A DNA stretch of 64,000 bases from Acidimicrobiales bacterium (GCA_028285495.1 JANQPB010000022.1:1969-65968); one strand, 5' to 3'; shown: positions 1 to 64,000, counted from the first letter of the stretch. Numbers and translations: made by a program. The notes: generated from the sequence alone by a model not told the origin.

Positions 1-2430
1 CCAGGCCTCGCTGAGGTGGTAGTGGACGGTCACGCCGAGCGGGGCGCTGGTGCCGGCGTCGAGCACGGTCCGCTCGGCCCGACCGGTGCCGTCCGGCGCG
101 GCGTCGAAGACGACGGGCTTGCCCCCGCCGACGCCGTAGCCACGACCATCGGTCGGGGCCCAACCGGCGATCAGGTTCGGCAGCAGCCGCCAGGTCGTCG
201 GCGGGGCGAACAGGTGGGCCGGGCTGCCGGCCCCGAGGTCGCCGAGGGTCCGGACCGGACCGAGGTCGTCGAGGACCCAGAACGACCGCCCGTGGGTTGC
301 CAGTACGAGGTCGTCGCCCTTGACGACGAGGTCGTAGATCGGCACGACGGGGAGGTTGGCGTCCCACCGATACCAGCTGACGCCGTCGTCGGCCGAGACG
401 AACAGGCCGGTCTCGGTACCGAGGTAGAGCAGCCCGGCGACCTCCGGATCGACCCGCAGCACCCGCACGATCGTCTCGTCCGGCAACGCCCCCTGGCCGA
501 CACCGGTGATCGACGTCCATGTCGCCCCCCGGTCGGTGCTGCGGTAGAGGTAGGGCGCAGGGTCGTCGAGCTTGTAGCGGGTGGCGGCGAGGTAGACGGT
601 GTCGGGGTCGTCCGGCGACGGCTCGATCGTGCGGACGAAGCTCCAGTCGGGCAGCTCCGGCGGCGTGACGTCGACCCACGTCCCGCCGCCGTCGGTGGTC
701 AGGTGGACGAGGCCGTCGTCCGACCCGGCCCAGAGCACGCCGGCCTCGTGCGGTGACTCCCGCAGCGTCGCGATGGTGCAGTAGTGCTCGGCCCCGCTGG
801 TGTCACGGGTGATCGGCCCGCCGGACGGACCGAGCTTGTCGGGGTCGTCGCGGGTCAGGTCGCCGCTGATCGGCTCCCACGAGTGGCCCTCGTCCGTGCT
901 GCGGAACACGACGTTGCCCGCCGTGTAGAGCACGCCCGCATCGTGGGGTGAGAACAGGATGGGGAAGGTCCACGGGAACCGGTGGCGAAGCTCCATCGGA
1001 CCGATCCCACCGTGCTCCTCCGGCCACACGTTGATCAGGCGGATCTGACCCGTGCGCCGGTCGTAGCGCTGCAGCGCCCCCTGCCCGCCCGGTGAGCTGC
1101 CGACGGCGCCGACGAACAGCACGTCGTCGTCGCGCGGGTCGACGGCGACGAAGCCGCTCTCGCCGGTGCCCGCCGGGTAGCAGTCGGACCAGGCGATGGC
1201 GTCGTCGTTGGTCGACACGGGCACGGCGATGCTCGTGTTGTCCTGCTGGGTGCCGTACACGTGGTAGAAGGGCGCGCGGTCGTCGGTGGTCACCGTGTAG
1301 AGCTGGGCGGTCAGCTGGTTGTGGATCGGCGTCCAGCTCGCCCCGCCGTTGAACGACACGTTGGCCCCACCGTCGTTGCTCTGGACCATGCGCCGGTTGT
1401 CGACCGGGTCGATCCACAGGTCGTGGTTGTCGCCGTGGGGGGTGGCGATCTGGGTGAAGTTGCGGCCACCGTCGGTCGAGCGCCAGAGCCCGAGGTTGTT
1501 GACGTAGACCGTGTCGCCCTCGATCGGGTCGGCGAAGACGTGCATGTAGTACCAGGGGCGATAGCGGAGGTCGTTGCGGTCGCTGACCAGCTCCCAGGTC
1601 TCGCCGTGGTCGTCGGAGCGGTAGAGGCCCGGATCGACGTCGCACTCGACGATGGCCCAGACCCGGCCGGGTCGGGCCGGCGAGGCGCTCAGCCCGATCT
1701 TGCCGAGCAGCCCGGTCGGCAGGCCGCGGCTCGTGGTGATGTCGGTCCAGGTCCGGCCGCCGTCGTCCGATCGCCAGATGCCGCTGTCCGGTCCGCCGCT
1801 GCTCAGCTCCCAGAAGTTGCGGTGGGCCTCCCACAGGCTGGCGTAGATCACGTCCGGGTTGGCCGGGTCGATCGTGAGGTCGGCGGCGCCGGCCCGATCG
1901 CTGACGTACAGCACGCGCTCCCACGACTCGCCACCGTCGTCGGTCCGGAACACCCCGCGCTGCTCGTTCGGGCCGAATGCATGACCGAAGGCGGCGACCA
2001 GCGCACGATCGGGATCTCGGGGATGGACGACGATCTCGCTGATGTGGCGCGTGTCGTCGAGCCCGCAGTGCTCCCACGTGCGCCCACCGTCGGTCGATCG
2101 ATACACGCCGTCACCGTGTGACACGTCGCCCCGGATCGTGCCCTCGCCGGTGCCGACCCAGATGACGTTCGGATCGGAGTCCGACACCGTCAGCGCACCG
2201 ACGGCCGAGGTGAGGAAGTGGTCGTCGCTGACGTTGCGCCACGTGCGCCCTGCGTCGTCGGTCTTCCAGACGCCGCCGGCGACCGCGCCGAAATAGAAGA
2301 CGGCGGGGTCGTCCGGATCGCCGGCGACGGCAACGCTCCGCCCGCCGCGGGGCGGCCCGATGCAACGGAACGACAGGGAGTCGAGCACCTCCCAGGCCGC
2401 GGGCGTGCTGAGGTCTGGACGGGTGGCCAT
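1..2430 (-). CDS. BNR/Asp-box repeat beta-propeller protein (sortilin/VPS10-type, glycosyl-hydrolase-like); C-terminus runs off the window
   Basis: Absent from the ORF track because it has no stop inside the window. My minus-strand translation from the ATG (complement of 2428-2430) reads MATRPDLSTPAAWEVLDSLSFRCIGPPRGG... It has repeated Asp-boxes (TDDAGRTW, STDGGRTW, TDDGGESW, SDDGGRTW, SDDHGETW, STDGGRNF, STDEGHSW, TTDGGGTW, STDRGATW) and stays open to base 1. Confidence 0.85.
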   Translation of the reverse strand, partial: MATRPDLSTPAAWEVLDSLSFRCIGPPRGGRSVAVAGDPDDPAVFYFGAVAGGVWKTDDAGRTWRNVSDDHFLTSAVGALTVSDSDPNVIWVGTGEGTIRGDVSHGDGVYRSTDGGRTWEHCGLDDTRHISEIVVHPRDPDRALVAAFGHAFGPNEQRGVFRTDDGGESWERVLYVSDRAGAADLTIDPANPDVIYASLWEAHRNFWELSSGGPDSGIWRSDDGGRTWTDITTSRGLPTGLLGKIGLSASPARPGRVWAIVECDVDPGLYRSDDHGETWELVSDRNDLRYRPWYYMHVFADPIEGDTVYVNNLGLWRSTDGGRNFTQIATPHGDNHDLWIDPVDNRRMVQSNDGGANVSFNGGASWTPIHNQLTAQLYTVTTDDRAPFYHVYGTQQDNTSIAVPVSTNDDAIAWSDCYPAGTGESGFVAVDPRDDDVLFVGAVGSSPGGQGALQRYDRRTGQIRLINVWPEEHGGIGPMELRHRFPWTFPILFSPHDAGVLYTAGNVVFRSTDEGHSWEPISGDLTRDDPDKLGPSGGPITRDTSGAEHYCTIATLRESPHEAGVLWAGSDDGLVHLTTDGGGTWVDVTPPELPDWSFVRTIEPSPDDPDTVYLAATRYKLDDPAPYLYRSTDRGATWTSITGVGQGALPDETIVRVLRVDPEVAGLLYLGTETGLFVSADDGVSWYRWDANLPVVPIYDLVVKGDDLVLATHGRSFWVLDDLGPVRTLGDLGAGSPAHLFAPPTTWRLLPNLIAGWAPTDGRGYGVGGGKPVVFDAAPDGTGRAERTVLDAGTSAPLGVTVHYHLSEAW

Positions 2431-2635
2431 CGGCTCTCCTGCTGCTCGGGTTCGGCGACGATCGACGAGACCGGACGCTCGTGCTCGCTGGCCGCAGCAT
2501 AGTGATCGCGCCTGCGCCGGGTCGTCGCCGGCCCGCGGCCGAAGCTCATCACGGCGCCGGCATCGCCGACGGAATCGCATGGATCGACGAAGCATCGACG
2601 GAATTCTTGGCGGTAGATGATTGACTGGTCGGGTC

Positions 2636-4156
<1,521 letters not shown>

Positions 4157-4211
4157 CCGCGCTCACGGTCTCGGTCGGGTCGACCGACCGGCGGCCGGCG
4201 ACGAGATGAAC

Positions 4212-4239
4212 GAAGGCCCCGGCTCCGGCCGGGGCCTTC
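4212..4239 (+). terminator. GC-rich hairpin downstream of the NYN-S1 gene
   Basis: gaaggccccgg (4212-4222) pairs with ccggggccttc (4229-4239), an 11-bp stem with a 6-nt loop. It is followed by gtcgtcg and lies 56 nt after the stop. Confidence 0.6.
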
Positions 4240-4287
4240 GTCGTCGACGGCGACCGACCCCATCGCGGCGCCGGTAACCTCGCGGTC

Positions 4288-5976
<1,689 letters not shown>

Positions 5977-6078
5977 CGTGGGGCGGGCGTCGCCCGCAAC
6001 CTCCAGTTCCGGCCTCCGGCTGCGAACGTCGCAGCCCCGGTCGCTCACGTCCACCGCCTCCCCGCCGATGGAGCCGGC

Positions 6079-6357
6079 ATGGCGTCGACCACCCAGAAGA
6101 AGGCCAGCAAGCGGAAGAAGACCGGGGGCGACTCGCCGACCGTCTGGGAGAGCCGGGCCGTGCTTCGGCTCATCGAGCCGGGCAGCGTGGCCGAGTGCCC
6201 GCACTGCGGTGAGCGCGTGAAGTTCCGGGCCCGCCATCGCGACCAGCAGGTGATCTGCAACGTGTACGAGGACGGCGTGTGGCAGCGGGTGGAGCAGTAC
6301 CACCTCCTCTGCTACGAGGAGGCCGGCTCCCCGTACGGCGATGCGGTCAAGCAGTGA
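6079..6357 (+). CDS. Small conserved-looking hypothetical protein with a C-x-x-C motif (possible zinc ribbon)
   Basis: 92 aa with protein-like composition: a basic N-terminus (KKASKRKK), then CPHCGERVKF...VICNVYEDGVWQRVEQYHLLCYEE. I recognise no family. Confidence 0.5.
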   Translation: MASTTQKKASKRKKTGGDSPTVWESRAVLRLIEPGSVAECPHCGERVKFRARHRDQQVICNVYEDGVWQRVEQYHLLCYEEAGSPYGDAVKQ

Positions 6358-6418
6358 TCGCCGCCGGCGAGATCCGAGCGCGCCGGCCGCGGCGGCTGGG
6401 TGAAGCCGCCCGGACCGG

Positions 6419-7201
6419 GTGCCAGGCCGCTACCAGTACGGTGTTGGGGTGACAACCGCAACCGACGATCATCGCCTGGCCAGGGAGTTGGCCACCGAGG
6501 CGGGCAAGATCCTGGTCGAGCTCCGGGCCGCGATGGCCGACGAGCAGGCCGACCCCCGCGCCATCAAGGACGCCGGCGACCTCGCGGCCCACCGGTACCT
6601 GATGGAGACGCTGGCGGTCGAGCGCCCGGACGACGCCGTGCTGTCCGAGGAGGGCGCAGACGGCCAGGCCCGCCTCAGCGCCGATCGGACCTGGATCGTC
6701 GACCCGCTCGACGGCACCCGGGAGTTCGGCGAGCCACCACGCGTCGACTGGGCGGTGCACGTCGCGCTGGTGTCGGCGGGCCAGCCGATCGCCGGCGCCG
6801 TCGCCCTGCCGGCCGAGGAGCTGACGCTCGCCACCGACGAGCCGCCGGCGCTCGGGCCAGGCGGCGAGATCCCCCGCGTGATCGTCAGCCGCACCCGCCG
6901 TCCCGCCCCCGCGCTGCAACTGGCCGACGAGCTCGGGGCCGAGTACATCGAGCTGGGCTCGGCCGGCGCCAAGACGATGGCGGTGGTCCGCGGTGAGGCC
7001 GACATCTACCCCCACGCCGGCGGTCAGTACGAGTGGGACTCGTGTGCGCCGGTCGCGGTGGCCAGGGCTGCCGGGCTGCACTGCTCGCGCCTCGACGGCT
7101 CGCCGCTCACCTACAACAACCCGGACCCCTACCTTCCGGATCTGTTGATCTGCCGGCCGGAGTGGGCCCAGCGCTGCCTGGAGATCCTCAACCGGGGCTG
7201 A
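6419..7201 (+). CDS. cysQ: Inositol monophosphatase family / 3'(2'),5'-bisphosphate nucleotidase CysQ-like
   Basis: Motifs SEEGADG and WIVDPLDGTREF, plus a C-terminal WDSCAPVAVARAAG. An alternative in-frame GTG start lies at 6449. Confidence 0.8.
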   Translation: MPGRYQYGVGVTTATDDHRLARELATEAGKILVELRAAMADEQADPRAIKDAGDLAAHRYLMETLAVERPDDAVLSEEGADGQARLSADRTWIVDPLDGTREFGEPPRVDWAVHVALVSAGQPIAGAVALPAEELTLATDEPPALGPGGEIPRVIVSRTRRPAPALQLADELGAEYIELGSAGAKTMAVVRGEADIYPHAGGQYEWDSCAPVAVARAAGLHCSRLDGSPLTYNNPDPYLPDLLICRPEWAQRCLEILNRG

Positions 7202-7269
7202 GCGCCGCCGCTCCCCTGGTCCCCGGCCGGGCCCCCGCATAGCCTGTGGCCCATGGGGACGGAGCGCAC

Positions 7270-8115
7270 ATGGAGCTGAAGGCCACCGAGTACGAGCTGG
7301 TCGACCGCACGGCCGTGGTCCGGTTGGCCCGCCCCCATCGGGGCAACGCCTGGACCGGGCGCATGCACGCCGAGTACGTGCACCTGGTCGGACGGGCCGA
7401 CGCCGACCCCGACGTCCGGGTCATCGTGGTCACCGGGGCCGGCGGGGCGTTCTGCGTCGGCGGCGACAGCGAGGCGCTGTCCGGCCACGCCGAGCGGGGT
7501 TCCTACGACGACGGTCTGGCCGCCAGCTCCGGTTCGCCGTCCGGCCGGGGGGCGGCGGCCGACGCGCCGGCCGGCCACGGGCTGCACCCGGAGTTCGAGA
7601 CCCAGATGACGTTCCACTACGGGCTCTCGAAGCCGGTCATCGCCGCCATCAACGGTCCGGCGGCCGGCATCGGGCTGGCGCTGGCCTGCTTCGCCGACCT
7701 GCGGTTCGCCCGCCCGGGGGCCAAGCTCACCACCGCCCACGGCAAGCTCAATCTGCCGGCCGAGTACGGGCTGTCGTGGCTGTTGCCCCGCCATGTCGGC
7801 CTGACCCGGGCCATGGACCTCCTGCTCACCTCCCGGGTGTTCCTGACCGACGAGGCGGCCGAGCTCGGACTGGTCAACGAGCTCCACCCGCCCGACGAAC
7901 TGTTCGACCGGACCCTGGCCTACGCCGAGCGCCTGGCCTCGACCGTGTCGGCCGGCTCGCTGCGGGCGACCCGACACCAGGTGTATCTCGACCAGCATCG
8001 AGGCGTCGGTGTCTCGGTCGACGACTCGCGAGACCGCCTCAACGTCATGATGGGCGAGCCCGACTACGCCAAGGGCGTCGCCGCACTGCGGGACAGGCGA
8101 CCGCCGGCGTTCTAG
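7270..8115 (+). CDS. Enoyl-CoA hydratase/isomerase (crotonase) family protein
   Basis: ORF 7246..8115. The ATG at 7270 follows GGAG and gives the typical N-terminus MELKATEYELVDRTAVVRLARP. Crotonase motif VTGAGGAFCVGGD is present. Confidence 0.85.
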   Translation: MELKATEYELVDRTAVVRLARPHRGNAWTGRMHAEYVHLVGRADADPDVRVIVVTGAGGAFCVGGDSEALSGHAERGSYDDGLAASSGSPSGRGAAADAPAGHGLHPEFETQMTFHYGLSKPVIAAINGPAAGIGLALACFADLRFARPGAKLTTAHGKLNLPAEYGLSWLLPRHVGLTRAMDLLLTSRVFLTDEAAELGLVNELHPPDELFDRTLAYAERLASTVSAGSLRATRHQVYLDQHRGVGVSVDDSRDRLNVMMGEPDYAKGVAALRDRRPPAF

Positions 8116-8238
8116 TCGCCGCCGACCGGCTCTCCGGTCGAGACCCGACCCGCCGTTCCCGGCCACCGTCGGCCACACTGAGCGGGTGACCACTGGCCTC
8201 CACTCCGGCCGCTCGCAGCCGACCGGGAACACGAACCC

Positions 8239-9852
8239 ATGAGCATCACCTCCGCAGACGCCCCCGGATCGACCGGTGCCGCCGATGACCTGCACCTCGG
8301 CTCGTTCTCCGACGACCCGCCGTGGAGCCTGGCCGGCGCCATCCCGACGTGGCGTCGCCCGGTCGACATCCTCCGCCGCCACCAGGCCGAGCAGCTCCCC
8401 TGGCTGACCCGCCCGCCCCGGATCCCGCCCGTTCGCCGGGCCATGACCGTCGTGCGGGTCCTCGGGCTCGCCATCGCCGTCTGGTACCTGCGGGAGCGTG
8501 GCACCGAGCAGTCGCGGGCCGGGCTGTCCCGCCGGATCCGGCTGGCGGCCGAGAGGCTCGGGCCGACGTACATCAAGCTGGCCCAGATCATCTCGGCCGG
8601 CGAGGGCGTGTTCCCGGCCGAGCTGGTGGCCGAGTGCAAGAAGTGTCGAGATCAGGTCCCGGCCGTGCCGTTCGACCAGGTCCGCGAGGTGGTCGAGGGC
8701 GAGCTCGGCCGCCCGATCGAGGAGGTGTTCCGCTCGTTCGACCGTCGGCCCCTGGCCGCCGCCTCGATCGCCCAGGTCCACGCCGCCACCCTGCACAGCG
8801 GCCAGGAGGTCGTGGTCAAGGTCCAGCGGCCCCGCATCGACGTCGTCGTCCGCCAGGACCTGCGGGTGCTGGCGTGGCTGGCGCCGTTCCTGGTCGGCCG
8901 GATCCCGGTGGCGGCGCTGGCCAACCCGCCCGGTCTCGTCGAGCTGTTCGCCGAGACGATCGTCGAGGAGCTCGACTTCCGGCTCGAGGCGGCCAACATG
9001 CTCGACGTGGCCCGGGTCTTCGTCGAGCTCGACCAGCGTGGCTTCGTCGTGCCCCGCCCCCATCCCGAGTACGTGACCCGCAGGATCCTGGTCATGGAGC
9101 GCCTTCGGGGGTTCAACTTCAACGACGTCGCCGGCATGAAGGCGGCCGGCGTCGACACCGAGGCGGTCATCCGCACCGGGATGATCGGGTTCCTCGAGGG
9201 TGCGTTCCTGCACGGCATCTTCCACGGCGACCTGCACGGCGGCAACCTGTTCGTGATGGCCGACGGCCGCACGGCGCTGCTCGACTTCGGCATCACGGGC
9301 CGTCTGACCGAGGACGAGCGCATTGGCTTCCTCAAGATGATGATGACGGCGACGAGCAACGACGTTCGGGGGCAGGTGGCGGCCCTGCGGGACCTTGGCT
9401 TCCTGCCGGCCGACACCGACGTCGAGAGCGTCGTCGCCGACCTCAAGCTCGACGGCCCACCGATCGACCCGACGGCGCTGACCCCGGACGAGCTGGTCAA
9501 GGAGATCCAGGGCGTGGTCAAGGCGCTGCTCGGCTACGGGGCCAGGATGCCGAAGCCGCTGATGCTCTACATCAAGAACCTCATCTTCATCGACGGGGCG
9601 ATCGCCACCCTGGCTCCGGAGCTCGACATGTTCGCCACCGTCACCGACGTGGCCACCCACTTCGCCGTCACCCACGGGCCGACGATCGCCTCCCAGCTCG
9701 GGCTGGCCGGCGAGACCTGGGCCGTCGACATGGACGGGATCAAGGCCGGCTTCGGTGTCGACCCCGCCACCACCAACCGCCTCACCTACGCCGAGCTGCA
9801 GGAGCGCCGAGCCCTGATCAACCGCCGGCTCGCCGGCAAGCGCCTGACCTGA
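8239..9852 (+). CDS. ABC1/UbiB (AarF) family atypical protein kinase
   Basis: 537 aa with LGPTYIKLAQIIS, AAASIAQVHAATLHSGQEVVVKVQRP and HGDLHGGNL, typical of the ABC1 family. Confidence 0.85.
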   Translation: MSITSADAPGSTGAADDLHLGSFSDDPPWSLAGAIPTWRRPVDILRRHQAEQLPWLTRPPRIPPVRRAMTVVRVLGLAIAVWYLRERGTEQSRAGLSRRIRLAAERLGPTYIKLAQIISAGEGVFPAELVAECKKCRDQVPAVPFDQVREVVEGELGRPIEEVFRSFDRRPLAAASIAQVHAATLHSGQEVVVKVQRPRIDVVVRQDLRVLAWLAPFLVGRIPVAALANPPGLVELFAETIVEELDFRLEAANMLDVARVFVELDQRGFVVPRPHPEYVTRRILVMERLRGFNFNDVAGMKAAGVDTEAVIRTGMIGFLEGAFLHGIFHGDLHGGNLFVMADGRTALLDFGITGRLTEDERIGFLKMMMTATSNDVRGQVAALRDLGFLPADTDVESVVADLKLDGPPIDPTALTPDELVKEIQGVVKALLGYGARMPKPLMLYIKNLIFIDGAIATLAPELDMFATVTDVATHFAVTHGPTIASQLGLAGETWAVDMDGIKAGFGVDPATTNRLTYAELQERRALINRRLAGKRLT

Positions 9853-9880
9853 GCCGGGCCGGCCGGTTGCCCGGCGTTGG

Positions 9881-11482
9881 TTGCCCGCCGCCGACCGGCT
9901 CGACCAAGATGGCGCCATGGTGACGTGGAGAGCGGGCGATGGCCCGCCCATCCGCTTTGCCGAGGCCAGGGGGGCGCGCATCGCCTACCAGGACTTCGGC
10001 CTCGAGGATCCGGTCGTCGTTGCCGTACCGCCACTGGCCCAGAACCTGGAGCTGGCCTTCGAGGCCCCGATCAAGCGGCTGATGTTCGAGCGGTTCGGGG
10101 GCTTCTGCCGCTGGATCCAGTTCGACAAGCGAGGAACGGGCAGCTCCGACCGCCGGGTCAGGGTCCCCGGACTGGACGAGCGGGTCGACGACCTGCGAGC
10201 GGTGATGGACGCGGCCGGCGTCGACCGGGCCCACCTCTTCGGCCAATCGGAGGGTGGGCCGATGGCCATCCTGTTCGCCGTCACCTACCCGGACCGGGTC
10301 GAGTCGTTGACCCTGTTCGGGACCGGTCCCCGGTGCATGCGGCGCTTCACCGACGACGACCTGCCGGCGGTCAAGGAGGTCCTCGACCGGATGTCCGACG
10401 ACTGGGGGACGGCGGCGTCGCAGATCCTGGCCGCCTTCGCCCCGACGGTGGCCGACGAGCCGGAGCTGCAGGCCTGGTGGCCCCGCTACGAGCGCAACTC
10501 CGCCGACCGAGACTCGATCCGCGAGCTGCTCGACATCAACCTCGACATCGACGTGACCGAGGTCCTCGACCAGGTCGCCGTTCCGACGCTGGTCCTGCAC
10601 CGGACCGACGACCCGATCGTGCCGATCGAGCTCGGCCGGGAGGCGGCCGACGGGATCCCCGGCGCCCGGCTGGTCGAGCTGCCCGGCATCGACCACTTCG
10701 GGTTCGCCGGCGACATGGACGCCTGGGTCGACGAGATGGAGCGGTTCATCACCGGCGCCGTCGCCCCCCGACCGGTCCGGCCGGCGCGGGGAACGCCGAG
10801 GATCGAGACCCTCGGACGGTTCGCCGTGGTCCGCGACGGCGAGGAGGTGCCGGTCTCGGACTGGGGGTCGCGCCTGGCCAGGACGCTGTGCAAGCGACTG
10901 GCCGCAGCGCGGGGCCGACCGGTGACCCGGGAGGAGCTGATCGACCTCCTGTGGCCGGACGAGACCGATCTGTCCAGGCTCGGGGCCAGGCTCTCGGTCC
11001 AACTGTCGGCGGTCCGGCGGGTCCTCGGCGGCGGGGTGGTGGCCGACCGCACGACCGTCGCCCTCGATCTCGGCGAGGTCGCCACCGATCTCGAGGACGT
11101 GCACGCCGCGGCCGATGCCGGCGACGATCGGGGCGTGGTCGACGCCTACGGCGGCGAGTTCCTGCCCGAGGATCGCTACGACGGCTGGACCGCCGGAGCC
11201 CGTGACGAGGCCAGGGCCCGCTTCGGCGGGGCGGCCCGTCGCCTGGCCGCCATCGCCATCGACGAGGCCGACTGGCACGAGGCGGCGTCGCTGGCCCGTC
11301 GGCTGATCGAGTCAGACCCGTTCGGCGACGACGGGCACCGGCTCCTCGTCATCGCCCTCGATGGTGCCGGGGCCGACGGCGACGCCAGGCGGGCCCACGA
11401 GCGCTGGGCCGAGGCCGCAGCCGAACTCGGCCATGCCGTCGCCCCGCTGGCCGACGTCCTGGCCGCCGACCGGTCGGCCTGA
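9881..11482 (+). CDS. Alpha/beta-hydrolase domain fused to a SARP-type winged-helix + BTAD transcriptional regulator domain
   Basis: The N-terminal half has the nucleophile elbow GQSEGG and HRTDD. The C-terminal half (RIETLGRFAVVRDGEEVPVSDWGSRLARTLCKRLAAARGRPVTREELIDLLWPDE... then helical repeats) fits OmpR/SARP wHTH plus BTAD. An alternative start lies at 9917. Confidence 0.75.
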   Translation: MPAADRLDQDGAMVTWRAGDGPPIRFAEARGARIAYQDFGLEDPVVVAVPPLAQNLELAFEAPIKRLMFERFGGFCRWIQFDKRGTGSSDRRVRVPGLDERVDDLRAVMDAAGVDRAHLFGQSEGGPMAILFAVTYPDRVESLTLFGTGPRCMRRFTDDDLPAVKEVLDRMSDDWGTAASQILAAFAPTVADEPELQAWWPRYERNSADRDSIRELLDINLDIDVTEVLDQVAVPTLVLHRTDDPIVPIELGREAADGIPGARLVELPGIDHFGFAGDMDAWVDEMERFITGAVAPRPVRPARGTPRIETLGRFAVVRDGEEVPVSDWGSRLARTLCKRLAAARGRPVTREELIDLLWPDETDLSRLGARLSVQLSAVRRVLGGGVVADRTTVALDLGEVATDLEDVHAAADAGDDRGVVDAYGGEFLPEDRYDGWTAGARDEARARFGGAARRLAAIAIDEADWHEAASLARRLIESDPFGDDGHRLLVIALDGAGADGDARRAHERWAEAAAELGHAVAPLADVLAADRSA

Positions 11483-11530
11483 CCGACCGGTCGAAAGGTT
11501 TCCTGAAGGGTCCCGGAACACCCTGGGACC

Positions 11531-12043
11531 ATGAGCACGACAGCAGAGAAGACCGTCGCCGAGCCCTACGTCCTCCAGCGGGACGAGGGCGGGCACCATC
11601 ACTTCCTCAACCACCTGGCCACGACCAAGGTGGCCGGCGAGGCCGCCGGCTCCATGGGCGTCGTCGAGTTCCGGGCCCCCCGGGACTTCGGGCCGCCGGT
11701 CCACCAGCATGACGACGAGGACGAGCTGATCGTCGTGTTGGATGGCGAGATCGCCTTCCAGACCGGCGATCGCGAGATCGTCGCCACGGCCGGCGCCTGC
11801 GCCTTCCTCCCCCACGGCGTCCCCCACTGCTTCCAGGTGCTGTCCGAGGAGGCCAGGTTCCTGGCCATCACCGCCTCGGCAACGTCGAGGCCGCAGTTCG
11901 ACGCCTTCGTTGCCGCAGTCGGCACGCCGACCCCCGAGCCGACGATGCCCGAGCCGGGTCCGATCGACCCCGAGCGCCTGGCCCGGATCTCCGAAGCCCA
12001 CGACATCGCCGTCCTCGGCCCGCCCCCGGCGCCCCGCTCATGA
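11531..12043 (+). CDS. Cupin domain protein
   Basis: 170 aa; PPVHQHDDEDELIVVLDGEIAFQTGD...FLPHGVPHCF fits the cupin two-motif pattern. Confidence 0.75.
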   Translation: MSTTAEKTVAEPYVLQRDEGGHHHFLNHLATTKVAGEAAGSMGVVEFRAPRDFGPPVHQHDDEDELIVVLDGEIAFQTGDREIVATAGACAFLPHGVPHCFQVLSEEARFLAITASATSRPQFDAFVAAVGTPTPEPTMPEPGPIDPERLARISEAHDIAVLGPPPAPRS

Positions 12044-12621
12044 GGTCGACGACGGGACCGGCGGCCCGTACCGCCGGCACGCTCCTCCTCGCCGGACTCC
12101 TCGCCGGACTCCTCGCCGGGCTCGTCGCCGGTTGCGGTGACGACGCCGATGCCCTCGCCCAGACGACGATCGACGTCGTCGGCGTCGACTACGGCTTCGA
12201 GGGCCTCCCCGACGAGGTGGCGGCCGGCAGCGAGATCGTCTTCCGCAACGAGAGCGAGGTGGAGGTGCACGAGTTCGTCGCCCTCCGGCTCGACGACGGT
12301 GACGACCGCAGCGCCGCCGACCTGCTGGCCCTGCCCCCCGAGGAGCTCGGTCCGATGCTGGCCGACGTCTCGTCGGTGATCATCGCCCCGCCGGCGGTCG
12401 ACGGCACCGCCGCCGATGGCTTCGTTGTCGATGGATCCGCCACCCTCGACGATCCGGGCCGCTACGTGATCTTCTGCCTGATCCCGACCGGCGCCGACCC
12501 CGAGGCCTACCTGGCGGCAGCGGCCGAGGCCGAGGGCGGCCCCCCAGACGTGCCCGGCGGTCCCCCGCACGCGGTCGAGGGGATGGTGGCGGAGGTCGTG
12601 GTGCGAGGGGCCTCGGGCTGA
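12040..12621 (+). CDS. Secreted lipoprotein, possibly cupredoxin-like
   Basis: Signal peptide with lipobox LVAGC. The start overlaps the cupin stop (ATGA at 12040-12043). The beta-rich body carries His/Cys/His/Met candidates, but the spacing is atypical for type-1 copper. Confidence 0.6.
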
Positions 12622-12627
12622 GCGCCG

Positions 12628-12659
12628 ACGGCCGGGTCGGGTTGCTGCGACCCGGCCGT
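12628..12659 (+). terminator. Hairpin between the lipoprotein gene and nucS
   Basis: acggccgggtcg (12628-12639) pairs with cgacccggccgt (12648-12659), a 12-bp stem with an 8-nt loop. Confidence 0.55.
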
Positions 12660-12679
12660 CGAGCTGCTACACAGCAGGG

Positions 12680-13339
12680 GTGCGCCTCGTCATCGCCGAC
12701 TGCACCGTCGACTACGACGGCCGCCTCACCGCCCACCTGCCCCGGGCCACCCGGCTGATCATGGTCAAGGCCGACGGCTGCGTGGCCGTGCACGCCGACG
12801 GCGGGGCCTACAAGCCGCTGAACTGGATGAACGCCCCCAACCTTCTCGTCGCCGACGACGAGAAGTGGGTGGTCACCAACCCGAAGGGCGAGGCGCTGAC
12901 GATCACCCTGTACCAGGTGCTGAGCGACGTCAGCCACGACTTCGGCGACGACCCCGGGCTGCAGAAGGACGGCGTGGAGGCCCACCTCCAGGAGCTGCTG
13001 GCCGTCGATCCCGAACAGCTCGAGGACGGGCTGCGACTCGTGCGGCGGGAGTACCCGACCGAGATCGGTCCGGTCGACCTGCTGTGCCGCGACGCCGATG
13101 GCCGGGTGGTGGCCGTCGAGGTGAAGCGGCGGGGCGAGATCGACGGGGTCGAGCAGCTCACCCGCTATCTCGAGTTCCTCAACCGCCAACCCGACCTGTC
13201 ACCGGTCCGCGGGATGTTCGTCGCCCAGGAGATCAAGCTGCAGGCCAAGACGCTGGCCAACGACCGGTCGATCGACTGGGTCGAGGTCGACTACGACGTG
13301 TTGCGGGGCATCGAGCGACCACAGCAGAAGCTGTTCTAG
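12680..13339 (+). CDS. nucS: Endonuclease NucS (EndoMS), mismatch-specific endonuclease
   Basis: 219 aa with a GTG start. [33 protein letters not shown] and [29 protein letters not shown] are characteristic of NucS. Confidence 0.93.
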
Positions 13340-13346
13340 CGGGCTG

Positions 13347-16310
13347 CTAGCGCAGGTCGCCTCGATCGTCGACGCCGGGGACCGTCAGGTCGGCCCAGTC
13401 GGCCGCCGCGCCGTCGGCCAGCAGCCCGTCGAGCACGGTCCGGCCGAGGCGCTCGCCGATGGCCCGAACCGACCGGTCGAGCATCGTCGCATCGAGCGGG
13501 TGGGGACGGTAGCCGACCTCCCGCCCGACCCGACCGGCGAAACCGGCCAGCCGGGCGGCCGATTCGTCGTCGCCTCGGCGCTGGGCCAGGAGCGCACCCA
13601 TGCGTGTGGCCAGGGCCCGCCCGACCCGGGTGTCGGTGCGGAACGGCACGAACTCCTCGCCGGCCCGTTCGATGTCGCCGACGTCGACCGCGGCCAGGGC
13701 GAACTGCTGGCGCATCAGGAACTGGTGGAGGGTCACCCCGCCGGCCCGATCGATCCCCTCGGCCAGGATCAGCACGTCGGCTGAACGACCGGTCGCTCGG
13801 AGGGCGTGGGCCCGGCAGTAGATCAACACGCTCTCCTCCCAGACGCTGGTCGCCTCGATCCCGTCGATCGAGGCCAGGATCGAGCCGGGATCGTCGGACA
13901 CGACGGCCGCCGCCAGCCGGATGATCGGCATGGTGACGGTGGCCAGGCCGCGCTCGTCACCGAGGCCGTCGGTGGCCAGGATCTCGGCGAAGACCGCGGG
14001 CGAGCTCATCCACCAGGCCGGCAGCATCCGGTTGGTGACCGCCGCCCGCCACATGGGGTCACCGGCCTCCCGGAGGGCGCCGGTGGCATCGACCAGGAGC
14101 CGGTCGCTGGCGGCGAGGTCGTCGAGGGTCAGCTCGACCGCGATCGCATTGGCCAGCAGCCCGCGGGAGCTCGGGTCGTCGACCTCGTCGATGCGGCGCT
14201 CGGCTGCGGGGAGCAGCTCGGCCGATCGCTCGGCGTCGGCCATGTTGTGGGCATCGACGATGGCGTAGGCCAGCGCCCGATCGCTCAGCGGGGAGGCGGC
14301 GCCGGTGCCGAGCGTCCGCAGGCCGAGGGTCAGCCAGTGCAGCGACGCTCGACCGAGGCCGAGCCCCCAGAACACGAGCCGCAACGGCACGGCGAGATCG
14401 AGCAGGCGCTGGCCGGCTCCCGACTCGGCCGCCCGGGACAGCGCCACCCGGTAGTTGGCGAGGTCGCGGCGGCCGCCGTCGACCGGTGCGGGCTCAGCGC
14501 TCCGGAGCCGGTCGGTCAGCGCCCGGGCCCGGGCGGTGTAGTGGGCCAGATGTCGATCCCGGACACCGTCGGTCTCGCCGGCTGCGACCAACCGATCGAG
14601 CCCGAATCGGCGGACGGTCTCCAGCAGCCGATAGCGGGTGTCCCCGCCGGTGTCGCCATCGCCGACCGACAGCAGCGAGGCGTCGACCAGCCGGTTCAGC
14701 CCGTCGAGGACGTCGAAGTCGGACTGACCGTCGCCGGCGGCGACGGCCTTGGCGGCGTCGAGATCGAAGCCGTCGGCGAACACGCCGAGCCGGCGGAGGA
14801 GGACCTGGTCGGGCGGCGACAGCAGATCGTTCGACCAGTCCATCATCGCCTGCAGCGTCCGCTGGCGCTCGGCCGCCGTGCGGCTGCCACCGGTGAGGAA
14901 GCGGAAGCGGTCGTCGAGGTTGGCGTCGATGGCCTCGACCGACAGGACGTTCAGACGGGCGGTGGCCAGCTCGATGGCGAGCGGGATCCCGTCGAGGCGC
15001 CGGCACAGCCGGGCCACGGTCTCCCGGTTGGCCTCGGTCACGGCCACGTCCGGTCGCACGAGGCGAGCCCGGTCGGCGAACAACTCGACGGCGGAGCCGT
15101 CCGCCTCGACGCCGAGCGGTTGGACCAACCGGCGAGCCTCGCCAGCCACCCCGAGGGCCGAGCGGCTGGTCGCCAGTATCCGCAGCTCCGGGCACGACCG
15201 CAGCAGGTGGTCGACCAGCTCCGCCACCGGATCGAGCAGGTGCTCGGCGTTGTCGACGACGAGCAGCGCCCGCCGATCGACCAGCTCACCGACCACCTGG
15301 TCCCGGCTCGGCGTCGGGCCGTCGCCCGGTAGGGCCAGCGCGGCGGCAACGGCATCGGCCAGCTGGCCGCCGTCGTCGAGCGGGGCCACCTCGACCAGCC
15401 ACACGCCGTCGTGGCCGTCGGCCCGACCGTCGCCCGCCAATCGGCGGGCGACCTCGATGGCCAGGCGGGTCTTGCCGACGCCCCCGATGCCGGTCAGCGT
15501 GACCAGCCGGGCCTGGCCGAGCAGGCGCTCGATCTCCCCGAGCTCGTCGAGCCGGCCGACGAAGCTGCTGACCGGAGCCGGCAGGTTGTGACGCGGTCGC
15601 TCGAGCCGGCGGAGCGCTCGCTCGGCCAGGCGGGCGTCGATCGCCAGCGCCCGGTCTCGCACCTCGACGGCCGCTTGGCTCGGCACGACCCCGAGCTCGT
15701 CGGCGAGCACACGCTCCAGCTCCTCGAAACGGCGGAGCACGCCCTCGCGATCGCCGTCCTCGATCGCCGCCGTCATCAGTGCGACGTTGGCCTCCTCATC
15801 GGCCGGGTCGAGCCGCAGGACGTCCAGCCAGCGATCCCGGGCCCGGAGCAGGTCGAGCAGACGGAGCCGGAGCCGGGCCCTGGCCTCGATCGTCCACTCG
15901 GCGTACGGGATGTCGGGCAGCAGCTCGCCGACATCGGCCGCCAGGACCCGGTCGACGGCCTCGCCGTCACCCGGGTCGACCGTCAGGACGCGATGCACGT
16001 CGACGTCGACCTCGACGCCGGGGAAGAGGGCGACCACGCCGCCGCCGACCACGATCGCCGACTTGTCGCCGAGGGCCCGGCGAGCGTAGCTCGAGGCCTT
16101 GCTCAGGTTGTTCGAGGCGGTCGACGGTGCCGCATCGGGCCACAGGGCGTCGATCACCTGGTCGCGAGGGAGGCGTCGACGCTCGCTGAGAGCGAGGAGC
16201 TGGACCAGCTCGGCCGCCGCGGCCCGCTCGAAGTGACGCCGCTCCACCGTTCGACCGTCCAACTCGACCCGGAAGTCGTCGATCAGCGTCACCGTCACCT
16301 CGGCGGTCAC
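13347..16310 (-). CDS. AfsR/SARP-family regulator: wHTH + BTAD + NB-ARC (STAND) ATPase + helical-repeat C-terminus
   Basis: 987 aa with a GTG start. The N-terminus is SARP-like (LIDDFRVELDGRTV...QVIDALWPD). Walker A is GIGGVGKTRLA and Walker B-like LLVVDNAEH, followed by a long helical-repeat C-terminus. Confidence 0.85.
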   Translation of the reverse strand: MTAEVTVTLIDDFRVELDGRTVERRHFERAAAAELVQLLALSERRRLPRDQVIDALWPDAAPSTASNNLSKASSYARRALGDKSAIVVGGGVVALFPGVEVDVDVHRVLTVDPGDGEAVDRVLAADVGELLPDIPYAEWTIEARARLRLRLLDLLRARDRWLDVLRLDPADEEANVALMTAAIEDGDREGVLRRFEELERVLADELGVVPSQAAVEVRDRALAIDARLAERALRRLERPRHNLPAPVSSFVGRLDELGEIERLLGQARLVTLTGIGGVGKTRLAIEVARRLAGDGRADGHDGVWLVEVAPLDDGGQLADAVAAALALPGDGPTPSRDQVVGELVDRRALLVVDNAEHLLDPVAELVDHLLRSCPELRILATSRSALGVAGEARRLVQPLGVEADGSAVELFADRARLVRPDVAVTEANRETVARLCRRLDGIPLAIELATARLNVLSVEAIDANLDDRFRFLTGGSRTAAERQRTLQAMMDWSNDLLSPPDQVLLRRLGVFADGFDLDAAKAVAAGDGQSDFDVLDGLNRLVDASLLSVGDGDTGGDTRYRLLETVRRFGLDRLVAAGETDGVRDRHLAHYTARARALTDRLRSAEPAPVDGGRRDLANYRVALSRAAESGAGQRLLDLAVPLRLVFWGLGLGRASLHWLTLGLRTLGTGAASPLSDRALAYAIVDAHNMADAERSAELLPAAERRIDEVDDPSSRGLLANAIAVELTLDDLAASDRLLVDATGALREAGDPMWRAAVTNRMLPAWWMSSPAVFAEILATDGLGDERGLATVTMPIIRLAAAVVSDDPGSILASIDGIEATSVWEESVLIYCRAHALRATGRSADVLILAEGIDRAGGVTLHQFLMRQQFALAAVDVGDIERAGEEFVPFRTDTRVGRALATRMGALLAQRRGDDESAARLAGFAGRVGREVGYRPHPLDATMLDRSVRAIGERLGRTVLDGLLADGAAADWADLTVPGVDDRGDLR

Positions 16311-16587
16311 GGCCCGACCCTAACAGGCGGCCACCGCCGGCCGGACGGGCCGGCCCGGCCCCGATCGGGAAGCGACGGGGAAGGACTGCGGAAGCCCGGT
16401 CGTCGAGCGTGACGGCAACCGATCGAGACGAGACGAGGAACGGACCCGTGTACATCGACCCAACCACCCACCTCCGCCACCACGCGCAGCGAACCGGGGA
16501 ACGGCAACGACTGGCCTCCGAGCGCCACCTGGCCCGCCATCTTGCCCGTCGGCGGCGACGGTCGATCGTGCCCCTTCAACGAACGAA

Positions 16588-16647
16588 GCCGGCCCCGCAG
16601 GACCGGCCCGGTGTCGGAGGGACCGTCGGGGGGCGGCCGGCCCCCCG
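16588..16647 (-). terminator. Two consecutive GC hairpins downstream of the SDR-MaoC operon
   Basis: Hairpin 16627-16647 (cggggggc/gccccccg, 8 bp) and hairpin 16588-16607. On the minus strand they are followed by UUCGUUCGUUG. Confidence 0.45.
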
Positions 16648-16699
16648 ACCAGCCACCCCCTGACGCGTTCTCGTGTGGCTCCAGCGTAGCGGGACGTCG

Positions 16700-17572
16700 C
16701 TAGGACACGAACCTCACGCCACCGTTGTCGATCACCACCCGACCGTCGTCACCGCAGGTCTGGAAGACGGCACTGCCGTCGCCGTTGTCCCAGACCCGCA
16801 CGGTGAGCGCCTCGCCCGGCAGGACCGGCGAGCTGAACCGCCCCTCCATGCCGCTGAAGTTCTCCGGCTCCGACCCGCACAGGGTGTGGAGCAGGGCCCG
16901 GCCGGTGAAGCCGTAGGTGCAGAGCCCGTGCAGGATCGGCTTCGGGAAGCCGCCGACGTCGGAGAACTGCTTGTCGGAGTGCAGCGGGTTGCGGTCGCCG
17001 CACAGCCGGTACAACAGGGCCTGGTCCGGACGGGTCTGGTAGGTGACCTCGTAGTCGGGGCCACGGTCGGGGGCGACGTTCGGCCGCTCGCTCGGGCCCC
17101 GATCCCCGCCGAAGCCACCCTCGCCGACGATGAACACCGACGACATGAGCTCGTAGAGCGGCTCGCTGTCACCGACCAGCGTTGCCGTCGTCTTCGTGGC
17201 GACCACGGCCCCCTTGCCCTTGTCGTAGATGCCGGTGATCTCGTCGACGGTGTCGACCTCACCGTTGGTCGGCAGCGGCTTGAACAGGTTCACCCCCTGC
17301 TCGCCGTGGACCAGCATGCGGTTGTCCCACGTGCCGGCCTGTGACATGGCCGACTTGCCGCCCCTGGCGGTGAAGCCGGCCATCACGGCGAAGGTGGGGA
17401 ACACCTTCTGGTCGACCCCGGCGGTGTTCTCGGTGGTGAACTCCAGCTCGTAGCCGACCGGGTCCTCGACCCCGGCTCCGATCCCGAGGGCGTACAGCAG
17501 GCAGTCGTCGGCGTTCCAGCTGGCCCGGCGGGCCTCGCCTCTCGCACCGACGGCGTCTGGGTTGACGGGCAT
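16700..17572 (-). CDS. MaoC-like double hot-dog (R)-specific enoyl-CoA hydratase (MFE-2 hydratase-2 type)
   Basis: 290 aa with YRLCGDRNPLHSD and GFPKPILHGLCTYG. The RBS GAAGGAG precedes the ATG. Confidence 0.85.
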   Translation of the reverse strand: MPVNPDAVGARGEARRASWNADDCLLYALGIGAGVEDPVGYELEFTTENTAGVDQKVFPTFAVMAGFTARGGKSAMSQAGTWDNRMLVHGEQGVNLFKPLPTNGEVDTVDEITGIYDKGKGAVVATKTTATLVGDSEPLYELMSSVFIVGEGGFGGDRGPSERPNVAPDRGPDYEVTYQTRPDQALLYRLCGDRNPLHSDKQFSDVGGFPKPILHGLCTYGFTGRALLHTLCGSEPENFSGMEGRFSSPVLPGEALTVRVWDNGDGSAVFQTCGDDGRVVIDNGGVRFVS

Positions 17573-17626
17573 CTCGTGCTCCTTCTCTCGGCGTCGTTCG
17601 ACGGTGACGTCCGGCGGGGGTGCCGG

Positions 17627-18553
17627 CTAGTACGGCGTCGGTCGGCCGGGGCCGGTGACCGGGGCGCCCTGCATGTCGGAGTTCGGCTGGGCCTCGGCCA
17701 TCAGCTGCTTGACCGCCTGAGCCATCTCGGTCGGGTCGTCGACCGGCTCGATCGTCGGGCCACGGTGCCACATGTTGGCGATGCCGAGCACCCGTCCGGA
17801 GGCCTCGAAGACCCGGCCGGTCACCGGGGCCGACTCGGCGGAGGCCAGCCAGGTGCAGATCGGGGCGATCCACCGGGGGTGCATCATCTCCTTCTCCTCG
17901 TCGCTGGCCTGGCCCATGCCGAGGTTCTCGGTCATGCGGGTCAGGGCGCCGGGGGCGATGGCGTTCACGGTGACGCCGTAGCGGTGCAGCTCCTGGGCGG
18001 CGATGATCGTGAAGGCGGCGATGCCGGCCTTGGCGGCGCCGTAGTTGGTCTGGCCGGGGTTGCCGTAGATGCCGGAGACCGAGCTGGTGTTGATGATCCT
18101 GGCGTCGTTGGTCTCGCCGGCCTTGGCCCGCTCACGCCAGTAGGCGGCGGCCCACCGGGCCGGACCGAACGTGCCCTTGAGGTGGACCTTGATGACGGCG
18201 TCCCACTCCTCCTCGGTCATGTTCGACAGCATGCGATCGCGGAGGATGCCGGCGTTGTTGACGACCACGTCGAGACCGCCGAAGGTCTCGATGGCCTGGT
18301 TGACCATCCGCTGGGCGCCCTCCCAGTCGGACACGTCGTCGCCGTTGGCGACGGCCTCGCCGCCGCCCTCCTTGATGAGCTCGACCACTTCCTGGGCCGG
18401 GGTCATGGTGCCGCCGCTGCCGTCGACCTCGCCGCCGAGGTCGTTGACCACGACCTTGGCCCCGTGCTGGGCCAGCATGAGCGCGTGCTCGCGCCCGATG
18501 CCTCGTCCGGCGCCGGTGACGATGGCCACCCGTCCTTCACACAATCCAGTCAT
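17627..18553 (-). CDS. SDR family oxidoreductase (MFE-2 dehydrogenase / 3-hydroxyacyl-CoA dehydrogenase-like)
   Basis: 308 aa with VTGAGRGIG, NNAG, and the S...YGAAK catalytic pattern. Confidence 0.85.
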   Translation of the reverse strand: MTGLCEGRVAIVTGAGRGIGREHALMLAQHGAKVVVNDLGGEVDGSGGTMTPAQEVVELIKEGGGEAVANGDDVSDWEGAQRMVNQAIETFGGLDVVVNNAGILRDRMLSNMTEEEWDAVIKVHLKGTFGPARWAAAYWRERAKAGETNDARIINTSSVSGIYGNPGQTNYGAAKAGIAAFTIIAAQELHRYGVTVNAIAPGALTRMTENLGMGQASDEEKEMMHPRWIAPICTWLASAESAPVTGRVFEASGRVLGIANMWHRGPTIEPVDDPTEMAQAVKQLMAEAQPNSDMQGAPVTGPGRPTPY

Positions 18554-18672
18554 CAGTACCTCTTGTCGGTTCTGTCGATCGGCCGACCCGCCGGCGGAGC
18601 GGCCACGAGCTGCTCCACGACCCCGCGCCGGCCGGCTCGGCCGGTCCGATCGGGGCCCGTCGGGGGTGACCT

Positions 18673-21600
18673 GTGGCCCCGATCATGACACAGGCCCGCT
18701 CGGCCGACGAAAAGGGACATGACCTCACCGCGACCGGGCCGGCGACTACATTGGTCGCACTCGGCGGAAGACCTCTTCTTGATGATGGGAGCGCTGGCCC
18801 CGGGTCGGTGCCGGTGTGGACAGCGAGGACGGCGAGGGCAGTGGAACCATCCGATTCGCCAGCGGAAGAACACGCGGCGGACGGCCCGCCGAGCGCCGGG
18901 TCACCCGATGCGCCGACGGCGCTCGACGATCGGGGTGGTGAGCCGGAACAGTCCGAGAGCGAGCCGGACGGCGGGTCCGAGGTCGCCGTCGAGACCGCCG
19001 ACGGGCTGACGATCGAGGCCGACCCGGACGGGATCTCGGTCGACGAGTGGCTCGAGGTCGACGCGGCCCCGGCCGACGACGGCGACGCCTCATCGGCGTC
19101 GGCCCCGGCGCCGCCGTCCCTGCCATCGGCGGCAACCGTCGGTGACGGCGGGGCCGACGAGACCGTCCAGATCACCGCCGACATGCTGGCCCCGCCGACC
19201 CCGACCGCGCTGCCCGGTGCCGGCCAAGGCCAGGCGACGGCCGACGACGTGAACGGAAGCGGAGGCGGGAAGGGGTCGGGGGCCGGTGGCCCGCTCGACG
19301 GGGCCGCGGCGGCCGACGGGGCGGTCGGCGAGCCCGGCGGTGCCGATGGCGAGTCCACCACCGGCACCGCCGATACCGACCCGACCACCGGCGACGAGAC
19401 GGGCACGGCCGCCGCCGCCACGACCACCGGCGACACGGGCGCCGCCGATACCGACCCGACCACCGGCGACGCCGACACCGATCCGCCCGGCATCGCCACC
19501 AACGACGAGACGGGCACCGCCGCCGCCACGACCACCGGCGACGCCGAGGCGACCCTCGCCGACACGGAGGCCGCCGGCGACGCCGACCGCCGGACCACCG
19601 GCGACGACAACGAGACCACCGGCGACGAGACGGGCACGGCCGCCGCCGACGCGACCACCGGCGACGCCGACACCCAGGCGGCCGACGCAGGCGACGGCGA
19701 CGCCGAATCGGCGACCGACGCCGACACCGAGACCACCGGCGACGACGCCGGCGCCGCCGACGCGACCGACGGCGACGCTGCGGCCACCGCCCCGGTGCCT
19801 GCCGTCGTCCGCGACGGCGACGAGCCGCTCGACGCGACGGCGGTCATGCCGGCGGTGCCCGCCGTCGAGCCGGCCTCGCCGCCGCCGACCGAACCCCGGC
19901 GGACCGGCCGGCGGCTGGTCCTGGCCACGATCGGGACGGCCGTGGTCCTCTACCTGCTGCTCGCCGCCGCCTGGGCGGTCGACTCGGCCACCCACCGCGA
20001 CCGGGCGATGCGGGGCGTGCACCTCGAGGACATCGACGTCGGTGGCGAGGATCGCGACGGCATGGGCGATGCCATCGACACCCTGACCGAAGCGCTGGCG
20101 GCCTCGCCGCTCGAGGTGTCGGTGGGTACGACCACCGTCGCCACCGACCCGGTGACGATGGGCGCGGTGCCGGACGGCGACACGATGATCGACGAGGCCC
20201 TCGAGGCTCGGCGAGGTGGCTTCCTGCCCGTCCGCCCGATCACCTGGGCGGCCGGTCTGTTCAGCCGGCACACGGTGCCGGCCCGCTACCTGGTCGAGCC
20301 GGTCACCACCCGTCGCGGCGTCGACGCGGTGATCGAGCCGGCGCTCGCCGAGGCGGTCGAGCCCGGCCTCGAGTTCGACGGCCGCTCGATGGTGCTCGTG
20401 CCCGGATCGCCCGGCGTCGCCGTCGACCCCGAGGCCGTGATCGATGCGCTGCCCGCCACCATCGAGGACGGCGAGCCGTTCCGCCTCGAGGTCGACGAGC
20501 TGGAGGCTGCGCCGACGTTCAGCGACGACGACATCGCCACCCTGGCCGACGAGCTCAACGAGGCCACCTCCGAGCCGATCACCGTGCGGGTGCTCGACCA
20601 GGAGGCGGCCGTCTCGCCGAACAGCCAGCGGTCGTGGATCGAGCTCGACACGTCCGACGGCGCCGCCGGTTGGACGGTCGACGAGCGAGCCGCCCTCGAC
20701 GAGCTGCAGCCGCTCTTCCCCGCGCTGGGGTCGGAGGACCAGCAGGCCCGCTTCGAGGTGGTCGACGGCGAGCCGATCATCATCCCGGCGGCCGAGACGG
20801 TCGTCTGCTGCGAGGACGGCGCGGCCGAGACGCTGGTCGAGGCCATCTCGTCGCCCATCCCGGTCCCGAGCGACGACGCCGACGACGAGGACGACGCTGC
20901 GACCGACGACGGGGAGGAGGCCGAGCCCGAGCTCCGGGTCGCCCAGCTCGAACCGAAGATCACCGGGTTCGACGAGGGAGTGGCCGAGCTGGAGACGTTG
21001 GGGATCGTCGAGCTGGTCTCCACGTTCACCACCGAGCACGCCTGCTGCGAGAACCGGGTCAGGAACATCCAGCGCTTCGCCGACCTGATCCAGGGCACGA
21101 TCATCCGGCCGGGCGAGGAGTTCTCGCTGAACGGCGCCGTCGGTCGCCGAACCCGGGAGAACGGCTTCTTCGCCGCCGGGGCCATCGCCCAGGGCAACTT
21201 CGAGGACCAGGTCGGCGGCGGTATCAGCCAGTACGCCACGACGTTCTTCAATGCCGCCTTCTTCGCCGGCATCGAGTTCCTCGAGTACCAGTCGCACTCG
21301 ATCTACATCTCGCGCTATCCCCGGGGCCGGGAGGCGACGATCTCCTGGCCGCGGCCCGACCTCAAGGTCCTCAACAACACCCCGTACGGGATCCTCGTCT
21401 GGAACGAGTACACGCCGACGTCGATCACGGTCTCCTTCTACTCGACCGACCACCTCGAGGTGGAGGCGCTCGATCGGCGCCGATCGTCGGATCGCCAGTG
21501 CCGGATCGACATCACGCCACGCCAGATCACCTTCCCGGACGGCACGGTCGAGGAGGACACGGTCCGGGCGATCTACCGGCCGGGCGAGGGGCTCGACTGC

Positions 21601-21780
21601 AACGGCAACTCCACCCGCCCCGAGGAGGACGAGCCACCGCCACCGCCGACGCCGGAGCCCGATCCCGATCCCGATCCCGAACCCGAGCCGCCACCCCCCG
21701 AGCCCGAGCCCGAGCCCGACCCCGACCCGGATCCGGGCGACGACGGCGGAGACGACGACGTGCTCCCGCCGGGCGGCTGA
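18673..21780 (+). CDS. VanW-family envelope protein with a long acidic low-complexity N-terminal region, one TM helix and a Pro/Glu/Asp C-terminal tail
   Basis: 1035 aa. The TM helix is LVLATIGTAVVLYLLLAAAWAV, near residue 415. The VanW-like core is RNIQRFADLIQGTIIRPGEEFSLNGAVG...GGGISQYATTFFNAAFFAG...YISRYPRGREATI. The start is uncertain (an ATG also at 18685). Confidence 0.8.
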   Translation: MAPIMTQARSADEKGHDLTATGPATTLVALGGRPLLDDGSAGPGSVPVWTARTARAVEPSDSPAEEHAADGPPSAGSPDAPTALDDRGGEPEQSESEPDGGSEVAVETADGLTIEADPDGISVDEWLEVDAAPADDGDASSASAPAPPSLPSAATVGDGGADETVQITADMLAPPTPTALPGAGQGQATADDVNGSGGGKGSGAGGPLDGAAAADGAVGEPGGADGESTTGTADTDPTTGDETGTAAAATTTGDTGAADTDPTTGDADTDPPGIATNDETGTAAATTTGDAEATLADTEAAGDADRRTTGDDNETTGDETGTAAADATTGDADTQAADAGDGDAESATDADTETTGDDAGAADATDGDAAATAPVPAVVRDGDEPLDATAVMPAVPAVEPASPPPTEPRRTGRRLVLATIGTAVVLYLLLAAAWAVDSATHRDRAMRGVHLEDIDVGGEDRDGMGDAIDTLTEALAASPLEVSVGTTTVATDPVTMGAVPDGDTMIDEALEARRGGFLPVRPITWAAGLFSRHTVPARYLVEPVTTRRGVDAVIEPALAEAVEPGLEFDGRSMVLVPGSPGVAVDPEAVIDALPATIEDGEPFRLEVDELEAAPTFSDDDIATLADELNEATSEPITVRVLDQEAAVSPNSQRSWIELDTSDGAAGWTVDERAALDELQPLFPALGSEDQQARFEVVDGEPIIIPAAETVVCCEDGAAETLVEAISSPIPVPSDDADDEDDAATDDGEEAEPELRVAQLEPKITGFDEGVAELETLGIVELVSTFTTEHACCENRVRNIQRFADLIQGTIIRPGEEFSLNGAVGRRTRENGFFAAGAIAQGNFEDQVGGGISQYATTFFNAAFFAGIEFLEYQSHSIYISRYPRGREATISWPRPDLKVLNNTPYGILVWNEYTPTSITVSFYSTDHLEVEALDRRRSSDRQCRIDITPRQITFPDGTVEEDTVRAIYRPGEGLDCNGNSTRPEEDEPPPPPTPEPDPDPDPEPEPPPPEPEPEPDPDPDPGDDGGDDDVLPPGG
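19354..19782 (+). repeat. Degenerate coding repeats (gaccaccggcgac units; TTGD/ETGTAAA peptide repeats)
   Basis: About ten copies of gaccaccggcgac, with longer repeats of ccgataccgacccgaccaccggcgac and gacgagacgggcacggccgccgcc. Confidence 0.8.
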
Positions 21781-21844
21781 CACCGATCGCCGCACCGGCG
21801 GCCTCGGTACGACCCCGGGCAGTGCGGCCGCCTATCGTGACCCG

Positions 21845-23335
21845 GTGGCCGATCTGCGAGCGCACACCTCCGTCGACCTGCTGATCGTGGGCGCCGGCCC
21901 CGCCGGGTCGGCCGCCGCCATCGAGGCGACGGCCTCCGGGCTCGACGTGCTGGTCGTCGACAAGGCGACGTTCCCCCGCGACAAGTGCTGCGGCGACGGC
22001 CTGACCACCGGGGCCCTCCGCCGGCTCGACGCACTCGGTCTCGATCCGTCCGCGGTGCCGAGCTGGCAGGTGGTCGATGACGTCACGCTGCGGACGCCAG
22101 CCGGTCACGACATCGTGTTCCCGCTCCCGGGCGATGGCGTGTTCGCCGCGGTGGCCAGGCGGAGCGAGCTCGACGCAGCGCTCGTGGCCAGGGCCCGAGC
22201 GGCCGGGGCGATGGTGGCCGAGGGGTGCACCTTGGCCGCGATCGACGTCGGTGGCGGCGGTCGGCATCGCGTGCGGGCGACGATCGAGGTCGGCGACGGC
22301 GGACCAGCGACCACGGTCCTGGCCCGGTTCGCCATCGCCGCCGACGGCATGTGGTCGCCGACCCGCAAGCTCCTCGGACTCGACGACGGCCGCTATCGGG
22401 GCGAGTGGCACGCCTTCCGGCAGTACTTCACGAAGGTGTCCGGCCCGGCCGCCACCGACCTGTTGGTCTGGTTCGAGCCCGACCTGCTGCCCGGGTACGC
22501 CTGGTCGTTCCCGCTGGCCGGCGGGGCCGCCAATGTCGGCTTCGGCATCCTCCGCCAGCCGGGCCAATCGGTCCAACCGATGAAGCGGCTCTGGCCCGAG
22601 CTCCTCGCTCGCCCGCACGTGGCCGACGCGCTCGGCCCGGCCGCCGAGCCCGAGGCTCCGCATCGGGCCTGGCCGATCCCGGCCCGACTCGGTCGGCTAC
22701 CGGTGGCCAGCGGGCCGGTGCTGTTCGTCGGCGATGCGCTGGCCGCCGCCGACCCGATGACCGGCGAGGGCATCGGCCAGGCGCTGGAGACGGGCCAGGC
22801 CGCCGTCGCTGCGATCGTCGCCGACGTGGACGATCCGCCGGCCGCCGTCGAACGGTACCGCCGGGACCTCGACCGCACCATGGTCCGCGACCACGGACTG
22901 GCCCGGGCGCTCGGCCGCGTCCTGGCCTCGCCCCGTGGCGCCGAGGCCGCCGTGCGGATCGCCGGGGCCACGGGCTGGACCAGACGCAACTTCGCCCGCT
23001 GGCTGTTCGAGGACTACCCCCGCGCCGCCCTGGCCACGCCGAACCGGTGGCACCGGCGACTCTTCACCTCGCCGGGGGCCTACCGGGATGGCCGGGCGTG
23101 GCGCTCAGACGGCGGCGCCGGCACCCTCGGCCGCGAGTCTGGCGTCGGCGAACCGGTAGAGCCGATGCAGGGTCTGCAGGAGCGACAGCCAGACCAGCAG
23201 CTCGACGATCTGCTCGGCGTCGAGGTGGGGGGCGATGGCGGCGACGACGATCTCGGAGATGTCGGCCGGACTGGCGGCGCAGGCACGGGCCAGCAGGACG
23301 GCGGCCCCCTCGACCAGATCGAGGCCGGTCGGTAG
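21845..23335 (+). CDS. Geranylgeranyl reductase family FAD-dependent oxidoreductase
   Basis: This is the real part of ORF 21251..23335. An in-frame GTG at 21845 gives ADLRAHTSVDLLIVGAGPAGSAAA (GxGxxG), later FVGDALAAADPMTGEGIG. There is no stop before 23335, so the tail overlaps the convergent gene by 231 nt. Confidence 0.8.
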   Translation: MADLRAHTSVDLLIVGAGPAGSAAAIEATASGLDVLVVDKATFPRDKCCGDGLTTGALRRLDALGLDPSAVPSWQVVDDVTLRTPAGHDIVFPLPGDGVFAAVARRSELDAALVARARAAGAMVAEGCTLAAIDVGGGGRHRVRATIEVGDGGPATTVLARFAIAADGMWSPTRKLLGLDDGRYRGEWHAFRQYFTKVSGPAATDLLVWFEPDLLPGYAWSFPLAGGAANVGFGILRQPGQSVQPMKRLWPELLARPHVADALGPAAEPEAPHRAWPIPARLGRLPVASGPVLFVGDALAAADPMTGEGIGQALETGQAAVAAIVADVDDPPAAVERYRRDLDRTMVRDHGLARALGRVLASPRGAEAAVRIAGATGWTRRNFARWLFEDYPRAALATPNRWHRRLFTSPGAYRDGRAWRSDGGAGTLGRESGVGEPVEPMQGLQERQPDQQLDDLLGVEVGGDGGDDDLGDVGRTGGAGTGQQDGGPLDQIEAGR

Positions 23336-24412
23336 CTCGACGGCGTCGATCGGGGCGTCGGCGAACCGGCCGATCGACCGCAGGAGCCACGGGTCGGGGT
23401 CGGCGGCGATCAGGTCGAGCAGCAGGGTGCACTCCTGCACCAGGACCGGCGACTCGACGTGATGGGCGTAGACGAGCCCAGCCACCAGCTTGGCCTCGAT
23501 CCCGACCGTCGACTGGGACGGATCGAGGTTGTCCCGCAGGGCCGTGGTCAGCGCCCGAACGACCCGGTGGCTGCTGATCGAGGCCAGGATCGGGAAGCCG
23601 TAGCCGATCCGCTCCTCCAGCAGCAGCAGGGCCTCGGCCACGCGGCCGGGCACGCCCCGGGTCCACGAGCGCTCGAGCCGAGCGGCCCCGGGGGCCTGAC
23701 GCATGACCCGCAGGTAGGTGCCGAGCCCGTCGATCGGGATCTCGTCGGACGTGTCGTCGCGGGCCCACGCCGGCTCGGGCGCGGGCGGTGCATCGTCGGC
23801 GCCCCCGTCGACGTGCTTGCCCGGATGCCAACCGTCGACCCGCAACAGGGCCTGGACGTCGGCCAGGCTGCTCGGTTCAAGCTCGACGCCGACCGCGTCC
23901 ATGAACTTGTTGAGGAAGCCACCGAGGGCGACGGCCAGGGCGAGCCACTCGAGATCCGCCGGCGACAGGTGGGCCTCGGCCCGGCGCACGTGGTCGGGGG
24001 TGACGGTCGACGGCACCGTGGCCATGGCCGCGGCCAGCTCGACCACCGCATCCTCGGCCGGCGAGCGCTGCCCGAACACCGCATCGCGACCGACACCACG
24101 GCGAAGGGCGTAGCCGCAGTGGTGGGCGATGCAGTACGAGCAGCCGGCGGCCCGGCTGGAGGCGTAGAGCCCGAGGGCGACGAGGTCCTTCGGCGCCCCC
24201 TGGCCGACGAGGGCCATCGGCAGGTTCAACAGGTTCGGCACGAGCACGTTGAAGGTGCGCAGGCCCGGCGGCCAGATGGCGAGGACGGGGTAGCAGTTCG
24301 GTACCACCCCGACCAGCTCCTCGAGCATCGACAGGATCGGGCGGTGGTTCTCGGGCAGCTCGTGATGGGGGACGGCGTGGGCGGCCAGCTCCCGGGCCAA
24401 CGTCTCGTTCAC
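23105..24412 (-). CDS. Tandem carboxymuconolactone decarboxylase (AhpD-like) family protein
   Basis: 435 aa with a GTG start. The first half carries the AhpD-like redox motif AGCSYCIAHHCG. The second half is a degenerate copy without C-x-x-C. Confidence 0.7.
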   Translation of the reverse strand: MNETLARELAAHAVPHHELPENHRPILSMLEELVGVVPNCYPVLAIWPPGLRTFNVLVPNLLNLPMALVGQGAPKDLVALGLYASSRAAGCSYCIAHHCGYALRRGVGRDAVFGQRSPAEDAVVELAAAMATVPSTVTPDHVRRAEAHLSPADLEWLALAVALGGFLNKFMDAVGVELEPSSLADVQALLRVDGWHPGKHVDGGADDAPPAPEPAWARDDTSDEIPIDGLGTYLRVMRQAPGAARLERSWTRGVPGRVAEALLLLEERIGYGFPILASISSHRVVRALTTALRDNLDPSQSTVGIEAKLVAGLVYAHHVESPVLVQECTLLLDLIAADPDPWLLRSIGRFADAPIDAVELPTGLDLVEGAAVLLARACAASPADISEIVVAAIAPHLDAEQIVELLVWLSLLQTLHRLYRFADARLAAEGAGAAV

Positions 24413-24562
24413 TTGGGTTCCATCCGATCCATCGCTCTAGCCCTGTCAGCCCGCGATCGCCCGCCCCCGCCACGATCGCGCGAACGTTCGACAACGTTCG
24501 GCAGGCGGCATGCTAGACGAGCGGTGTGACAGGGACGGGGATGGTGGGAGGTCGACCCGGCG

Positions 24563-25669
24563 TCAGCGGCCCGGCAGGCCGTCGATGGCGCGCGTCGCCT
24601 CGGACACGAGGTCGTCCATGACGTCGGCGACCGGACGCAGCTCGGAGGCGTAGCCGATCCCCTGCCCCGCCCCCGAGTGCAGCAATGGCTCGACGCCGTG
24701 CTCGTCGATGGCACCGAGCAGATCGCCGACGAGCACGTCCTGGTACGGCATGCGCAGGGGCTCCGGTGCGTCCGGGGCGTCCCACTCGTCGCTCCAGGCC
24801 GAGCGGATCTGACGGAAGGTCTTGCCGCTCTCGGATCGGGTGACGACGGTGTCGGCCGATCCCGCGGCCAGCAGCTTCGGCACCAGCTTGGGATGGAGGT
24901 GGGCGGCGTGCTCCGTCGTCGTCAGCCACGTCGTGCCGAGCCACACGCCCTGGGCGCCCATGGCCAGTGCGGCGGCGATGTGGCGGCCGGTGGCCACGCC
25001 GCCGGCCGCCAGCACCGGCACCCGACCGTCCGAGCCATCGGCCACGGCGTCGACGATCTGCGGGATCAGTGTGAAGGTCCCGATCGGTCCGGTGTGGGCG
25101 CCGGCGTCGTAGCCCTGGGCCACGATGATGTCGACCCCGGCCTCGAGCGCCCGGCGGACGTGGCGGGGGCTGCCGATGAGTGCCGCCGTGGTCTTGCCGA
25201 GCTCCCGGGCCCGCTCGACCGCCGGCCTCGGCGCCCCGATCCCACAGGCGAACAGGTCGACGTCGGAGGCCATGACCGCCTCGAGCTGGTCGCTCTCGAT
25301 CTCGGCCGAGCGGATGAACCGGGTCCGCATGCCGGGACCGCTGGGGTCGGGCACGTCGTACTTGTCGATCAGGCCGGCGACGAACGCACGGTGCTCGTCG
25401 GGGATGTGGCGCTCGATGTCGGCCCGGCTGTTGTGCTCGGGCATCCCGTCGGGCAGGACGAGGTCGACCCCGAACGGCCGATCGCCGACGAGGCGGCGGA
25501 TCTCGGCCAGCTCGTCGGCGATCTCGTGTGGGAACCGCCTGGTCGCCCCGTAGACGCCGATCCCACCGGCGTTGGTGATGGCGGCGACGGTGGTGATGTC
25601 ATGGGCGAAGCCGAAGATCGGGTGCTCGATGCCGAGCTGGTCGACCACCGGGGTGCGCAGTGCGGACAT
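24563..25669 (-). CDS. Nitronate monooxygenase (NMO / 2-nitropropane dioxygenase) family FMN enzyme
   Basis: 368 aa with IEHPIFGFAH, IVAQGYDAGAHTG and AAGGVATGRHIAAALAMGAQGVWLGT. Confidence 0.85.
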   Translation of the reverse strand: MSALRTPVVDQLGIEHPIFGFAHDITTVAAITNAGGIGVYGATRRFPHEIADELAEIRRLVGDRPFGVDLVLPDGMPEHNSRADIERHIPDEHRAFVAGLIDKYDVPDPSGPGMRTRFIRSAEIESDQLEAVMASDVDLFACGIGAPRPAVERARELGKTTAALIGSPRHVRRALEAGVDIIVAQGYDAGAHTGPIGTFTLIPQIVDAVADGSDGRVPVLAAGGVATGRHIAAALAMGAQGVWLGTTWLTTTEHAAHLHPKLVPKLLAAGSADTVVTRSESGKTFRQIRSAWSDEWDAPDAPEPLRMPYQDVLVGDLLGAIDEHGVEPLLHSGAGQGIGYASELRPVADVMDDLVSEATRAIDGLPGR

Positions 25670-25718
25670 GGCCGGACGTTAGTCGCCGTCGCCGGTCCGG
25701 CCGAACTACGTTGGATCG

Positions 25719-26714
25719 ATGGCTTCGTCATCCTCCGATCGACCCGACGTCGTGAGCGGTCGGTCCGACCTGCCCCCGGCCGACTACATCGAGGAGACCC
25801 GCCGGCTGTACGACTCGCTCGGCTACGACGCCTACCGCTGGGCCGAGCGCCCGGAGACGGCGCCGTGGACGCCGCTGACGAAACCGCTGTCGGAGTCACG
25901 GGTGCTGCTGATCGGCTCGGGTGGGCTCTACCGCCACGGCCAGATCGCCTTCCACACGAGGGACGACACGTCGATCCGGGTCATCCCGAGCGACGTCGAC
26001 ACCGCCGAGCTGCGGACCGCCCACTTCGCCTACGACCAGGCCGACGCCCGCACCGACCCGAACTGCGTGTTCCCGCTCGATCGGCTGCGGGAGCTGGTCG
26101 ACGACGGCACGATCGGCGGGCTGTGCGAGGAGGCGTACGGGTTCATGGGCGGCATCTACTCGATCCGCCGGATGGAGGCGGAGACGGCGGCGCTGCTCGA
26201 GGAGCGGTGCCGGGCCCAGGAGCCCGACGTCGTGCTGCTCGTCCCCGTTTGACCGGTCTGCCATCAGTCGGTCGGTCTGATCGCACGACACCTGGAAGGC
26301 GCCGGCTTCCCGACGATCGGGTTCACCTCGGCCTACTCGATCACCGCATCGACGAATCCGCCCCGCTCGGTGTTCCTCGACGTCCCCCTCGGCCACACCA
26401 CCGGCGGCCCGAACGACCCCGAGACGCAACGGTCGATCGTCCGAACCGGCCTGCAGGCGGGCGCGGCGATGGCGGGGCCGGGCACGATCATCGATCTCCC
26501 GTGGCGCTGGCGTGACGACGGGTGGAAGGCCGACCCGCTCTCGTGGAGTCGGCGCCGCCAGGACGCCGGGCAGAGCGGCAAGCCGGCCGGCGACACGAGG
26601 ACCGCACGCTCACCGGAGCCCCGGTACCAGTCCGACGGCGACCGGGCCGCGGCCGAAGCCCGCAGCCACGACGAGCAGTGTCTCGTCTGCCTCGGGATCC
26701 CGGACCCGAGCTGA
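25719..26714 (+). CDS. GrdB/PrdB-family (glycine/betaine/sarcosine/D-proline reductase B-like) protein with an in-frame TGA at 26250-26252, candidate selenocysteine codon
   Basis: ORFs 25719..26252 and 26370..26714 share one frame, and my translation finds no other stop between them. The junction reads VVLLVPV-TGA-PVCHQSVGLIARHLEGAGFPTIGFTS, a U-x-x-C context. Upstream lies DPNCVFPLDRLRELVDDGTIGG. Both halves have coding-like composition. Confidence 0.6.
26259..26285 (+). other. SECIS-like hairpin 6 nt downstream of the in-frame UGA
   Basis: UGCCAUCAG (26259-26267) pairs with CUGAUCGCA (26277-26285) with one C.C mismatch. The 9-nt loop is UCGGUCGGU. Folded by eye only. Confidence 0.35.
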
Positions 26715-26765
26715 CCTGACCCTGCCGGCCGACCGACGCCTGTCGGCATGGTGGTTTCGCCCAAC

Positions 26766-26876
26766 GTGGAACACCGGTTCCACGACCACACCAGGTGGAA
26801 CACCGGTTCCATGACCACACCAGGTGGAACACCGGTTCCACGATGAGCGGACCACGACGTGGAACGGCGGTTCCAC
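26766..26876. repeat. Four tandem 18-bp palindromes GTGGAAC-N4-GTTCCAC (29, 29 and 35 bp spacing)
   Basis: Copies lie at 26766-26783, 26795-26812, 26824-26841 and 26859-26876. Copies 1-3 sit in a near-perfect 29-bp unit. Coordinates were anchored on stops 26714 and 26975 and on the listed GTG-start ORFs at 26795, 26824 and 26859. Confidence 0.9.
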
Positions 26877-26974
26877 AGGTGCCGGACGCGGGTCGGGTGG
26901 TCAACAACCGGCGCGACCGATCTGCCCGCAGACCGACGCCGTCGGCCGATCGACCCGGTCGGCGATCGATCGAC

Positions 26975-27790
26975 TCAGCCGGCGAGGTCAGCCGGGGGGC
27001 CGGTGACCGGGTCGAAGTCCGGCGGACGCTTCTCGAGGAAGCTCGACACGCCCTCCTTGAAGTCCGACCGCTTCAGCGACGCCCGCATGAAACCGTTCGA
27101 CTCGGTCATCGCCTGATCGAGCGGCAACTGCGGATGGCGGTAGACCTGGTGCTTCATGATCGCCATCGACGTCGGGGCGGCGTTCGTCGCCAGGTCGTCT
27201 GCGTAGGCCAGGGTCTCGTCGAGCAGCCGGTCCGGCGGGTAGACCCGGGCCACCAGCCCGAGCTCCTTCGCCTCCTCCGCCAGCACGACCCGGCCGGACA
27301 GCAACAGGTCGAGGGCGTTGGCCTGGCCGACCAGGCGGGGCAGCGTCCACGAGATGCCGTGCTCGGCGATCAGCCCCCGGCGGCTGAACGCCGTGGTGAA
27401 CTTGGCCCCCTCGGCCGCGAACCGGATGTCGCAAGCCACGGCGTGAACCAGACCGAGGCCGGCGCAGGCCCCGTTGACGGCGGCGATGATCGGCTTGGGA
27501 ATCGACATCGCGTAGGTGGCATCCCGGGTGTCGGGCTCACCGCCGCCTCCGGATCCGCCGCTGCCGATGCCCTGCAACACGTCCATGTCGGCCCCGGCGC
27601 AGAACCCGCGGCCGGCGCCCGTCACCACGATCGCAGCCACCTCGGGATCGGCGGCGGCCCGGTCGAGCGAGTCGAAGTAGCCGGCTGCGAGATCGGCGTT
27701 CCAGGCGTTGAGTCGCTCGGGTCGGTTGAGCGTGACCAGGGCCACCCGGCCCCGGACCTCGTAGAGCACGGCATCGGCAGCGGTTGACAT
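26975..27790 (-). CDS. Enoyl-CoA hydratase/isomerase family protein
   Basis: 271 aa with VALVTLNRPERLNAW and VTGAGRGFCAGADM, plus a Gly-rich insert GSGGSGGGG. Confidence 0.88.
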   Translation of the reverse strand: MSTAADAVLYEVRGRVALVTLNRPERLNAWNADLAAGYFDSLDRAAADPEVAAIVVTGAGRGFCAGADMDVLQGIGSGGSGGGGEPDTRDATYAMSIPKPIIAAVNGACAGLGLVHAVACDIRFAAEGAKFTTAFSRRGLIAEHGISWTLPRLVGQANALDLLLSGRVVLAEEAKELGLVARVYPPDRLLDETLAYADDLATNAAPTSMAIMKHQVYRHPQLPLDQAMTESNGFMRASLKRSDFKEGVSSFLEKRPPDFDPVTGPPADLAG

Positions 27791-27848
27791 GATGGTCGGC
27801 CTCCCGGATCGACTCCCCGACCCGCGAACCTAGTGCTGGGCCGGCCGC

Positions 27849-28331
27849 TCAGGCCAGAACGGGGGCGGCGTGGTGGACGACGATCCGCCAGGCCTCGCCG
27901 TCGTGCTGGAAGATGTTGAGCGCCGCCGCGGCCCCGGTGTTCTCGCCCGAGATCATGTTCTCGATGGCGGTGACCCAGGCCACCGTGCCCCGGCGATCGA
28001 TCCGCTCCTCGGTCAGGATGATCTGCGGATTGCCGCCGGACCCGAGGATCGCCTCCCACGACGCCCACACCTCGTCCCAGCCGATGAGCGGGGTGCGGCC
28101 GGGGTGGGCGCAGATGGCGTCGTCGGTGTGGACCCAGACCGCATGCATCTCATCGAGATCGGCCCGCTCCAGCGCCTCGTAGAACCGGCCGTTGGCCCGG
28201 CTCACCGCCTCGTCGGACAGATCGGCGACGGCGCCATCCTCCGGCGCCACCGCCGCGCCGTCGCCCGACCCGACCGCCGGGCCGTCGTCGGACGACTCGT
28301 CATGCGGGTTCGACGACGGCTCCGAGGTCAT
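27849..28331 (-). CDS. SnoaL-like / NTF2-fold protein with an acidic disordered N-terminus
   Basis: 160 aa. FYEALERADLDEMHAVWVHTDDAICAHPG...GWDEVWASWEAIL fits the NTF2-like superfamily. Confidence 0.65.
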   Translation of the reverse strand: MTSEPSSNPHDESSDDGPAVGSGDGAAVAPEDGAVADLSDEAVSRANGRFYEALERADLDEMHAVWVHTDDAICAHPGRTPLIGWDEVWASWEAILGSGGNPQIILTEERIDRRGTVAWVTAIENMISGENTGAAAALNIFQHDGEAWRIVVHHAAPVLA

Positions 28332-28333
28332 CG

Positions 28334-28939
28334 GTGCACTGTAGACGAGCGTCCCCTCGGCCGGCCCGACCGGTCGCCCCCGGACCCGCCCCTACACTGG
28401 CCGCCTTGGTGGCCCTGCGACGACTGGTGCGCGACTTCGACGAGTGGGGCGACGGGCTGTTCGCCCCGCTCCGAGGGCGTCGGATCCCCGACGCCGTGTT
28501 CTGGGCGGCCAGCGAGGGGGCCGACTACTCCCGGGCGTGGCATGCGATCAACCTGGCGCTGCTGGCAACCGGTCGCCACCGACGCGGCGAGGCGATACGC
28601 CTGGCCGTTGCGCTCGGGGTCGAGTCGGCGATCGTGAACGGTGGACTGAAGAACCTGTTGCCGCGGGAGCGTCCACCGCTGCACGACGACGCCACGTTCG
28701 AGGTCCGTCGGCCGCGGACCAAGAGCTTCCCGAGCGGTCACGCCAGCTCGGCCTGCCTGACCGCCGTGCTGCTGTCGGACACCGTCCCGGTGCTCCGGCC
28801 GGTCTGGTGGTCGTTGGCCGCCGTCGTTGCCGCCAGCCGGGTCCACAACCGGATGCATCACCCATCCGACGTGGTCGCCGGAGCTGCGATCGGTCTCGCC
28901 ATGGGCGTCGCGGTCCGCCGCCGCTGGCCCCGCGCCTAG
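28334..28939 (+). CDS. PAP2 family phosphatase (membrane)
   Basis: All three PAP2 motifs are present: KNLLPRERP, PSGH and SRVHNRMHHPSD. The start is uncertain: 28334 lies 2 nt from the divergent gene's start, and an in-frame GTG at 28409 is plausible. Confidence 0.8.
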   Translation: MHCRRASPRPARPVAPGPAPTLAALVALRRLVRDFDEWGDGLFAPLRGRRIPDAVFWAASEGADYSRAWHAINLALLATGRHRRGEAIRLAVALGVESAIVNGGLKNLLPRERPPLHDDATFEVRRPRTKSFPSGHASSACLTAVLLSDTVPVLRPVWWSLAAVVAASRVHNRMHHPSDVVAGAAIGLAMGVAVRRRWPRA

Positions 28940-29009
28940 ACGTGCGCCTTTCTGACCGGACCGGGAAGATCGCCTCGGACGTGTCGCGCCCGGCGCTGAC
29001 CGGCCCTTC

Positions 29010-29177
29010 CTAGCCCTGCTCGCTGAGGAGGGTCCGGACGTCGAGCAGCAGGTCGGCCACCTCGGCGGCCGACACCAGCTGACGCTCGGTGAGGCCACCG
29101 AGGCCCTGGTCGATCAGGGCCAGGGCCTCCTCGATCGGGGTCAGTTCCGTCACGTCGAGTTCTTCGAGATCGGTCAC
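29010..29177 (-). CDS. Small acidic hypothetical protein (55 aa)
   Basis: GTG at 29177 is preceded by GAGGAG 7 nt upstream. The product is VTDLEELDVTELTPIEEALALIDQGLGGLTERQLVSAAEVADLLLDVRTLLSEQG. The upstream part of ORF 29010..29300 looks non-coding. Confidence 0.45.
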   Translation of the reverse strand: MTDLEELDVTELTPIEEALALIDQGLGGLTERQLVSAAEVADLLLDVRTLLSEQG

Positions 29178-29355
29178 GATCGTGCTCCTCGGCAGAGGCA
29201 CCGCCAACGAGCGGCACCGGCAATGGTCGTGAGAACGTTGGGCGGGGGCCGGTTCATTCCAGGATCCGAAGGATCCGGCCGCCGCTGCGATGCATGTCAC
29301 CCTACCGCACGCCCCGATCCGCTCGGTGTCGGTTCGGTCAGGCGGGCGAGGCTGC

Positions 29356-30144
29356 TCATCGCCCGCGGAACGCCGGATCCCGCTTCTGGAGGAAGGCGTC
29401 GATCGCCTCCCGCGTGTCGGACGTGGCGAAATTCACGGTCTGGGCCATGCCCTCGGCCTCGAGGGCCGAGGGGAAGTCGGCCGAGGCGTTGAAGGTCAGG
29501 AGCCGCTTGGTCATGGCCATGGCCAGCGGCGGGCCGGCGGCGAGCCTGGACGACCAGTCGTCGACGAAGGCGTCGAGCTCGTCGTGGGCCACGACGTGGT
29601 TGACGAACCCGAACCGCTCGGCGTCTGCGGCCGAGATCACGTCGCCGAACAGCGCCAGCTCCTTGGCCTTGTGGAGCCCGATCAGCCGGGGCAGGATCCA
29701 CGTGCCGCCGAAGTCGACGCTGAGCCCACGCCGGGCGAAGATCTCCGAGAACCGGGCCTGATCGCTGGCCACGATCAGGTCGCAGGCCAGCGCCATGTTC
29801 ATGCCGGCGCCGGCGGCAACGCCGTTCACCTTGGCGATCACCGGCACCATGATCGAGTAGAGGGCCTGGATCGTCCGGTGGATCATGTTCATCGCCTGGA
29901 GCTGGTGCATGTCCCGGTCGCCCCCGCCGCCGAGGTCGGCCCCCGAGCAGAACCCGTCGCCGGCACCGGTCATGACAACGCAGCGGACGGTCGGGTCGAG
30001 CCCGATCTCGTCCCACGTCTGGCGCAACTCGTCCCACATCGTGCCGTTGGCCGCGTTCTTCTTCGCCGGCCGGTTCATGGTGACCGTCACCACCCCGTCG
30101 TCGGTGACGTCGACCAGCAGCGTTTCCATCTCTCGGGAGTCCAC
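29356..30144 (-). CDS. Enoyl-CoA hydratase/isomerase family protein
   Basis: 262 aa with VVTVTMNRPAKKNA, MTGAGDGFCSGADL and VNGVAAGAG. Confidence 0.88.
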   Translation of the reverse strand: MDSREMETLLVDVTDDGVVTVTMNRPAKKNAANGTMWDELRQTWDEIGLDPTVRCVVMTGAGDGFCSGADLGGGGDRDMHQLQAMNMIHRTIQALYSIMVPVIAKVNGVAAGAGMNMALACDLIVASDQARFSEIFARRGLSVDFGGTWILPRLIGLHKAKELALFGDVISAADAERFGFVNHVVAHDELDAFVDDWSSRLAAGPPLAMAMTKRLLTFNASADFPSALEAEGMAQTVNFATSDTREAIDAFLQKRDPAFRGR

Positions 30145-30203
30145 GGCCAGACGCTACCCGTCGGCAATCAACCGCACGAAAACGTCGGATTCCCGCAGCG
30201 GAC

Positions 30204-32651
30204 GTGCAAGGCTGGGCCGCCATGGAGCGCAAGGCTGGAGAACTGTTCGTCGGCGAGCGGATCGAGACGGGCTCGGGCGACCGCACCGGCGAGCCCGTCC
30301 TGCTCGACTCGGGCGACTTCACCACCCACGGGGTGATCGTCGGCATGACCGGCTCGGGCAAGACCGGCCTCGGCGTCGTCCTGCTCGAGGAGGCGCTGCT
30401 GGCCGGCATCCCGGTGCTGGCCATCGACCCAAAGGGCGACCTCGGCAACCTGTGCCTGACGTTCCCCGACCTCGATGCCGCCAGCTTCGAGCCGTGGATG
30501 GATGCCGGCACCGCCAGGGTCGAGCAGACGACCACCGCCGACCTGGCCGCCTCGACCGCCGACCTGTGGCGCAACGGCCTGGCCTCGTGGGGGCTGGACG
30601 GCGGCGACGTCGGCGCCCTGCAGCGGGCGGCCGACCCGGTGATCTACACGCCCGGATCGGACGCCGGGGTGCCGGTCGACGTGCTCGGCCGGCTCAGCGT
30701 GCCCGCCACCGACGACCCGTCGGCCCGCCAGGACGAGGTCGACTCGACCGTGTCCGGCCTGCTCGGCCTCGTGGGGATCGACTCCGATCCCCTCTCGGGC
30801 CGGGAGCACATCCTGCTGGCCAACCTGATCGCCCGGTCGTGGGACGAGGGCAAGGACCTCGACCTGCCGACCCTGCTCGGCCAGATCCTCGACCCGCCAA
30901 TGCGCAAGCTCGGTGTGCTCGACCTCGACTCGTTCTTCCCCACCGGCGACCGCAACGCCCTCGTGATGAAGCTCAACGGCCTGCTGGCCTCGCCGTCGTT
31001 CGCAGCCTGGGCCGAGGGCGCCCCGCTCGACATCGAGCGGCTGCTCTACCACGACGACGGGCGGGCCAGGGCGGCGGTGATGTCGCTCGGCCATCTCGAG
31101 GAGTCGGAGCGGCAGTTCGCGGTCACCCTGATCCTGTCGAAGCTGATCTCGTGGATGCGGACCAAGCCCGGCACCGGCGAGCTGCGTGCGCTCGTCTACA
31201 TCGACGAGGTGATGGGCCTCGCCCCGCCGAACGGCAACCCGCCGCCCAAGAAGCCGATCCTGACCCTGCTCAAGCAGGCCAGGGCCTTCGGCGTCGGCCT
31301 CGTGCTGTCGACCCAGAACCCGGTCGACCTCGACTACAAGGCGATCTCCAACGCCGGCACGTGGCTGATCGGCCGGCTCCAGACCGAGCAGGACAAGAAC
31401 CGACTGGTCGACGGGCTGAAGGCGGCCGACGGCGGCGTCGACATCACGACCGTCAACGAGACGATCTCGGCCCTGGGCAAGCGCCAGTTCCTGCTGCGGA
31501 CCACCCGCTCGTCCGAGCTGCCGGTGCTGACCACCCGGTGGGCGATGAGCTACCTGGCCGGCCCGCTGACCCGCGACCAGATCGACCGGCTGATGGCCGA
31601 CGACCGGGCCGCACTGGTCGGCGGTGAGGCCGCAGGCGCCGCCGGCACCGGAGCCGGACCGGGCCAGCCGGCGGCGGCCGCCCCTGCCCCGGCCACCGGG
31701 CCCCGACTGGCCGACGACGAGTCGGCCGTCCATCCCCCGGTCCCCGACTCGCTCGCCGTCCGCTACGCCCGCCCCGCATCGCCCTGGCTGGTCGACCTCG
31801 ACGCCACACCGGGCGGCGACCGGCTGCGGCCGGCGCTGGCCGCCCGCGTCGGCCTGGTCTACGACGAGCGGGCCGCCGACCTCCGCCACACCGACGAGTG
31901 GGAGGCCATCATCCCCGTCGGGCCGGACGGGTTCGACGTCGACGCCGCCGTCCCGGTCGACTTCGACGACCGCGACTTCGCCACCGACGCCCCCGATGGT
32001 GCCGTCTACATCCTCCCGGCCGACGACATCACCGCCGGCGATCTCCGCAAGGTGCCATCGGCGATCAAGAACCGGCTGGTGGCCGACCAGACGCTCACCC
32101 TCCGACGCAACCGGGAGCTGAAGCTGTGGTCCCGCCCCGGCGAGACCCCCGAGGCGTTCGCCCTCCGCTGCCAGGCGGCGGCCGACGACGGGGCCGACGC
32201 CGACGCGGCCAAGATCCGCGACCGGCTGGAGTCGAAGCGGGACAAGCTCGAGGCGGCGCTGGCCAAGGCCGAGGACCGGGTGGCCGAGCTGGAGGTCCAG
32301 GCCGACGGCCGCAAGCAGCAGCAGTGGATCGACGTCGGCACGTCGATCCTCGGCGGCCTCCTCGGCGGGCGAGGCCGGAGCCGGGGCCTGGCCTCGGCGG
32401 CCAGGCGGGTGTCGTCCGGGCGTCGGCAGTCGGCATCGGCCGAGGCCAGGCTCGAGTCGGCCCAGAACCGGGCGGCGGAGAAGATCGACGACATCGAGGA
32501 GCTCGAGGTCGAGCTGCAGGAGGCCCTTATCGAGATCGACGACGAGTGGTCGGCCAAGGCCGAGGCGGTCGAGGACGTCGAGGTCCCGCTGGAGAAGTCC
32601 GACATCACGGTCGAGGACCCGGTCCTGGTCTGGCTCCCGATCGAGCGCTGA
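30204..32651 (+). CDS. HerA/FtsK-superfamily (DUF87/DUF853-like) P-loop ATPase with a long uncharacterised C-terminal half and coiled coil
   Basis: 815 aa. Walker A is GMTGSGKTG and Walker B ALVYIDEV. LVLSTQNPVDLDYKAISNAGTWLIGRLQTEQDK is typical of HerA-like C-terminal modules. The C-terminus has heptad-like KIRDRLESKRDKLEAALAKAEDRVAELEVQ. Confidence 0.75.
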   Translation: MQGWAAMERKAGELFVGERIETGSGDRTGEPVLLDSGDFTTHGVIVGMTGSGKTGLGVVLLEEALLAGIPVLAIDPKGDLGNLCLTFPDLDAASFEPWMDAGTARVEQTTTADLAASTADLWRNGLASWGLDGGDVGALQRAADPVIYTPGSDAGVPVDVLGRLSVPATDDPSARQDEVDSTVSGLLGLVGIDSDPLSGREHILLANLIARSWDEGKDLDLPTLLGQILDPPMRKLGVLDLDSFFPTGDRNALVMKLNGLLASPSFAAWAEGAPLDIERLLYHDDGRARAAVMSLGHLEESERQFAVTLILSKLISWMRTKPGTGELRALVYIDEVMGLAPPNGNPPPKKPILTLLKQARAFGVGLVLSTQNPVDLDYKAISNAGTWLIGRLQTEQDKNRLVDGLKAADGGVDITTVNETISALGKRQFLLRTTRSSELPVLTTRWAMSYLAGPLTRDQIDRLMADDRAALVGGEAAGAAGTGAGPGQPAAAAPAPATGPRLADDESAVHPPVPDSLAVRYARPASPWLVDLDATPGGDRLRPALAARVGLVYDERAADLRHTDEWEAIIPVGPDGFDVDAAVPVDFDDRDFATDAPDGAVYILPADDITAGDLRKVPSAIKNRLVADQTLTLRRNRELKLWSRPGETPEAFALRCQAAADDGADADAAKIRDRLESKRDKLEAALAKAEDRVAELEVQADGRKQQQWIDVGTSILGGLLGGRGRSRGLASAARRVSSGRRQSASAEARLESAQNRAAEKIDDIEELEVELQEALIEIDDEWSAKAEAVEDVEVPLEKSDITVEDPVLVWLPIER

Positions 32652-32654
32652 ACG

Positions 32655-33247
32655 ATGGCCGGCGGCGAGACCGATGACGCCGCCGGCGTCGCCGACGCCG
32701 CATCGCTCGAGATCGTCGATCCCGATGATCCCGGCGGGCACCAGGTCGAGGCGATCGGGCGGGCCTGCCGGTCCCTCGGGTTCTCCCGCATCCCGTTCCC
32801 ATCGACGGCGAGCCGCCGCCGGGCGCGCTGCGGGCCGGCGCCCACAGCGACGACGGCACCCTGACGATCCTGCGGACCGACGGCGTGCCCGGCCTCGAGG
32901 TGCACCGGCGGGACGGAACGTGGGCGCCGGTCGCCGACGAGCCAGACACCTTCGTCGTCAACCTCGGCGACTCGATCGCCCGGTTGACCAACGATCGCTG
33001 GCGCTCGACGGTCCACCGGGTGACGACCGTCGATCGCGGCCGGCGGCGGTCGCTGGCCTTCTTCCCCGTGGCCAACTGGGACGCCCGCATCGAGTGCCTG
33101 CCCACCTGCCCGGAGCCGGGCGAGTCGCCACGGCACGAGCCGGTGCTGGCCGGCCCGTGGCTGATGTCGAAGTTCCAGCGCAGCGTCGGCTCGAACGACG
33201 GGCCGGTTGGCGACCGGGCGAGGACGCCGCGGTGCTGGACCCGGTAG
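32655..33247 (+). pseudogene. Internally deleted, frameshifted remnant of a 2OG-Fe(II) oxygenase (isopenicillin-N-synthase-like family)
   Basis: N-terminal piece in phase 0: LEIVDPDDPGGHQVEAIGRACRSLGF. C-terminal piece in phase 2 (my translation upstream of ORF 32885): PIDGEPPPGALRAGAHSDDGTLTILRTDGVPGLEVHRRDGTWAPV...FVVNLGDSIARLTNDRWRSTVHRV. The two pieces total about 197 codons, against the roughly 300 or more I recall for this family. Confidence 0.65.
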
Positions 33248-33257
33248 TGTCTGGCCC

Positions 33258-34319
33258 GTGCACACGCCACGGGTCACCATGATCGGGGTCGGCCACCTGC
33301 TCGAGGTGATCTGGCCAATCGTCGATCGCAACATCGGCGGGCCCGATGCCGCCGAGCGGTTCGTCGGCGTCACCGCGGACGCCGCCGACGTGGCCCGCAA
33401 GCGCGACGTCTTCGGCTTCGAGATCGTGCTCGACGACAACCTCGGTGCGCTGCGCCGCAACCGCCCCGATCTCGTGCTCTTCGCCCCGCCGCCGACGGTG
33501 GCGCCGGAGCTGATCCGGTCGGTCCTGGCCCCGTACGTGGCCGAGCGCCGGGCCGACGGAGGCCCCCTGCCGGTCGTCTACGCCTTCCCGCCGGTGCCGG
33601 CCGGATCGGCCTACCTCGAGGCCATCGGGACCGACGTGCTCGTGGCCAACATCATCCCGAACAACGTCACGACGATCGGCGGCGTACCCGTCGACGACGA
33701 GGGCTTCTACGTCTGCACCTTCCCGGCCCCGTGGCCGGCCGAGCACCGTGACCTGCTCCGGTCGGTGTTCGACGGCCAGGGAGCGCAGGTCGAGCTGGAG
33801 CCCCATCAGCTGATCCCGATGCTGGGCGGGGCGGCGACCGTCTCGGCCCTCTGGTACGCCATCCCGGCGATCGCCGACCTGTCCGGCGCCGACCACAACC
33901 AGGTCGGTCGGTTTCTGCGGGCCCACCTCGACCCGAGCGTCGGGCCGGCCGCGGCGCCACCGGGGGCCGGCGCGCTGGCCGGCCTGATCGAGGGCTGGCG
34001 CGACGGCGTGGCCCGCTACCAGGGCGAGACCGACATCGACCCCGCAGCGGCCGATGTCCTGCGGACACGGGGCCTCGACCTCACGCTGCACACCGCAGCG
34101 GTCGAGCCCCGTGGCGTCCTGCACGGCCACGCGGTCGGCGCGGCGACGAAGGGCGGGGTGCTCGAGCTGGCGATCACGCGAACCGGCGAGCACCTGTTGC
34201 CCGCGGTGGAGACGGCGCTCGGCCGTCAGGCCGACCCGGCGTGGCCAGGGCGGGTCGCCGGCCTCGTGGCCGAGACCTGCCGAGCGGTCCGGGATCACGG
34301 TCGGACCCTGGCCGGCTGA
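33258..34319 (+). CDS. NAD(P)-binding Rossmann protein, pyrroline-5-carboxylate reductase-like (tentative)
   Basis: This is the real part of ORF 33207..34319. GTG 33258 gives VHTPRVTMIGVGHLLEVIWP, Rossmann-like. The overall layout resembles ProC/F420-type NADP oxidoreductases but is divergent. Confidence 0.5.
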   Translation: MHTPRVTMIGVGHLLEVIWPIVDRNIGGPDAAERFVGVTADAADVARKRDVFGFEIVLDDNLGALRRNRPDLVLFAPPPTVAPELIRSVLAPYVAERRADGGPLPVVYAFPPVPAGSAYLEAIGTDVLVANIIPNNVTTIGGVPVDDEGFYVCTFPAPWPAEHRDLLRSVFDGQGAQVELEPHQLIPMLGGAATVSALWYAIPAIADLSGADHNQVGRFLRAHLDPSVGPAAAPPGAGALAGLIEGWRDGVARYQGETDIDPAAADVLRTRGLDLTLHTAAVEPRGVLHGHAVGAATKGGVLELAITRTGEHLLPAVETALGRQADPAWPGRVAGLVAETCRAVRDHGRTLAG

Positions 34320-34401
34320 CCGGACGCCGCCGGGCGGTCAGCCGGTCCTGGCCGGCACCGGCGTTCGGCGGTCGGCGGTCAGCGGTCGGCGAGGGCGGGC
34401 C

Positions 34402-35388
34402 CTACGAACCGGTGGGGGCGAGGTCCCGGATCGCCTGCATCGGGTCGACGCCGGCGAAGCCCATGACCGACAACGCCGGCGTGTCGACCCCGGCCTCGAC
34501 GTAGCGGGCGATGTGCTCCCGGCAGGCTTCGGGGGCGCCGTGGATGATCAGCTCGTCGACGACGTGGTCGGGGATGACGTCGAGCGCCTTCTTGCGATCC
34601 CCCTCGCCCCACGCCGCCCACATCGGCCCCAGATCCTCGGAGCGGCCGATCCACTCGTGGAAGGCCCGGTAGACCGGCACGTTCAGATAGGCGGCGATCG
34701 CCCGCTTGGCCTGGGCCCTGACCGTGTCGGCATCGGTGCTCGGGCACACGAAGATCCGGGCCACGATCTCCCGGGGCTCGCCGTCGGCGGCCCCGTGCAC
34801 GATCGGGGCGACGGTTCGGACGTCGTCGGCTGACAGCCAGTTGATGATGGCCCCGTCGCCCTCCCGACCGGCCATCCGGAGCATGCCCTCCCGCAGTGCG
34901 GCGACGAGGATCGGGGGCTGCTGCTCGGGAACCACCCCACAGCGGAAGCCGTTGACGGCGAAGGTGGCGTACTCCTCGGTCACCTTCTCGCCGGTCAGGG
35001 CCGCCTTGAGGAAGCGGACCATGTCGCGGGTCTGCTTGTACGGCTCGGCGAACGGGATGCCGTTCCAGCGCTCGACGATCACGTTCGACGACGCCCCGAT
35101 GCCCATGGCGAAGCGGCCGGGGGCGGCGTCGGCCAGGGCGGCCGCGCTCTGGGCCAGCAGCGCCGGCCCCCTGGTGTAGGCGGGCAGGATGGCAACGCCG
35201 AGCCGCAGCTCGGGAGCCCAGGCCGCGGCCAGCGCCAACGGGGTCAGGCCGTCGCTGCCGTCGGCCTCGGCGGTCCACACGTCGGTGTAGCCGAGGTCGA
35301 CCAGCTCCCGGAAGACGTCTCGGTGCTGGTGGAGTCGCCGACCGGCGACGGGGACGGTCATGCCGTAGGCGTTGGTCGATCGGGCCAT
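34402..35388 (-). CDS. LLM-class (luciferase-like) F420/flavin-dependent oxidoreductase
   Basis: This is the real part of ORF 34402..35760, from MARSTNAYGMTVPVAG (residue 125). TAEADGSDGLTPLA, RFAMGIGASS and the C-terminal VDELIIHGAPEACREHIARYVEAGVDTP fit the family. Confidence 0.85.
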   Translation of the reverse strand: MARSTNAYGMTVPVAGRRLHQHRDVFRELVDLGYTDVWTAEADGSDGLTPLALAAAWAPELRLGVAILPAYTRGPALLAQSAAALADAAPGRFAMGIGASSNVIVERWNGIPFAEPYKQTRDMVRFLKAALTGEKVTEEYATFAVNGFRCGVVPEQQPPILVAALREGMLRMAGREGDGAIINWLSADDVRTVAPIVHGAADGEPREIVARIFVCPSTDADTVRAQAKRAIAAYLNVPVYRAFHEWIGRSEDLGPMWAAWGEGDRKKALDVIPDHVVDELIIHGAPEACREHIARYVEAGVDTPALSVMGFAGVDPMQAIRDLAPTGS

Positions 35389-35557
35389 GGCCGCACGGTA
35401 GTCGGCCGCCGGTGCGGGGCGCCCGGTGGCTCCGGTCGACGGCGGCGCCCCGATTCGTTCCGATCGGGTGTCCGGACCGGCGTCGCCCGTTCGTCGAGTG
35501 GTCGTGGAGGGGGACGACCGGTCCCGCCCGAACACCGACAACGAGCAGGAGACGATC

Positions 35558-35875
35558 ATGACCAAGTACGTGTTGAGCTTCCACGGCGGCGACGCCGAGA
35601 TCCCGACCGACCCGGCGGAGGTCGAGCAGTTGATGGCGGCGTGGGGCGCCTGGTTCGGACAACTGGGCGATGCCGTCGTCGACGGCGGGAACCCGATCGG
35701 TGCGGCCAGCACCATCGCCCCGGACGGCTCGGTCACCGACGGCCAGCGGGTGAGCCTCACCGGCTACAGCATCCTGGAGGCGGCCAGCCTCGACGACGCG
35801 GTGGCGATGGCCAAGGGGTGTCCGGTGCTGTCCGGCGGCGGCTCGGTCCAGGTCGGCGAGGCCATCGAGATGTAG
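35558..35875 (+). CDS. YCII-related family protein
   Basis: AGGAG lies 7 nt before the ATG at 35558. The product is MTKYVLSFHGGD...LTGYSILEAASLDDAVAMAKGCPVLSGGGSVQVGEAIEM. Confidence 0.7.
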   Translation: MTKYVLSFHGGDAEIPTDPAEVEQLMAAWGAWFGQLGDAVVDGGNPIGAASTIAPDGSVTDGQRVSLTGYSILEAASLDDAVAMAKGCPVLSGGGSVQVGEAIEM

Positions 35876-35922
35876 CCCGCCGCCATCGACCGACGCCGCC
35901 CGCACGGCGCGGTCGGGAGAGG

Positions 35923-35958
35923 GTGGCGCCGGCCGACCGCCGATGCGGCCGGCGCCAC
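35923..35958. terminator. Strong bidirectional hairpin between convergent genes
   Basis: gtggcgccggccg (35923-35935) pairs with cggccggcgccac (35946-35958), a 13-bp stem with a 10-nt loop. Confidence 0.6.
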
Positions 35959-36106
35959 CAGAGCCGGGGAGCGGGGGAAGCTGGGCCCCGGCTCGTTGCT
36001 GTTCATCATCTCCCGGTGAGAGGAACGGTGACATCGGGGGAACCCCCCACTGTCGCCTGGGGTCCCCCGATCCGCCGGCCTCGGTCGGCGGCCTCGGTCG
36101 GCGGCC

Positions 36107-37663
36107 TCAGTCGGCGGCCCGGTCGGGGTCCTCGCCACCGATGGCCGACGAGGTCCGCAGCGGGGCTTCGCGCACGAAGAGCCCGAAGAGCAGGACCAGG
36201 CTCATCACCGGGACCGACCACCAGACCAGCGCAACCACCGACTCGCTGACCGCCTCGACGGCGGCCGCCTGCAACTCGTCCGGCAGGTCCCGAACCACAG
36301 CCGGGCTGCGGATCAGGCCGGCCGCCCCGTCGAGGTCGTCGAGGCGCTCGGGGCCGAGTCGGTCGAGCAGTCGATCGTCGAGCTGGGTGGTCATCACCGC
36401 CCCGCCGACCGCCGCCCCGAAGGCCCCGCCCATGCTGCGGAAGAAGTTGGAGGTCGACGTGGCGATCCCGAGATCCTCGAACCGGGAGGCGTTCTGCACG
36501 GTGAGGGTGAGATTGGGGAAGATCAGCCCGAGCCCGAAGCCGAACAGGGTGAGGGGCGGCGCCAGCTCCAGGGCCCCGGTGTCGGGCCCGATGGTGGTGA
36601 GCAGGACGAGCGCGACGACCGTGAGGGCCGGGCCGACGAGCAGCGTCCACTTGTAGCGACCGGTGCGCGACACCAGCCAGCCGCTGGCGGCGGCGATGGC
36701 CGAGATCCCGACGCTCTGGGGGGTCAGCAACAGCCCGCTGCGGGTGGCGGAGGCCCCGGTCGAGACCTGCAGGAAGAGCGGCAGGAACGTCGACACCGAG
36801 ATCAGGGCCGCCATCAGCAGGAACCCCATGGCGAAGATGAGTGCGACCGAGCGGTCGGCGAACAGGTGGAGCGGGATGATCGGCTCGACCGCCCGACGCT
36901 CCTGGGCCAGGAACAGCACCGATCCGCCGACCCCGATCGCGGCGGTGGCCAGGAGCGGGGCGGAGGTCCAGGCGTACGTCTCGCCTCCCCAGATCGGCAC
37001 GAGGATCAGTCCGGTCGAGGCGACGACCAGGAGGACGATGCCGAGCCAGTCGATGCGGGGCTCGCGGGTGGCGAAGGGGAGGCGCAGGCCTCGATTGGTG
37101 ACGACGAGGGCGGCCAGGCCGATGGGGACGACCGTCCAGAACACCCAGCGCCAGCCGGGCCCGTCGACGAGGAGGCCACCCCAGACCGGGCCGGTCACCG
37201 CCGACACGGTGAACACCGCGGTGAACAGGCCGATGTAGCGGCCACGCTCGCGGGGCGACACGACGTCGCCGACGATCACGAACGCCAGCGACAGCAGCCC
37301 GCCGCCGCCGAGGCCCTGGACGGCGCGAGCGGCCACCAGCTGGTTCATCGTCTGGGCCAGCGCGCACAGCACCGAGCCGACGAGGAACACCGCGATGGCG
37401 GTCTGGTAGACGATGCGGCGGCCGTAGAGGTCCGACATCTTCCCGTAGAGCGGGGTGACGATCGTCGACGTGAGGAGGTAGGCGGAGACGACCCAGGCCA
37501 GGCGATTGGCACCGCCGAGCTCGCCCGCCATCGTCGGCAGGGCCGTTGCGACGATGCTCTGCTCGGCCGAGGACAGGAACAGCCCGACCATGAGGCCGGC
37601 CATCAACCACCGGAGCTGGTCCGGCCGCAGCCCGGTCCCGGTCCGGGGCTCGCTCGCCACCAT
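36107..37663 (-). CDS. MFS transporter, DHA2 (EmrB/QacA, 14-TMS) family
   Basis: These are the C-terminal 518 aa of listed ORF 36107..39526, starting MVASEPRTGTGLRPDQLRWLMAGLMVGLFL. LYGKMSDLYGRR and multiple TM segments are present. Confidence 0.88.
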   Translation of the reverse strand: MVASEPRTGTGLRPDQLRWLMAGLMVGLFLSSAEQSIVATALPTMAGELGGANRLAWVVSAYLLTSTIVTPLYGKMSDLYGRRIVYQTAIAVFLVGSVLCALAQTMNQLVAARAVQGLGGGGLLSLAFVIVGDVVSPRERGRYIGLFTAVFTVSAVTGPVWGGLLVDGPGWRWVFWTVVPIGLAALVVTNRGLRLPFATREPRIDWLGIVLLVVASTGLILVPIWGGETYAWTSAPLLATAAIGVGGSVLFLAQERRAVEPIIPLHLFADRSVALIFAMGFLLMAALISVSTFLPLFLQVSTGASATRSGLLLTPQSVGISAIAAASGWLVSRTGRYKWTLLVGPALTVVALVLLTTIGPDTGALELAPPLTLFGFGLGLIFPNLTLTVQNASRFEDLGIATSTSNFFRSMGGAFGAAVGGAVMTTQLDDRLLDRLGPERLDDLDGAAGLIRSPAVVRDLPDELQAAAVEAVSESVVALVWWSVPVMSLVLLFGLFVREAPLRTSSAIGGEDPDRAAD

Positions 37664-37781
37664 TCGGCTCAACCTAACCCCCGCCGGGCGGCGGGGCGAC
37701 TCGACGGTGGGAATCGATGGGAATACCTCTGGCCGAGCGGGTGTTTTCTTGAGTGTCACACCCCGTCTGGATACTGGAACC

Positions 37782-38012
37782 ATGGCAAGCGCACAGCTCA
37801 CCCTCATCGACACCGATCGGCCGTGGAAGCTCGACCATCGCACGGTCGAGATCGGCCGGGCCGGCCTGGCCCAGGCCAGGGCTGCCCTCGCTGCGGCCTC
37901 GAAGCCCGAGCCGACGGCGGAAGAGATCCTGCTCGGCGGCGGCGACCACACCGACCACCACACCGATCGCCACGACGACCACCACGACGACAGCCACCAG
38001 CTCGCGGCCTGA
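37782..38012 (+). CDS. Small hypothetical protein with a His/Asp-rich C-terminal tail
   Basis: 76 aa: MASAQLTLIDTDRPWKLDHRTVEIGRAGLAQARAALAAASKPEPTAEEILLGGGDHTDHHTDRHDDHHDDSHQLAA. It is preceded by a locally AT-richer stretch with TTGAGT (37749) and GATACT (37770). Confidence 0.5.
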   Translation: MASAQLTLIDTDRPWKLDHRTVEIGRAGLAQARAALAAASKPEPTAEEILLGGGDHTDHHTDRHDDHHDDSHQLAA

Positions 38013-38092
38013 GCGGCCGAGTGGTCCGCCGTCGGTCGTGGTCTCCGATGCTCGACATGCGTCGGTCGCTCGCCCTCCCGTAGGCTCGCACC

Positions 38093-39274
38093 ATGCCTGA
38101 AGTCGTGATCGTCGATGCCGTCCGCTCCCCCATCGGTCGCCGAAACGGTGGCCTGTCCGGCCTCCATCCCGCCGAGCTGCTGTCGATGGTGCAGCGCGAG
38201 CTGATCGACCGCACCGGGATCGACCCCGCCTCGGTCGGCCAGGTCGTCACCGGCTGCGTGAGCCAGGTTGGCGAGCAGTCCTACAACGTCGGCCGCACGG
38301 CCTGGCTCGCCGCCGGGCTCCCGCTCGAGGTCCCGGCCACCACGGTCGACACCCAGTGCGGTTCGTCGCAACAGGCCACCAACCTCGGCACGGCGCTGGT
38401 CCAGGCCGGCGTCGTCGACGTCGCCGTCGCCTGCGGCGTCGAGGTGATGAGCCGGATCCCGATCGGCTCCAACTCGTCCAAGAAGCTGGGTCTCGGCATC
38501 CCGATCCCGAAGCCGTACTTCGACGAGTACGAGATGACGAGCCAATTCGAGGGGGCCGAGCGCATCGCCGACAAGTGGGGCATCACCCGCGACGACGCCG
38601 ACCAGTTCGGCCTCCGCTCCCAGACGCTGGCCGCCCAGGCCTGGGCCGAGGAGCGCTTCGCCACCCAGGTGCTGCCGATCGACGCCCCCGTCCTCGACGA
38701 CGAGGGCAAGCCGACCGGCGACACCAAGCGCATCGAGCGCGACGAGGGCCTGCGTGACACCACGATCGAGGCGCTGGCCGGGCTCAAGCCGGTGGCCCGT
38801 GAGAACGGCGTGCACACGGCAGGCTCGTCCTCGCAGATCTCCGACGGCGCCTCGGCGGTGCTGCTCATGACCGCCGAGAAGGCGGCCGAGCTCGGCATGA
38901 CGCCGAAGGCCCGCATCGTCGACACGTGCCTGGTCGGGGTCGATCCGGTCCTGATGCTGACCGGCCCGATCGACGCCACCCGCCACCTGTTCGAGCGCAC
39001 CGGCATGACGATGGGTGACCTGGACCTCGTCGAGATCAACGAGGCCTTCGCCTCCGTTGCCCTGGCCTGGGCCCGCGAGCTCGACGCCCCGATGGATATC
39101 GTCAACCCGAACGGTGGCGCCATCGCACTGGGCCACCCCCTCGGAGGCACCGGCGCCTTCCTGATGACCAAGGCGGTGCACGAGCTGGAGCGATCCGATT
39201 CCTCGACCGCCCTGATCACGATGTGCTGTGGCGGTGGCCTGGGAACCGGAACGATCATCGAACGACTCTCGTAG
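38093..39274 (+). CDS. Acetyl-CoA C-acyltransferase (thiolase)
   Basis: 393 aa starting MPEVVIVDAVRSPIGRRNG. Active-site motifs are VDTQCGSSQQA, NPNGGAIALGHPLGGTG and CCGGGLGTG. Confidence 0.92.
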   Translation: MPEVVIVDAVRSPIGRRNGGLSGLHPAELLSMVQRELIDRTGIDPASVGQVVTGCVSQVGEQSYNVGRTAWLAAGLPLEVPATTVDTQCGSSQQATNLGTALVQAGVVDVAVACGVEVMSRIPIGSNSSKKLGLGIPIPKPYFDEYEMTSQFEGAERIADKWGITRDDADQFGLRSQTLAAQAWAEERFATQVLPIDAPVLDDEGKPTGDTKRIERDEGLRDTTIEALAGLKPVARENGVHTAGSSSQISDGASAVLLMTAEKAAELGMTPKARIVDTCLVGVDPVLMLTGPIDATRHLFERTGMTMGDLDLVEINEAFASVALAWARELDAPMDIVNPNGGAIALGHPLGGTGAFLMTKAVHELERSDSSTALITMCCGGGLGTGTIIERLS

Positions 39275-39797
39275 CCGAGCGGCGGCCGTCGCCGCCGCGC
39301 TGGCTGCCGCGCTCGGCCTGCTCGGCGGCTGCCGGTCGACACCGGGGCGCGATCTCGGGCCCGACCGGGCCGTCGTGGTCGATGTCGTCGACGGCGACAC
39401 CGTCGAGCTGGCGATCGGCGGCCACCACGAGCGGGTCCGACTCCTCGGGATCGACGCGCCCGAGTCGGTCCATCCCAGCCTGCCGGTCCAGTGCTTCGGG
39501 CCCGAAGCGGCGGCCCGCCTGGCCACGCTGCTTCCGGCCGGCTCGGTTGTCCGGATCGAGCGAGACGTCGAGGCCCGCGACCGCTACGACCGACTGTTGC
39601 TGTACCTCTACCGGGCGGACGACGGGCTCTTCGTCAACGGCTGGCTGGTCGCCAACGGGCTGGCCGACACCTCCTTCTACGACCCCAACACGGCCCTGGC
39701 CCCCGAGCTGACCCTGAGCCGCGACCGGGCCAGGGCCGACGCCGTCGGGCTGTGGGGCCGCTGCGACGGGCCCGACCAGCCGCTCGATCCCCCCTGA
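39228..39797 (+). CDS. Thermonuclease (staphylococcal nuclease-like) lipoprotein
   Basis: Lipobox LLGGC. SNase motifs are VVDGDTVEL, VRLLGIDAPE and DRYDRLLLYLY. The only ATG/GTG starts are GTG 39228 and 39234, which overlap the thiolase 3' end. Confidence 0.8.
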   Translation: MAVAWEPERSSNDSRSRAAAVAAALAAALGLLGGCRSTPGRDLGPDRAVVVDVVDGDTVELAIGGHHERVRLLGIDAPESVHPSLPVQCFGPEAAARLATLLPAGSVVRIERDVEARDRYDRLLLYLYRADDGLFVNGWLVANGLADTSFYDPNTALAPELTLSRDRARADAVGLWGRCDGPDQPLDPP

Positions 39798-39808
39798 CCG
39801 GGTGAGCG

Positions 39809-42379
39809 GTGGGAGAGGCCTCCGGCCGGTGCAGGATGGAGCCGATGCCAACCGCCCCCGACACCGCCCTTCCCATCGAGGCCGTGGTCCCCGACGTGGC
39901 CGACGCCCTGGCCGGGACCGGGCTGTGCGTGCTGACCGCCGAGCCCGGGGCCGGCAAGACCACCGTGGTCCCCCTCCGGCTGCTCGGCTCCGACTGGCTC
40001 GGTGACCACCGGATCCTGGTGCTCGAGCCCCGTCGGGTGGCGGCCCGAGCGGTGGCCCGCCGCATGGCCGAGCTGCTCGGTGAACCCGTCGGGGCCACCG
40101 TGGGGTGGCGAACCCGGGACGACCGCCGGATCGGGCCCGGGACCCGCATCGAGGTCGTGACCGAGGGCATCCTCACCCGCCGGATCCAACACGACCCCGA
40201 GCTCGGCGGTGTCGGCGCCGTGCTGTTCGACGAGTTCCACGAGCGCAGCATCCACGCCGACCTCGGTCTGGCGCTGGCCATCGAGGCCCGGGAGGCCCTG
40301 CGACCCGACCTGCGGCTGCTGGTGATGTCGGCCACGATCGACGCCTCGGCGGTGGCCACGCTGCTCGGCGGTGACGAACCGGCACCGGTCGTCGAGTGCC
40401 CGGGCCGGACCCATCCGGTCGACATCGTCTGGCGGCCGATGCAGCGCCGCCAGCGGGTCGATGACGCCGCCGCCGATGCGGTGGCCTGGGCGCTGGCCAC
40501 GCCGCTCGACCGGACGGCCGGCGCAGCCGCCGGGGCCGGCGGTGACGGCGACGTGCTGGCCTTCCTGCCGGGGATGGGCGAGATCCGCCGGACGATCGAG
40601 CGGCTGGAGGGTCGGGTCGACGCCGAGGTCCTCCCGCTCTACGGCGCCCTCGACGCCCGGGAGCAGGACGCCGCCCTGCGAGCCGTTCCGGGTCGACGGC
40701 GGGTGGTCGTGGCCACCGACGTGGCCGAGACGTCGCTGACGGTCGACGGCGTCACCACCGTGGTCGACGCCGGCCTGGCCCGGCGCCCCCGCTACGACCC
40801 GGCCACCGGCCTGTCCCGCCTGGTCACCGTGTCCAACTCGAAGTCATCGGCCGACCAGCGGGCCGGTCGGGCCGGTCGGCTCCGCCCTGGCCGGGCCGTC
40901 CGTCTGTGGTCGAAGGTCGAGCACGCCGCCCGCCCCCGCCACGACAAGCCCGAGATCCTCGACACCGACCTGGCCCCGCTTCTGTTGGAGTCGCTGGCCT
41001 GGGGCGTCCCCGATCCCCGCACGCTCCGGTTGCTCGACCCCCCGAGCGACGCCGCCGTGGCCGAGGCCGCCGAGGTGTTGGCGTTGATCGAGGCGGTCGA
41101 CGACGACGGCCGTATCACCGACGCCGGCCGCCGCATGCTGACCCTGCCGGTCCACCCCCGGCTGGCGGCCATGCTCGACGGCGTCGGCACGGGGCCCCTG
41201 GCCTGGCCGGCGGCCATTCTGGCCGCGCTGTTGACCGAGCGCGACGTGATCGGCGGCCGGCCGGCCGAGCGCCCGTCCGATCTGTGGCCCCGGGTCCAGC
41301 TGGTCGCCGACCGGGACCACCGGCTTCCCGACACCGACATCGGCGCCCTTCGCGGCGTCCGCCGCCGGGCCGACGAGCTGCTCGGCCGGGTCGGGGGCGA
41401 CCGGACGCAGGTGCATCCCGGCGACCTCGGCCGCACGCTCGCCCTCGCCTACCCCGATCGGCTGGCCCAGCGCCGCCGAGGCCAGGGCGGCCGCTTCCGG
41501 CTTCGCAACGGCATGGGCGGCGAGATCGACCGCAGCGACGCCCTGGCCGGCGAGGACATGCTCGTCGTCGCCGACCTGCAGGGCCCCAAGCGCCGGGTCC
41601 GGATCGCCAGGGCCGCGGCCATCGACCCGATCGACGTCGAGCTCGGCTTCGCATCCGAGGTGGCCGAGCGCTCGTTCCTCACGTGGGACGAGGAGCGCAA
41701 CGACCTCCGCCTCCGAGTCGAGCGACGGCTCGGCTCGCTCGATTTCGGCACCGTCGACCAACCGGTCGAACCGTCCGACGACGTCACCGCCGCCCTCGTC
41801 GACCGGATCGCCGAGACCGGGCTCGCCGTGCTGCCGTGGACCGACCGGACCCGGCAGCTCCAGGCCAGGGCCGCCGTCGTCGACGAGCACCGTCCGGGGG
41901 CGCTCGAACCAGCCGACGGTCCGATCGACGACGCCAGCCTCCTGGCCGATGCACCGGCGATCTTCGGGCCGTGGCTCCCCGGGGCAACCGGCCGGGCCGA
42001 CCTCGACACCTTCGACCTGCTCGGGTTGCTGCGGGCCCGTCTCGGTGCGGCAGCGCTGGCGACGCTCGACCGCATGGCACCCGAGCGGATCGAGCTCCCG
42101 AACGGCCGACAGGCCACGATCGACTACGGCGCCGAGACGCCACGCATCTCGGTCCGGGCCCAGGCGGTCTACGGGTTGCCGACCACGCCGACGCTGCTCG
42201 ACGGCTCGCTGCCCCTGACCGTCGAGCTGCTGTCGCCGGCCGACCGTCCGATCCAGGTCACGGCCGACCTGGCCGGGTTCTGGACGGGATCGTGGGCCGA
42301 GGTCCGCAAGGAGATGGCCGGACGGTACCCGAAGCACCACTGGCCGGCCGACCCGACGGCGAGCGGCCCGCCGGCCTGA
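39809..42379 (+). CDS. hrpB: ATP-dependent RNA helicase HrpB (DEAH-box)
   Basis: 856 aa with AEPGAGKTT, DEFHER, MSAT and the C-terminal HrpB-specific region ending YPKHHWPADP. Alternative ATG starts lie at 39836 and 39845. Confidence 0.9.
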   Translation: MGEASGRCRMEPMPTAPDTALPIEAVVPDVADALAGTGLCVLTAEPGAGKTTVVPLRLLGSDWLGDHRILVLEPRRVAARAVARRMAELLGEPVGATVGWRTRDDRRIGPGTRIEVVTEGILTRRIQHDPELGGVGAVLFDEFHERSIHADLGLALAIEAREALRPDLRLLVMSATIDASAVATLLGGDEPAPVVECPGRTHPVDIVWRPMQRRQRVDDAAADAVAWALATPLDRTAGAAAGAGGDGDVLAFLPGMGEIRRTIERLEGRVDAEVLPLYGALDAREQDAALRAVPGRRRVVVATDVAETSLTVDGVTTVVDAGLARRPRYDPATGLSRLVTVSNSKSSADQRAGRAGRLRPGRAVRLWSKVEHAARPRHDKPEILDTDLAPLLLESLAWGVPDPRTLRLLDPPSDAAVAEAAEVLALIEAVDDDGRITDAGRRMLTLPVHPRLAAMLDGVGTGPLAWPAAILAALLTERDVIGGRPAERPSDLWPRVQLVADRDHRLPDTDIGALRGVRRRADELLGRVGGDRTQVHPGDLGRTLALAYPDRLAQRRRGQGGRFRLRNGMGGEIDRSDALAGEDMLVVADLQGPKRRVRIARAAAIDPIDVELGFASEVAERSFLTWDEERNDLRLRVERRLGSLDFGTVDQPVEPSDDVTAALVDRIAETGLAVLPWTDRTRQLQARAAVVDEHRPGALEPADGPIDDASLLADAPAIFGPWLPGATGRADLDTFDLLGLLRARLGAAALATLDRMAPERIELPNGRQATIDYGAETPRISVRAQAVYGLPTTPTLLDGSLPLTVELLSPADRPIQVTADLAGFWTGSWAEVRKEMAGRYPKHHWPADPTASGPPA

Positions 42380-42440
42380 GCCGGCGACCCGGCTCCCCCG
42401 TTTGGCGTCGACCGGCGGCCCCTCGGGATAGCGTCGAGGG

Positions 42441-43286
42441 GTGACCGCGCTGCTGGAACTGCTCGGCCGTCGCCCCGAGGACCGGCTGGTGATCCTGACC
42501 TGCGAGGGCCTTGGCTCGTTCAACGCCGCCAACCTCGGCATCGAGGCGGCCCTCGGCACCGGCGTGGCCACCTCGGCTGCGCTCCAGGTGCCCTGCCCGT
42601 GGTCCCGGGGGGCCGCCCGCAACCACCGGGGCCACGACGTCGGCGTCTCCCTGACCCTCAACGCGGAGCACGACTGCTTCCGGTGGGGGCCCATCACCCG
42701 GGCACCGTCGCTGCTCGACGGCGACGGCGGGTTCCCCCGAACGGCCGACGACCTCGGCGAGCACGCCGACGTCGACGAGGTCCGTCGCGAGTGCCGGGCC
42801 CAGATCGAGCGGGCCATCCTGTGGGGCTTCGACCCGTCGCACCTGACGTCACACCTCGACGCCCTCTGCCGCCGGCCCGAGCTCTTCGACGTCTACCTCG
42901 ACCTGGCGGTCGACTTCGGCCTGCCGATCAGCCTGCCGGACCCGTCGGTCGATCTCGGGTTCCCGGCCAGGAAGCTAGCGGCGGAGGAGGGCATCCTGGC
43001 TCCCGACCGGGTGGTGGCCGCACCCCGCCACCGCAGCTCGCAGCCGACCGTCGATCAGGCCATGCGCAACCTGCCCCCCGGGGTCACCGAGGTCCGGGTC
43101 CGGCCGGCGGCCGACACCCCGGAGGCCCGGGCCGTGACCGACGACTGGGCGGCGATGGTCGGTGACGCCCACCTGGTCACCCACGACTGGGCCTTCCGGG
43201 CTGCGCTCCAGCGCTCGGGGGCCGAGCTGATCGGGTTCCGGGAGCTCCGCCGGGCGCAGCGGCGGTCGGCCGGGCCGGCGGACTGA
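42441..43286 (+). CDS. ChbG/HpnK (YdjC-like) family carbohydrate deacetylase
   Basis: 281 aa with a GTG start. LVILTCEGLG, GVSLTLN and SHLTSHLD resemble the YdjC family layout. Confidence 0.65.
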   Translation: MTALLELLGRRPEDRLVILTCEGLGSFNAANLGIEAALGTGVATSAALQVPCPWSRGAARNHRGHDVGVSLTLNAEHDCFRWGPITRAPSLLDGDGGFPRTADDLGEHADVDEVRRECRAQIERAILWGFDPSHLTSHLDALCRRPELFDVYLDLAVDFGLPISLPDPSVDLGFPARKLAAEEGILAPDRVVAAPRHRSSQPTVDQAMRNLPPGVTEVRVRPAADTPEARAVTDDWAAMVGDAHLVTHDWAFRAALQRSGAELIGFRELRRAQRRSAGPAD

Positions 43287-43346
43287 GGCCGGTCGGCCGG
43301 GCCGGCGGGCGGCGGCCGAACCACGAGTCGGCGATGGCCCGGCCGC

Positions 43347-43697
43347 TCAGGCGGACAGGTTGGCCCGGAATCCCTCGTCGTCGAACAGGGCCAGCATCGG
43401 CAGCAGCGCGCCGGTGGAGCCGACCGGCTTCAGGTCGCCCCGCATGTAGGCCTGCGTCATCGAGTCGGACCCGGCCACGAAGTCGTCGAGCTGGGCCGCC
43501 GTCACCGGGATGCTGACATCGGGCTGGCGGTCGTCGTCGACCGACCCGACGACGCGGCCGTCGACCACGTCGACCACGGCCCGCTCGGTCTTGCCGATGG
43601 TGACCTCGACGGCGGCCGACCGGGGCATCGGCCGCTCGACGGCCCCGCTGGCCTCGGTGAGGGCGGCGACGAAGGCCTCGTCGAGGGTGGCCATCAC
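43347..43697 (-). CDS. SCP2 sterol-binding domain protein
   Basis: 116 aa. The start overlaps the mca stop by 4 nt. QAYMRGDLKPVGSTGALLPMLALF is typical of SCP2. Confidence 0.75.
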   Translation of the reverse strand: MMATLDEAFVAALTEASGAVERPMPRSAAVEVTIGKTERAVVDVVDGRVVGSVDDDRQPDVSIPVTAAQLDDFVAGSDSMTQAYMRGDLKPVGSTGALLPMLALFDDEGFRANLSA

Positions 43698-44644
43698 GAG
43701 GGCTCCCGGACGGCGACGACCGGATCGGCGGCCGCAGCGGGGTCGACGCCGCCCGGCGTCGTCGCCGCCTCGCCATCCCGGGCGGCGTCATCCCCGGTGG
43801 CCGCGATCCCGGCGAACAGATCGCTCTCGGGCAGGTCGGTGTCGACCAGCGACCTGGCGAGGATGTAGTCCTCGTAGGGGTAGGCGGCGGCTGCGTCCTG
43901 GTCCGGCAGGCCGAACCAGAACTTCTCGTCGGGGTCGACCTGGGTTGCGTGGGCCAGCAGCGCCGCCCGTCGGACGCCGTACCACCGGCCGATGTCGACC
44001 TTCGTCGTCACCCGGTGGTCCTGTGACGGCCGCTCGAACCAGCGATCGTCGTAGGGCGACTCGAGGCCGAGCTCGATGAACTTCTCGTGGTGGGCGATCA
44101 GCCTGGCCCGGCTCCACGTCGAGTAGTAGAGCTTCTCGGGCTGCCAGACCGGGCCGGCGTCCGGATACCACGCCTCGTCACCGGCCCGCTCGAAGGCCAG
44201 GACGCTGATGTCGTGCACCCGGAGGTGGTCGGGGTGCTGATAGCCCTGCTGGTCGTCCGAGTAGGTGACGATCACGTTCGGCCGGAACCGGCGGACGATG
44301 GCAACCAGCCGACCCGTCGCCTCGTCGAGGTCGGCCATGGCGAAGCAGTCGGGGTGGGTGTTGGCCTCGCTGTCGGGCATGCCCGAGTCGCGGTAGCCGA
44401 GCCAGTCGAGCTCGTGGTAGCCGATGGCCTCGACCGAGGCCTCCAGCTCGCGGGCCCGGATGGCCGGCAGGTCGGCCCGAACCTGATCGTTGTCGAGCGC
44501 CTTGTTGAGGATGTCGCCCTCCTCGCCCCCGGTGGCGCAGACCAGGCGGGCCCGGTGGCCCTCGGCCACGTAGCGGGCCACCGTCGGGGCTCCCTTGGAG
44601 GCCTCGTCATCGGGATGGGCGTGAACACAGAGCAGGCGGGCCAT
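43694..44644 (-). CDS. mca: Mycothiol S-conjugate amidase Mca (LmbE/PIG-L family)
   Basis: 316 aa. MARLLCVHAHPDDEA...YSDDQQGYQHPDHLRVH...AHATQVDP closely parallels mycobacterial Mca as I recall it. A MshB-type paralogue cannot be excluded. Confidence 0.85.
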   Translation of the reverse strand: MARLLCVHAHPDDEASKGAPTVARYVAEGHRARLVCATGGEEGDILNKALDNDQVRADLPAIRARELEASVEAIGYHELDWLGYRDSGMPDSEANTHPDCFAMADLDEATGRLVAIVRRFRPNVIVTYSDDQQGYQHPDHLRVHDISVLAFERAGDEAWYPDAGPVWQPEKLYYSTWSRARLIAHHEKFIELGLESPYDDRWFERPSQDHRVTTKVDIGRWYGVRRAALLAHATQVDPDEKFWFGLPDQDAAAAYPYEDYILARSLVDTDLPESDLFAGIAATGDDAARDGEAATTPGGVDPAAAADPVVAVREPS

Positions 44645-44798
44645 CGGTTCAACCTACCGGCGACGTCATGGTCGTAACGAGCCGGCCGCTGGAACCAGCC
44701 CGAGGCCCGCGACGTTAGTAGTGTCAGAGACAGGCAAAGACACCCAGCTCGCCCCGACCGGCGCCTCCGGAGGGGCCAGACAGAAAGGCATCAACACG

Positions 44799-45269
44799 AT
44801 GACCCAGTCCGCGATCTGGGCTGCGATCTGGCTGGCAGCCGCCGCCACCTTTGGTATCGGGGAGATCCTCATCGCCGGATCGTTCTTCCTGATGCCCTTC
44901 GCCGTCGGAGCCCTGGCCGCCGCCGTCTCGTCCCTGCTCGGCTCGGTCCTGCTCAGCTGGCTCGTCTTCCTGGTCGTCTCGGTGGCCTCGTTCTTCGCCA
45001 TGCGACCGCTGGCCAGACGGCTCGAGTCGAGGGCGCCGAGCGTCGCCGGCATCGGCGCCAACCGCCTGGTCGGAGCCGAGGGCGTCGTCCTGGCCCCCAT
45101 CTCCCCGACCCCGGGCGACGCCGGCCTGGTCAAGGTCGGCTCCGAGGAGTGGCGGGCCGACACCCGTCCCGGCGTCTCGCTGACGGCCGGCTCCAAGGTC
45201 CGGATCATCGAGATCCAGGGAACCCGGCTCCTGGTGGAGCCGACCGGCATCGACGACGTCATCGACTGA
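44799..45269 (+). CDS. NfeD family membrane protein
   Basis: ATG 44799 (MTQSAIWAAIWLAAAATFGIGEILIAG) lies within ORF 44721..45269. TM helices are followed by the OB-like C-terminus GLVKVGSEEWRADT...VRIIEIQGTRLLVEP. It sits upstream of the SPFH gene. Confidence 0.82.
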   Translation: MTQSAIWAAIWLAAAATFGIGEILIAGSFFLMPFAVGALAAAVSSLLGSVLLSWLVFLVVSVASFFAMRPLARRLESRAPSVAGIGANRLVGAEGVVLAPISPTPGDAGLVKVGSEEWRADTRPGVSLTAGSKVRIIEIQGTRLLVEPTGIDDVID

Positions 45270-45389
45270 ATCCGAGCGGCATTCGAGCCGATTCCTGTCC
45301 GAGACCCGCTCGTCGACGACCGACCAGACCTCCGGCAACCAACCGAAGCCAACATCCAGCGTCACCCACCACAGGAGGAATCACCCCAC

Positions 45390-46544
45390 ATGGAGACCAT
45401 TGCAGGACTCTTGATCTTCGTCGTCCTGGCCTTCACCGTCGTCTACGTCGCCATGGGCGTGCGGATCGTTCGCCCGTACCAGCGAGGCGTCGTCGAGCAG
45501 CTCGGACGCTACAAGGAGACGGTCGACCCCGGTCTCCGCATCATCAAGCCCGTGATCGAGCGTCTCCGGGCGGTCGACATGCGGGAGCAGGTGATCGACG
45601 TCCCACCCCAGGAGGTCATCACCGAGGACAACGTGGCGGTCTCGGTCGACGCCGTCATCTACTTCGAGCCGACCGATCCCCAGCGGCTCCTCTACAACAT
45701 CTCGAACTTCGTGCTGGCCGTGACCAAGCTGGCCCAGACCAACCTGCGGAACGTGATCGGCGAGATGAGCCTCGACGAGGCCTTCACCTCCCGTGAGCGG
45801 GTCAACGCCGCCCTCCGGCAGATCCTCGACGACGCCACCGACAAGTGGGGCGTGCGGGTGGTCCGGGTCGAGATCCAGCGGATCGACCCGCCGGCCGACG
45901 TCATGCACGCCATGCACGAGCAGATGAAGGCCGAGCGCAGCCGGCGGGCCATGGTCACCGAGGCCGAGGGCACCAAGGAGGCCCAGATCCGTCGGGCCGA
46001 GGGTGAGAAGCAGTCCGCCATCCTCACCGCCGAGGGCATGCGGCAGCGGGAGATCCTGGTGGCCGAGGGTGAGGCCCAGGCCGTGCGGACCCGGGCCGAG
46101 GCCGAGCAGTACCGCCAGGAGGTCGTGGCCATGGGTGAGGCCGAGGCCGTCCGCAACGTCTACGGCGCCATCCACGACGCCGGCACCGACGACCGGGTCA
46201 TCGCCATCAAGTACCTGGAGACGCTGGAGGCGATGGCCGACGGCAACGCCACCAAGATCTTCGTGCCGACCGACATGGGCGCCACGCTGAGCGCCATCGG
46301 CGGCATCGGGGAGATGCTCAAGGACGGCGAGTTCCCGGCCCCGAGGACCAACGGCGGCAACGGCACGGGCGAGCGGCGGCCGTCTGCGGCCGTCGAGGCT
46401 CAGCGCCGGGCCTCCGAGGAGGCCAGGCAGGCGGCCGAGCGGGCCCGGCTGGAGGCCGAGGCCAGCGCTGCGGCGCTGGTCGAGGAGTTGCCTCCGCCGA
46501 TCCCGCCGGGTGAGTTCCCGCCACCGGCCCTGCCGCCGAGCTGA
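45390..46544 (+). CDS. SPFH/band-7 (stomatin-like) protein
   Basis: 384 aa with the RBS AGGAGG. The sequence reads [29 protein letters not shown]...[14 protein letters not shown]...[16 protein letters not shown]. Confidence 0.9.
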
Positions 46545-46711
46545 TCACCGCTCGGCCGGTCCGAGCTCCCGATCGCCGGCCCGTCCGGGCATCCCGAGTG
46601 TCGGGACGCCGGGCGGGCCCTCGGCGTTCCGACCGCGGTCGACGCCAGCCGACGTCGTCTCGCCTCGGGCCAGCCGACGGGTCGAGGCTCGTGACGCTTC
46701 GCCGCTGCGGC

Positions 46712-47950
46712 TCAGCCGGCGGTCAGCGGTTCGAGGACGAGCTCGTCCTCCTCGTCGACCAGCAGCCGCCATCCGAACAGCTCGGCCAGGGCGGCCCGGC
46801 CCTCCTCCGGGCCGCTGGCCAGCACGGTGTCGTCGACCCGCAGCTCGACGTGGCGACGGGGTCGGTAGAGGTAGCGGCCGTCCCGCTCGATGGCGAGCAC
46901 GGTGAACCCGGGCTCGATCGGCAGCTCGAGGCCACCGAGCGAGCGGCCGGCCGCCGGGGCCCCGGTGGCGACGGGCAGCCGGACCACGATGTCGTCGGTG
47001 TCGCCGAGCGCCATGTGCAGCACCGGGTGGAGCTCGGACGACTTCTCGACGAGCCACACCATCTGCTGGGCCTGATCCCCGAGGTCCTCGGCCGCCGCAG
47101 CCAGGTGCAGGAGCCCGCGCAGCGGCTTCGGGTCGACCCCGACGCCACCCTGCTGTCCGTCGCCGGCGGCCCGGAGCACCCACAGCTCGAGTCGGATCTT
47201 CATCTCGTCGAGGCGGTCCTCCAGGTGACGGACCTCGGCCGCCAGGCTGCGATCCCGGAACACCAGCGACGAGTAGGCCAGACCGACGGCCACCTCGGAC
47301 AGGTTCTTCATCTCCACGATCGTGTCGACCGCCCGGTCGAGGTCGGTGAGGGCCGACGCCTCCTCGGCCGCCGGTGGCCGGTAGGCCGGCGCGCCGGCCA
47401 GCTCCCGCAGGCGGGTGATGCCCTCGGGGGCGCCACGGAGGAAGAGCACGTCGCCGGGATTGATGATGTCGTCGCCGCCCGGATCGACCAACCAGGTTCG
47501 ACCACGCCGGATGGCCAGCACCCGCATGCCGGTGACGACGGGCAGCTCGAACGAGCCGAGCGGCCGGTTGGCGAAGTGGGAGCCCTCCGCCACCTCGACC
47601 CGGTGCGAGACCTCCTCGGCGTCCATCAGGTCGAGCACCAACTGCCGGGGGATGCCGAGGCGGCGGGTCACGATGCGGGCGATGTCGACCGCGTCGTTGC
47701 CGATCCGCTCGACGGAGCTGATCACCTGCAGCACCGCCGACATGGCCTCGGCCTCGCGGGGGTTGCGGACGGCGACGATGCACAGCGCTCGCATCCGGTG
47801 CACCAGCTCGCTGATCTCGTGCTCGAGCTCGTCGACCTCGTCGGCCATGTCGGCGTCGTCGAAGAACAGCGAGGCGTAGGCCAGGTCGACCATCACCTCG
47901 CTGGTGTCCTTGGCCTCGGCCAACATCTCCCGCAGGGTTCGCGGTTCCAT
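46712..47950 (-). CDS. Regulatory protein with two PhoU-like domains and two TrkA-C (RCK_C) domains
   Basis: 412 aa in two repeats of PhoU-like helices (SEVMVDLAYASLFFDD / SEVAVGLAYSSLVFRD), each followed by a TrkA-C-like segment (GMRVLAIRRGRTWLVDPGGDDIINPGDVLFLRG / FTVLAIERDGRYLYRP...VDDTVLASG). Confidence 0.8.
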   Translation of the reverse strand: MEPRTLREMLAEAKDTSEVMVDLAYASLFFDDADMADEVDELEHEISELVHRMRALCIVAVRNPREAEAMSAVLQVISSVERIGNDAVDIARIVTRRLGIPRQLVLDLMDAEEVSHRVEVAEGSHFANRPLGSFELPVVTGMRVLAIRRGRTWLVDPGGDDIINPGDVLFLRGAPEGITRLRELAGAPAYRPPAAEEASALTDLDRAVDTIVEMKNLSEVAVGLAYSSLVFRDRSLAAEVRHLEDRLDEMKIRLELWVLRAAGDGQQGGVGVDPKPLRGLLHLAAAAEDLGDQAQQMVWLVEKSSELHPVLHMALGDTDDIVVRLPVATGAPAAGRSLGGLELPIEPGFTVLAIERDGRYLYRPRRHVELRVDDTVLASGPEEGRAALAELFGWRLLVDEEDELVLEPLTAG

Positions 47951-47983
47951 CGCTGCGTCAGTCCCTCCGTCGGAGTCCAGTGA

Positions 47984-49330
47984 TCATGCCACGCCCCACA
48001 GCACGAGCGCCCCGATGAGCGTTGCGGCACCGACCAGGTCGAGGCTGGCCGAGACCAGGGGCACGCCGTGGGTGTCTGGGTCCAGCCCGAAGCGGACGGC
48101 GGCGATCGTGCCGTAGTAGGCGACGACGGCCACGAAGGCCGTGGCCACCACCCCGCCGGTGAGGGCAACCGCCAGCAGCGACGGCAGGCCGGGCGAGGTG
48201 CGGTCGGCCAGTGCCCCGAACGAGGCGCCGAGCAGGGCGAGGAAGGCGAAGATCGGCAGGGCGAGGGCCATGGTGATCCGCATGTCGGCCCTGGCCGCGG
48301 CCCGGGGCAACGGGGCCGCCTCGACGAGACCGAGGTGGATCTTGGTCGACAGCCGGTTGGCCAGGATGCCGCCGAGGGCGCCGGCGATCGACAGGTAGCC
48401 CGGCAGCAGCACGATCAGGACCGAGAAGGCGAGGAAGCGGTCGAGCGACCGCTCCAGCACCACGCCGGCGATCAGGCTGAGGGAGCCGGCGACCAGGAGG
48501 ATGGGGACGGCCTCGATCAGGATCCGCCGAGCGGTGGCCAGCGACGAGCGGAGCACCCAGGCGGCCGACGCCACCACCAGCGCGGTGGCGATGCCGGCCA
48601 GGATCCAGGTGGTGGAGCCGCGACCGAGCAGACCGGCGACGGCGACGATGGCCGGGAGGGTGACGAAGTCGCCCGAGGCGGACACGATCGGAGCGACCAC
48701 GTTGTCGAGGTCCCAGTCGAAGCGGGCGGCGGCGATGGCCAGCCCGAGCGTGATGACCAGCACCACCACCGAGGCGATCGTCCCGCCGATCACCGAGACG
48801 ACGACGAAGTCGGCCACCCCGAGCACCGGCTCCGATTGGTCCCGCACCGACAGCACCACCACCTCGGCCACCAGCGACAGCACGAAGGCTGCGACCAACG
48901 AACTGGCCATCGCCCCGATGACGTTCTGGCCGAGCAACGAGTCCCGACGCCACGACCACGAGAGGGTGCCGGTCTGCAGCGCCGTCGACAGGCGGCTGCC
49001 GAGCGGCCCGAACACGTTGCCACGGAGGCCGATGGCGGCCGGGATGAACAGCAGCAACCCCGGGTTGTCCCGCAGCGTGTCGGCGAAGAGGGCGAACGTG
49101 AACCCGGTGACCAGGCTGGCGATGGCCGAGACCGCCAGCGCCCCGAGGCTCTGGCCGGCGTCGCTCGCCGCCGGACCGAGCAGACCACCGAGCGGACGTC
49201 GGACCAACCGGGGGACGGCGAGCCGTCGCCCGAGCCGCCGTCGCTCATCCTCGACCGCCGAGCGGCCGACCAGGCCCCGCAGCCGGGTGAGCCGGAGCCG
49301 GGTGAACACGCGCAACCGGTCGGTGGGCAC
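47984..49330 (-). CDS. Divalent-cation (Mg2+) transporter with two fused MgtE-type transmembrane domains (SLC41-like topology)
   Basis: 448 aa in two internal repeats, ending DWDLDNVVAPIVSASGDFVT and GLDPDTHGVPLVSASLDLVG, the MgtE TM signature. No cytosolic MgtE N/CBS domains are present. Confidence 0.8.
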   Translation of the reverse strand: MPTDRLRVFTRLRLTRLRGLVGRSAVEDERRRLGRRLAVPRLVRRPLGGLLGPAASDAGQSLGALAVSAIASLVTGFTFALFADTLRDNPGLLLFIPAAIGLRGNVFGPLGSRLSTALQTGTLSWSWRRDSLLGQNVIGAMASSLVAAFVLSLVAEVVVLSVRDQSEPVLGVADFVVVSVIGGTIASVVVLVITLGLAIAAARFDWDLDNVVAPIVSASGDFVTLPAIVAVAGLLGRGSTTWILAGIATALVVASAAWVLRSSLATARRILIEAVPILLVAGSLSLIAGVVLERSLDRFLAFSVLIVLLPGYLSIAGALGGILANRLSTKIHLGLVEAAPLPRAAARADMRITMALALPIFAFLALLGASFGALADRTSPGLPSLLAVALTGGVVATAFVAVVAYYGTIAAVRFGLDPDTHGVPLVSASLDLVGAATLIGALVLWGVA

Positions 49331-49393
49331 GGGGCAACGCTACCGGATGGGTCGCCGACCCCGGGGCGTGCCCGGCCGCTACCCTCCACAGGC

Positions 49394-50068
49394 GTGGAGA
49401 CCACCCGATTCCCGCCGCCGGCGAGCCGCCGTCGCAGCCGATGGCGGCCGGCGACCGGCCTCGGGATCGCGCTGCTCGCGCTCGGGCTGCTCGCCACCGG
49501 CTGCGCCAGCGACGGCCGCGATCTGGCGGCCCCGGCGGCCTGGCAGACCACGACCACCCGTCCGCCGCCCCCGACGTCGGCCCCGAACCAGGAGGTCTCC
49601 GAGGGCGGCCTGACCCTCACCAGCCCCCTGTTCGAACCCGGCGGCGATCTCCCGACGTCGGCCACCTGCCTGGAACCCGACCAGAACCGGTTCCCCGACC
49701 TGACCTGGACCGGCGTCCCGCCGGGGGCCCAGGAGCTGGCGGTCACGCTGTCCGATCAGACCGACCCGACCGAGCCGCTGCTGCTGTGGCTGATGGCGGG
49801 CATCGACCCGTCGCTCGAGGGCCTCGACTCGGGCATCATGCCGGTCGGCGCCTTCGAAACGCTCAACGACTACGGCAACCCGGGCTTCGGCACGCCCTGC
49901 CTCGATTCGTTCGCCACCGGGCTCCGCGATCTTCAGTTCCGGGTCCACGTGATGGACCAGCCGTCTGGCATCGCCCCCGGCGATCCCGGCAACGAGGCGT
50001 GGGACGCGGTCCTGGCCCGATCGGTCGAGTCGGCGTCGCTGCTGGCCCGCATCGACAGCCAGGGCTGA
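49394..50068 (+). CDS. Lipoprotein, divergent PEBP/YbhB-like
   Basis: An in-frame GTG at 49394 within listed ORF 48068..50068. Lipobox LLATGC. GLTLTSPLFEPGGDLPTS...FPDLTWTGVPPGAQELAVTL resembles YbhB-type proteins, but the conserved His motifs are not evident. Confidence 0.5.
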   Translation: METTRFPPPASRRRSRWRPATGLGIALLALGLLATGCASDGRDLAAPAAWQTTTTRPPPPTSAPNQEVSEGGLTLTSPLFEPGGDLPTSATCLEPDQNRFPDLTWTGVPPGAQELAVTLSDQTDPTEPLLLWLMAGIDPSLEGLDSGIMPVGAFETLNDYGNPGFGTPCLDSFATGLRDLQFRVHVMDQPSGIAPGDPGNEAWDAVLARSVESASLLARIDSQG

Positions 50069-50120
50069 GCGAGCGCCGCCGGGGGTCGAGCCGGCTGACG
50101 GTCGAGCGTGGCCGGGCCGC

Positions 50121-51212
50121 TCAGCAGGTCCCACCGGACGAGTTGCGGGGGACCGACGGATCGACCACCTCGACGTGCACGTGGGGCCACGACGGCTCCC
50201 CGGTCAGCTCGTCGATCTGGGACACGAACGGGAAGCGCGTCGCCCGTGCCGCCAGGCGCTGGCCGACCTCGACCCGGTCCCCGGCCCCGACGGCGACACC
50301 CTGGACGTGCAGCACCTTGACCTCGAGGTCCGGTCGGCCGTCCGGGTTGATCACGACGAACCCGTCCCGGTAGCGGCAGTACAGGATGTACTCGCCGGCC
50401 CGGGCCACGGTGCCGGCGATCGGGGCGACGACGGCGGTCGACGGCTCGACCGCGACGTCGATCGCCCCCTGACGGTCGGTCCCCCGGTTGCGGGAGGCCA
50501 TCACGCTGGTCCGGATCGGGGCCGGGTCGGAGGCCTCCATCCGGAGCGCCCCGGGATGGCTGGACTGGTGGAACCCGGCCCGCTCGACGACCGCCGCCGG
50601 TGCCCGCAGCGTCAGGCCGGCCACCGTGGCGAGCACGTGCTCGGTCGGGTCGTCGAACGTGTGGACGCTCCGCCCGGTCGGCGCGCCATCGAAGGTCTGG
50701 CAGCTCCGGCCGGGCACCCCGTCTGACGGGTAGCGATGGCGGCCGGTGAACTCGCTCGACAGCGACACGTTGAGCACGACCCCGCCCCTGGTCAGCTCGC
50801 CCCGAGTCAGGAGCCCGAGCCAGTAGGCCCGGCCGGCGGGCTCGGCCCCCCGGCGCAGCACGTTGCGGTAGATCCGGTCGACGAACGCGCCGTCGTCGAG
50901 CGGCCCGTAGCGGTTGACGAACTCGCGGCCGTCGGCGAACAGCTCGGCGATGGCGTCGAGACCGACGCACGCCTCCTGACGCTCGATCCAGTAGAGGGCC
51001 CCAGCGGCGTCCGGCTGGCGGTCGAAGAAGGCGTGGTACAGGCGGAACAGCCGGGCGTGCTCCTCGGTCAGCTCGTCGAGTGCGGCGACGGTCTCGAAGT
51101 CGGCGGTCTCCGGGTCCTGGGCTGCGGCGGGAGCGGCGGCGACGACCCCGAGCAGGGCGAGGGCAGCGAAGGGGGAAGCGAGCAGCTTGGCGGCGGAGAA
51201 CCGGAGGGGCAT
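50121..51212 (-). CDS. Secreted protein: DUF4214-like domain + M23/LytM-like peptidase domain
   Basis: A signal peptide is present. FVDRIYRNVLRRGAEPAGRAYWLGLL is DUF4214-like. The C-terminal VLHVQGVAVGAGDRVEVGQRLA...PHVHVEVV is M23-like. Confidence 0.6.
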   Translation of the reverse strand: MPLRFSAAKLLASPFAALALLGVVAAAPAAAQDPETADFETVAALDELTEEHARLFRLYHAFFDRQPDAAGALYWIERQEACVGLDAIAELFADGREFVNRYGPLDDGAFVDRIYRNVLRRGAEPAGRAYWLGLLTRGELTRGGVVLNVSLSSEFTGRHRYPSDGVPGRSCQTFDGAPTGRSVHTFDDPTEHVLATVAGLTLRAPAAVVERAGFHQSSHPGALRMEASDPAPIRTSVMASRNRGTDRQGAIDVAVEPSTAVVAPIAGTVARAGEYILYCRYRDGFVVINPDGRPDLEVKVLHVQGVAVGAGDRVEVGQRLAARATRFPFVSQIDELTGEPSWPHVHVEVVDPSVPRNSSGGTC

Positions 51213-51340
51213 GTCGATCCCGTCGGCGGTTGGCGGGCGGGTTGGAGTCGACGGGCTCCGACCCCGGCCATGACCGTACCCGCGACCGACGCCGGCTCCG
51301 GTGATTTGCCCGCAGCGCCGGACGAGCCCAGGATTGTCCG

Positions 51341-52192
51341 GTGCCGGGCCCGACCAACGACGACTTCGACCCAGACGCCGTTCCCGTTCGCCATGCGGCG
51401 ACGGTCATGGTCCTCGACGACCGCGGCCCCGACGACGACCTGCACGTCCTCATGGTCCACCGGACGGCCAAGGTGGTGTTCGCCCCCGACATGTGGGTGT
51501 TCCCCGGCGGTCGGGTCGACCCGGACGACCACCTCGACGACTTCGACACGCTGTGCCGCGGACTGAGCGACCACGAGGCGTCGACGATCCTCGACGTCGA
51601 GCGGGGTGGCCTGGCCTGGTGGGTCGCTGCGGCGAGGGAGACCCTGGAGGAGGCCGGGATCCTGCTCGCCGCCCTCGACCCGGAGGGCCGGCGCCGGACG
51701 GTGGCCGAGCTGCGCCAACTGGTGCGGACCGACGAGAACCTGTTCCCCGACCTGCTGCTGGAACGGGGCATCACCCTCGACGTCAGCCCGATCGAGGAGG
51801 TGGCCCGCTTCATCACCCCCGTCGGCTCACCCCGCCGCTTCGACGCTCGGTTCTTCGTGGCCAGGGCCCCGGAGGACCAGGACGTCAGCCACGACGACGG
51901 CGAGATCGTCAACCACTCGTGGATCCGGCCGCAGGATGCCCTCGACCGGTGGCGGGCCGACGAGATGACGATGATGTCGCCGACGGTGCGGATGGTGGCC
52001 TGCCTGGCCCGCTATCGCTCGGCCGACGAGGTGCTGGCCGTGGCCCGCCGCCGACTTCCCTACCAGCGGGTCCGGGTCGACGATCCCGACGGCGACTACC
52101 GGGTGCTGCTGCCGGGCGAGCCGGGCTACGAGGCTGCCGACCTGGAGATCGAGACCGGCTGGGTGCGCCTCTGGGAGGGTGAGCGTCCCTGA
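51341..52192 (+). CDS. NUDIX hydrolase family protein
   Basis: 283 aa with a GTG start. The Nudix-box-like segment is FPGGRVDPDD...AAARETLEEAGIL. Confidence 0.75.
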   Translation: MPGPTNDDFDPDAVPVRHAATVMVLDDRGPDDDLHVLMVHRTAKVVFAPDMWVFPGGRVDPDDHLDDFDTLCRGLSDHEASTILDVERGGLAWWVAAARETLEEAGILLAALDPEGRRRTVAELRQLVRTDENLFPDLLLERGITLDVSPIEEVARFITPVGSPRRFDARFFVARAPEDQDVSHDDGEIVNHSWIRPQDALDRWRADEMTMMSPTVRMVACLARYRSADEVLAVARRRLPYQRVRVDDPDGDYRVLLPGEPGYEAADLEIETGWVRLWEGERP

Positions 52193-52199
52193 GGCGGAC

Positions 52200-52229
52200 C
52201 CGGCCGGCCAGCCGGAGATCGCCGGCCGG
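52200..52229. terminator. Bidirectional hairpin between convergent NUDIX and MBL genes
   Basis: ccggccggc (52200-52208) pairs with gccggccgg (52221-52229), a 9-bp stem with a 12-nt loop. Confidence 0.5.
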
Positions 52230-52230
52230 T

Positions 52231-53151
52231 TCAGCCGCCGTAGAGCCGCCCGAACTCGAGCAGGTTCGCGCCCAGATGGTCCGGGTAGGCGTCGATCATG
52301 GCCGCATTGAAGCTCTCGACGTCTGCGCTGTCGGCGAATGCCGTTCGGGCCGTGGTCAGGTAGTCGATGCCCTCGTCGATGATCTCGGGACCGCCGGGGG
52401 GACCATGGCCGGGGATGACCAGCTCCAGGCCCTCCGTGGCCTTGAGCGTGTCCAGGATCGACAGCCAGTTGTCGAAGGTCGGGCTCATGACGACGTGGTA
52501 GTCGTTGTAGACGAGATCGCCGATGAGCATCACGCCGTGGTCTGGCAGGGTGATGACGATCTGCTCGTCGGCCTCGGCATCGGCGAAGACGTCGATGCGG
52601 TAGGTGACGCCGTCGATCTCGGTCTCGCCTGGCTCGATCACGCTGGTGATGGTGGTGCCGGCGGCGGCAACGGCCTCGACGACGCCGGCCGACGAGGCCG
52701 ACTCGACGTCGGAGAAGACCGGCTCGATGCCGCCGATGTGGTCGGGGTGCTCGTGGGTGATCAACAGCCGGTCGATCGGCTTGCCGAGCGATTCGGCCAG
52801 GGCCCGGAACTCGGCTGCGGGCTCGGCTCCGAAGTGGGCATCGACCAGGACGACCGCCGTGTCGCTCTCGATGACCGTCGTGGTGTTGCCGAAGCCGGCT
52901 TCGGTGTTGGTGTAGGTGTGCACGATCACGCCGTCGGCGTCGAAGCGTTCGATCGTGGCTCCCGAGGCCAAGGTCCCCGGTTCGAAGGAGGTCTCGTCTG
53001 CGGTGTCGCCGGCCTCGTCGGCCGTGGTGTCGTCGACCACGGTGTCGCCGGCCTCGTCATCCTCGTTGCCACACGCACCGGCCAGCAGGGCGATGGCAGC
53101 GAGGAGGGCGAGGAGCGATCGAGTGGTTCGGCGGCGGGGGGAGGTTGGCAT
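52231..53151 (-). CDS. MBL-fold metallo-hydrolase lipoprotein
   Basis: 306 aa with lipobox LLAGAC. The metal motif is ITHEHPDHIGG, with later PGHG. The RBS AAGGAG precedes the ATG. Confidence 0.85.
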   Translation of the reverse strand: MPTSPRRRTTRSLLALLAAIALLAGACGNEDDEAGDTVVDDTTADEAGDTADETSFEPGTLASGATIERFDADGVIVHTYTNTEAGFGNTTTVIESDTAVVLVDAHFGAEPAAEFRALAESLGKPIDRLLITHEHPDHIGGIEPVFSDVESASSAGVVEAVAAAGTTITSVIEPGETEIDGVTYRIDVFADAEADEQIVITLPDHGVMLIGDLVYNDYHVVMSPTFDNWLSILDTLKATEGLELVIPGHGPPGGPEIIDEGIDYLTTARTAFADSADVESFNAAMIDAYPDHLGANLLEFGRLYGG

Positions 53152-53221
53152 GGCGCGCTCCTTGTCGGATCGTCGTCGGGTCGAGGTGGGCTCGGCGGGT
53201 CAGCCGCCGACCAACCAGTAC

Positions 53222-53294
53222 CGCTACGCGATGTAGCGTTGCAGTGCTACAAAACGTAGCGAAGACACAGACCAATATGCAACGATCTGTAGCG
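53222..53294. promoter_or_regulatory. Three copies of a (C/T)GC(T/A)AC-N5-GTAGCG inverted repeat in the MBL gene upstream region
   Basis: CGCTAC-gcgat-GTAGCG lies at 53222-53238, TGCTAC-aaaac-GTAGCG at 53245-53261 and TGCAAC-gatct-GTAGCG at 53278-53294. This is the locally AT-richest intergenic stretch. A possible promoter TTGCAT-N18-TACGTT on the minus strand overlaps them. Confidence 0.5.
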
Positions 53295-53333
53295 ATTCGA
53301 CGCGCAGCGCGGCAACGTTCGGCGGAACGGCTC

Positions 53334-56300
53334 CTAGCGGAAGTCGCGGGACTTCGGCGTGCCGCCGACCCGGAGCGGTTCGAGCTTCTCGGCCACGATG
53401 TTGACCACCGCCTCCTGACGCTCGACCCGACCCCGGATCAGCAGGGCCGGGCTGTTGCGGGCGTGATGGCGGTAGCGATGCCAACACCCGACCGACACCA
53501 CCACGTTGATCAGGCCGGTCTCGTCCTCCAGGCCCATGAAGGTGGTGCCCGAGGCGGTCGCCGGTCGCTGGCGGTGGGTCACCACCCCGCCGACCAGCAC
53601 CTTGTCGCCGTGGGTCGTTGCCGGCAGATCGCAGGCCCGGACCACCCCACGGGCGTCGAGCTCGGCCCGCAGGAACCGGGTTGGGTGACCGTCGGCCGAC
53701 ACCCCGGTGGCCCACAGGTCGGCCAGGGCCTCCTCCTGCTCCGACATCCCCGGCAGCGGCGGCGCCTCGACCCCGGTCACGATCCCCTCGAGCCGACCGG
53801 GCCCGCCGTGGGCCACCGCCCCGGCCTGCCACAGCGCTTCGCGACGGCCTCCCCGGGCCGCCGATGCTCTCCTCCGGTCGCCTCGGTCCTCCGAGGCTCT
53901 CCTCCGGTCGCCTCGGTCCTCCGAGGCTCCGCGGCGGCCCTTGCGGTCGGGCTCGGGTGACGGCGGGCGGTCGGCCAGCTCCGGTGCGTCGAAGCAGGCG
54001 AAGGCCCCGGCGGTGGCCAGGGCCTCCAGCCCCTTGCTCGGCACCCCGGCCCGGCGGGCCACGTCCTCGATCGAGGCGTAGGGCCGCCCCGCCTCCAGCC
54101 GCTCGGCCAGGTCGTCGCCGATGTGGCGGACCGAGCCGACCCCCATCCGCACCGCCCAGCCGTGGTCACGGCGCTCGCCCAGGATGTCCTCCGGGGCGTC
54201 GAGGTCGCCGGCGATCGCCACCACCTCGGGTGGCTCCATGCCCGGTGGCATCCGCTCGAGCGTCGGGTTGGCCCCCGAGGCGTTGATGCAGACCCCCAGC
54301 GTCGGCACCCCGTGACGGCGGGCGTCCTGGACCAGCGAGTGGGGTGAGTAGAACCCCATCGGCTGGGCCCGCAGCAGCGCGGCACAGAACGCGGCCGGGT
54401 AGTGCAACTTCAGCCACGACGAGGCGTAGACCAGGTAGGCGAAGCTGATCGAGTGGCTCTCGGGGAAGCCGTAGTTGGCGAAGGCGGCCAGCTTGTCCCA
54501 GATCTTGGCGATGATGTCGTCGTCGAGGCCCTTGGCCCCGGCCCCGGCGACGAAGCGCTCCCGCAACTGCTCCATCCGCTCCCGTGACCGCTTGGCCCCG
54601 AGGGCCTGGCGCAGTTCGTCGGCGTCGCCGGCCGAGAACCCGGCAACGTCGATCGTGATCTGCATCAGCTGCTCCTGGAACAGGGGGATGCCGAGCGTCT
54701 TGTGCAGCGCCCCCTCCAGCAGCGGGTGGAGGTAGGTGACCGGCTCCTGCCCGTTGCGGCGGCGGATGTAGGGGTGGACCGAGCCGCCCTGGATCGGCCC
54801 CGGCCGGATCAGGGCCACCTCGACCACCAGGTCGTAGAAGCTGCGGGGCTTCAACCGGGGCAGGGTGCCCATCTGGGCCCGGGACTCGACCTGGAACACC
54901 CCGATCGAATCGGCCCGGCACAACATCCGGTACACCGCGTCCTCCTGGCCGAGCGCGGCCAGGTCGACGGTGACCCCATGGTGCTCGGCCACCAGGTCGA
55001 GGGTGTGGTGCAGAGCCTCCAGCATCCCGAGGCCCAACAGGTCGAACTTGACCAGCCCGGCGGCCGCACAGTCGTCCTTGTCCCACTGCAGGACGGTCCG
55101 GTCCTCCATCCTGGCCCACTCGACCGGGCAGACCTCGATCACCGGCCGGTCGCACATCACCATCCCCCCGGAGTGGATCCCGAGGTGGCGGGGCAGGTCG
55201 GCGAACTCGCCGGCCAGCTCGACGACATCGGCCGGCAGGTCGTCGCCGCTGCCGACCGAGCCCCATCGGTCCATCGATTTGGCGAACCGGTCCTGCTGGC
55301 CGGGGGCGTAGCCGAGGGCCTTGGCCGCATCGCGAACGGCCGAGCGGGCGCGGTAGCCGATCACGTTGGCCACCTGGGCCGCGTGGCGGCGGCCGTGCAT
55401 GTCGTAGACGTGCTGGATCGCCTCCTCCCGCCGACCCGACTCGATGTCGAGGTCGATGTCGGGCGGCCCGTCGCGCTCGGGGGACAGGAAGCGCTCGAAC
55501 AGCAGGCCGAGGCTGACCGCGTCGGCCTTCGTGATGTCGAGCACGTAGCAGACCGCCGAGTTGGCGGCCGAGCCACGGCCCTGGCAGAGGATCCCGTTCT
55601 TGTTGCAGAAGTCGACGATCTCCCACACCACGAGGAAGTAGCCGGGGAAGTCGAGCTGCTCGATCAGGTCGAGCTCGGCGTCGAGCTGCTCCCACGCCCC
55701 CGGCACCCGGGGGGCGTCGCGGGTCCCGTAGCGGGCCAGGCCGCCCTCGGTGACCAGGCGGCGGAGGTACTGCATCTCCGTCAGCCCGTCCGGGCAGGGG
55801 TACGGCGGCAGCTGGGGGGCGACCAGCGACAGGTCGAAGGCGCAGTCGAGGCCGAGCTCGGCCGCCCGCTCGACCACCCCGGGGTAGCGGGCGAAGCGCC
55901 TGGCCTGCTCGTCACCCGAGCGGAGGTGGGCGCACGACGCCGGACCGAGCCAGCCCTCCATCTCGTCGAGCGAGCGCCGGGCCCGGACCGCGGCCAGGGC
56001 GGTGGCCAGCCGGCGCCGGGACGGGGTGGCGTAGTGGACGTTGTTGGTGGCCACCGGCTCGACCCCGAACCGGATGGCCAGGTCGGCCATGGCGTCGTTG
56101 CGGGCCCCGTCGAGCGGGGCCCCGTGGTCCCACAGCTCGACGGCGACGTTGGCCCGGCCGAACCGGTCGATCAGCGAGCCGAGGGCCCGACCGGCGGCGG
56201 CCGGCCCCTCCCGCTCGAGGGCCCGGGGCACCGCCGCCTTGCGGCAACCGGTGAGCACGAGCCAGTGGGCCAGCTCGTCGTCGGTGGTCCACCGGTCGAG

Positions 56301-56873
56301 GTCGGACATCGTGAACCGGGGCGCCCCCTTCTCCCCCGCCAGTTGGGCCTCGCTGATCACCCGGGCCAGGGCCCGGTAGCCGGTCGGGTCCCGGGCCAGG
56401 ACCAGGAGGTGGGTGCCGTCCGGGTCGGGCTGGCCCGGCGAGATGTCGAGCTTGTCGACCGTCAGCTCGGCCCCGAACACCGTCGGCAGGCCGACCGCCC
56501 TGGCCGCCTCGGCGAAGCGGACCACGCCGTAGAACCCGTCGTGGTCGGTGACGGCGAGGGCCCGCAGGTCGAGCCGGGCCGCCTCCTCGGCCAGCTCCTC
56601 GGGCTGGGAGGCCCCGTCGAGGAAGCTGAAGGCCGAGTGGGCGTGCAGCTCGGCGTATGGCGTGGCCGACGGTCGCCGCTCGATCGCCGGGGCCCGGTAG
56701 GTCGGCCTGGTGTAGGACCAGGCCGGGCTGTCACCCCCGTCGGCCCCCGGCCCGAAGGGGACGGCCCCGGGGTGCTGCTTGCCGGACGGCGGCTTGCTCG
56801 ACGGGCCCGAGACCCGATCGGAGAGCTGCTCCTCGATGGCCCGCCAGGGAACGGGGGGATTCTGCCAGCCCAT
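53334..56873 (-). CDS. dnaE2: Error-prone DNA polymerase DnaE2 (ImuC)
   Basis: 1179 aa. The N-terminus MGWQNPPVPWRAIEEQLS and the PHP motif YAELHAHSAFSFLDGAS are present. The pol III alpha core has GSAANSAVCYVLDIT and PDIDLDIES. Confidence 0.95.
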   Translation of the reverse strand: MGWQNPPVPWRAIEEQLSDRVSGPSSKPPSGKQHPGAVPFGPGADGGDSPAWSYTRPTYRAPAIERRPSATPYAELHAHSAFSFLDGASQPEELAEEAARLDLRALAVTDHDGFYGVVRFAEAARAVGLPTVFGAELTVDKLDISPGQPDPDGTHLLVLARDPTGYRALARVISEAQLAGEKGAPRFTMSDLDRWTTDDELAHWLVLTGCRKAAVPRALEREGPAAAGRALGSLIDRFGRANVAVELWDHGAPLDGARNDAMADLAIRFGVEPVATNNVHYATPSRRRLATALAAVRARRSLDEMEGWLGPASCAHLRSGDEQARRFARYPGVVERAAELGLDCAFDLSLVAPQLPPYPCPDGLTEMQYLRRLVTEGGLARYGTRDAPRVPGAWEQLDAELDLIEQLDFPGYFLVVWEIVDFCNKNGILCQGRGSAANSAVCYVLDITKADAVSLGLLFERFLSPERDGPPDIDLDIESGRREEAIQHVYDMHGRRHAAQVANVIGYRARSAVRDAAKALGYAPGQQDRFAKSMDRWGSVGSGDDLPADVVELAGEFADLPRHLGIHSGGMVMCDRPVIEVCPVEWARMEDRTVLQWDKDDCAAAGLVKFDLLGLGMLEALHHTLDLVAEHHGVTVDLAALGQEDAVYRMLCRADSIGVFQVESRAQMGTLPRLKPRSFYDLVVEVALIRPGPIQGGSVHPYIRRRNGQEPVTYLHPLLEGALHKTLGIPLFQEQLMQITIDVAGFSAGDADELRQALGAKRSRERMEQLRERFVAGAGAKGLDDDIIAKIWDKLAAFANYGFPESHSISFAYLVYASSWLKLHYPAAFCAALLRAQPMGFYSPHSLVQDARRHGVPTLGVCINASGANPTLERMPPGMEPPEVVAIAGDLDAPEDILGERRDHGWAVRMGVGSVRHIGDDLAERLEAGRPYASIEDVARRAGVPSKGLEALATAGAFACFDAPELADRPPSPEPDRKGRRGASEDRGDRRRASEDRGDRRRASAARGGRREALWQAGAVAHGGPGRLEGIVTGVEAPPLPGMSEQEEALADLWATGVSADGHPTRFLRAELDARGVVRACDLPATTHGDKVLVGGVVTHRQRPATASGTTFMGLEDETGLINVVVSVGCWHRYRHHARNSPALLIRGRVERQEAVVNIVAEKLEPLRVGGTPKSRDFR
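53866..53925. repeat. Perfect 30-bp tandem duplication inside dnaE2 (encodes ASEDRGDRRR twice)
   Basis: gctctcctccggtcgcctcggtcctccgag occurs at 53866-53895 and again at 53896-53925. Coordinates were anchored through listed ORF 53707..54081. Confidence 0.95.
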
Positions 56874-56904
56874 GGATCGAGCCTAGTCAGGACCGACCCG
56901 AAAA

Positions 56905-56920
56905 TCGAACAGCTGTTCGA
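56905..56920. promoter_or_regulatory. LexA SOS box (TCGAAC-AGCT-GTTCGA) upstream of dnaE2
   Basis: A perfect match to the actinobacterial/Gram-positive SOS-box consensus TCGAAC-N4-GTTCGA. It lies 31 nt upstream of the dnaE2 ATG (56873), in the 57-nt gap after the TetR stop. Confidence 0.8.
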
Positions 56921-56930
56921 TCGGCCTCGT

Positions 56931-57578
56931 TCAGCGGGCCGGGGTGCCCGATCGCATCGCCTGCACCAGGGGGCCGACGAGATGGGCGGCGCCGGCCAGC
57001 GACTCGAACAGGGCCACGGTGCGCTCGTCGCCCTGGTCGAGCCGGCCCATCAGCTCGATCCCGATGAACAGGCACGAGATGGCGTGGGCCAGGTCGCCGG
57101 TCGGCACCACCTGGCCGAGCACCGAGCCGTCGAGGCTCCGCCGCAGGGCGGCCTCGACCAGGTCGTCCCAGGGGCGCAGGATCTCGACGATCCGCTTGCC
57201 GACATCACCGTCGCTCGGCCAGCCGGCGACGAGGGCGGTCAGCGCCGACTGGTCGCCGTCGACGTCGTCCCGCTTGAGGTCGATGGCGACCTCGACCAGG
57301 CCGGCGAGCGAGTCGACCTCCTCCAGCCGAGGCCGGAAGCGCTCCATGCGCCGATCGTTGGCCCGCTGGAGCGCGGCCAGGAGGAGCTCTTCGATCGAGC
57401 CGAAGTGGTAGAAGACGAGCGCCTGGTTGAAGTCGCCGGTCCGGGCGATGGCCCGGGCGCTGGTGCCGACCAGGCCCCCGGCCCTGACGGTCTCCAGCGC
57501 GGCGTCGACGATCCGGTCGCGCGTCTCGTTGCCGGCGCGGCTGCGCCGACGCTCCCCTGTTGTGCCCATCACCTCCAT
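56931..57578 (-). CDS. TetR/AcrR family transcriptional regulator
   Basis: 215 aa. The N-terminal HTH is RDRIVDAALETVRAGGLVGTSARAIARTGDFNQALVFYHFGS. Confidence 0.88.
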   Translation of the reverse strand: MEVMGTTGERRRSRAGNETRDRIVDAALETVRAGGLVGTSARAIARTGDFNQALVFYHFGSIEELLLAALQRANDRRMERFRPRLEEVDSLAGLVEVAIDLKRDDVDGDQSALTALVAGWPSDGDVGKRIVEILRPWDDLVEAALRRSLDGSVLGQVVPTGDLAHAISCLFIGIELMGRLDQGDERTVALFESLAGAAHLVGPLVQAMRSGTPAR

Positions 57579-57607
57579 TGTGCCAACCCGGCCCGGATCG
57601 TGCGTGA

Positions 57608-58477
57608 TCAGGCGGCCCGGGCGCCCAGTGCGATGCGGAGCCGCTCGGCCTGGGGCGGCGAGAGCCCCCGGTGGGTCAGCTGATCGACCGGCGCCTCGAC
57701 GAGGTACCTGACCAGTGCCGCCGCTCGGCCGTCGTCGGCGACGAACGGTCGCAGCGGGTCCTGCTGGATCCGGATCGTGAACAGGATCCAGCCGCTCGCG
57801 TGCAGCCGGCGGAGCGTCTGACGCTCGCTGCGAAGGTGGAGGTCGTCGAGGCAGCGGTCCGGTTCGATCACCGGGTCACCGGCGGGCGGACGATCGGGTT
57901 GGAACAGGGCCGGGTCGGGATGCACGAACCAGTTGCGTCGCAGCACGATGCGCTCGCCGAGGTGGTCGAAGAGGCGATCGACCCGGGTGGCCAACGCCTC
58001 GGCGTAGCCGTCGACCGGCCCGTGGGTCGCGGTGATCGACCGGCCGAGCTTCTCGCCGAGCCGCCACCGGCTGGGAAAGCACAGCGAGGCGGCGGCCAGG
58101 ACCCAGCTACCGTGCCCCGGTCGGACCAGGCAGAGGTCCTCCTGCACCGAGCGGCCGGCCCGGTCGAGCGGATGGAGGCCCCCGCCGCCAGCCGGCCCGA
58201 GCAGCCGATGTCGTTCGAGCTCGCCCTCGACCAGGTCGAGGGTCTCCCGACCGGCGAGCAACGCCCCGGCCTCCACCCCTGGCTCGACGGCGAACACCTC
58301 GTCGTGGCGATCGGTGCCGAGGCGCTCCTTCAGCGCCAGCTCGACGTCGCGGCGGTCGTCGATCACCAGCCAGGGGCGGTCACCGAGCTGGCGTGTCCCG
58401 ATCCGACGCCAGTGCGCGGCCGGATCGAGATCGATCTCCTCGAACCAGCCCCGACCGGGCCCGACCGTGCCATCCAT
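57608..58477 (-). CDS. DUF3445 family protein (heme-dependent oxidative N-demethylase alpha-subunit-like)
   Basis: This is the real part of ORF 57608..58651, from MDGTVGPG. QEDLCLVRPGHGSWVLAAASLCFPSRWRLGEKLGRS...HGPVDGY...LRRNWF matches my recollection of DUF3445. Confidence 0.65.
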   Translation of the reverse strand: MDGTVGPGRGWFEEIDLDPAAHWRRIGTRQLGDRPWLVIDDRRDVELALKERLGTDRHDEVFAVEPGVEAGALLAGRETLDLVEGELERHRLLGPAGGGGLHPLDRAGRSVQEDLCLVRPGHGSWVLAAASLCFPSRWRLGEKLGRSITATHGPVDGYAEALATRVDRLFDHLGERIVLRRNWFVHPDPALFQPDRPPAGDPVIEPDRCLDDLHLRSERQTLRRLHASGWILFTIRIQQDPLRPFVADDGRAAALVRYLVEAPVDQLTHRGLSPPQAERLRIALGARAA

Positions 58478-58538
58478 CACCCACCAGGGTACGGCCGAGC
58501 GATTCTCCCGTCGGCCCGGCCGCTTGTACCCTGACCCC

Positions 58539-59384
58539 GTGACCGAGACCGACAGCGAGACCCGTCTGACCGCGGCGATCGAGGCGATCGGGCCGCTTGT
58601 CGTCGCCTTCTCCGGCGGCGTCGACTCGGCGCTGCTGGCCGTCGCCGCCAACCGGGTGCTCGGGGAGCGGGCGTTGGCCGTGACCGCCGACTCGGCCTCG
58701 CTGGCCGACGGCGAGCTCGACCACTGCCGGTCGCTGGCGGAGCGCCACGGGCTGGCCTGGCGGGCGGTGGCAACCGACGAGCTGACCGACCCCCGCTACC
58801 GGGCCAACGACGGCGACCGCTGTTTCTGGTGCAAGTCGGCCCTGATGGACCAGCTCCAGCCGCTGGCCGAGGCCCGCTCGGCCACCGTCGCTCTCGGGGT
58901 CAACCTCGACGATCTCGGTGACCATCGCCCCGGTCAGGCGGCGGCGGCCGAGCGGGGCGCCCGCTTCCCGCTGGTCGAGGCCGGGCTCGACAAGGCGGCC
59001 ATCCGGGCTCTGGCCAGGCATTGGGGCCTCGAGGTGTGGGACCGGCCGGCCATGCCCTGCCTGTCGAGCCGCCTGCCCTACGGCACGTCCGTCTCGGTCG
59101 ACCTGCTGAGCCGGGTCGACCGGGCCGAGGCCGCCATCCGCCGACTCGGCTTCAGCGACGTGCGGGTCCGACACTACGACGACACCGCCCGCATCGAGAT
59201 GCCGCCAGCCGACCTGGCCACCGCCGTCGAGCGGGCCGACGAGATCGTGGCCGGGGTCGGCGCCGCCGGCTACCGGTATGTCACGCTCGACCTGGCCGGA
59301 CTCCGAAGCGGCAACCTCAACGGTGCCCTGTCCGTCGACGGCCGGGCGAACGGGTCTGGATCGCTGATCGTCGATGGGTCCTGA
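58539..59384 (+). CDS. larE: LarE, ATP-dependent sulfur transferase for nickel-pincer nucleotide cofactor synthesis (PP-loop ATPase)
   Basis: An in-frame GTG at 58539 within ORF 58032..59384. The PP-loop is [23 protein letters not shown] and [13 protein letters not shown] follow. Confidence 0.85.
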
Positions 59385-60057
59385 CGCCGAGCAGCGCCCT
59401 GGCCGGACCGATGCAGCCCGGCTCGACCTCGGTCGGACCGAGCGGATCGACCTGCCCGAGGCCGTCTACTGCCGGTCGAAGACCGTCGGGCAGTGCGTCG
59501 ACATCGTCGCCGCCATGCTGGCCGACGGGACCGACGCCGTGATCGCCACCCGGACCACCGACGAGCAGCGCCTGGCCCTGGCCGCCCTCGGGCCCGAGGC
59601 ATCGGCCGCCGGCACGCTGGTCTGGCGGCCCCGGCCGGCCACCGGGGCCACCGCCGCCGTGGTCGCCGCCGGCACCTCCGACCTCCCGGTGGCCGAAGAG
59701 TGCCGGCTCACCCTCGAGGCGATGGGTCACGGGGTCGAGCTGACCGTCGACGTCGGCGTCGCCGGGCTGCATCGGCTGCTCGACGTCGTGCCGTCCCTGG
59801 CCACCGCCGACGTGATCGTGGCCGTCGCCGGCATGGAGGGGGCGCTGCCGACCGTGCTCGGTGGCCTGGTGGCCCAACCGCTGATCGCCGTGCCGACCTC
59901 GGTCGGCTACGGCACCGCGTTCGAGGGCATGACCGCCCTGGCCGGGATGATGACCAGCTGCGCCCCTGGGGTCGCCGTGATCGGGATCGACAATGGCTAC
60001 GGCGCCGCCTGCGCCGCCCACCGGTTCCTCCGCCGGCTCGGCTCCGACCCGACATGA
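59374..60057 (+). CDS. larB: LarB, pyridinium-3,5-biscarboxylic acid mononucleotide synthase (AIR-carboxylase/PurE-like)
   Basis: 227 aa. [17 protein letters not shown]...[32 protein letters not shown]. It overlaps larE by 11 nt. Confidence 0.85.
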
Positions 60058-61337
60058 ACGGCGGCCACGCCCGGTCGGGGTCGGCCGAGACCACCGGGGC
60101 GGCGTCGAGCCGGGGTCGTCACGTCTGGTTCGACCCGACGTTCGGCGCCGCCGGTGACATGATCCTCGGCGCGCTGCTCGGCCTCGGGGCCCCGGTCGAC
60201 GAGGTCAGGGCCGGGCTGGCGGGGCTCGGGATCGACGGCTGGTCGCTCGACCACGCACGGGTCGAGCGGGGCTCGCTGGCGGCCGACCGGGCCGAGGTCG
60301 ACGCGCCGGCCGGCGACCACCACCGCAGCTGGTCGACGATCGATGCGCTGCTGGCCGGCGCCGATCTCCCGAGGATCGTGAGCGACGGCGCCAGGACGAC
60401 GTTCCGCCGGCTCGGCGAGGTCGAGGCCGCCATCCACCGGGTCGGTCTCGACGAGGTCCACTTCCACGAGGTCGGTGCCATCGACGCCATCGTCGACATC
60501 GTCGGCTCCTGGCTGGCCCTCGACCGGCTCGGGGTCACCGGAGCGTCGTCCGGGCCGGTCGGCATCGGCTCGGGCAGCGCCGCGGCGGCCCACGGTCGGC
60601 TGCCGATCCCGGCCCCGGCCACCGCCGACCTGCTGGTCGGGGCCCCGATCCACCCGATCGACGTCGCCGCCGAGACCGTCACCCCGACCGGGGCCGCCCT
60701 GCTCACCACCATGGCCACGCGGTGGGGGCCGATCCCGGCCGGCCGGCTGCTGGCCACCGCCAGGGGTGCCGGCGGGCGCGACCCCGATGGCCACCCGAAC
60801 GTCGTCACCGCCCACCTGCTCGAGCCGAGCGACGGCCCCGGCGGCGATCAGGCCGGCCCGACACCGGCGGCCCACCAGCCGGCCGTGCAGCTGACCACCA
60901 ACCTCGACGACCTCGCCCCCGAGGTGATCGGCCACGTCATCGGCCGAGCCATCGACGCCGGGGCCGACGACGCCTGGGCCGGTCCGATCGTCATGAAGAA
61001 GAACCGGCCCGGCGTGGCGTTGCACGTGTTGTGCCACCCCGACCGGTTGCCCGAGCTCCAGGAGCTGGTGTTCACCGAGACGGGCACGCTCGGGCTGCGG
61101 GTGCAGGCGGCCGACAAGCGGGTGCTCGACCGTCGCTTCGAGACGGTGGTGGTGCGAGGCCACACGATCCGGGTGAAGGTCGGGCCCCACGGTGCCAAGC
61201 CGGAACACGACGACCTGGTGGCGGCGTCGGCCCAGACCGGGATCCCGGTCCGCCGGCTCGCCGCCGAGGTGGCCGCCGCCCGGGCCGAAACCGGCCATAT
61301 CGGTGGCGATGCGACCACGGGCGGCGAGATGAACTAG
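60054..61337 (+). CDS. larC: LarC, nickel insertion protein (DUF111 family)
   Basis: The ATG at 60054 overlaps the larB stop (ATGA). The sequence has [36 protein letters not shown] and [16 protein letters not shown]. Confidence 0.85.
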
Positions 61338-61370
61338 CAAAACGCCCCGCCGCAGGGCCAAACTCTTGGG

Positions 61371-61856
61371 GTGTCCGTTACCGAAGCTACGTCAGACGCC
61401 CGGATCCAGCGGCGTGTCGGCTCCGCTTGGCGGCAGATCCGGCGAGGGGCGTCGATGGTCACCGTCAAGGACCTCTTCTACGGCCAGGGTGGGGAACCCC
61501 TCGACATCGCCCTGGCCGATGCGCTGACCCTGATCTGCCAGAAGGGTCCGATGCGGATGGGCGAACTGGCCGAGCTGATGCACATCACGCCGGCCTCGAC
61601 CACCAGGGCCGTCGGCTGCCTGGTCGACAAGGGCTTCGTCGAGCGGGTCAGGGCCGAGGACGACCAGCGGTCGATCGTCGTCATGGCCACCATGGAGGGC
61701 CGCGAGCGCTACGGCGAGATCGCCAGGCGGGTCCAGTACGGGCTCGACCAGATCCTGGCCGACTTCAGCCCGGACGAGCAGGCCCAGCTGGCCGAGTACC
61801 TCGAGCGGTTCGTCGCCGCGGTCGACAAACTCGCACAGTCAGCCGAGCAGCAGTAA
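61371..61856 (+). CDS. MarR family transcriptional regulator
   Basis: 161 aa with a GTG start. The wHTH is PMRMGELAELMHITPASTTRAVGCLVDKGFVERVRAEDDQRSIVV. Confidence 0.85.
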   Translation: MSVTEATSDARIQRRVGSAWRQIRRGASMVTVKDLFYGQGGEPLDIALADALTLICQKGPMRMGELAELMHITPASTTRAVGCLVDKGFVERVRAEDDQRSIVVMATMEGRERYGEIARRVQYGLDQILADFSPDEQAQLAEYLERFVAAVDKLAQSAEQQ

Positions 61857-61957
61857 CTTGCTCAGGTCGCCGAGCCGGCGGCCACGGTGGGGCGCCGAGC
61901 GCTCCGCCCGACCAGACGCCTCGACCCGAGCTGTCGCTCGAGAGAAGGAGTGGGCCG

Positions 61958-63049
61958 ATGAAGGCCGCCGTCCTGAACGCCGCCCCCGGTCAGCTGGAGA
62001 TCGAGGACATCCAGATCGACAGCCCCGGCCCCCGCGAGGTCCTCATCGAGACCAAGGCCGCCGGGCTCTGCCACAGCGACCTCCACTTCATGGAGGCCCT
62101 CTATCCGTTCCCGCTGCCGGCGGTGCTCGGTCACGAGTCGGCCGGGGTGGTGGCCGAGGTCGGATCCGACGTGCACTACGTCAAGCCGGGCGACCACGTG
62201 ATCACCTGCCTCTCCGCGTTCTGCGGGACGTGTGAGCAGTGCATCAGCGGCCACCTGTCGCGCTGCGAGCGCAAGGCCATCGAGCTGGTCCGACAGCCCG
62301 GCCAGCCCTCCCGGCTGTCCCGCAACGGTGAGGACGTCAACACGTTCCTCCACCTGTCGTCGTTCGCCGAGCAGATGCTCGTCCACGAGCACGCCCTGGT
62401 GAAGATCCAGCCGGACATGCCCCTCGACAAGGCGGCCCTGATCGGCTGCGGGGTCACCACCGGGCTCGGGGCCGTGTTCCGCACCGCCCGGGTCGAGCCG
62501 GGCGAGGTCATGGCCGTCATCGGCTGCGGCGGCATCGGCCTGTCGGCCATCCAGGGCGGTCGGATCGCCGGTGCCAACAAGGTGATCGCCGTCGACACCA
62601 ACCCGTCCAAGCTCGAGCTGGCCCAGACCCTCGGCGCCACCCACGTGGTCAACGCGGCCGACGGCGACCCGGTCGAGCAGATCCGGGAGCTCACCGACGG
62701 CTTGGGCGTGCACCACAGCTTCGAGGCGGTCGGGATGAAGGAGACGGCCGAGCAGGCGTTCCGCATGCTGCGCTCGGGCGGTCAGGCCACGGTCATCGGG
62801 ATGATCCCGGTCGGCACCAAGGTCGAGCTGCACGGCGTCGACTTCCTGTCCGAGAAGACGATGACCGGCTCGAACATGGGCTCCAACCAGTTCCGGACCG
62901 ATATGCCCCGGTTCGTCGACATGTACCTCGACGGGCGGCTGATGCTCGACGAGATGGTGTCGAAGCACATCGACATCGAGCAGATCAACGACGGCTTCGC
63001 CGAGATGAAGGCCGGGACCGTCGCCCGCTCGGTGATCACGTTCGATTAG
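61958..63049 (+). CDS. Zinc-dependent alcohol dehydrogenase (MDR family)
   Basis: The ATG at 61958 follows GAAGGAG. The sequence has MKAAVLNA...GLCHSDLH...GHESAGVV and the structural-zinc cysteines CGTCEQCISGHLSRC. GCGGIGLS is the NAD site. Confidence 0.9.
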   Translation: MKAAVLNAAPGQLEIEDIQIDSPGPREVLIETKAAGLCHSDLHFMEALYPFPLPAVLGHESAGVVAEVGSDVHYVKPGDHVITCLSAFCGTCEQCISGHLSRCERKAIELVRQPGQPSRLSRNGEDVNTFLHLSSFAEQMLVHEHALVKIQPDMPLDKAALIGCGVTTGLGAVFRTARVEPGEVMAVIGCGGIGLSAIQGGRIAGANKVIAVDTNPSKLELAQTLGATHVVNAADGDPVEQIRELTDGLGVHHSFEAVGMKETAEQAFRMLRSGGQATVIGMIPVGTKVELHGVDFLSEKTMTGSNMGSNQFRTDMPRFVDMYLDGRLMLDEMVSKHIDIEQINDGFAEMKAGTVARSVITFD

Positions 63050-63088
63050 CTGAGGATCGCGAGGGCCGCGAAGCCCCACTCCACCTGA

Positions 63089-63499
63089 TCACGATCGACT
63101 GACGACGCCAGACCGGTCGACCGGCGTCGCCGCAGCCGGCTGCGCCGTCCGAGCCTCGGCCCCCGCCCGCCAGAAGAGGTAGAGCGGAAAGGCCAGCGAC
63201 AGCCCGACGAACAGCGTGGCCGGGACGACCGGCCACCATCGCTCGATGCCGACTCGGCGGCTGTCGAGGTACGACCACACCCAGAACACCGTCGCCGTGA
63301 TCAGCAGGTCGGCCGAGAAGCCGCCGGCTGCGCCGTTGGCGAACAGCGCCTCGACGAAGCCGACGAGATCGGCCCCGTCGTCGGCCAGGAACGAGCCGAA
63401 GAAGAGCCACGGCACCACGGTGCCGGCGACCGCCGCGGTCAGATAGAACCATCGCACGCCGGAGAGGGGCGCCACCTGTCGTGTCTGCATGTGGCTCAT
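63089..63499 (-). CDS. Small integral membrane protein (DUF2834-like)
   Basis: 136 aa with four hydrophobic segments (WFYLTAAVAGTVVPWLFFGSFL, LLITATVFWVWSYL, ...). Confidence 0.6.
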   Translation of the reverse strand: MSHMQTRQVAPLSGVRWFYLTAAVAGTVVPWLFFGSFLADDGADLVGFVEALFANGAAGGFSADLLITATVFWVWSYLDSRRVGIERWWPVVPATLFVGLSLAFPLYLFWRAGAEARTAQPAAATPVDRSGVVSRS

Positions 63500-63614
63500 C
63501 GTGACGCCGTGGCCGCCGCCGGGCGATGACGTGTGAGGTCATGCCCCGGTGCCTCCCACGCCCTTTCACCTCCACGAAACAAACGGGAAACATGGTCCCT
63601 CTACCGTCTGGGGC

Positions 63615-64000
63615 ATGACGGTCGAGCTCGTGCACTGGCCGAAGGAGCGAAGCCGCCGAGACCGCCTGCATGAGCTGAACCAGCCTCGGCTCCTCCTGGT
63701 CGATCCGGAGGCCGATCCTCCGCTGACGGTCGACCCGAGCGAGGACTGGGTCCGCCTGCCGGCCAACCACGAGGACGTGCAGGCCCGGATCGAGTCGCTG
63801 CGGCGCCGGGCCGAGGCCGAGCCCATCCTCGACGACGGCGTGCTCCGCACCGCCGCCGGATGGGTGGCGCTGCCCGAGCTCGAGGCCAGGATCATGGAGG
63901 TCCTGCTCCAGCGGTTCGGCCGGGTGGCGGACCGCCAGTCGGTGCTCGCCGCCGGGTGGCCGGGCGAGACACCCAACCGCAACGTGCTCGACGTGCACCT
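63615..64000 (+). CDS. Winged-helix (OmpR/PhoB-type C-terminal) DNA-binding protein, 3' end outside the window
   Basis: Not in the track because the ORF is incomplete. My translation from ATG 63615 reads MTVELVHWPKERSRRDRLHELNQPRLLLVDPEADPP...GWVALPELEARIMEVLLQRFGRVADRQSVLAAGWPGETPNRNVLDVH, a trans_reg_C-like motif. Confidence 0.6.
   Translation, partial: MTVELVHWPKERSRRDRLHELNQPRLLLVDPEADPPLTVDPSEDWVRLPANHEDVQARIESLRRRAEAEPILDDGVLRTAAGWVALPELEARIMEVLLQRFGRVADRQSVLAAGWPGETPNRNVLDVH

Follow-up and report, generated by a model that had tools for sequence, protein, structure and literature searches.

A Probable Selenocysteine Codon in a PrdB-like Gene of an Acidimicrobiales Bacterium

Positions 25719-26714 of the 64,000-nucleotide stretch analysed here (hereafter the window) very probably constitute a single gene that encodes a selenoprotein of 330 residues belonging to the GrdB/PrdB superfamily, in which an in-frame UGA would be read as selenocysteine (Sec) via SelB and tRNA-Sec, directed by an adjacent hairpin (Table 1). 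The UGA at 26250 is almost certainly the Sec codon of a single redox enzyme related to the PrdB subunit of D-proline reductase. Metagenomes have yielded PrdB (UxxC) selenoproteins since 2005; what appears to be new is a member from a lineage apparently undocumented for Sec use. The selenoprotein finding itself would not surprise a specialist, and the stand-alone branch to which the protein belongs is probably not a proline reductase.

Table 1. Coordinates of the PrdB-like gene and of its sequence elements in the window.
Feature	Position	Strand	Properties and conservation
First CDS part, 177 codons	25719..26249	+	ATG 25719; GC3 0.93; subfamily N-terminal motif, then first half of PrdB-homologous core
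In-frame UGA, putative Sec codon, residue 178, first position of U-P-V-C	26250..26252	+	TGA in 80/80 orthologous loci
Second CDS part, 153 codons plus TGA stop (26712-26714)	26253..26714	+	Open in all loci; GC3 0.89
TGC, partner (resolving) Cys of U-x-x-C	26259..26261	+	Cys in 81/81 sequences
PrdB-homologous core, residues 48-266, spans UGA	25860..26516	+	TIGR04483 E = 2e-45; Pfam GRDB 32.6 bits
C-terminal extension not in classical PrdB; Cys codons 26679-26681 and 26688-26690	26517..26711	+	Terminal CxxC in 71-72/81 orthologs
SECIS-like hairpin, register A	26259..26285	+	Core pairs invariant; frozen synonymous sites; recoding energies
Alternative hairpin, register B'	26260..26276	+	His/Gly wobble coupling; preferred in CAC + GGT orthologs

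A Single Reading Frame Through the UGA

An earlier note on this DNA had described an ORF (25719-26252) that closes with ...EPDVVLLVPV at the TGA 26250-26252, a frame that stays open for a further 153 codons (26253-26711) up to the TGA at 26712-26714, a listed ORF (26370..26714) that is simply the first GTG of that phase, and TGA-CCG-GTC-TGC (U-x-x-C) as the Sec context; re-reading of the frame confirmed each of these statements. The joined product comprises 330 residues, its downstream half running from PVCHQSVGLIARHLE to EQCLVCLGIPDPS, and both halves are protein-like, as had been proposed, their GC3 values (Table 1) matching the coding signature of a genome with 72% GC in the window.

In a scan that took one genome for each of 185,579 species, 552 loci encoding relatives were found, the best 80 of which were aligned across both halves and used as the orthologue set. 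These 80 loci belong to Acidimicrobiales/Acidimicrobiia MAGs and to Binatia ('delta proteobacterium') MAGs, i.e., to two phyla, with approximately 51-91% best-segment protein identity. When the orthologous codons were compared (TGA vs TGC), the one preceding PVCHQ[ST] was TGA at all 80 loci. The frame after it is open everywhere, with a median of 152 codons, the sole short case being a contig end, and begins with the conserved peptide PVCHQS[VI]GL.AR; residues +1 to +12 hardly vary, and synonymous changes are seen in codons +2, +3, +4 and +12. Comparison of the 80 loci with the window gave 1601 synonymous and 1242 nonsynonymous differences over the 60 codons after the TGA, and 1244 synonymous and 1939 nonsynonymous differences over the 60 codons before it. 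By these counts, purifying selection acts more strongly on the downstream half than on the upstream one; together with the open frame, this indicates that the part after the TGA is translated and is the more constrained half of the protein.

These data bear directly on two simpler explanations of the interrupted frame. The first is a plain pseudogene, in which a nonsense mutation has struck a decaying Cys-type PrdB-like gene; a lone sequence with an in-frame stop, reported by gene callers as two pieces, would look just like this. However, the same TGA occurs at 80/80 loci in two phyla, the relatives contain no further stops or frameshifts (a point on which the earlier note had asked for comparison), and it is the half downstream of the TGA that is more constrained, so that decay can be excluded as exceedingly improbable. 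Nor can the orthologs be copies of one assembly artefact, given their divergence. The second explanation invokes two polypeptides, the first an N-terminal one of 177 aa and the second a C-terminal one started anew at GTG 26370, a codon that is indeed in phase. The 39 codons between the TGA and this GTG, however, hold the most conserved peptide of the protein, PVCHQSVGLIAR, with synonymous changes, and correspond in the alignment to the part of PrdB with the catalytic CxxC, yet would be left untranslated; restart at 26370 is therefore excluded as very improbable. Translation thus continues through the UGA within a single gene.

The recoding is specific to this site. TGA terminates 26 of the 36 genes of the window and is also the final stop of the orthologous gene itself in 46/80 loci, so that no change of the genetic code needs to be invoked. 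When the window was scanned for other in-frame TGA codons flanked by coding signal, only ordinary adjacent genes were found.

The identity of the residue at the UGA column is indicated by homologs. With the joined product as query, protein databases yielded ~35 close relatives at 60-91% identity (roughly 182-200 aa), all of which stop at ...LLVP[VL], together with a few full-length relatives that read ...LVPV-C-PVCHQSVGLIAR, i.e., have Cys in the context VPV-C-PVC-HQS. The UGA column corresponds to the first Cys of the conserved CxxC in all the full-length homologs inspected, clostridial PrdB (GG-C-GTC-HRS) among them. A census against 1.84 billion cluster representatives yielded 1,241 related clusters at 50% identity (470 at E <= 1e-10), and residue outcomes were scored by alignment among the best 150 of them: the protein ends exactly at the Sec column in 91, reads through with Cys in 10 and with Ser or Asp in 2, and is a fragment or unclear in 47. 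Thus, the alignment of the TGA with a Sec/Cys column, which the earlier note had put forward as a check, came out in favor of its selenocysteine reading, as did the 80/80 TGA codons and the conserved downstream frame. Bacterial selenoproteins are typically recognized by just this feature, the exchange of Sec and Cys at the nucleophilic position of a redox CxxC, and we infer that Sec is the residue inserted at the UGA.

The truncations also bear out the prediction that standard gene callers would cut the gene at the TGA, since the ~35 relatives and the 91 of the best 150 representatives end there, as does a marine gammaproteobacterial relative (P0064). The closest relative is named "selenoprotein B family protein" by NCBI, yet ends at 182 aa, and the public database entries for the window gene and for most of its relatives are cut short, at ~160-200 aa. 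As a consequence of this truncation at the Sec column, downstream analyses see neither the catalytic half nor the C-terminal CxxC tail.

RNA Constraint Downstream of the UGA

The 27 nt that follow U-P-V are constrained at the RNA level. The yardstick for synonymous constraint was the remaining conserved columns of this alignment (81 sequences), whose phylogeny is the same. Gly +8 is encoded by GGT or GGA in 80/81 sequences, leaving 1% for GGC+GGG, vs 59-86% GGC+GGG in the other 13 conserved Gly columns. Leu +9 is CTG and Gln +5 is CAG in 81/81, where the top codon of 10 other conserved Leu columns accounts for 40-59% and CAG for 66-81% in 4 other conserved Gln columns; for Ala +11, GCA reaches 63%, compared with 1-13% in 7 other conserved Ala columns. 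Cys-type homologs with the same peptide, comprising only ~5 independent sequences, use GGG/GGA/GGC, CTC/CTG/CTA and GCC/GCG/GCT, and a metagenome scan for a Cys version of the exact peptide gave 1 match.

The hairpin originally noticed (26259-26267 pairing with 26277-26285, one C.C mismatch) is present and can be extended inward to a 5-nt loop. In this extended form (register A), arms 26259-26269 and 26275-26285 enclose the apical loop GGUCG (26270-26274), with mismatches C26262.C26282 and U26268.U26276 and the inner pair C26269-G26275. A shifted hairpin (register B') pairs 26260-26265 with 26270-26276 around the loop AGUC (26266-26269), C26273 being bulged. Six nucleotides separate the UGA from the hairpin, whose G-U-containing apical loop lies 13-17 nt after the UGA, depending on the register; the spacing rule of bSECISearch is reportedly 16-37 nt to the apical loop.

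Base-pair covariation gave no significant signal over shuffles, be it for register A (pair counts, 81 sequences), for register B' or for a helix using the GA of the UGA (columns 2-9 with 21-28). None of the three helices rises above the shuffles because the core pairs never vary, and the synonymous-site and recoding tests were used instead. In the latter, the mean hairpin energy was -8.4 kcal/mol for the real sequences vs -5.5 kcal/mol for synonymous recodings drawn from the genes' own codon usage, 35 of the 81 real sequences falling within the lowest 5% of recoding energies; the window hairpin itself has -8.8 kcal/mol against a recoding mean of -5.4. The earlier suggestion of a SECIS-like hairpin is supported by the frozen synonymous sites and by the recoding test, and finds no backing in covariation or in the fold of the single 61-nt sequence, which is no better than shuffles (z = 0.07).

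Individual substitutions provide further clues. At one locus (L067) the helix CCAGACC-GUG-GGUCUGG is kept despite S→T and I→V substitutions, through compensatory changes; a compensatory change at another (L034) pairs C15 with G31, and the TCC…GGA of Binatia loci leads to two additional pairs. The wobble bases of the His and Gly codons are tightly coupled (C/T 40, T/A 31, T/T 8, C/A 1): T/A completes register A and C/T favors register B'. In about half of the orthologs (CAC+GGT), register A is weak and the shifted hairpin is the minimum-energy fold. Taken on sequence grounds, the constrained segment is consistent with a candidate bacterial SECIS element in which two registers compete.

No Rfam family matched the window at the gathering threshold, and all that a permissive local scan brought up was a chance match to mir-341 (E = 3.3). 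This null result says little, as Rfam covers bacterial SECIS elements poorly, a point also made in the Actinomarina preprint (bioRxiv 10.64898/2026.04.03.716425).

Proposed Selenocysteine Insertion, Predicted Active Site and Gene Neighborhood

Sec machinery was searched for in the window and in ~1.4 Mb of flanking sequence of relatives, bearing in mind that sel genes need not be linked to selenoprotein genes. ARAGORN detected no tRNA-Sec in the 64-kb window and 60 loci, and E. coli SelA, SelB and SelD queries gave no tblastn match in the window and 87 loci. This outcome counts in favor of non-Sec read-through of the UGA, through near-cognate Trp, Cys or Arg insertion or through a lineage-wide UGA reassignment. 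However, UGA is the main ordinary stop in the window and terminates the same gene, its in-frame column corresponds to the nucleophilic Cys of the homologs' CxxC in a standard Sec/Cys exchange, and there is RNA-level constraint directly after it. In addition, the family has been published as a UxxC selenoprotein (PMC2398784), and Sec machinery is reported to be universal in the Actinomarinales, which also belong to the Acidimicrobiia, as a different order (bioRxiv 10.64898/2026.04.03.716425). Non-Sec read-through is thus highly unlikely, and Sec insertion is preferred. The gene then implies that selenocysteine is used by an Acidimicrobiales-type lineage and by Binatia, two groups for which no paper on Sec use was found in the library searched.

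The surroundings of the redox motif were inspected in an AlphaFold (AF2) model of a natural Cys homolog that is 47% identical (P0024; pLDDT 88.7, pTM 0.91), in which the CxxC lies between strand 169-173 and the N-terminus of helix 177-192. Sec178 is accordingly predicted to occupy a loop between the beta-strand LLVPV and the helix CHQSVGLIARHLE, three residues before Cys181. Such a placement, after a strand and at the start of a helix, is classic for a redox U/CxxC center. A fold search of the PDB with the P0024 model gave no significant match (best E = 0.06), and a sequence search of the PDB gave no meaningful one.

In the mechanism proposed here, the hairpin within the 27 nt starting 6 nt after the UGA would recruit SelB·GTP·Sec-tRNA-Sec. 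By analogy with PrdB and GrdB (chemistry in PMC13188914), the Sec178 selenolate would be the nucleophile attacking the substrate, and Cys181 would resolve the adduct to give a selenenyl-sulfide. Re-reduction would then be carried out by a dithiol, either that of thioredoxin or, possibly, that of the protein's own C-terminal CxxC tail, which one may speculate is an internal electron relay.

Genes of the beta-oxidation type (MaoC hydratase, SDRs, three enoyl-CoA hydratases, thiolase and an NMO-type FMN oxidoreductase whose gene is divergent from the PrdB-like gene) abound in the window, an ordinary piece of chromosome; a scan of 25400-27000 for promoter and terminator consensus sequences found nothing. 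The only neighbor common to both phyla is enoyl-CoA hydratase (54/80 loci), which is immediately downstream and convergent in 23. Geranylgeranyl-reductase-like flavoproteins (15), acyl-CoA synthetases (10) and acyl-CoA dehydrogenases (9) are the commonest immediate upstream genes of the 80 loci, an SDR follows the gene in 12, and CoA-transferases are also among the recurrent neighbors. Cys homologs adjoin LysR regulators, an AMP-binding enzyme, a family III CoA-transferase or a TctC binding protein. These neighbors weakly suggest a carboxylate or acyl-CoA substrate, a hint kept weak by the abundance of acyl-CoA genes in these genomes and by the variability of the immediate neighbors.

Relationship to PrdB, GrdB and Bacterial SECIS Elements

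The assignment to the GrdB/PrdB family made in the earlier note holds at the level of the Pfam domain only. Residues 91-153 match PF07355 (GRDB) with 32.6 bits, above the gathering threshold of 22 (E = 7e-8). The best NCBIfam model is that of PrdB, TIGR04483 (E = 2e-45; residues 48-266 on model positions 18-236 of 238), the score of 155.1 remaining below the equivalog cut-off of 300 bits. TIGR01918 gives 40.7 bits against a subfamily cut-off of 65.45, and TIGR01917 and NF040794/5 give 36-43 bits, below their cut-offs (those of the selenoprotein-B models range from 65 to 800).

Sequence outside the core also sets the stand-alone clade apart. The TIGR04483 alignment begins at residue 48, after a subfamily N-terminal motif (YIxxTRxLYxxLGYxxYxWA) that is conserved in this clade and not found in classical PrdB. 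At the other end, the extension of ~65 residues contains DTRTxR…PxYQ…DRxAA followed by a terminal C-x-V-C, which is retained in Acidimicrobiia and Binatia alike (Table 1).

In the classical operon around Clostridium PrdB (L090), prdC, prdA, prdB and the proline racemase gene are contiguous. With the L090 proteins as queries, PrdA, PrdC and proline racemase had no tblastn match in either the 64-kb window or the 87 related loci (up to ~21 kb), where the PrdB control was positive in 88/88 subjects and aligned across the TGA. As no gene for PrdA, the pyruvoyl subunit, is nearby in any of the 88 loci, the product would be a stand-alone PrdB-like selenoprotein and not a D-proline reductase. One could still argue for a true PrdB whose PrdA and PrdC are encoded elsewhere in the genome, TIGR04483 being its best NCBIfam match and some relatives carrying the JGI label 'D-proline reductase (dithiol) PrdB'. 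This is very unlikely, as the score lies far under the equivalog cut-off, the partners that are contiguous in the classical operon are missing from the window and from all 87 loci searched, classical PrdB has neither the extensions at the two ends nor the terminal CxxC, and the carriers are Acidimicrobiia and Binatia, not Stickland fermenters.

Tentatively, the stand-alone branch may instead be a distinct selenoenzyme family that is no subunit of proline reductase and works without a pyruvoyl partner on a substrate of the carboxylate or acyl-CoA type. The window protein would be the type of this family, characterized by a PrdB-like core, an N-terminal YIxxTR..GY..Y.WA element, a C-terminal DTRT..PxYQ..CxxC tail and a fold for which no analog has been solved. 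Part of the same tentative reading is that this PrdB-like family could be mostly Sec-dependent and widespread (552 loci; 1,241 clusters), with members in Acidimicrobiia, Binatia and marine Proteobacteria. For the stand-alone branch, the label "proline reductase" in use since 2005 is probably a misnomer; if so, one of the most abundant environmental selenoprotein families has no known substrate or solved structure.

Compared with clostridial PrdB, the window protein is homologous over residues 48-266 (37-39% identity), with Sec/Cys-x-x-Cys at the same position after a beta-strand, where its U-P-V-C aligns with C-G-T-C. It differs from this 26-kDa subunit by about 45 additional N-terminal and 65 additional C-terminal residues and by the second CxxC, and reads VPV-U-PVCHQS where the PrdB motif is GG-C/U-GTCHRS. 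The PrdB operon includes genes for PrdA (a PF09338 pyruvoyl proprotein), PrdC and the racemase, unlike the surroundings of the window gene. With GrdB/GrdF/GrdH it shares the Pfam GRDB domain and weak matches over residues 91-245, the Sec region included. GrdB, however, has ~430 aa and a UxxCxxC motif (PMC13188914), whereas the 330-residue window protein, with U-P-V-C-H-Q-S, lacks the third Cys; no GrdA/GrdE-type gene occurs among the recurrent neighbors of the 80 loci.

In domain and motif the protein also matches PrdB as described from metagenomes, which ranks among the most abundant selenoprotein families of the ocean (pfam07355, UxxC) and is filed as proline reductase (PMC1088965, PMC2398784). 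It numbered 42 Sec vs 1 Cys sequences in the Sargasso Sea (Zhang, Fomenko & Gladyshev 2005; PMC1088965) and 235 Sec vs 110 Cys sequences in the GOS data (Zhang & Gladyshev 2008; PMC2398784). The Pfam domain, the U-x-x-C and the excess of Sec over Cys (~91:10 among the best 150 representatives here) are alike, and in both cases the carriers are environmental bacteria and not Stickland fermenters. These papers did not separate a stand-alone subfamily, and the present member comes from a high-GC genome of the Acidimicrobiales type. Finally, bacterial SECIS elements are hairpins directly after the UGA with a small, G-containing apical loop (PMC1088965). The window element differs from them by its two possible registers and by the lack of covariation support and of an Rfam match, and resembles them in being a hairpin 6 nt after the UGA, with a small G-U apical loop (GGUCG or AGUC), placed within coding sequence whose synonymous sites are frozen.

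Genomic setting and database records

In the window, genes of beta-oxidation type densely surround the selenoprotein gene (see table); they encode a MaoC/MFE-2 hydratase, an SDR, three enoyl-CoA hydratases, an NMO-type FMN oxidoreductase and a thiolase. Other genes found there encode a large (~990 aa) BTAD/AAA (NACHT-like) regulator, a HerA-like ATPase and the mismatch endonuclease NucS. A further gene, for a Sortilin/BNR-repeat protein exceeding 1,100 aa, extends past the start of the window. The ATPase gene and the selenoprotein gene are syntenic in 33 Acidimicrobiia loci. In public databases the PrdB-like family is mostly represented by fragments (~160-200 aa) whose sequence stops at the Sec column (P0001 and ~35 others; P0083-P0232). 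The closest relative is named 'glycine/sarcosine/betaine reductase selenoprotein B family protein' at NCBI, where its entry is cut to 182 aa, and several relatives bear the JGI name 'D-proline reductase (dithiol) PrdB'.

In three related loci ARAGORN returned over-long tRNA calls (92-101 nt), labelled 'tRNA-Leu(caa)', 'tRNA-Trp(cca)', 'tRNA-Gly' and 'tRNA-Pro'. For two of these calls the relative position is the same between related loci, and no UCA anticodon occurs among the over-long calls in L036, L039 and L016; these calls are probably false positives within a conserved gene.

Coordinates of features in the window and in related loci
Feature	Location	Strand	Detail
Beta-oxidation-type set	window 16700-18682	-
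	window 7243-8115	+
	window 24563-25669	-
	window 26975-27790	-
	window 29356-30144	-
	window 38084-39274	+
Further window genes	13347-16319	-
	12482-13339	+
	1-3411	-
	30108-32651	+
Conserved C-terminal tail	window 26517-26711	+	DTRTxR..PxYQ..DRxAA and second C-x-V-C; Cys codons 26679-26681, 26688-26690
His wobble	window 26264		A3 (ortholog alignment) column 15
Gly wobble	window 26276		A3 column 27
Region with register-A hairpin, Cys type	L082 640-687		CAT…GGA CTG ATC
Over-long tRNA calls	L036 4710-4810	-
	L039 4692-4791	-
	L016 2435-2531	-
	L016 19932-20023	-

Wobble-base coupling in the hairpin region

The wobble bases of a His and a Gly codon after the UGA are tightly coupled among orthologs, in the combinations C/T (40), T/A (31), T/T (8) and C/A (1). 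No base pair forms between these two positions, yet the hairpin register that is completed differs from one combination to the next. Two alternative SECIS conformations may lie behind the coupling, or else lineage effects. In contrast to other Cys forms, in which the full register-A hairpin is not kept, the Cys-type (TGC) homolog L082 has it complete (-11.1 kcal/mol), which could be the mark of a recent Sec-to-Cys conversion.

Predicted fold and C-terminal tail

The AlphaFold model (m4e5102fce113) of P0024, a natural Cys homolog with a PrdB-like fold, is confident (pLDDT 88.7, pTM 0.91) and has no significant match, by fold or by sequence, in the PDB copy searched; the modelled GrdB/PrdB fold therefore appears to be without a solved structure there. 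The second C-x-V-C, in the conserved C-terminal tail of the read-through product, is found in 71-72 of the 81 orthologs, which span two phyla, and could serve to relay electrons within the protein or to bind a metal. It distinguishes the window's selenoprotein from classical PrdB, the subunit of clostridial D-proline reductase, which lacks this motif.
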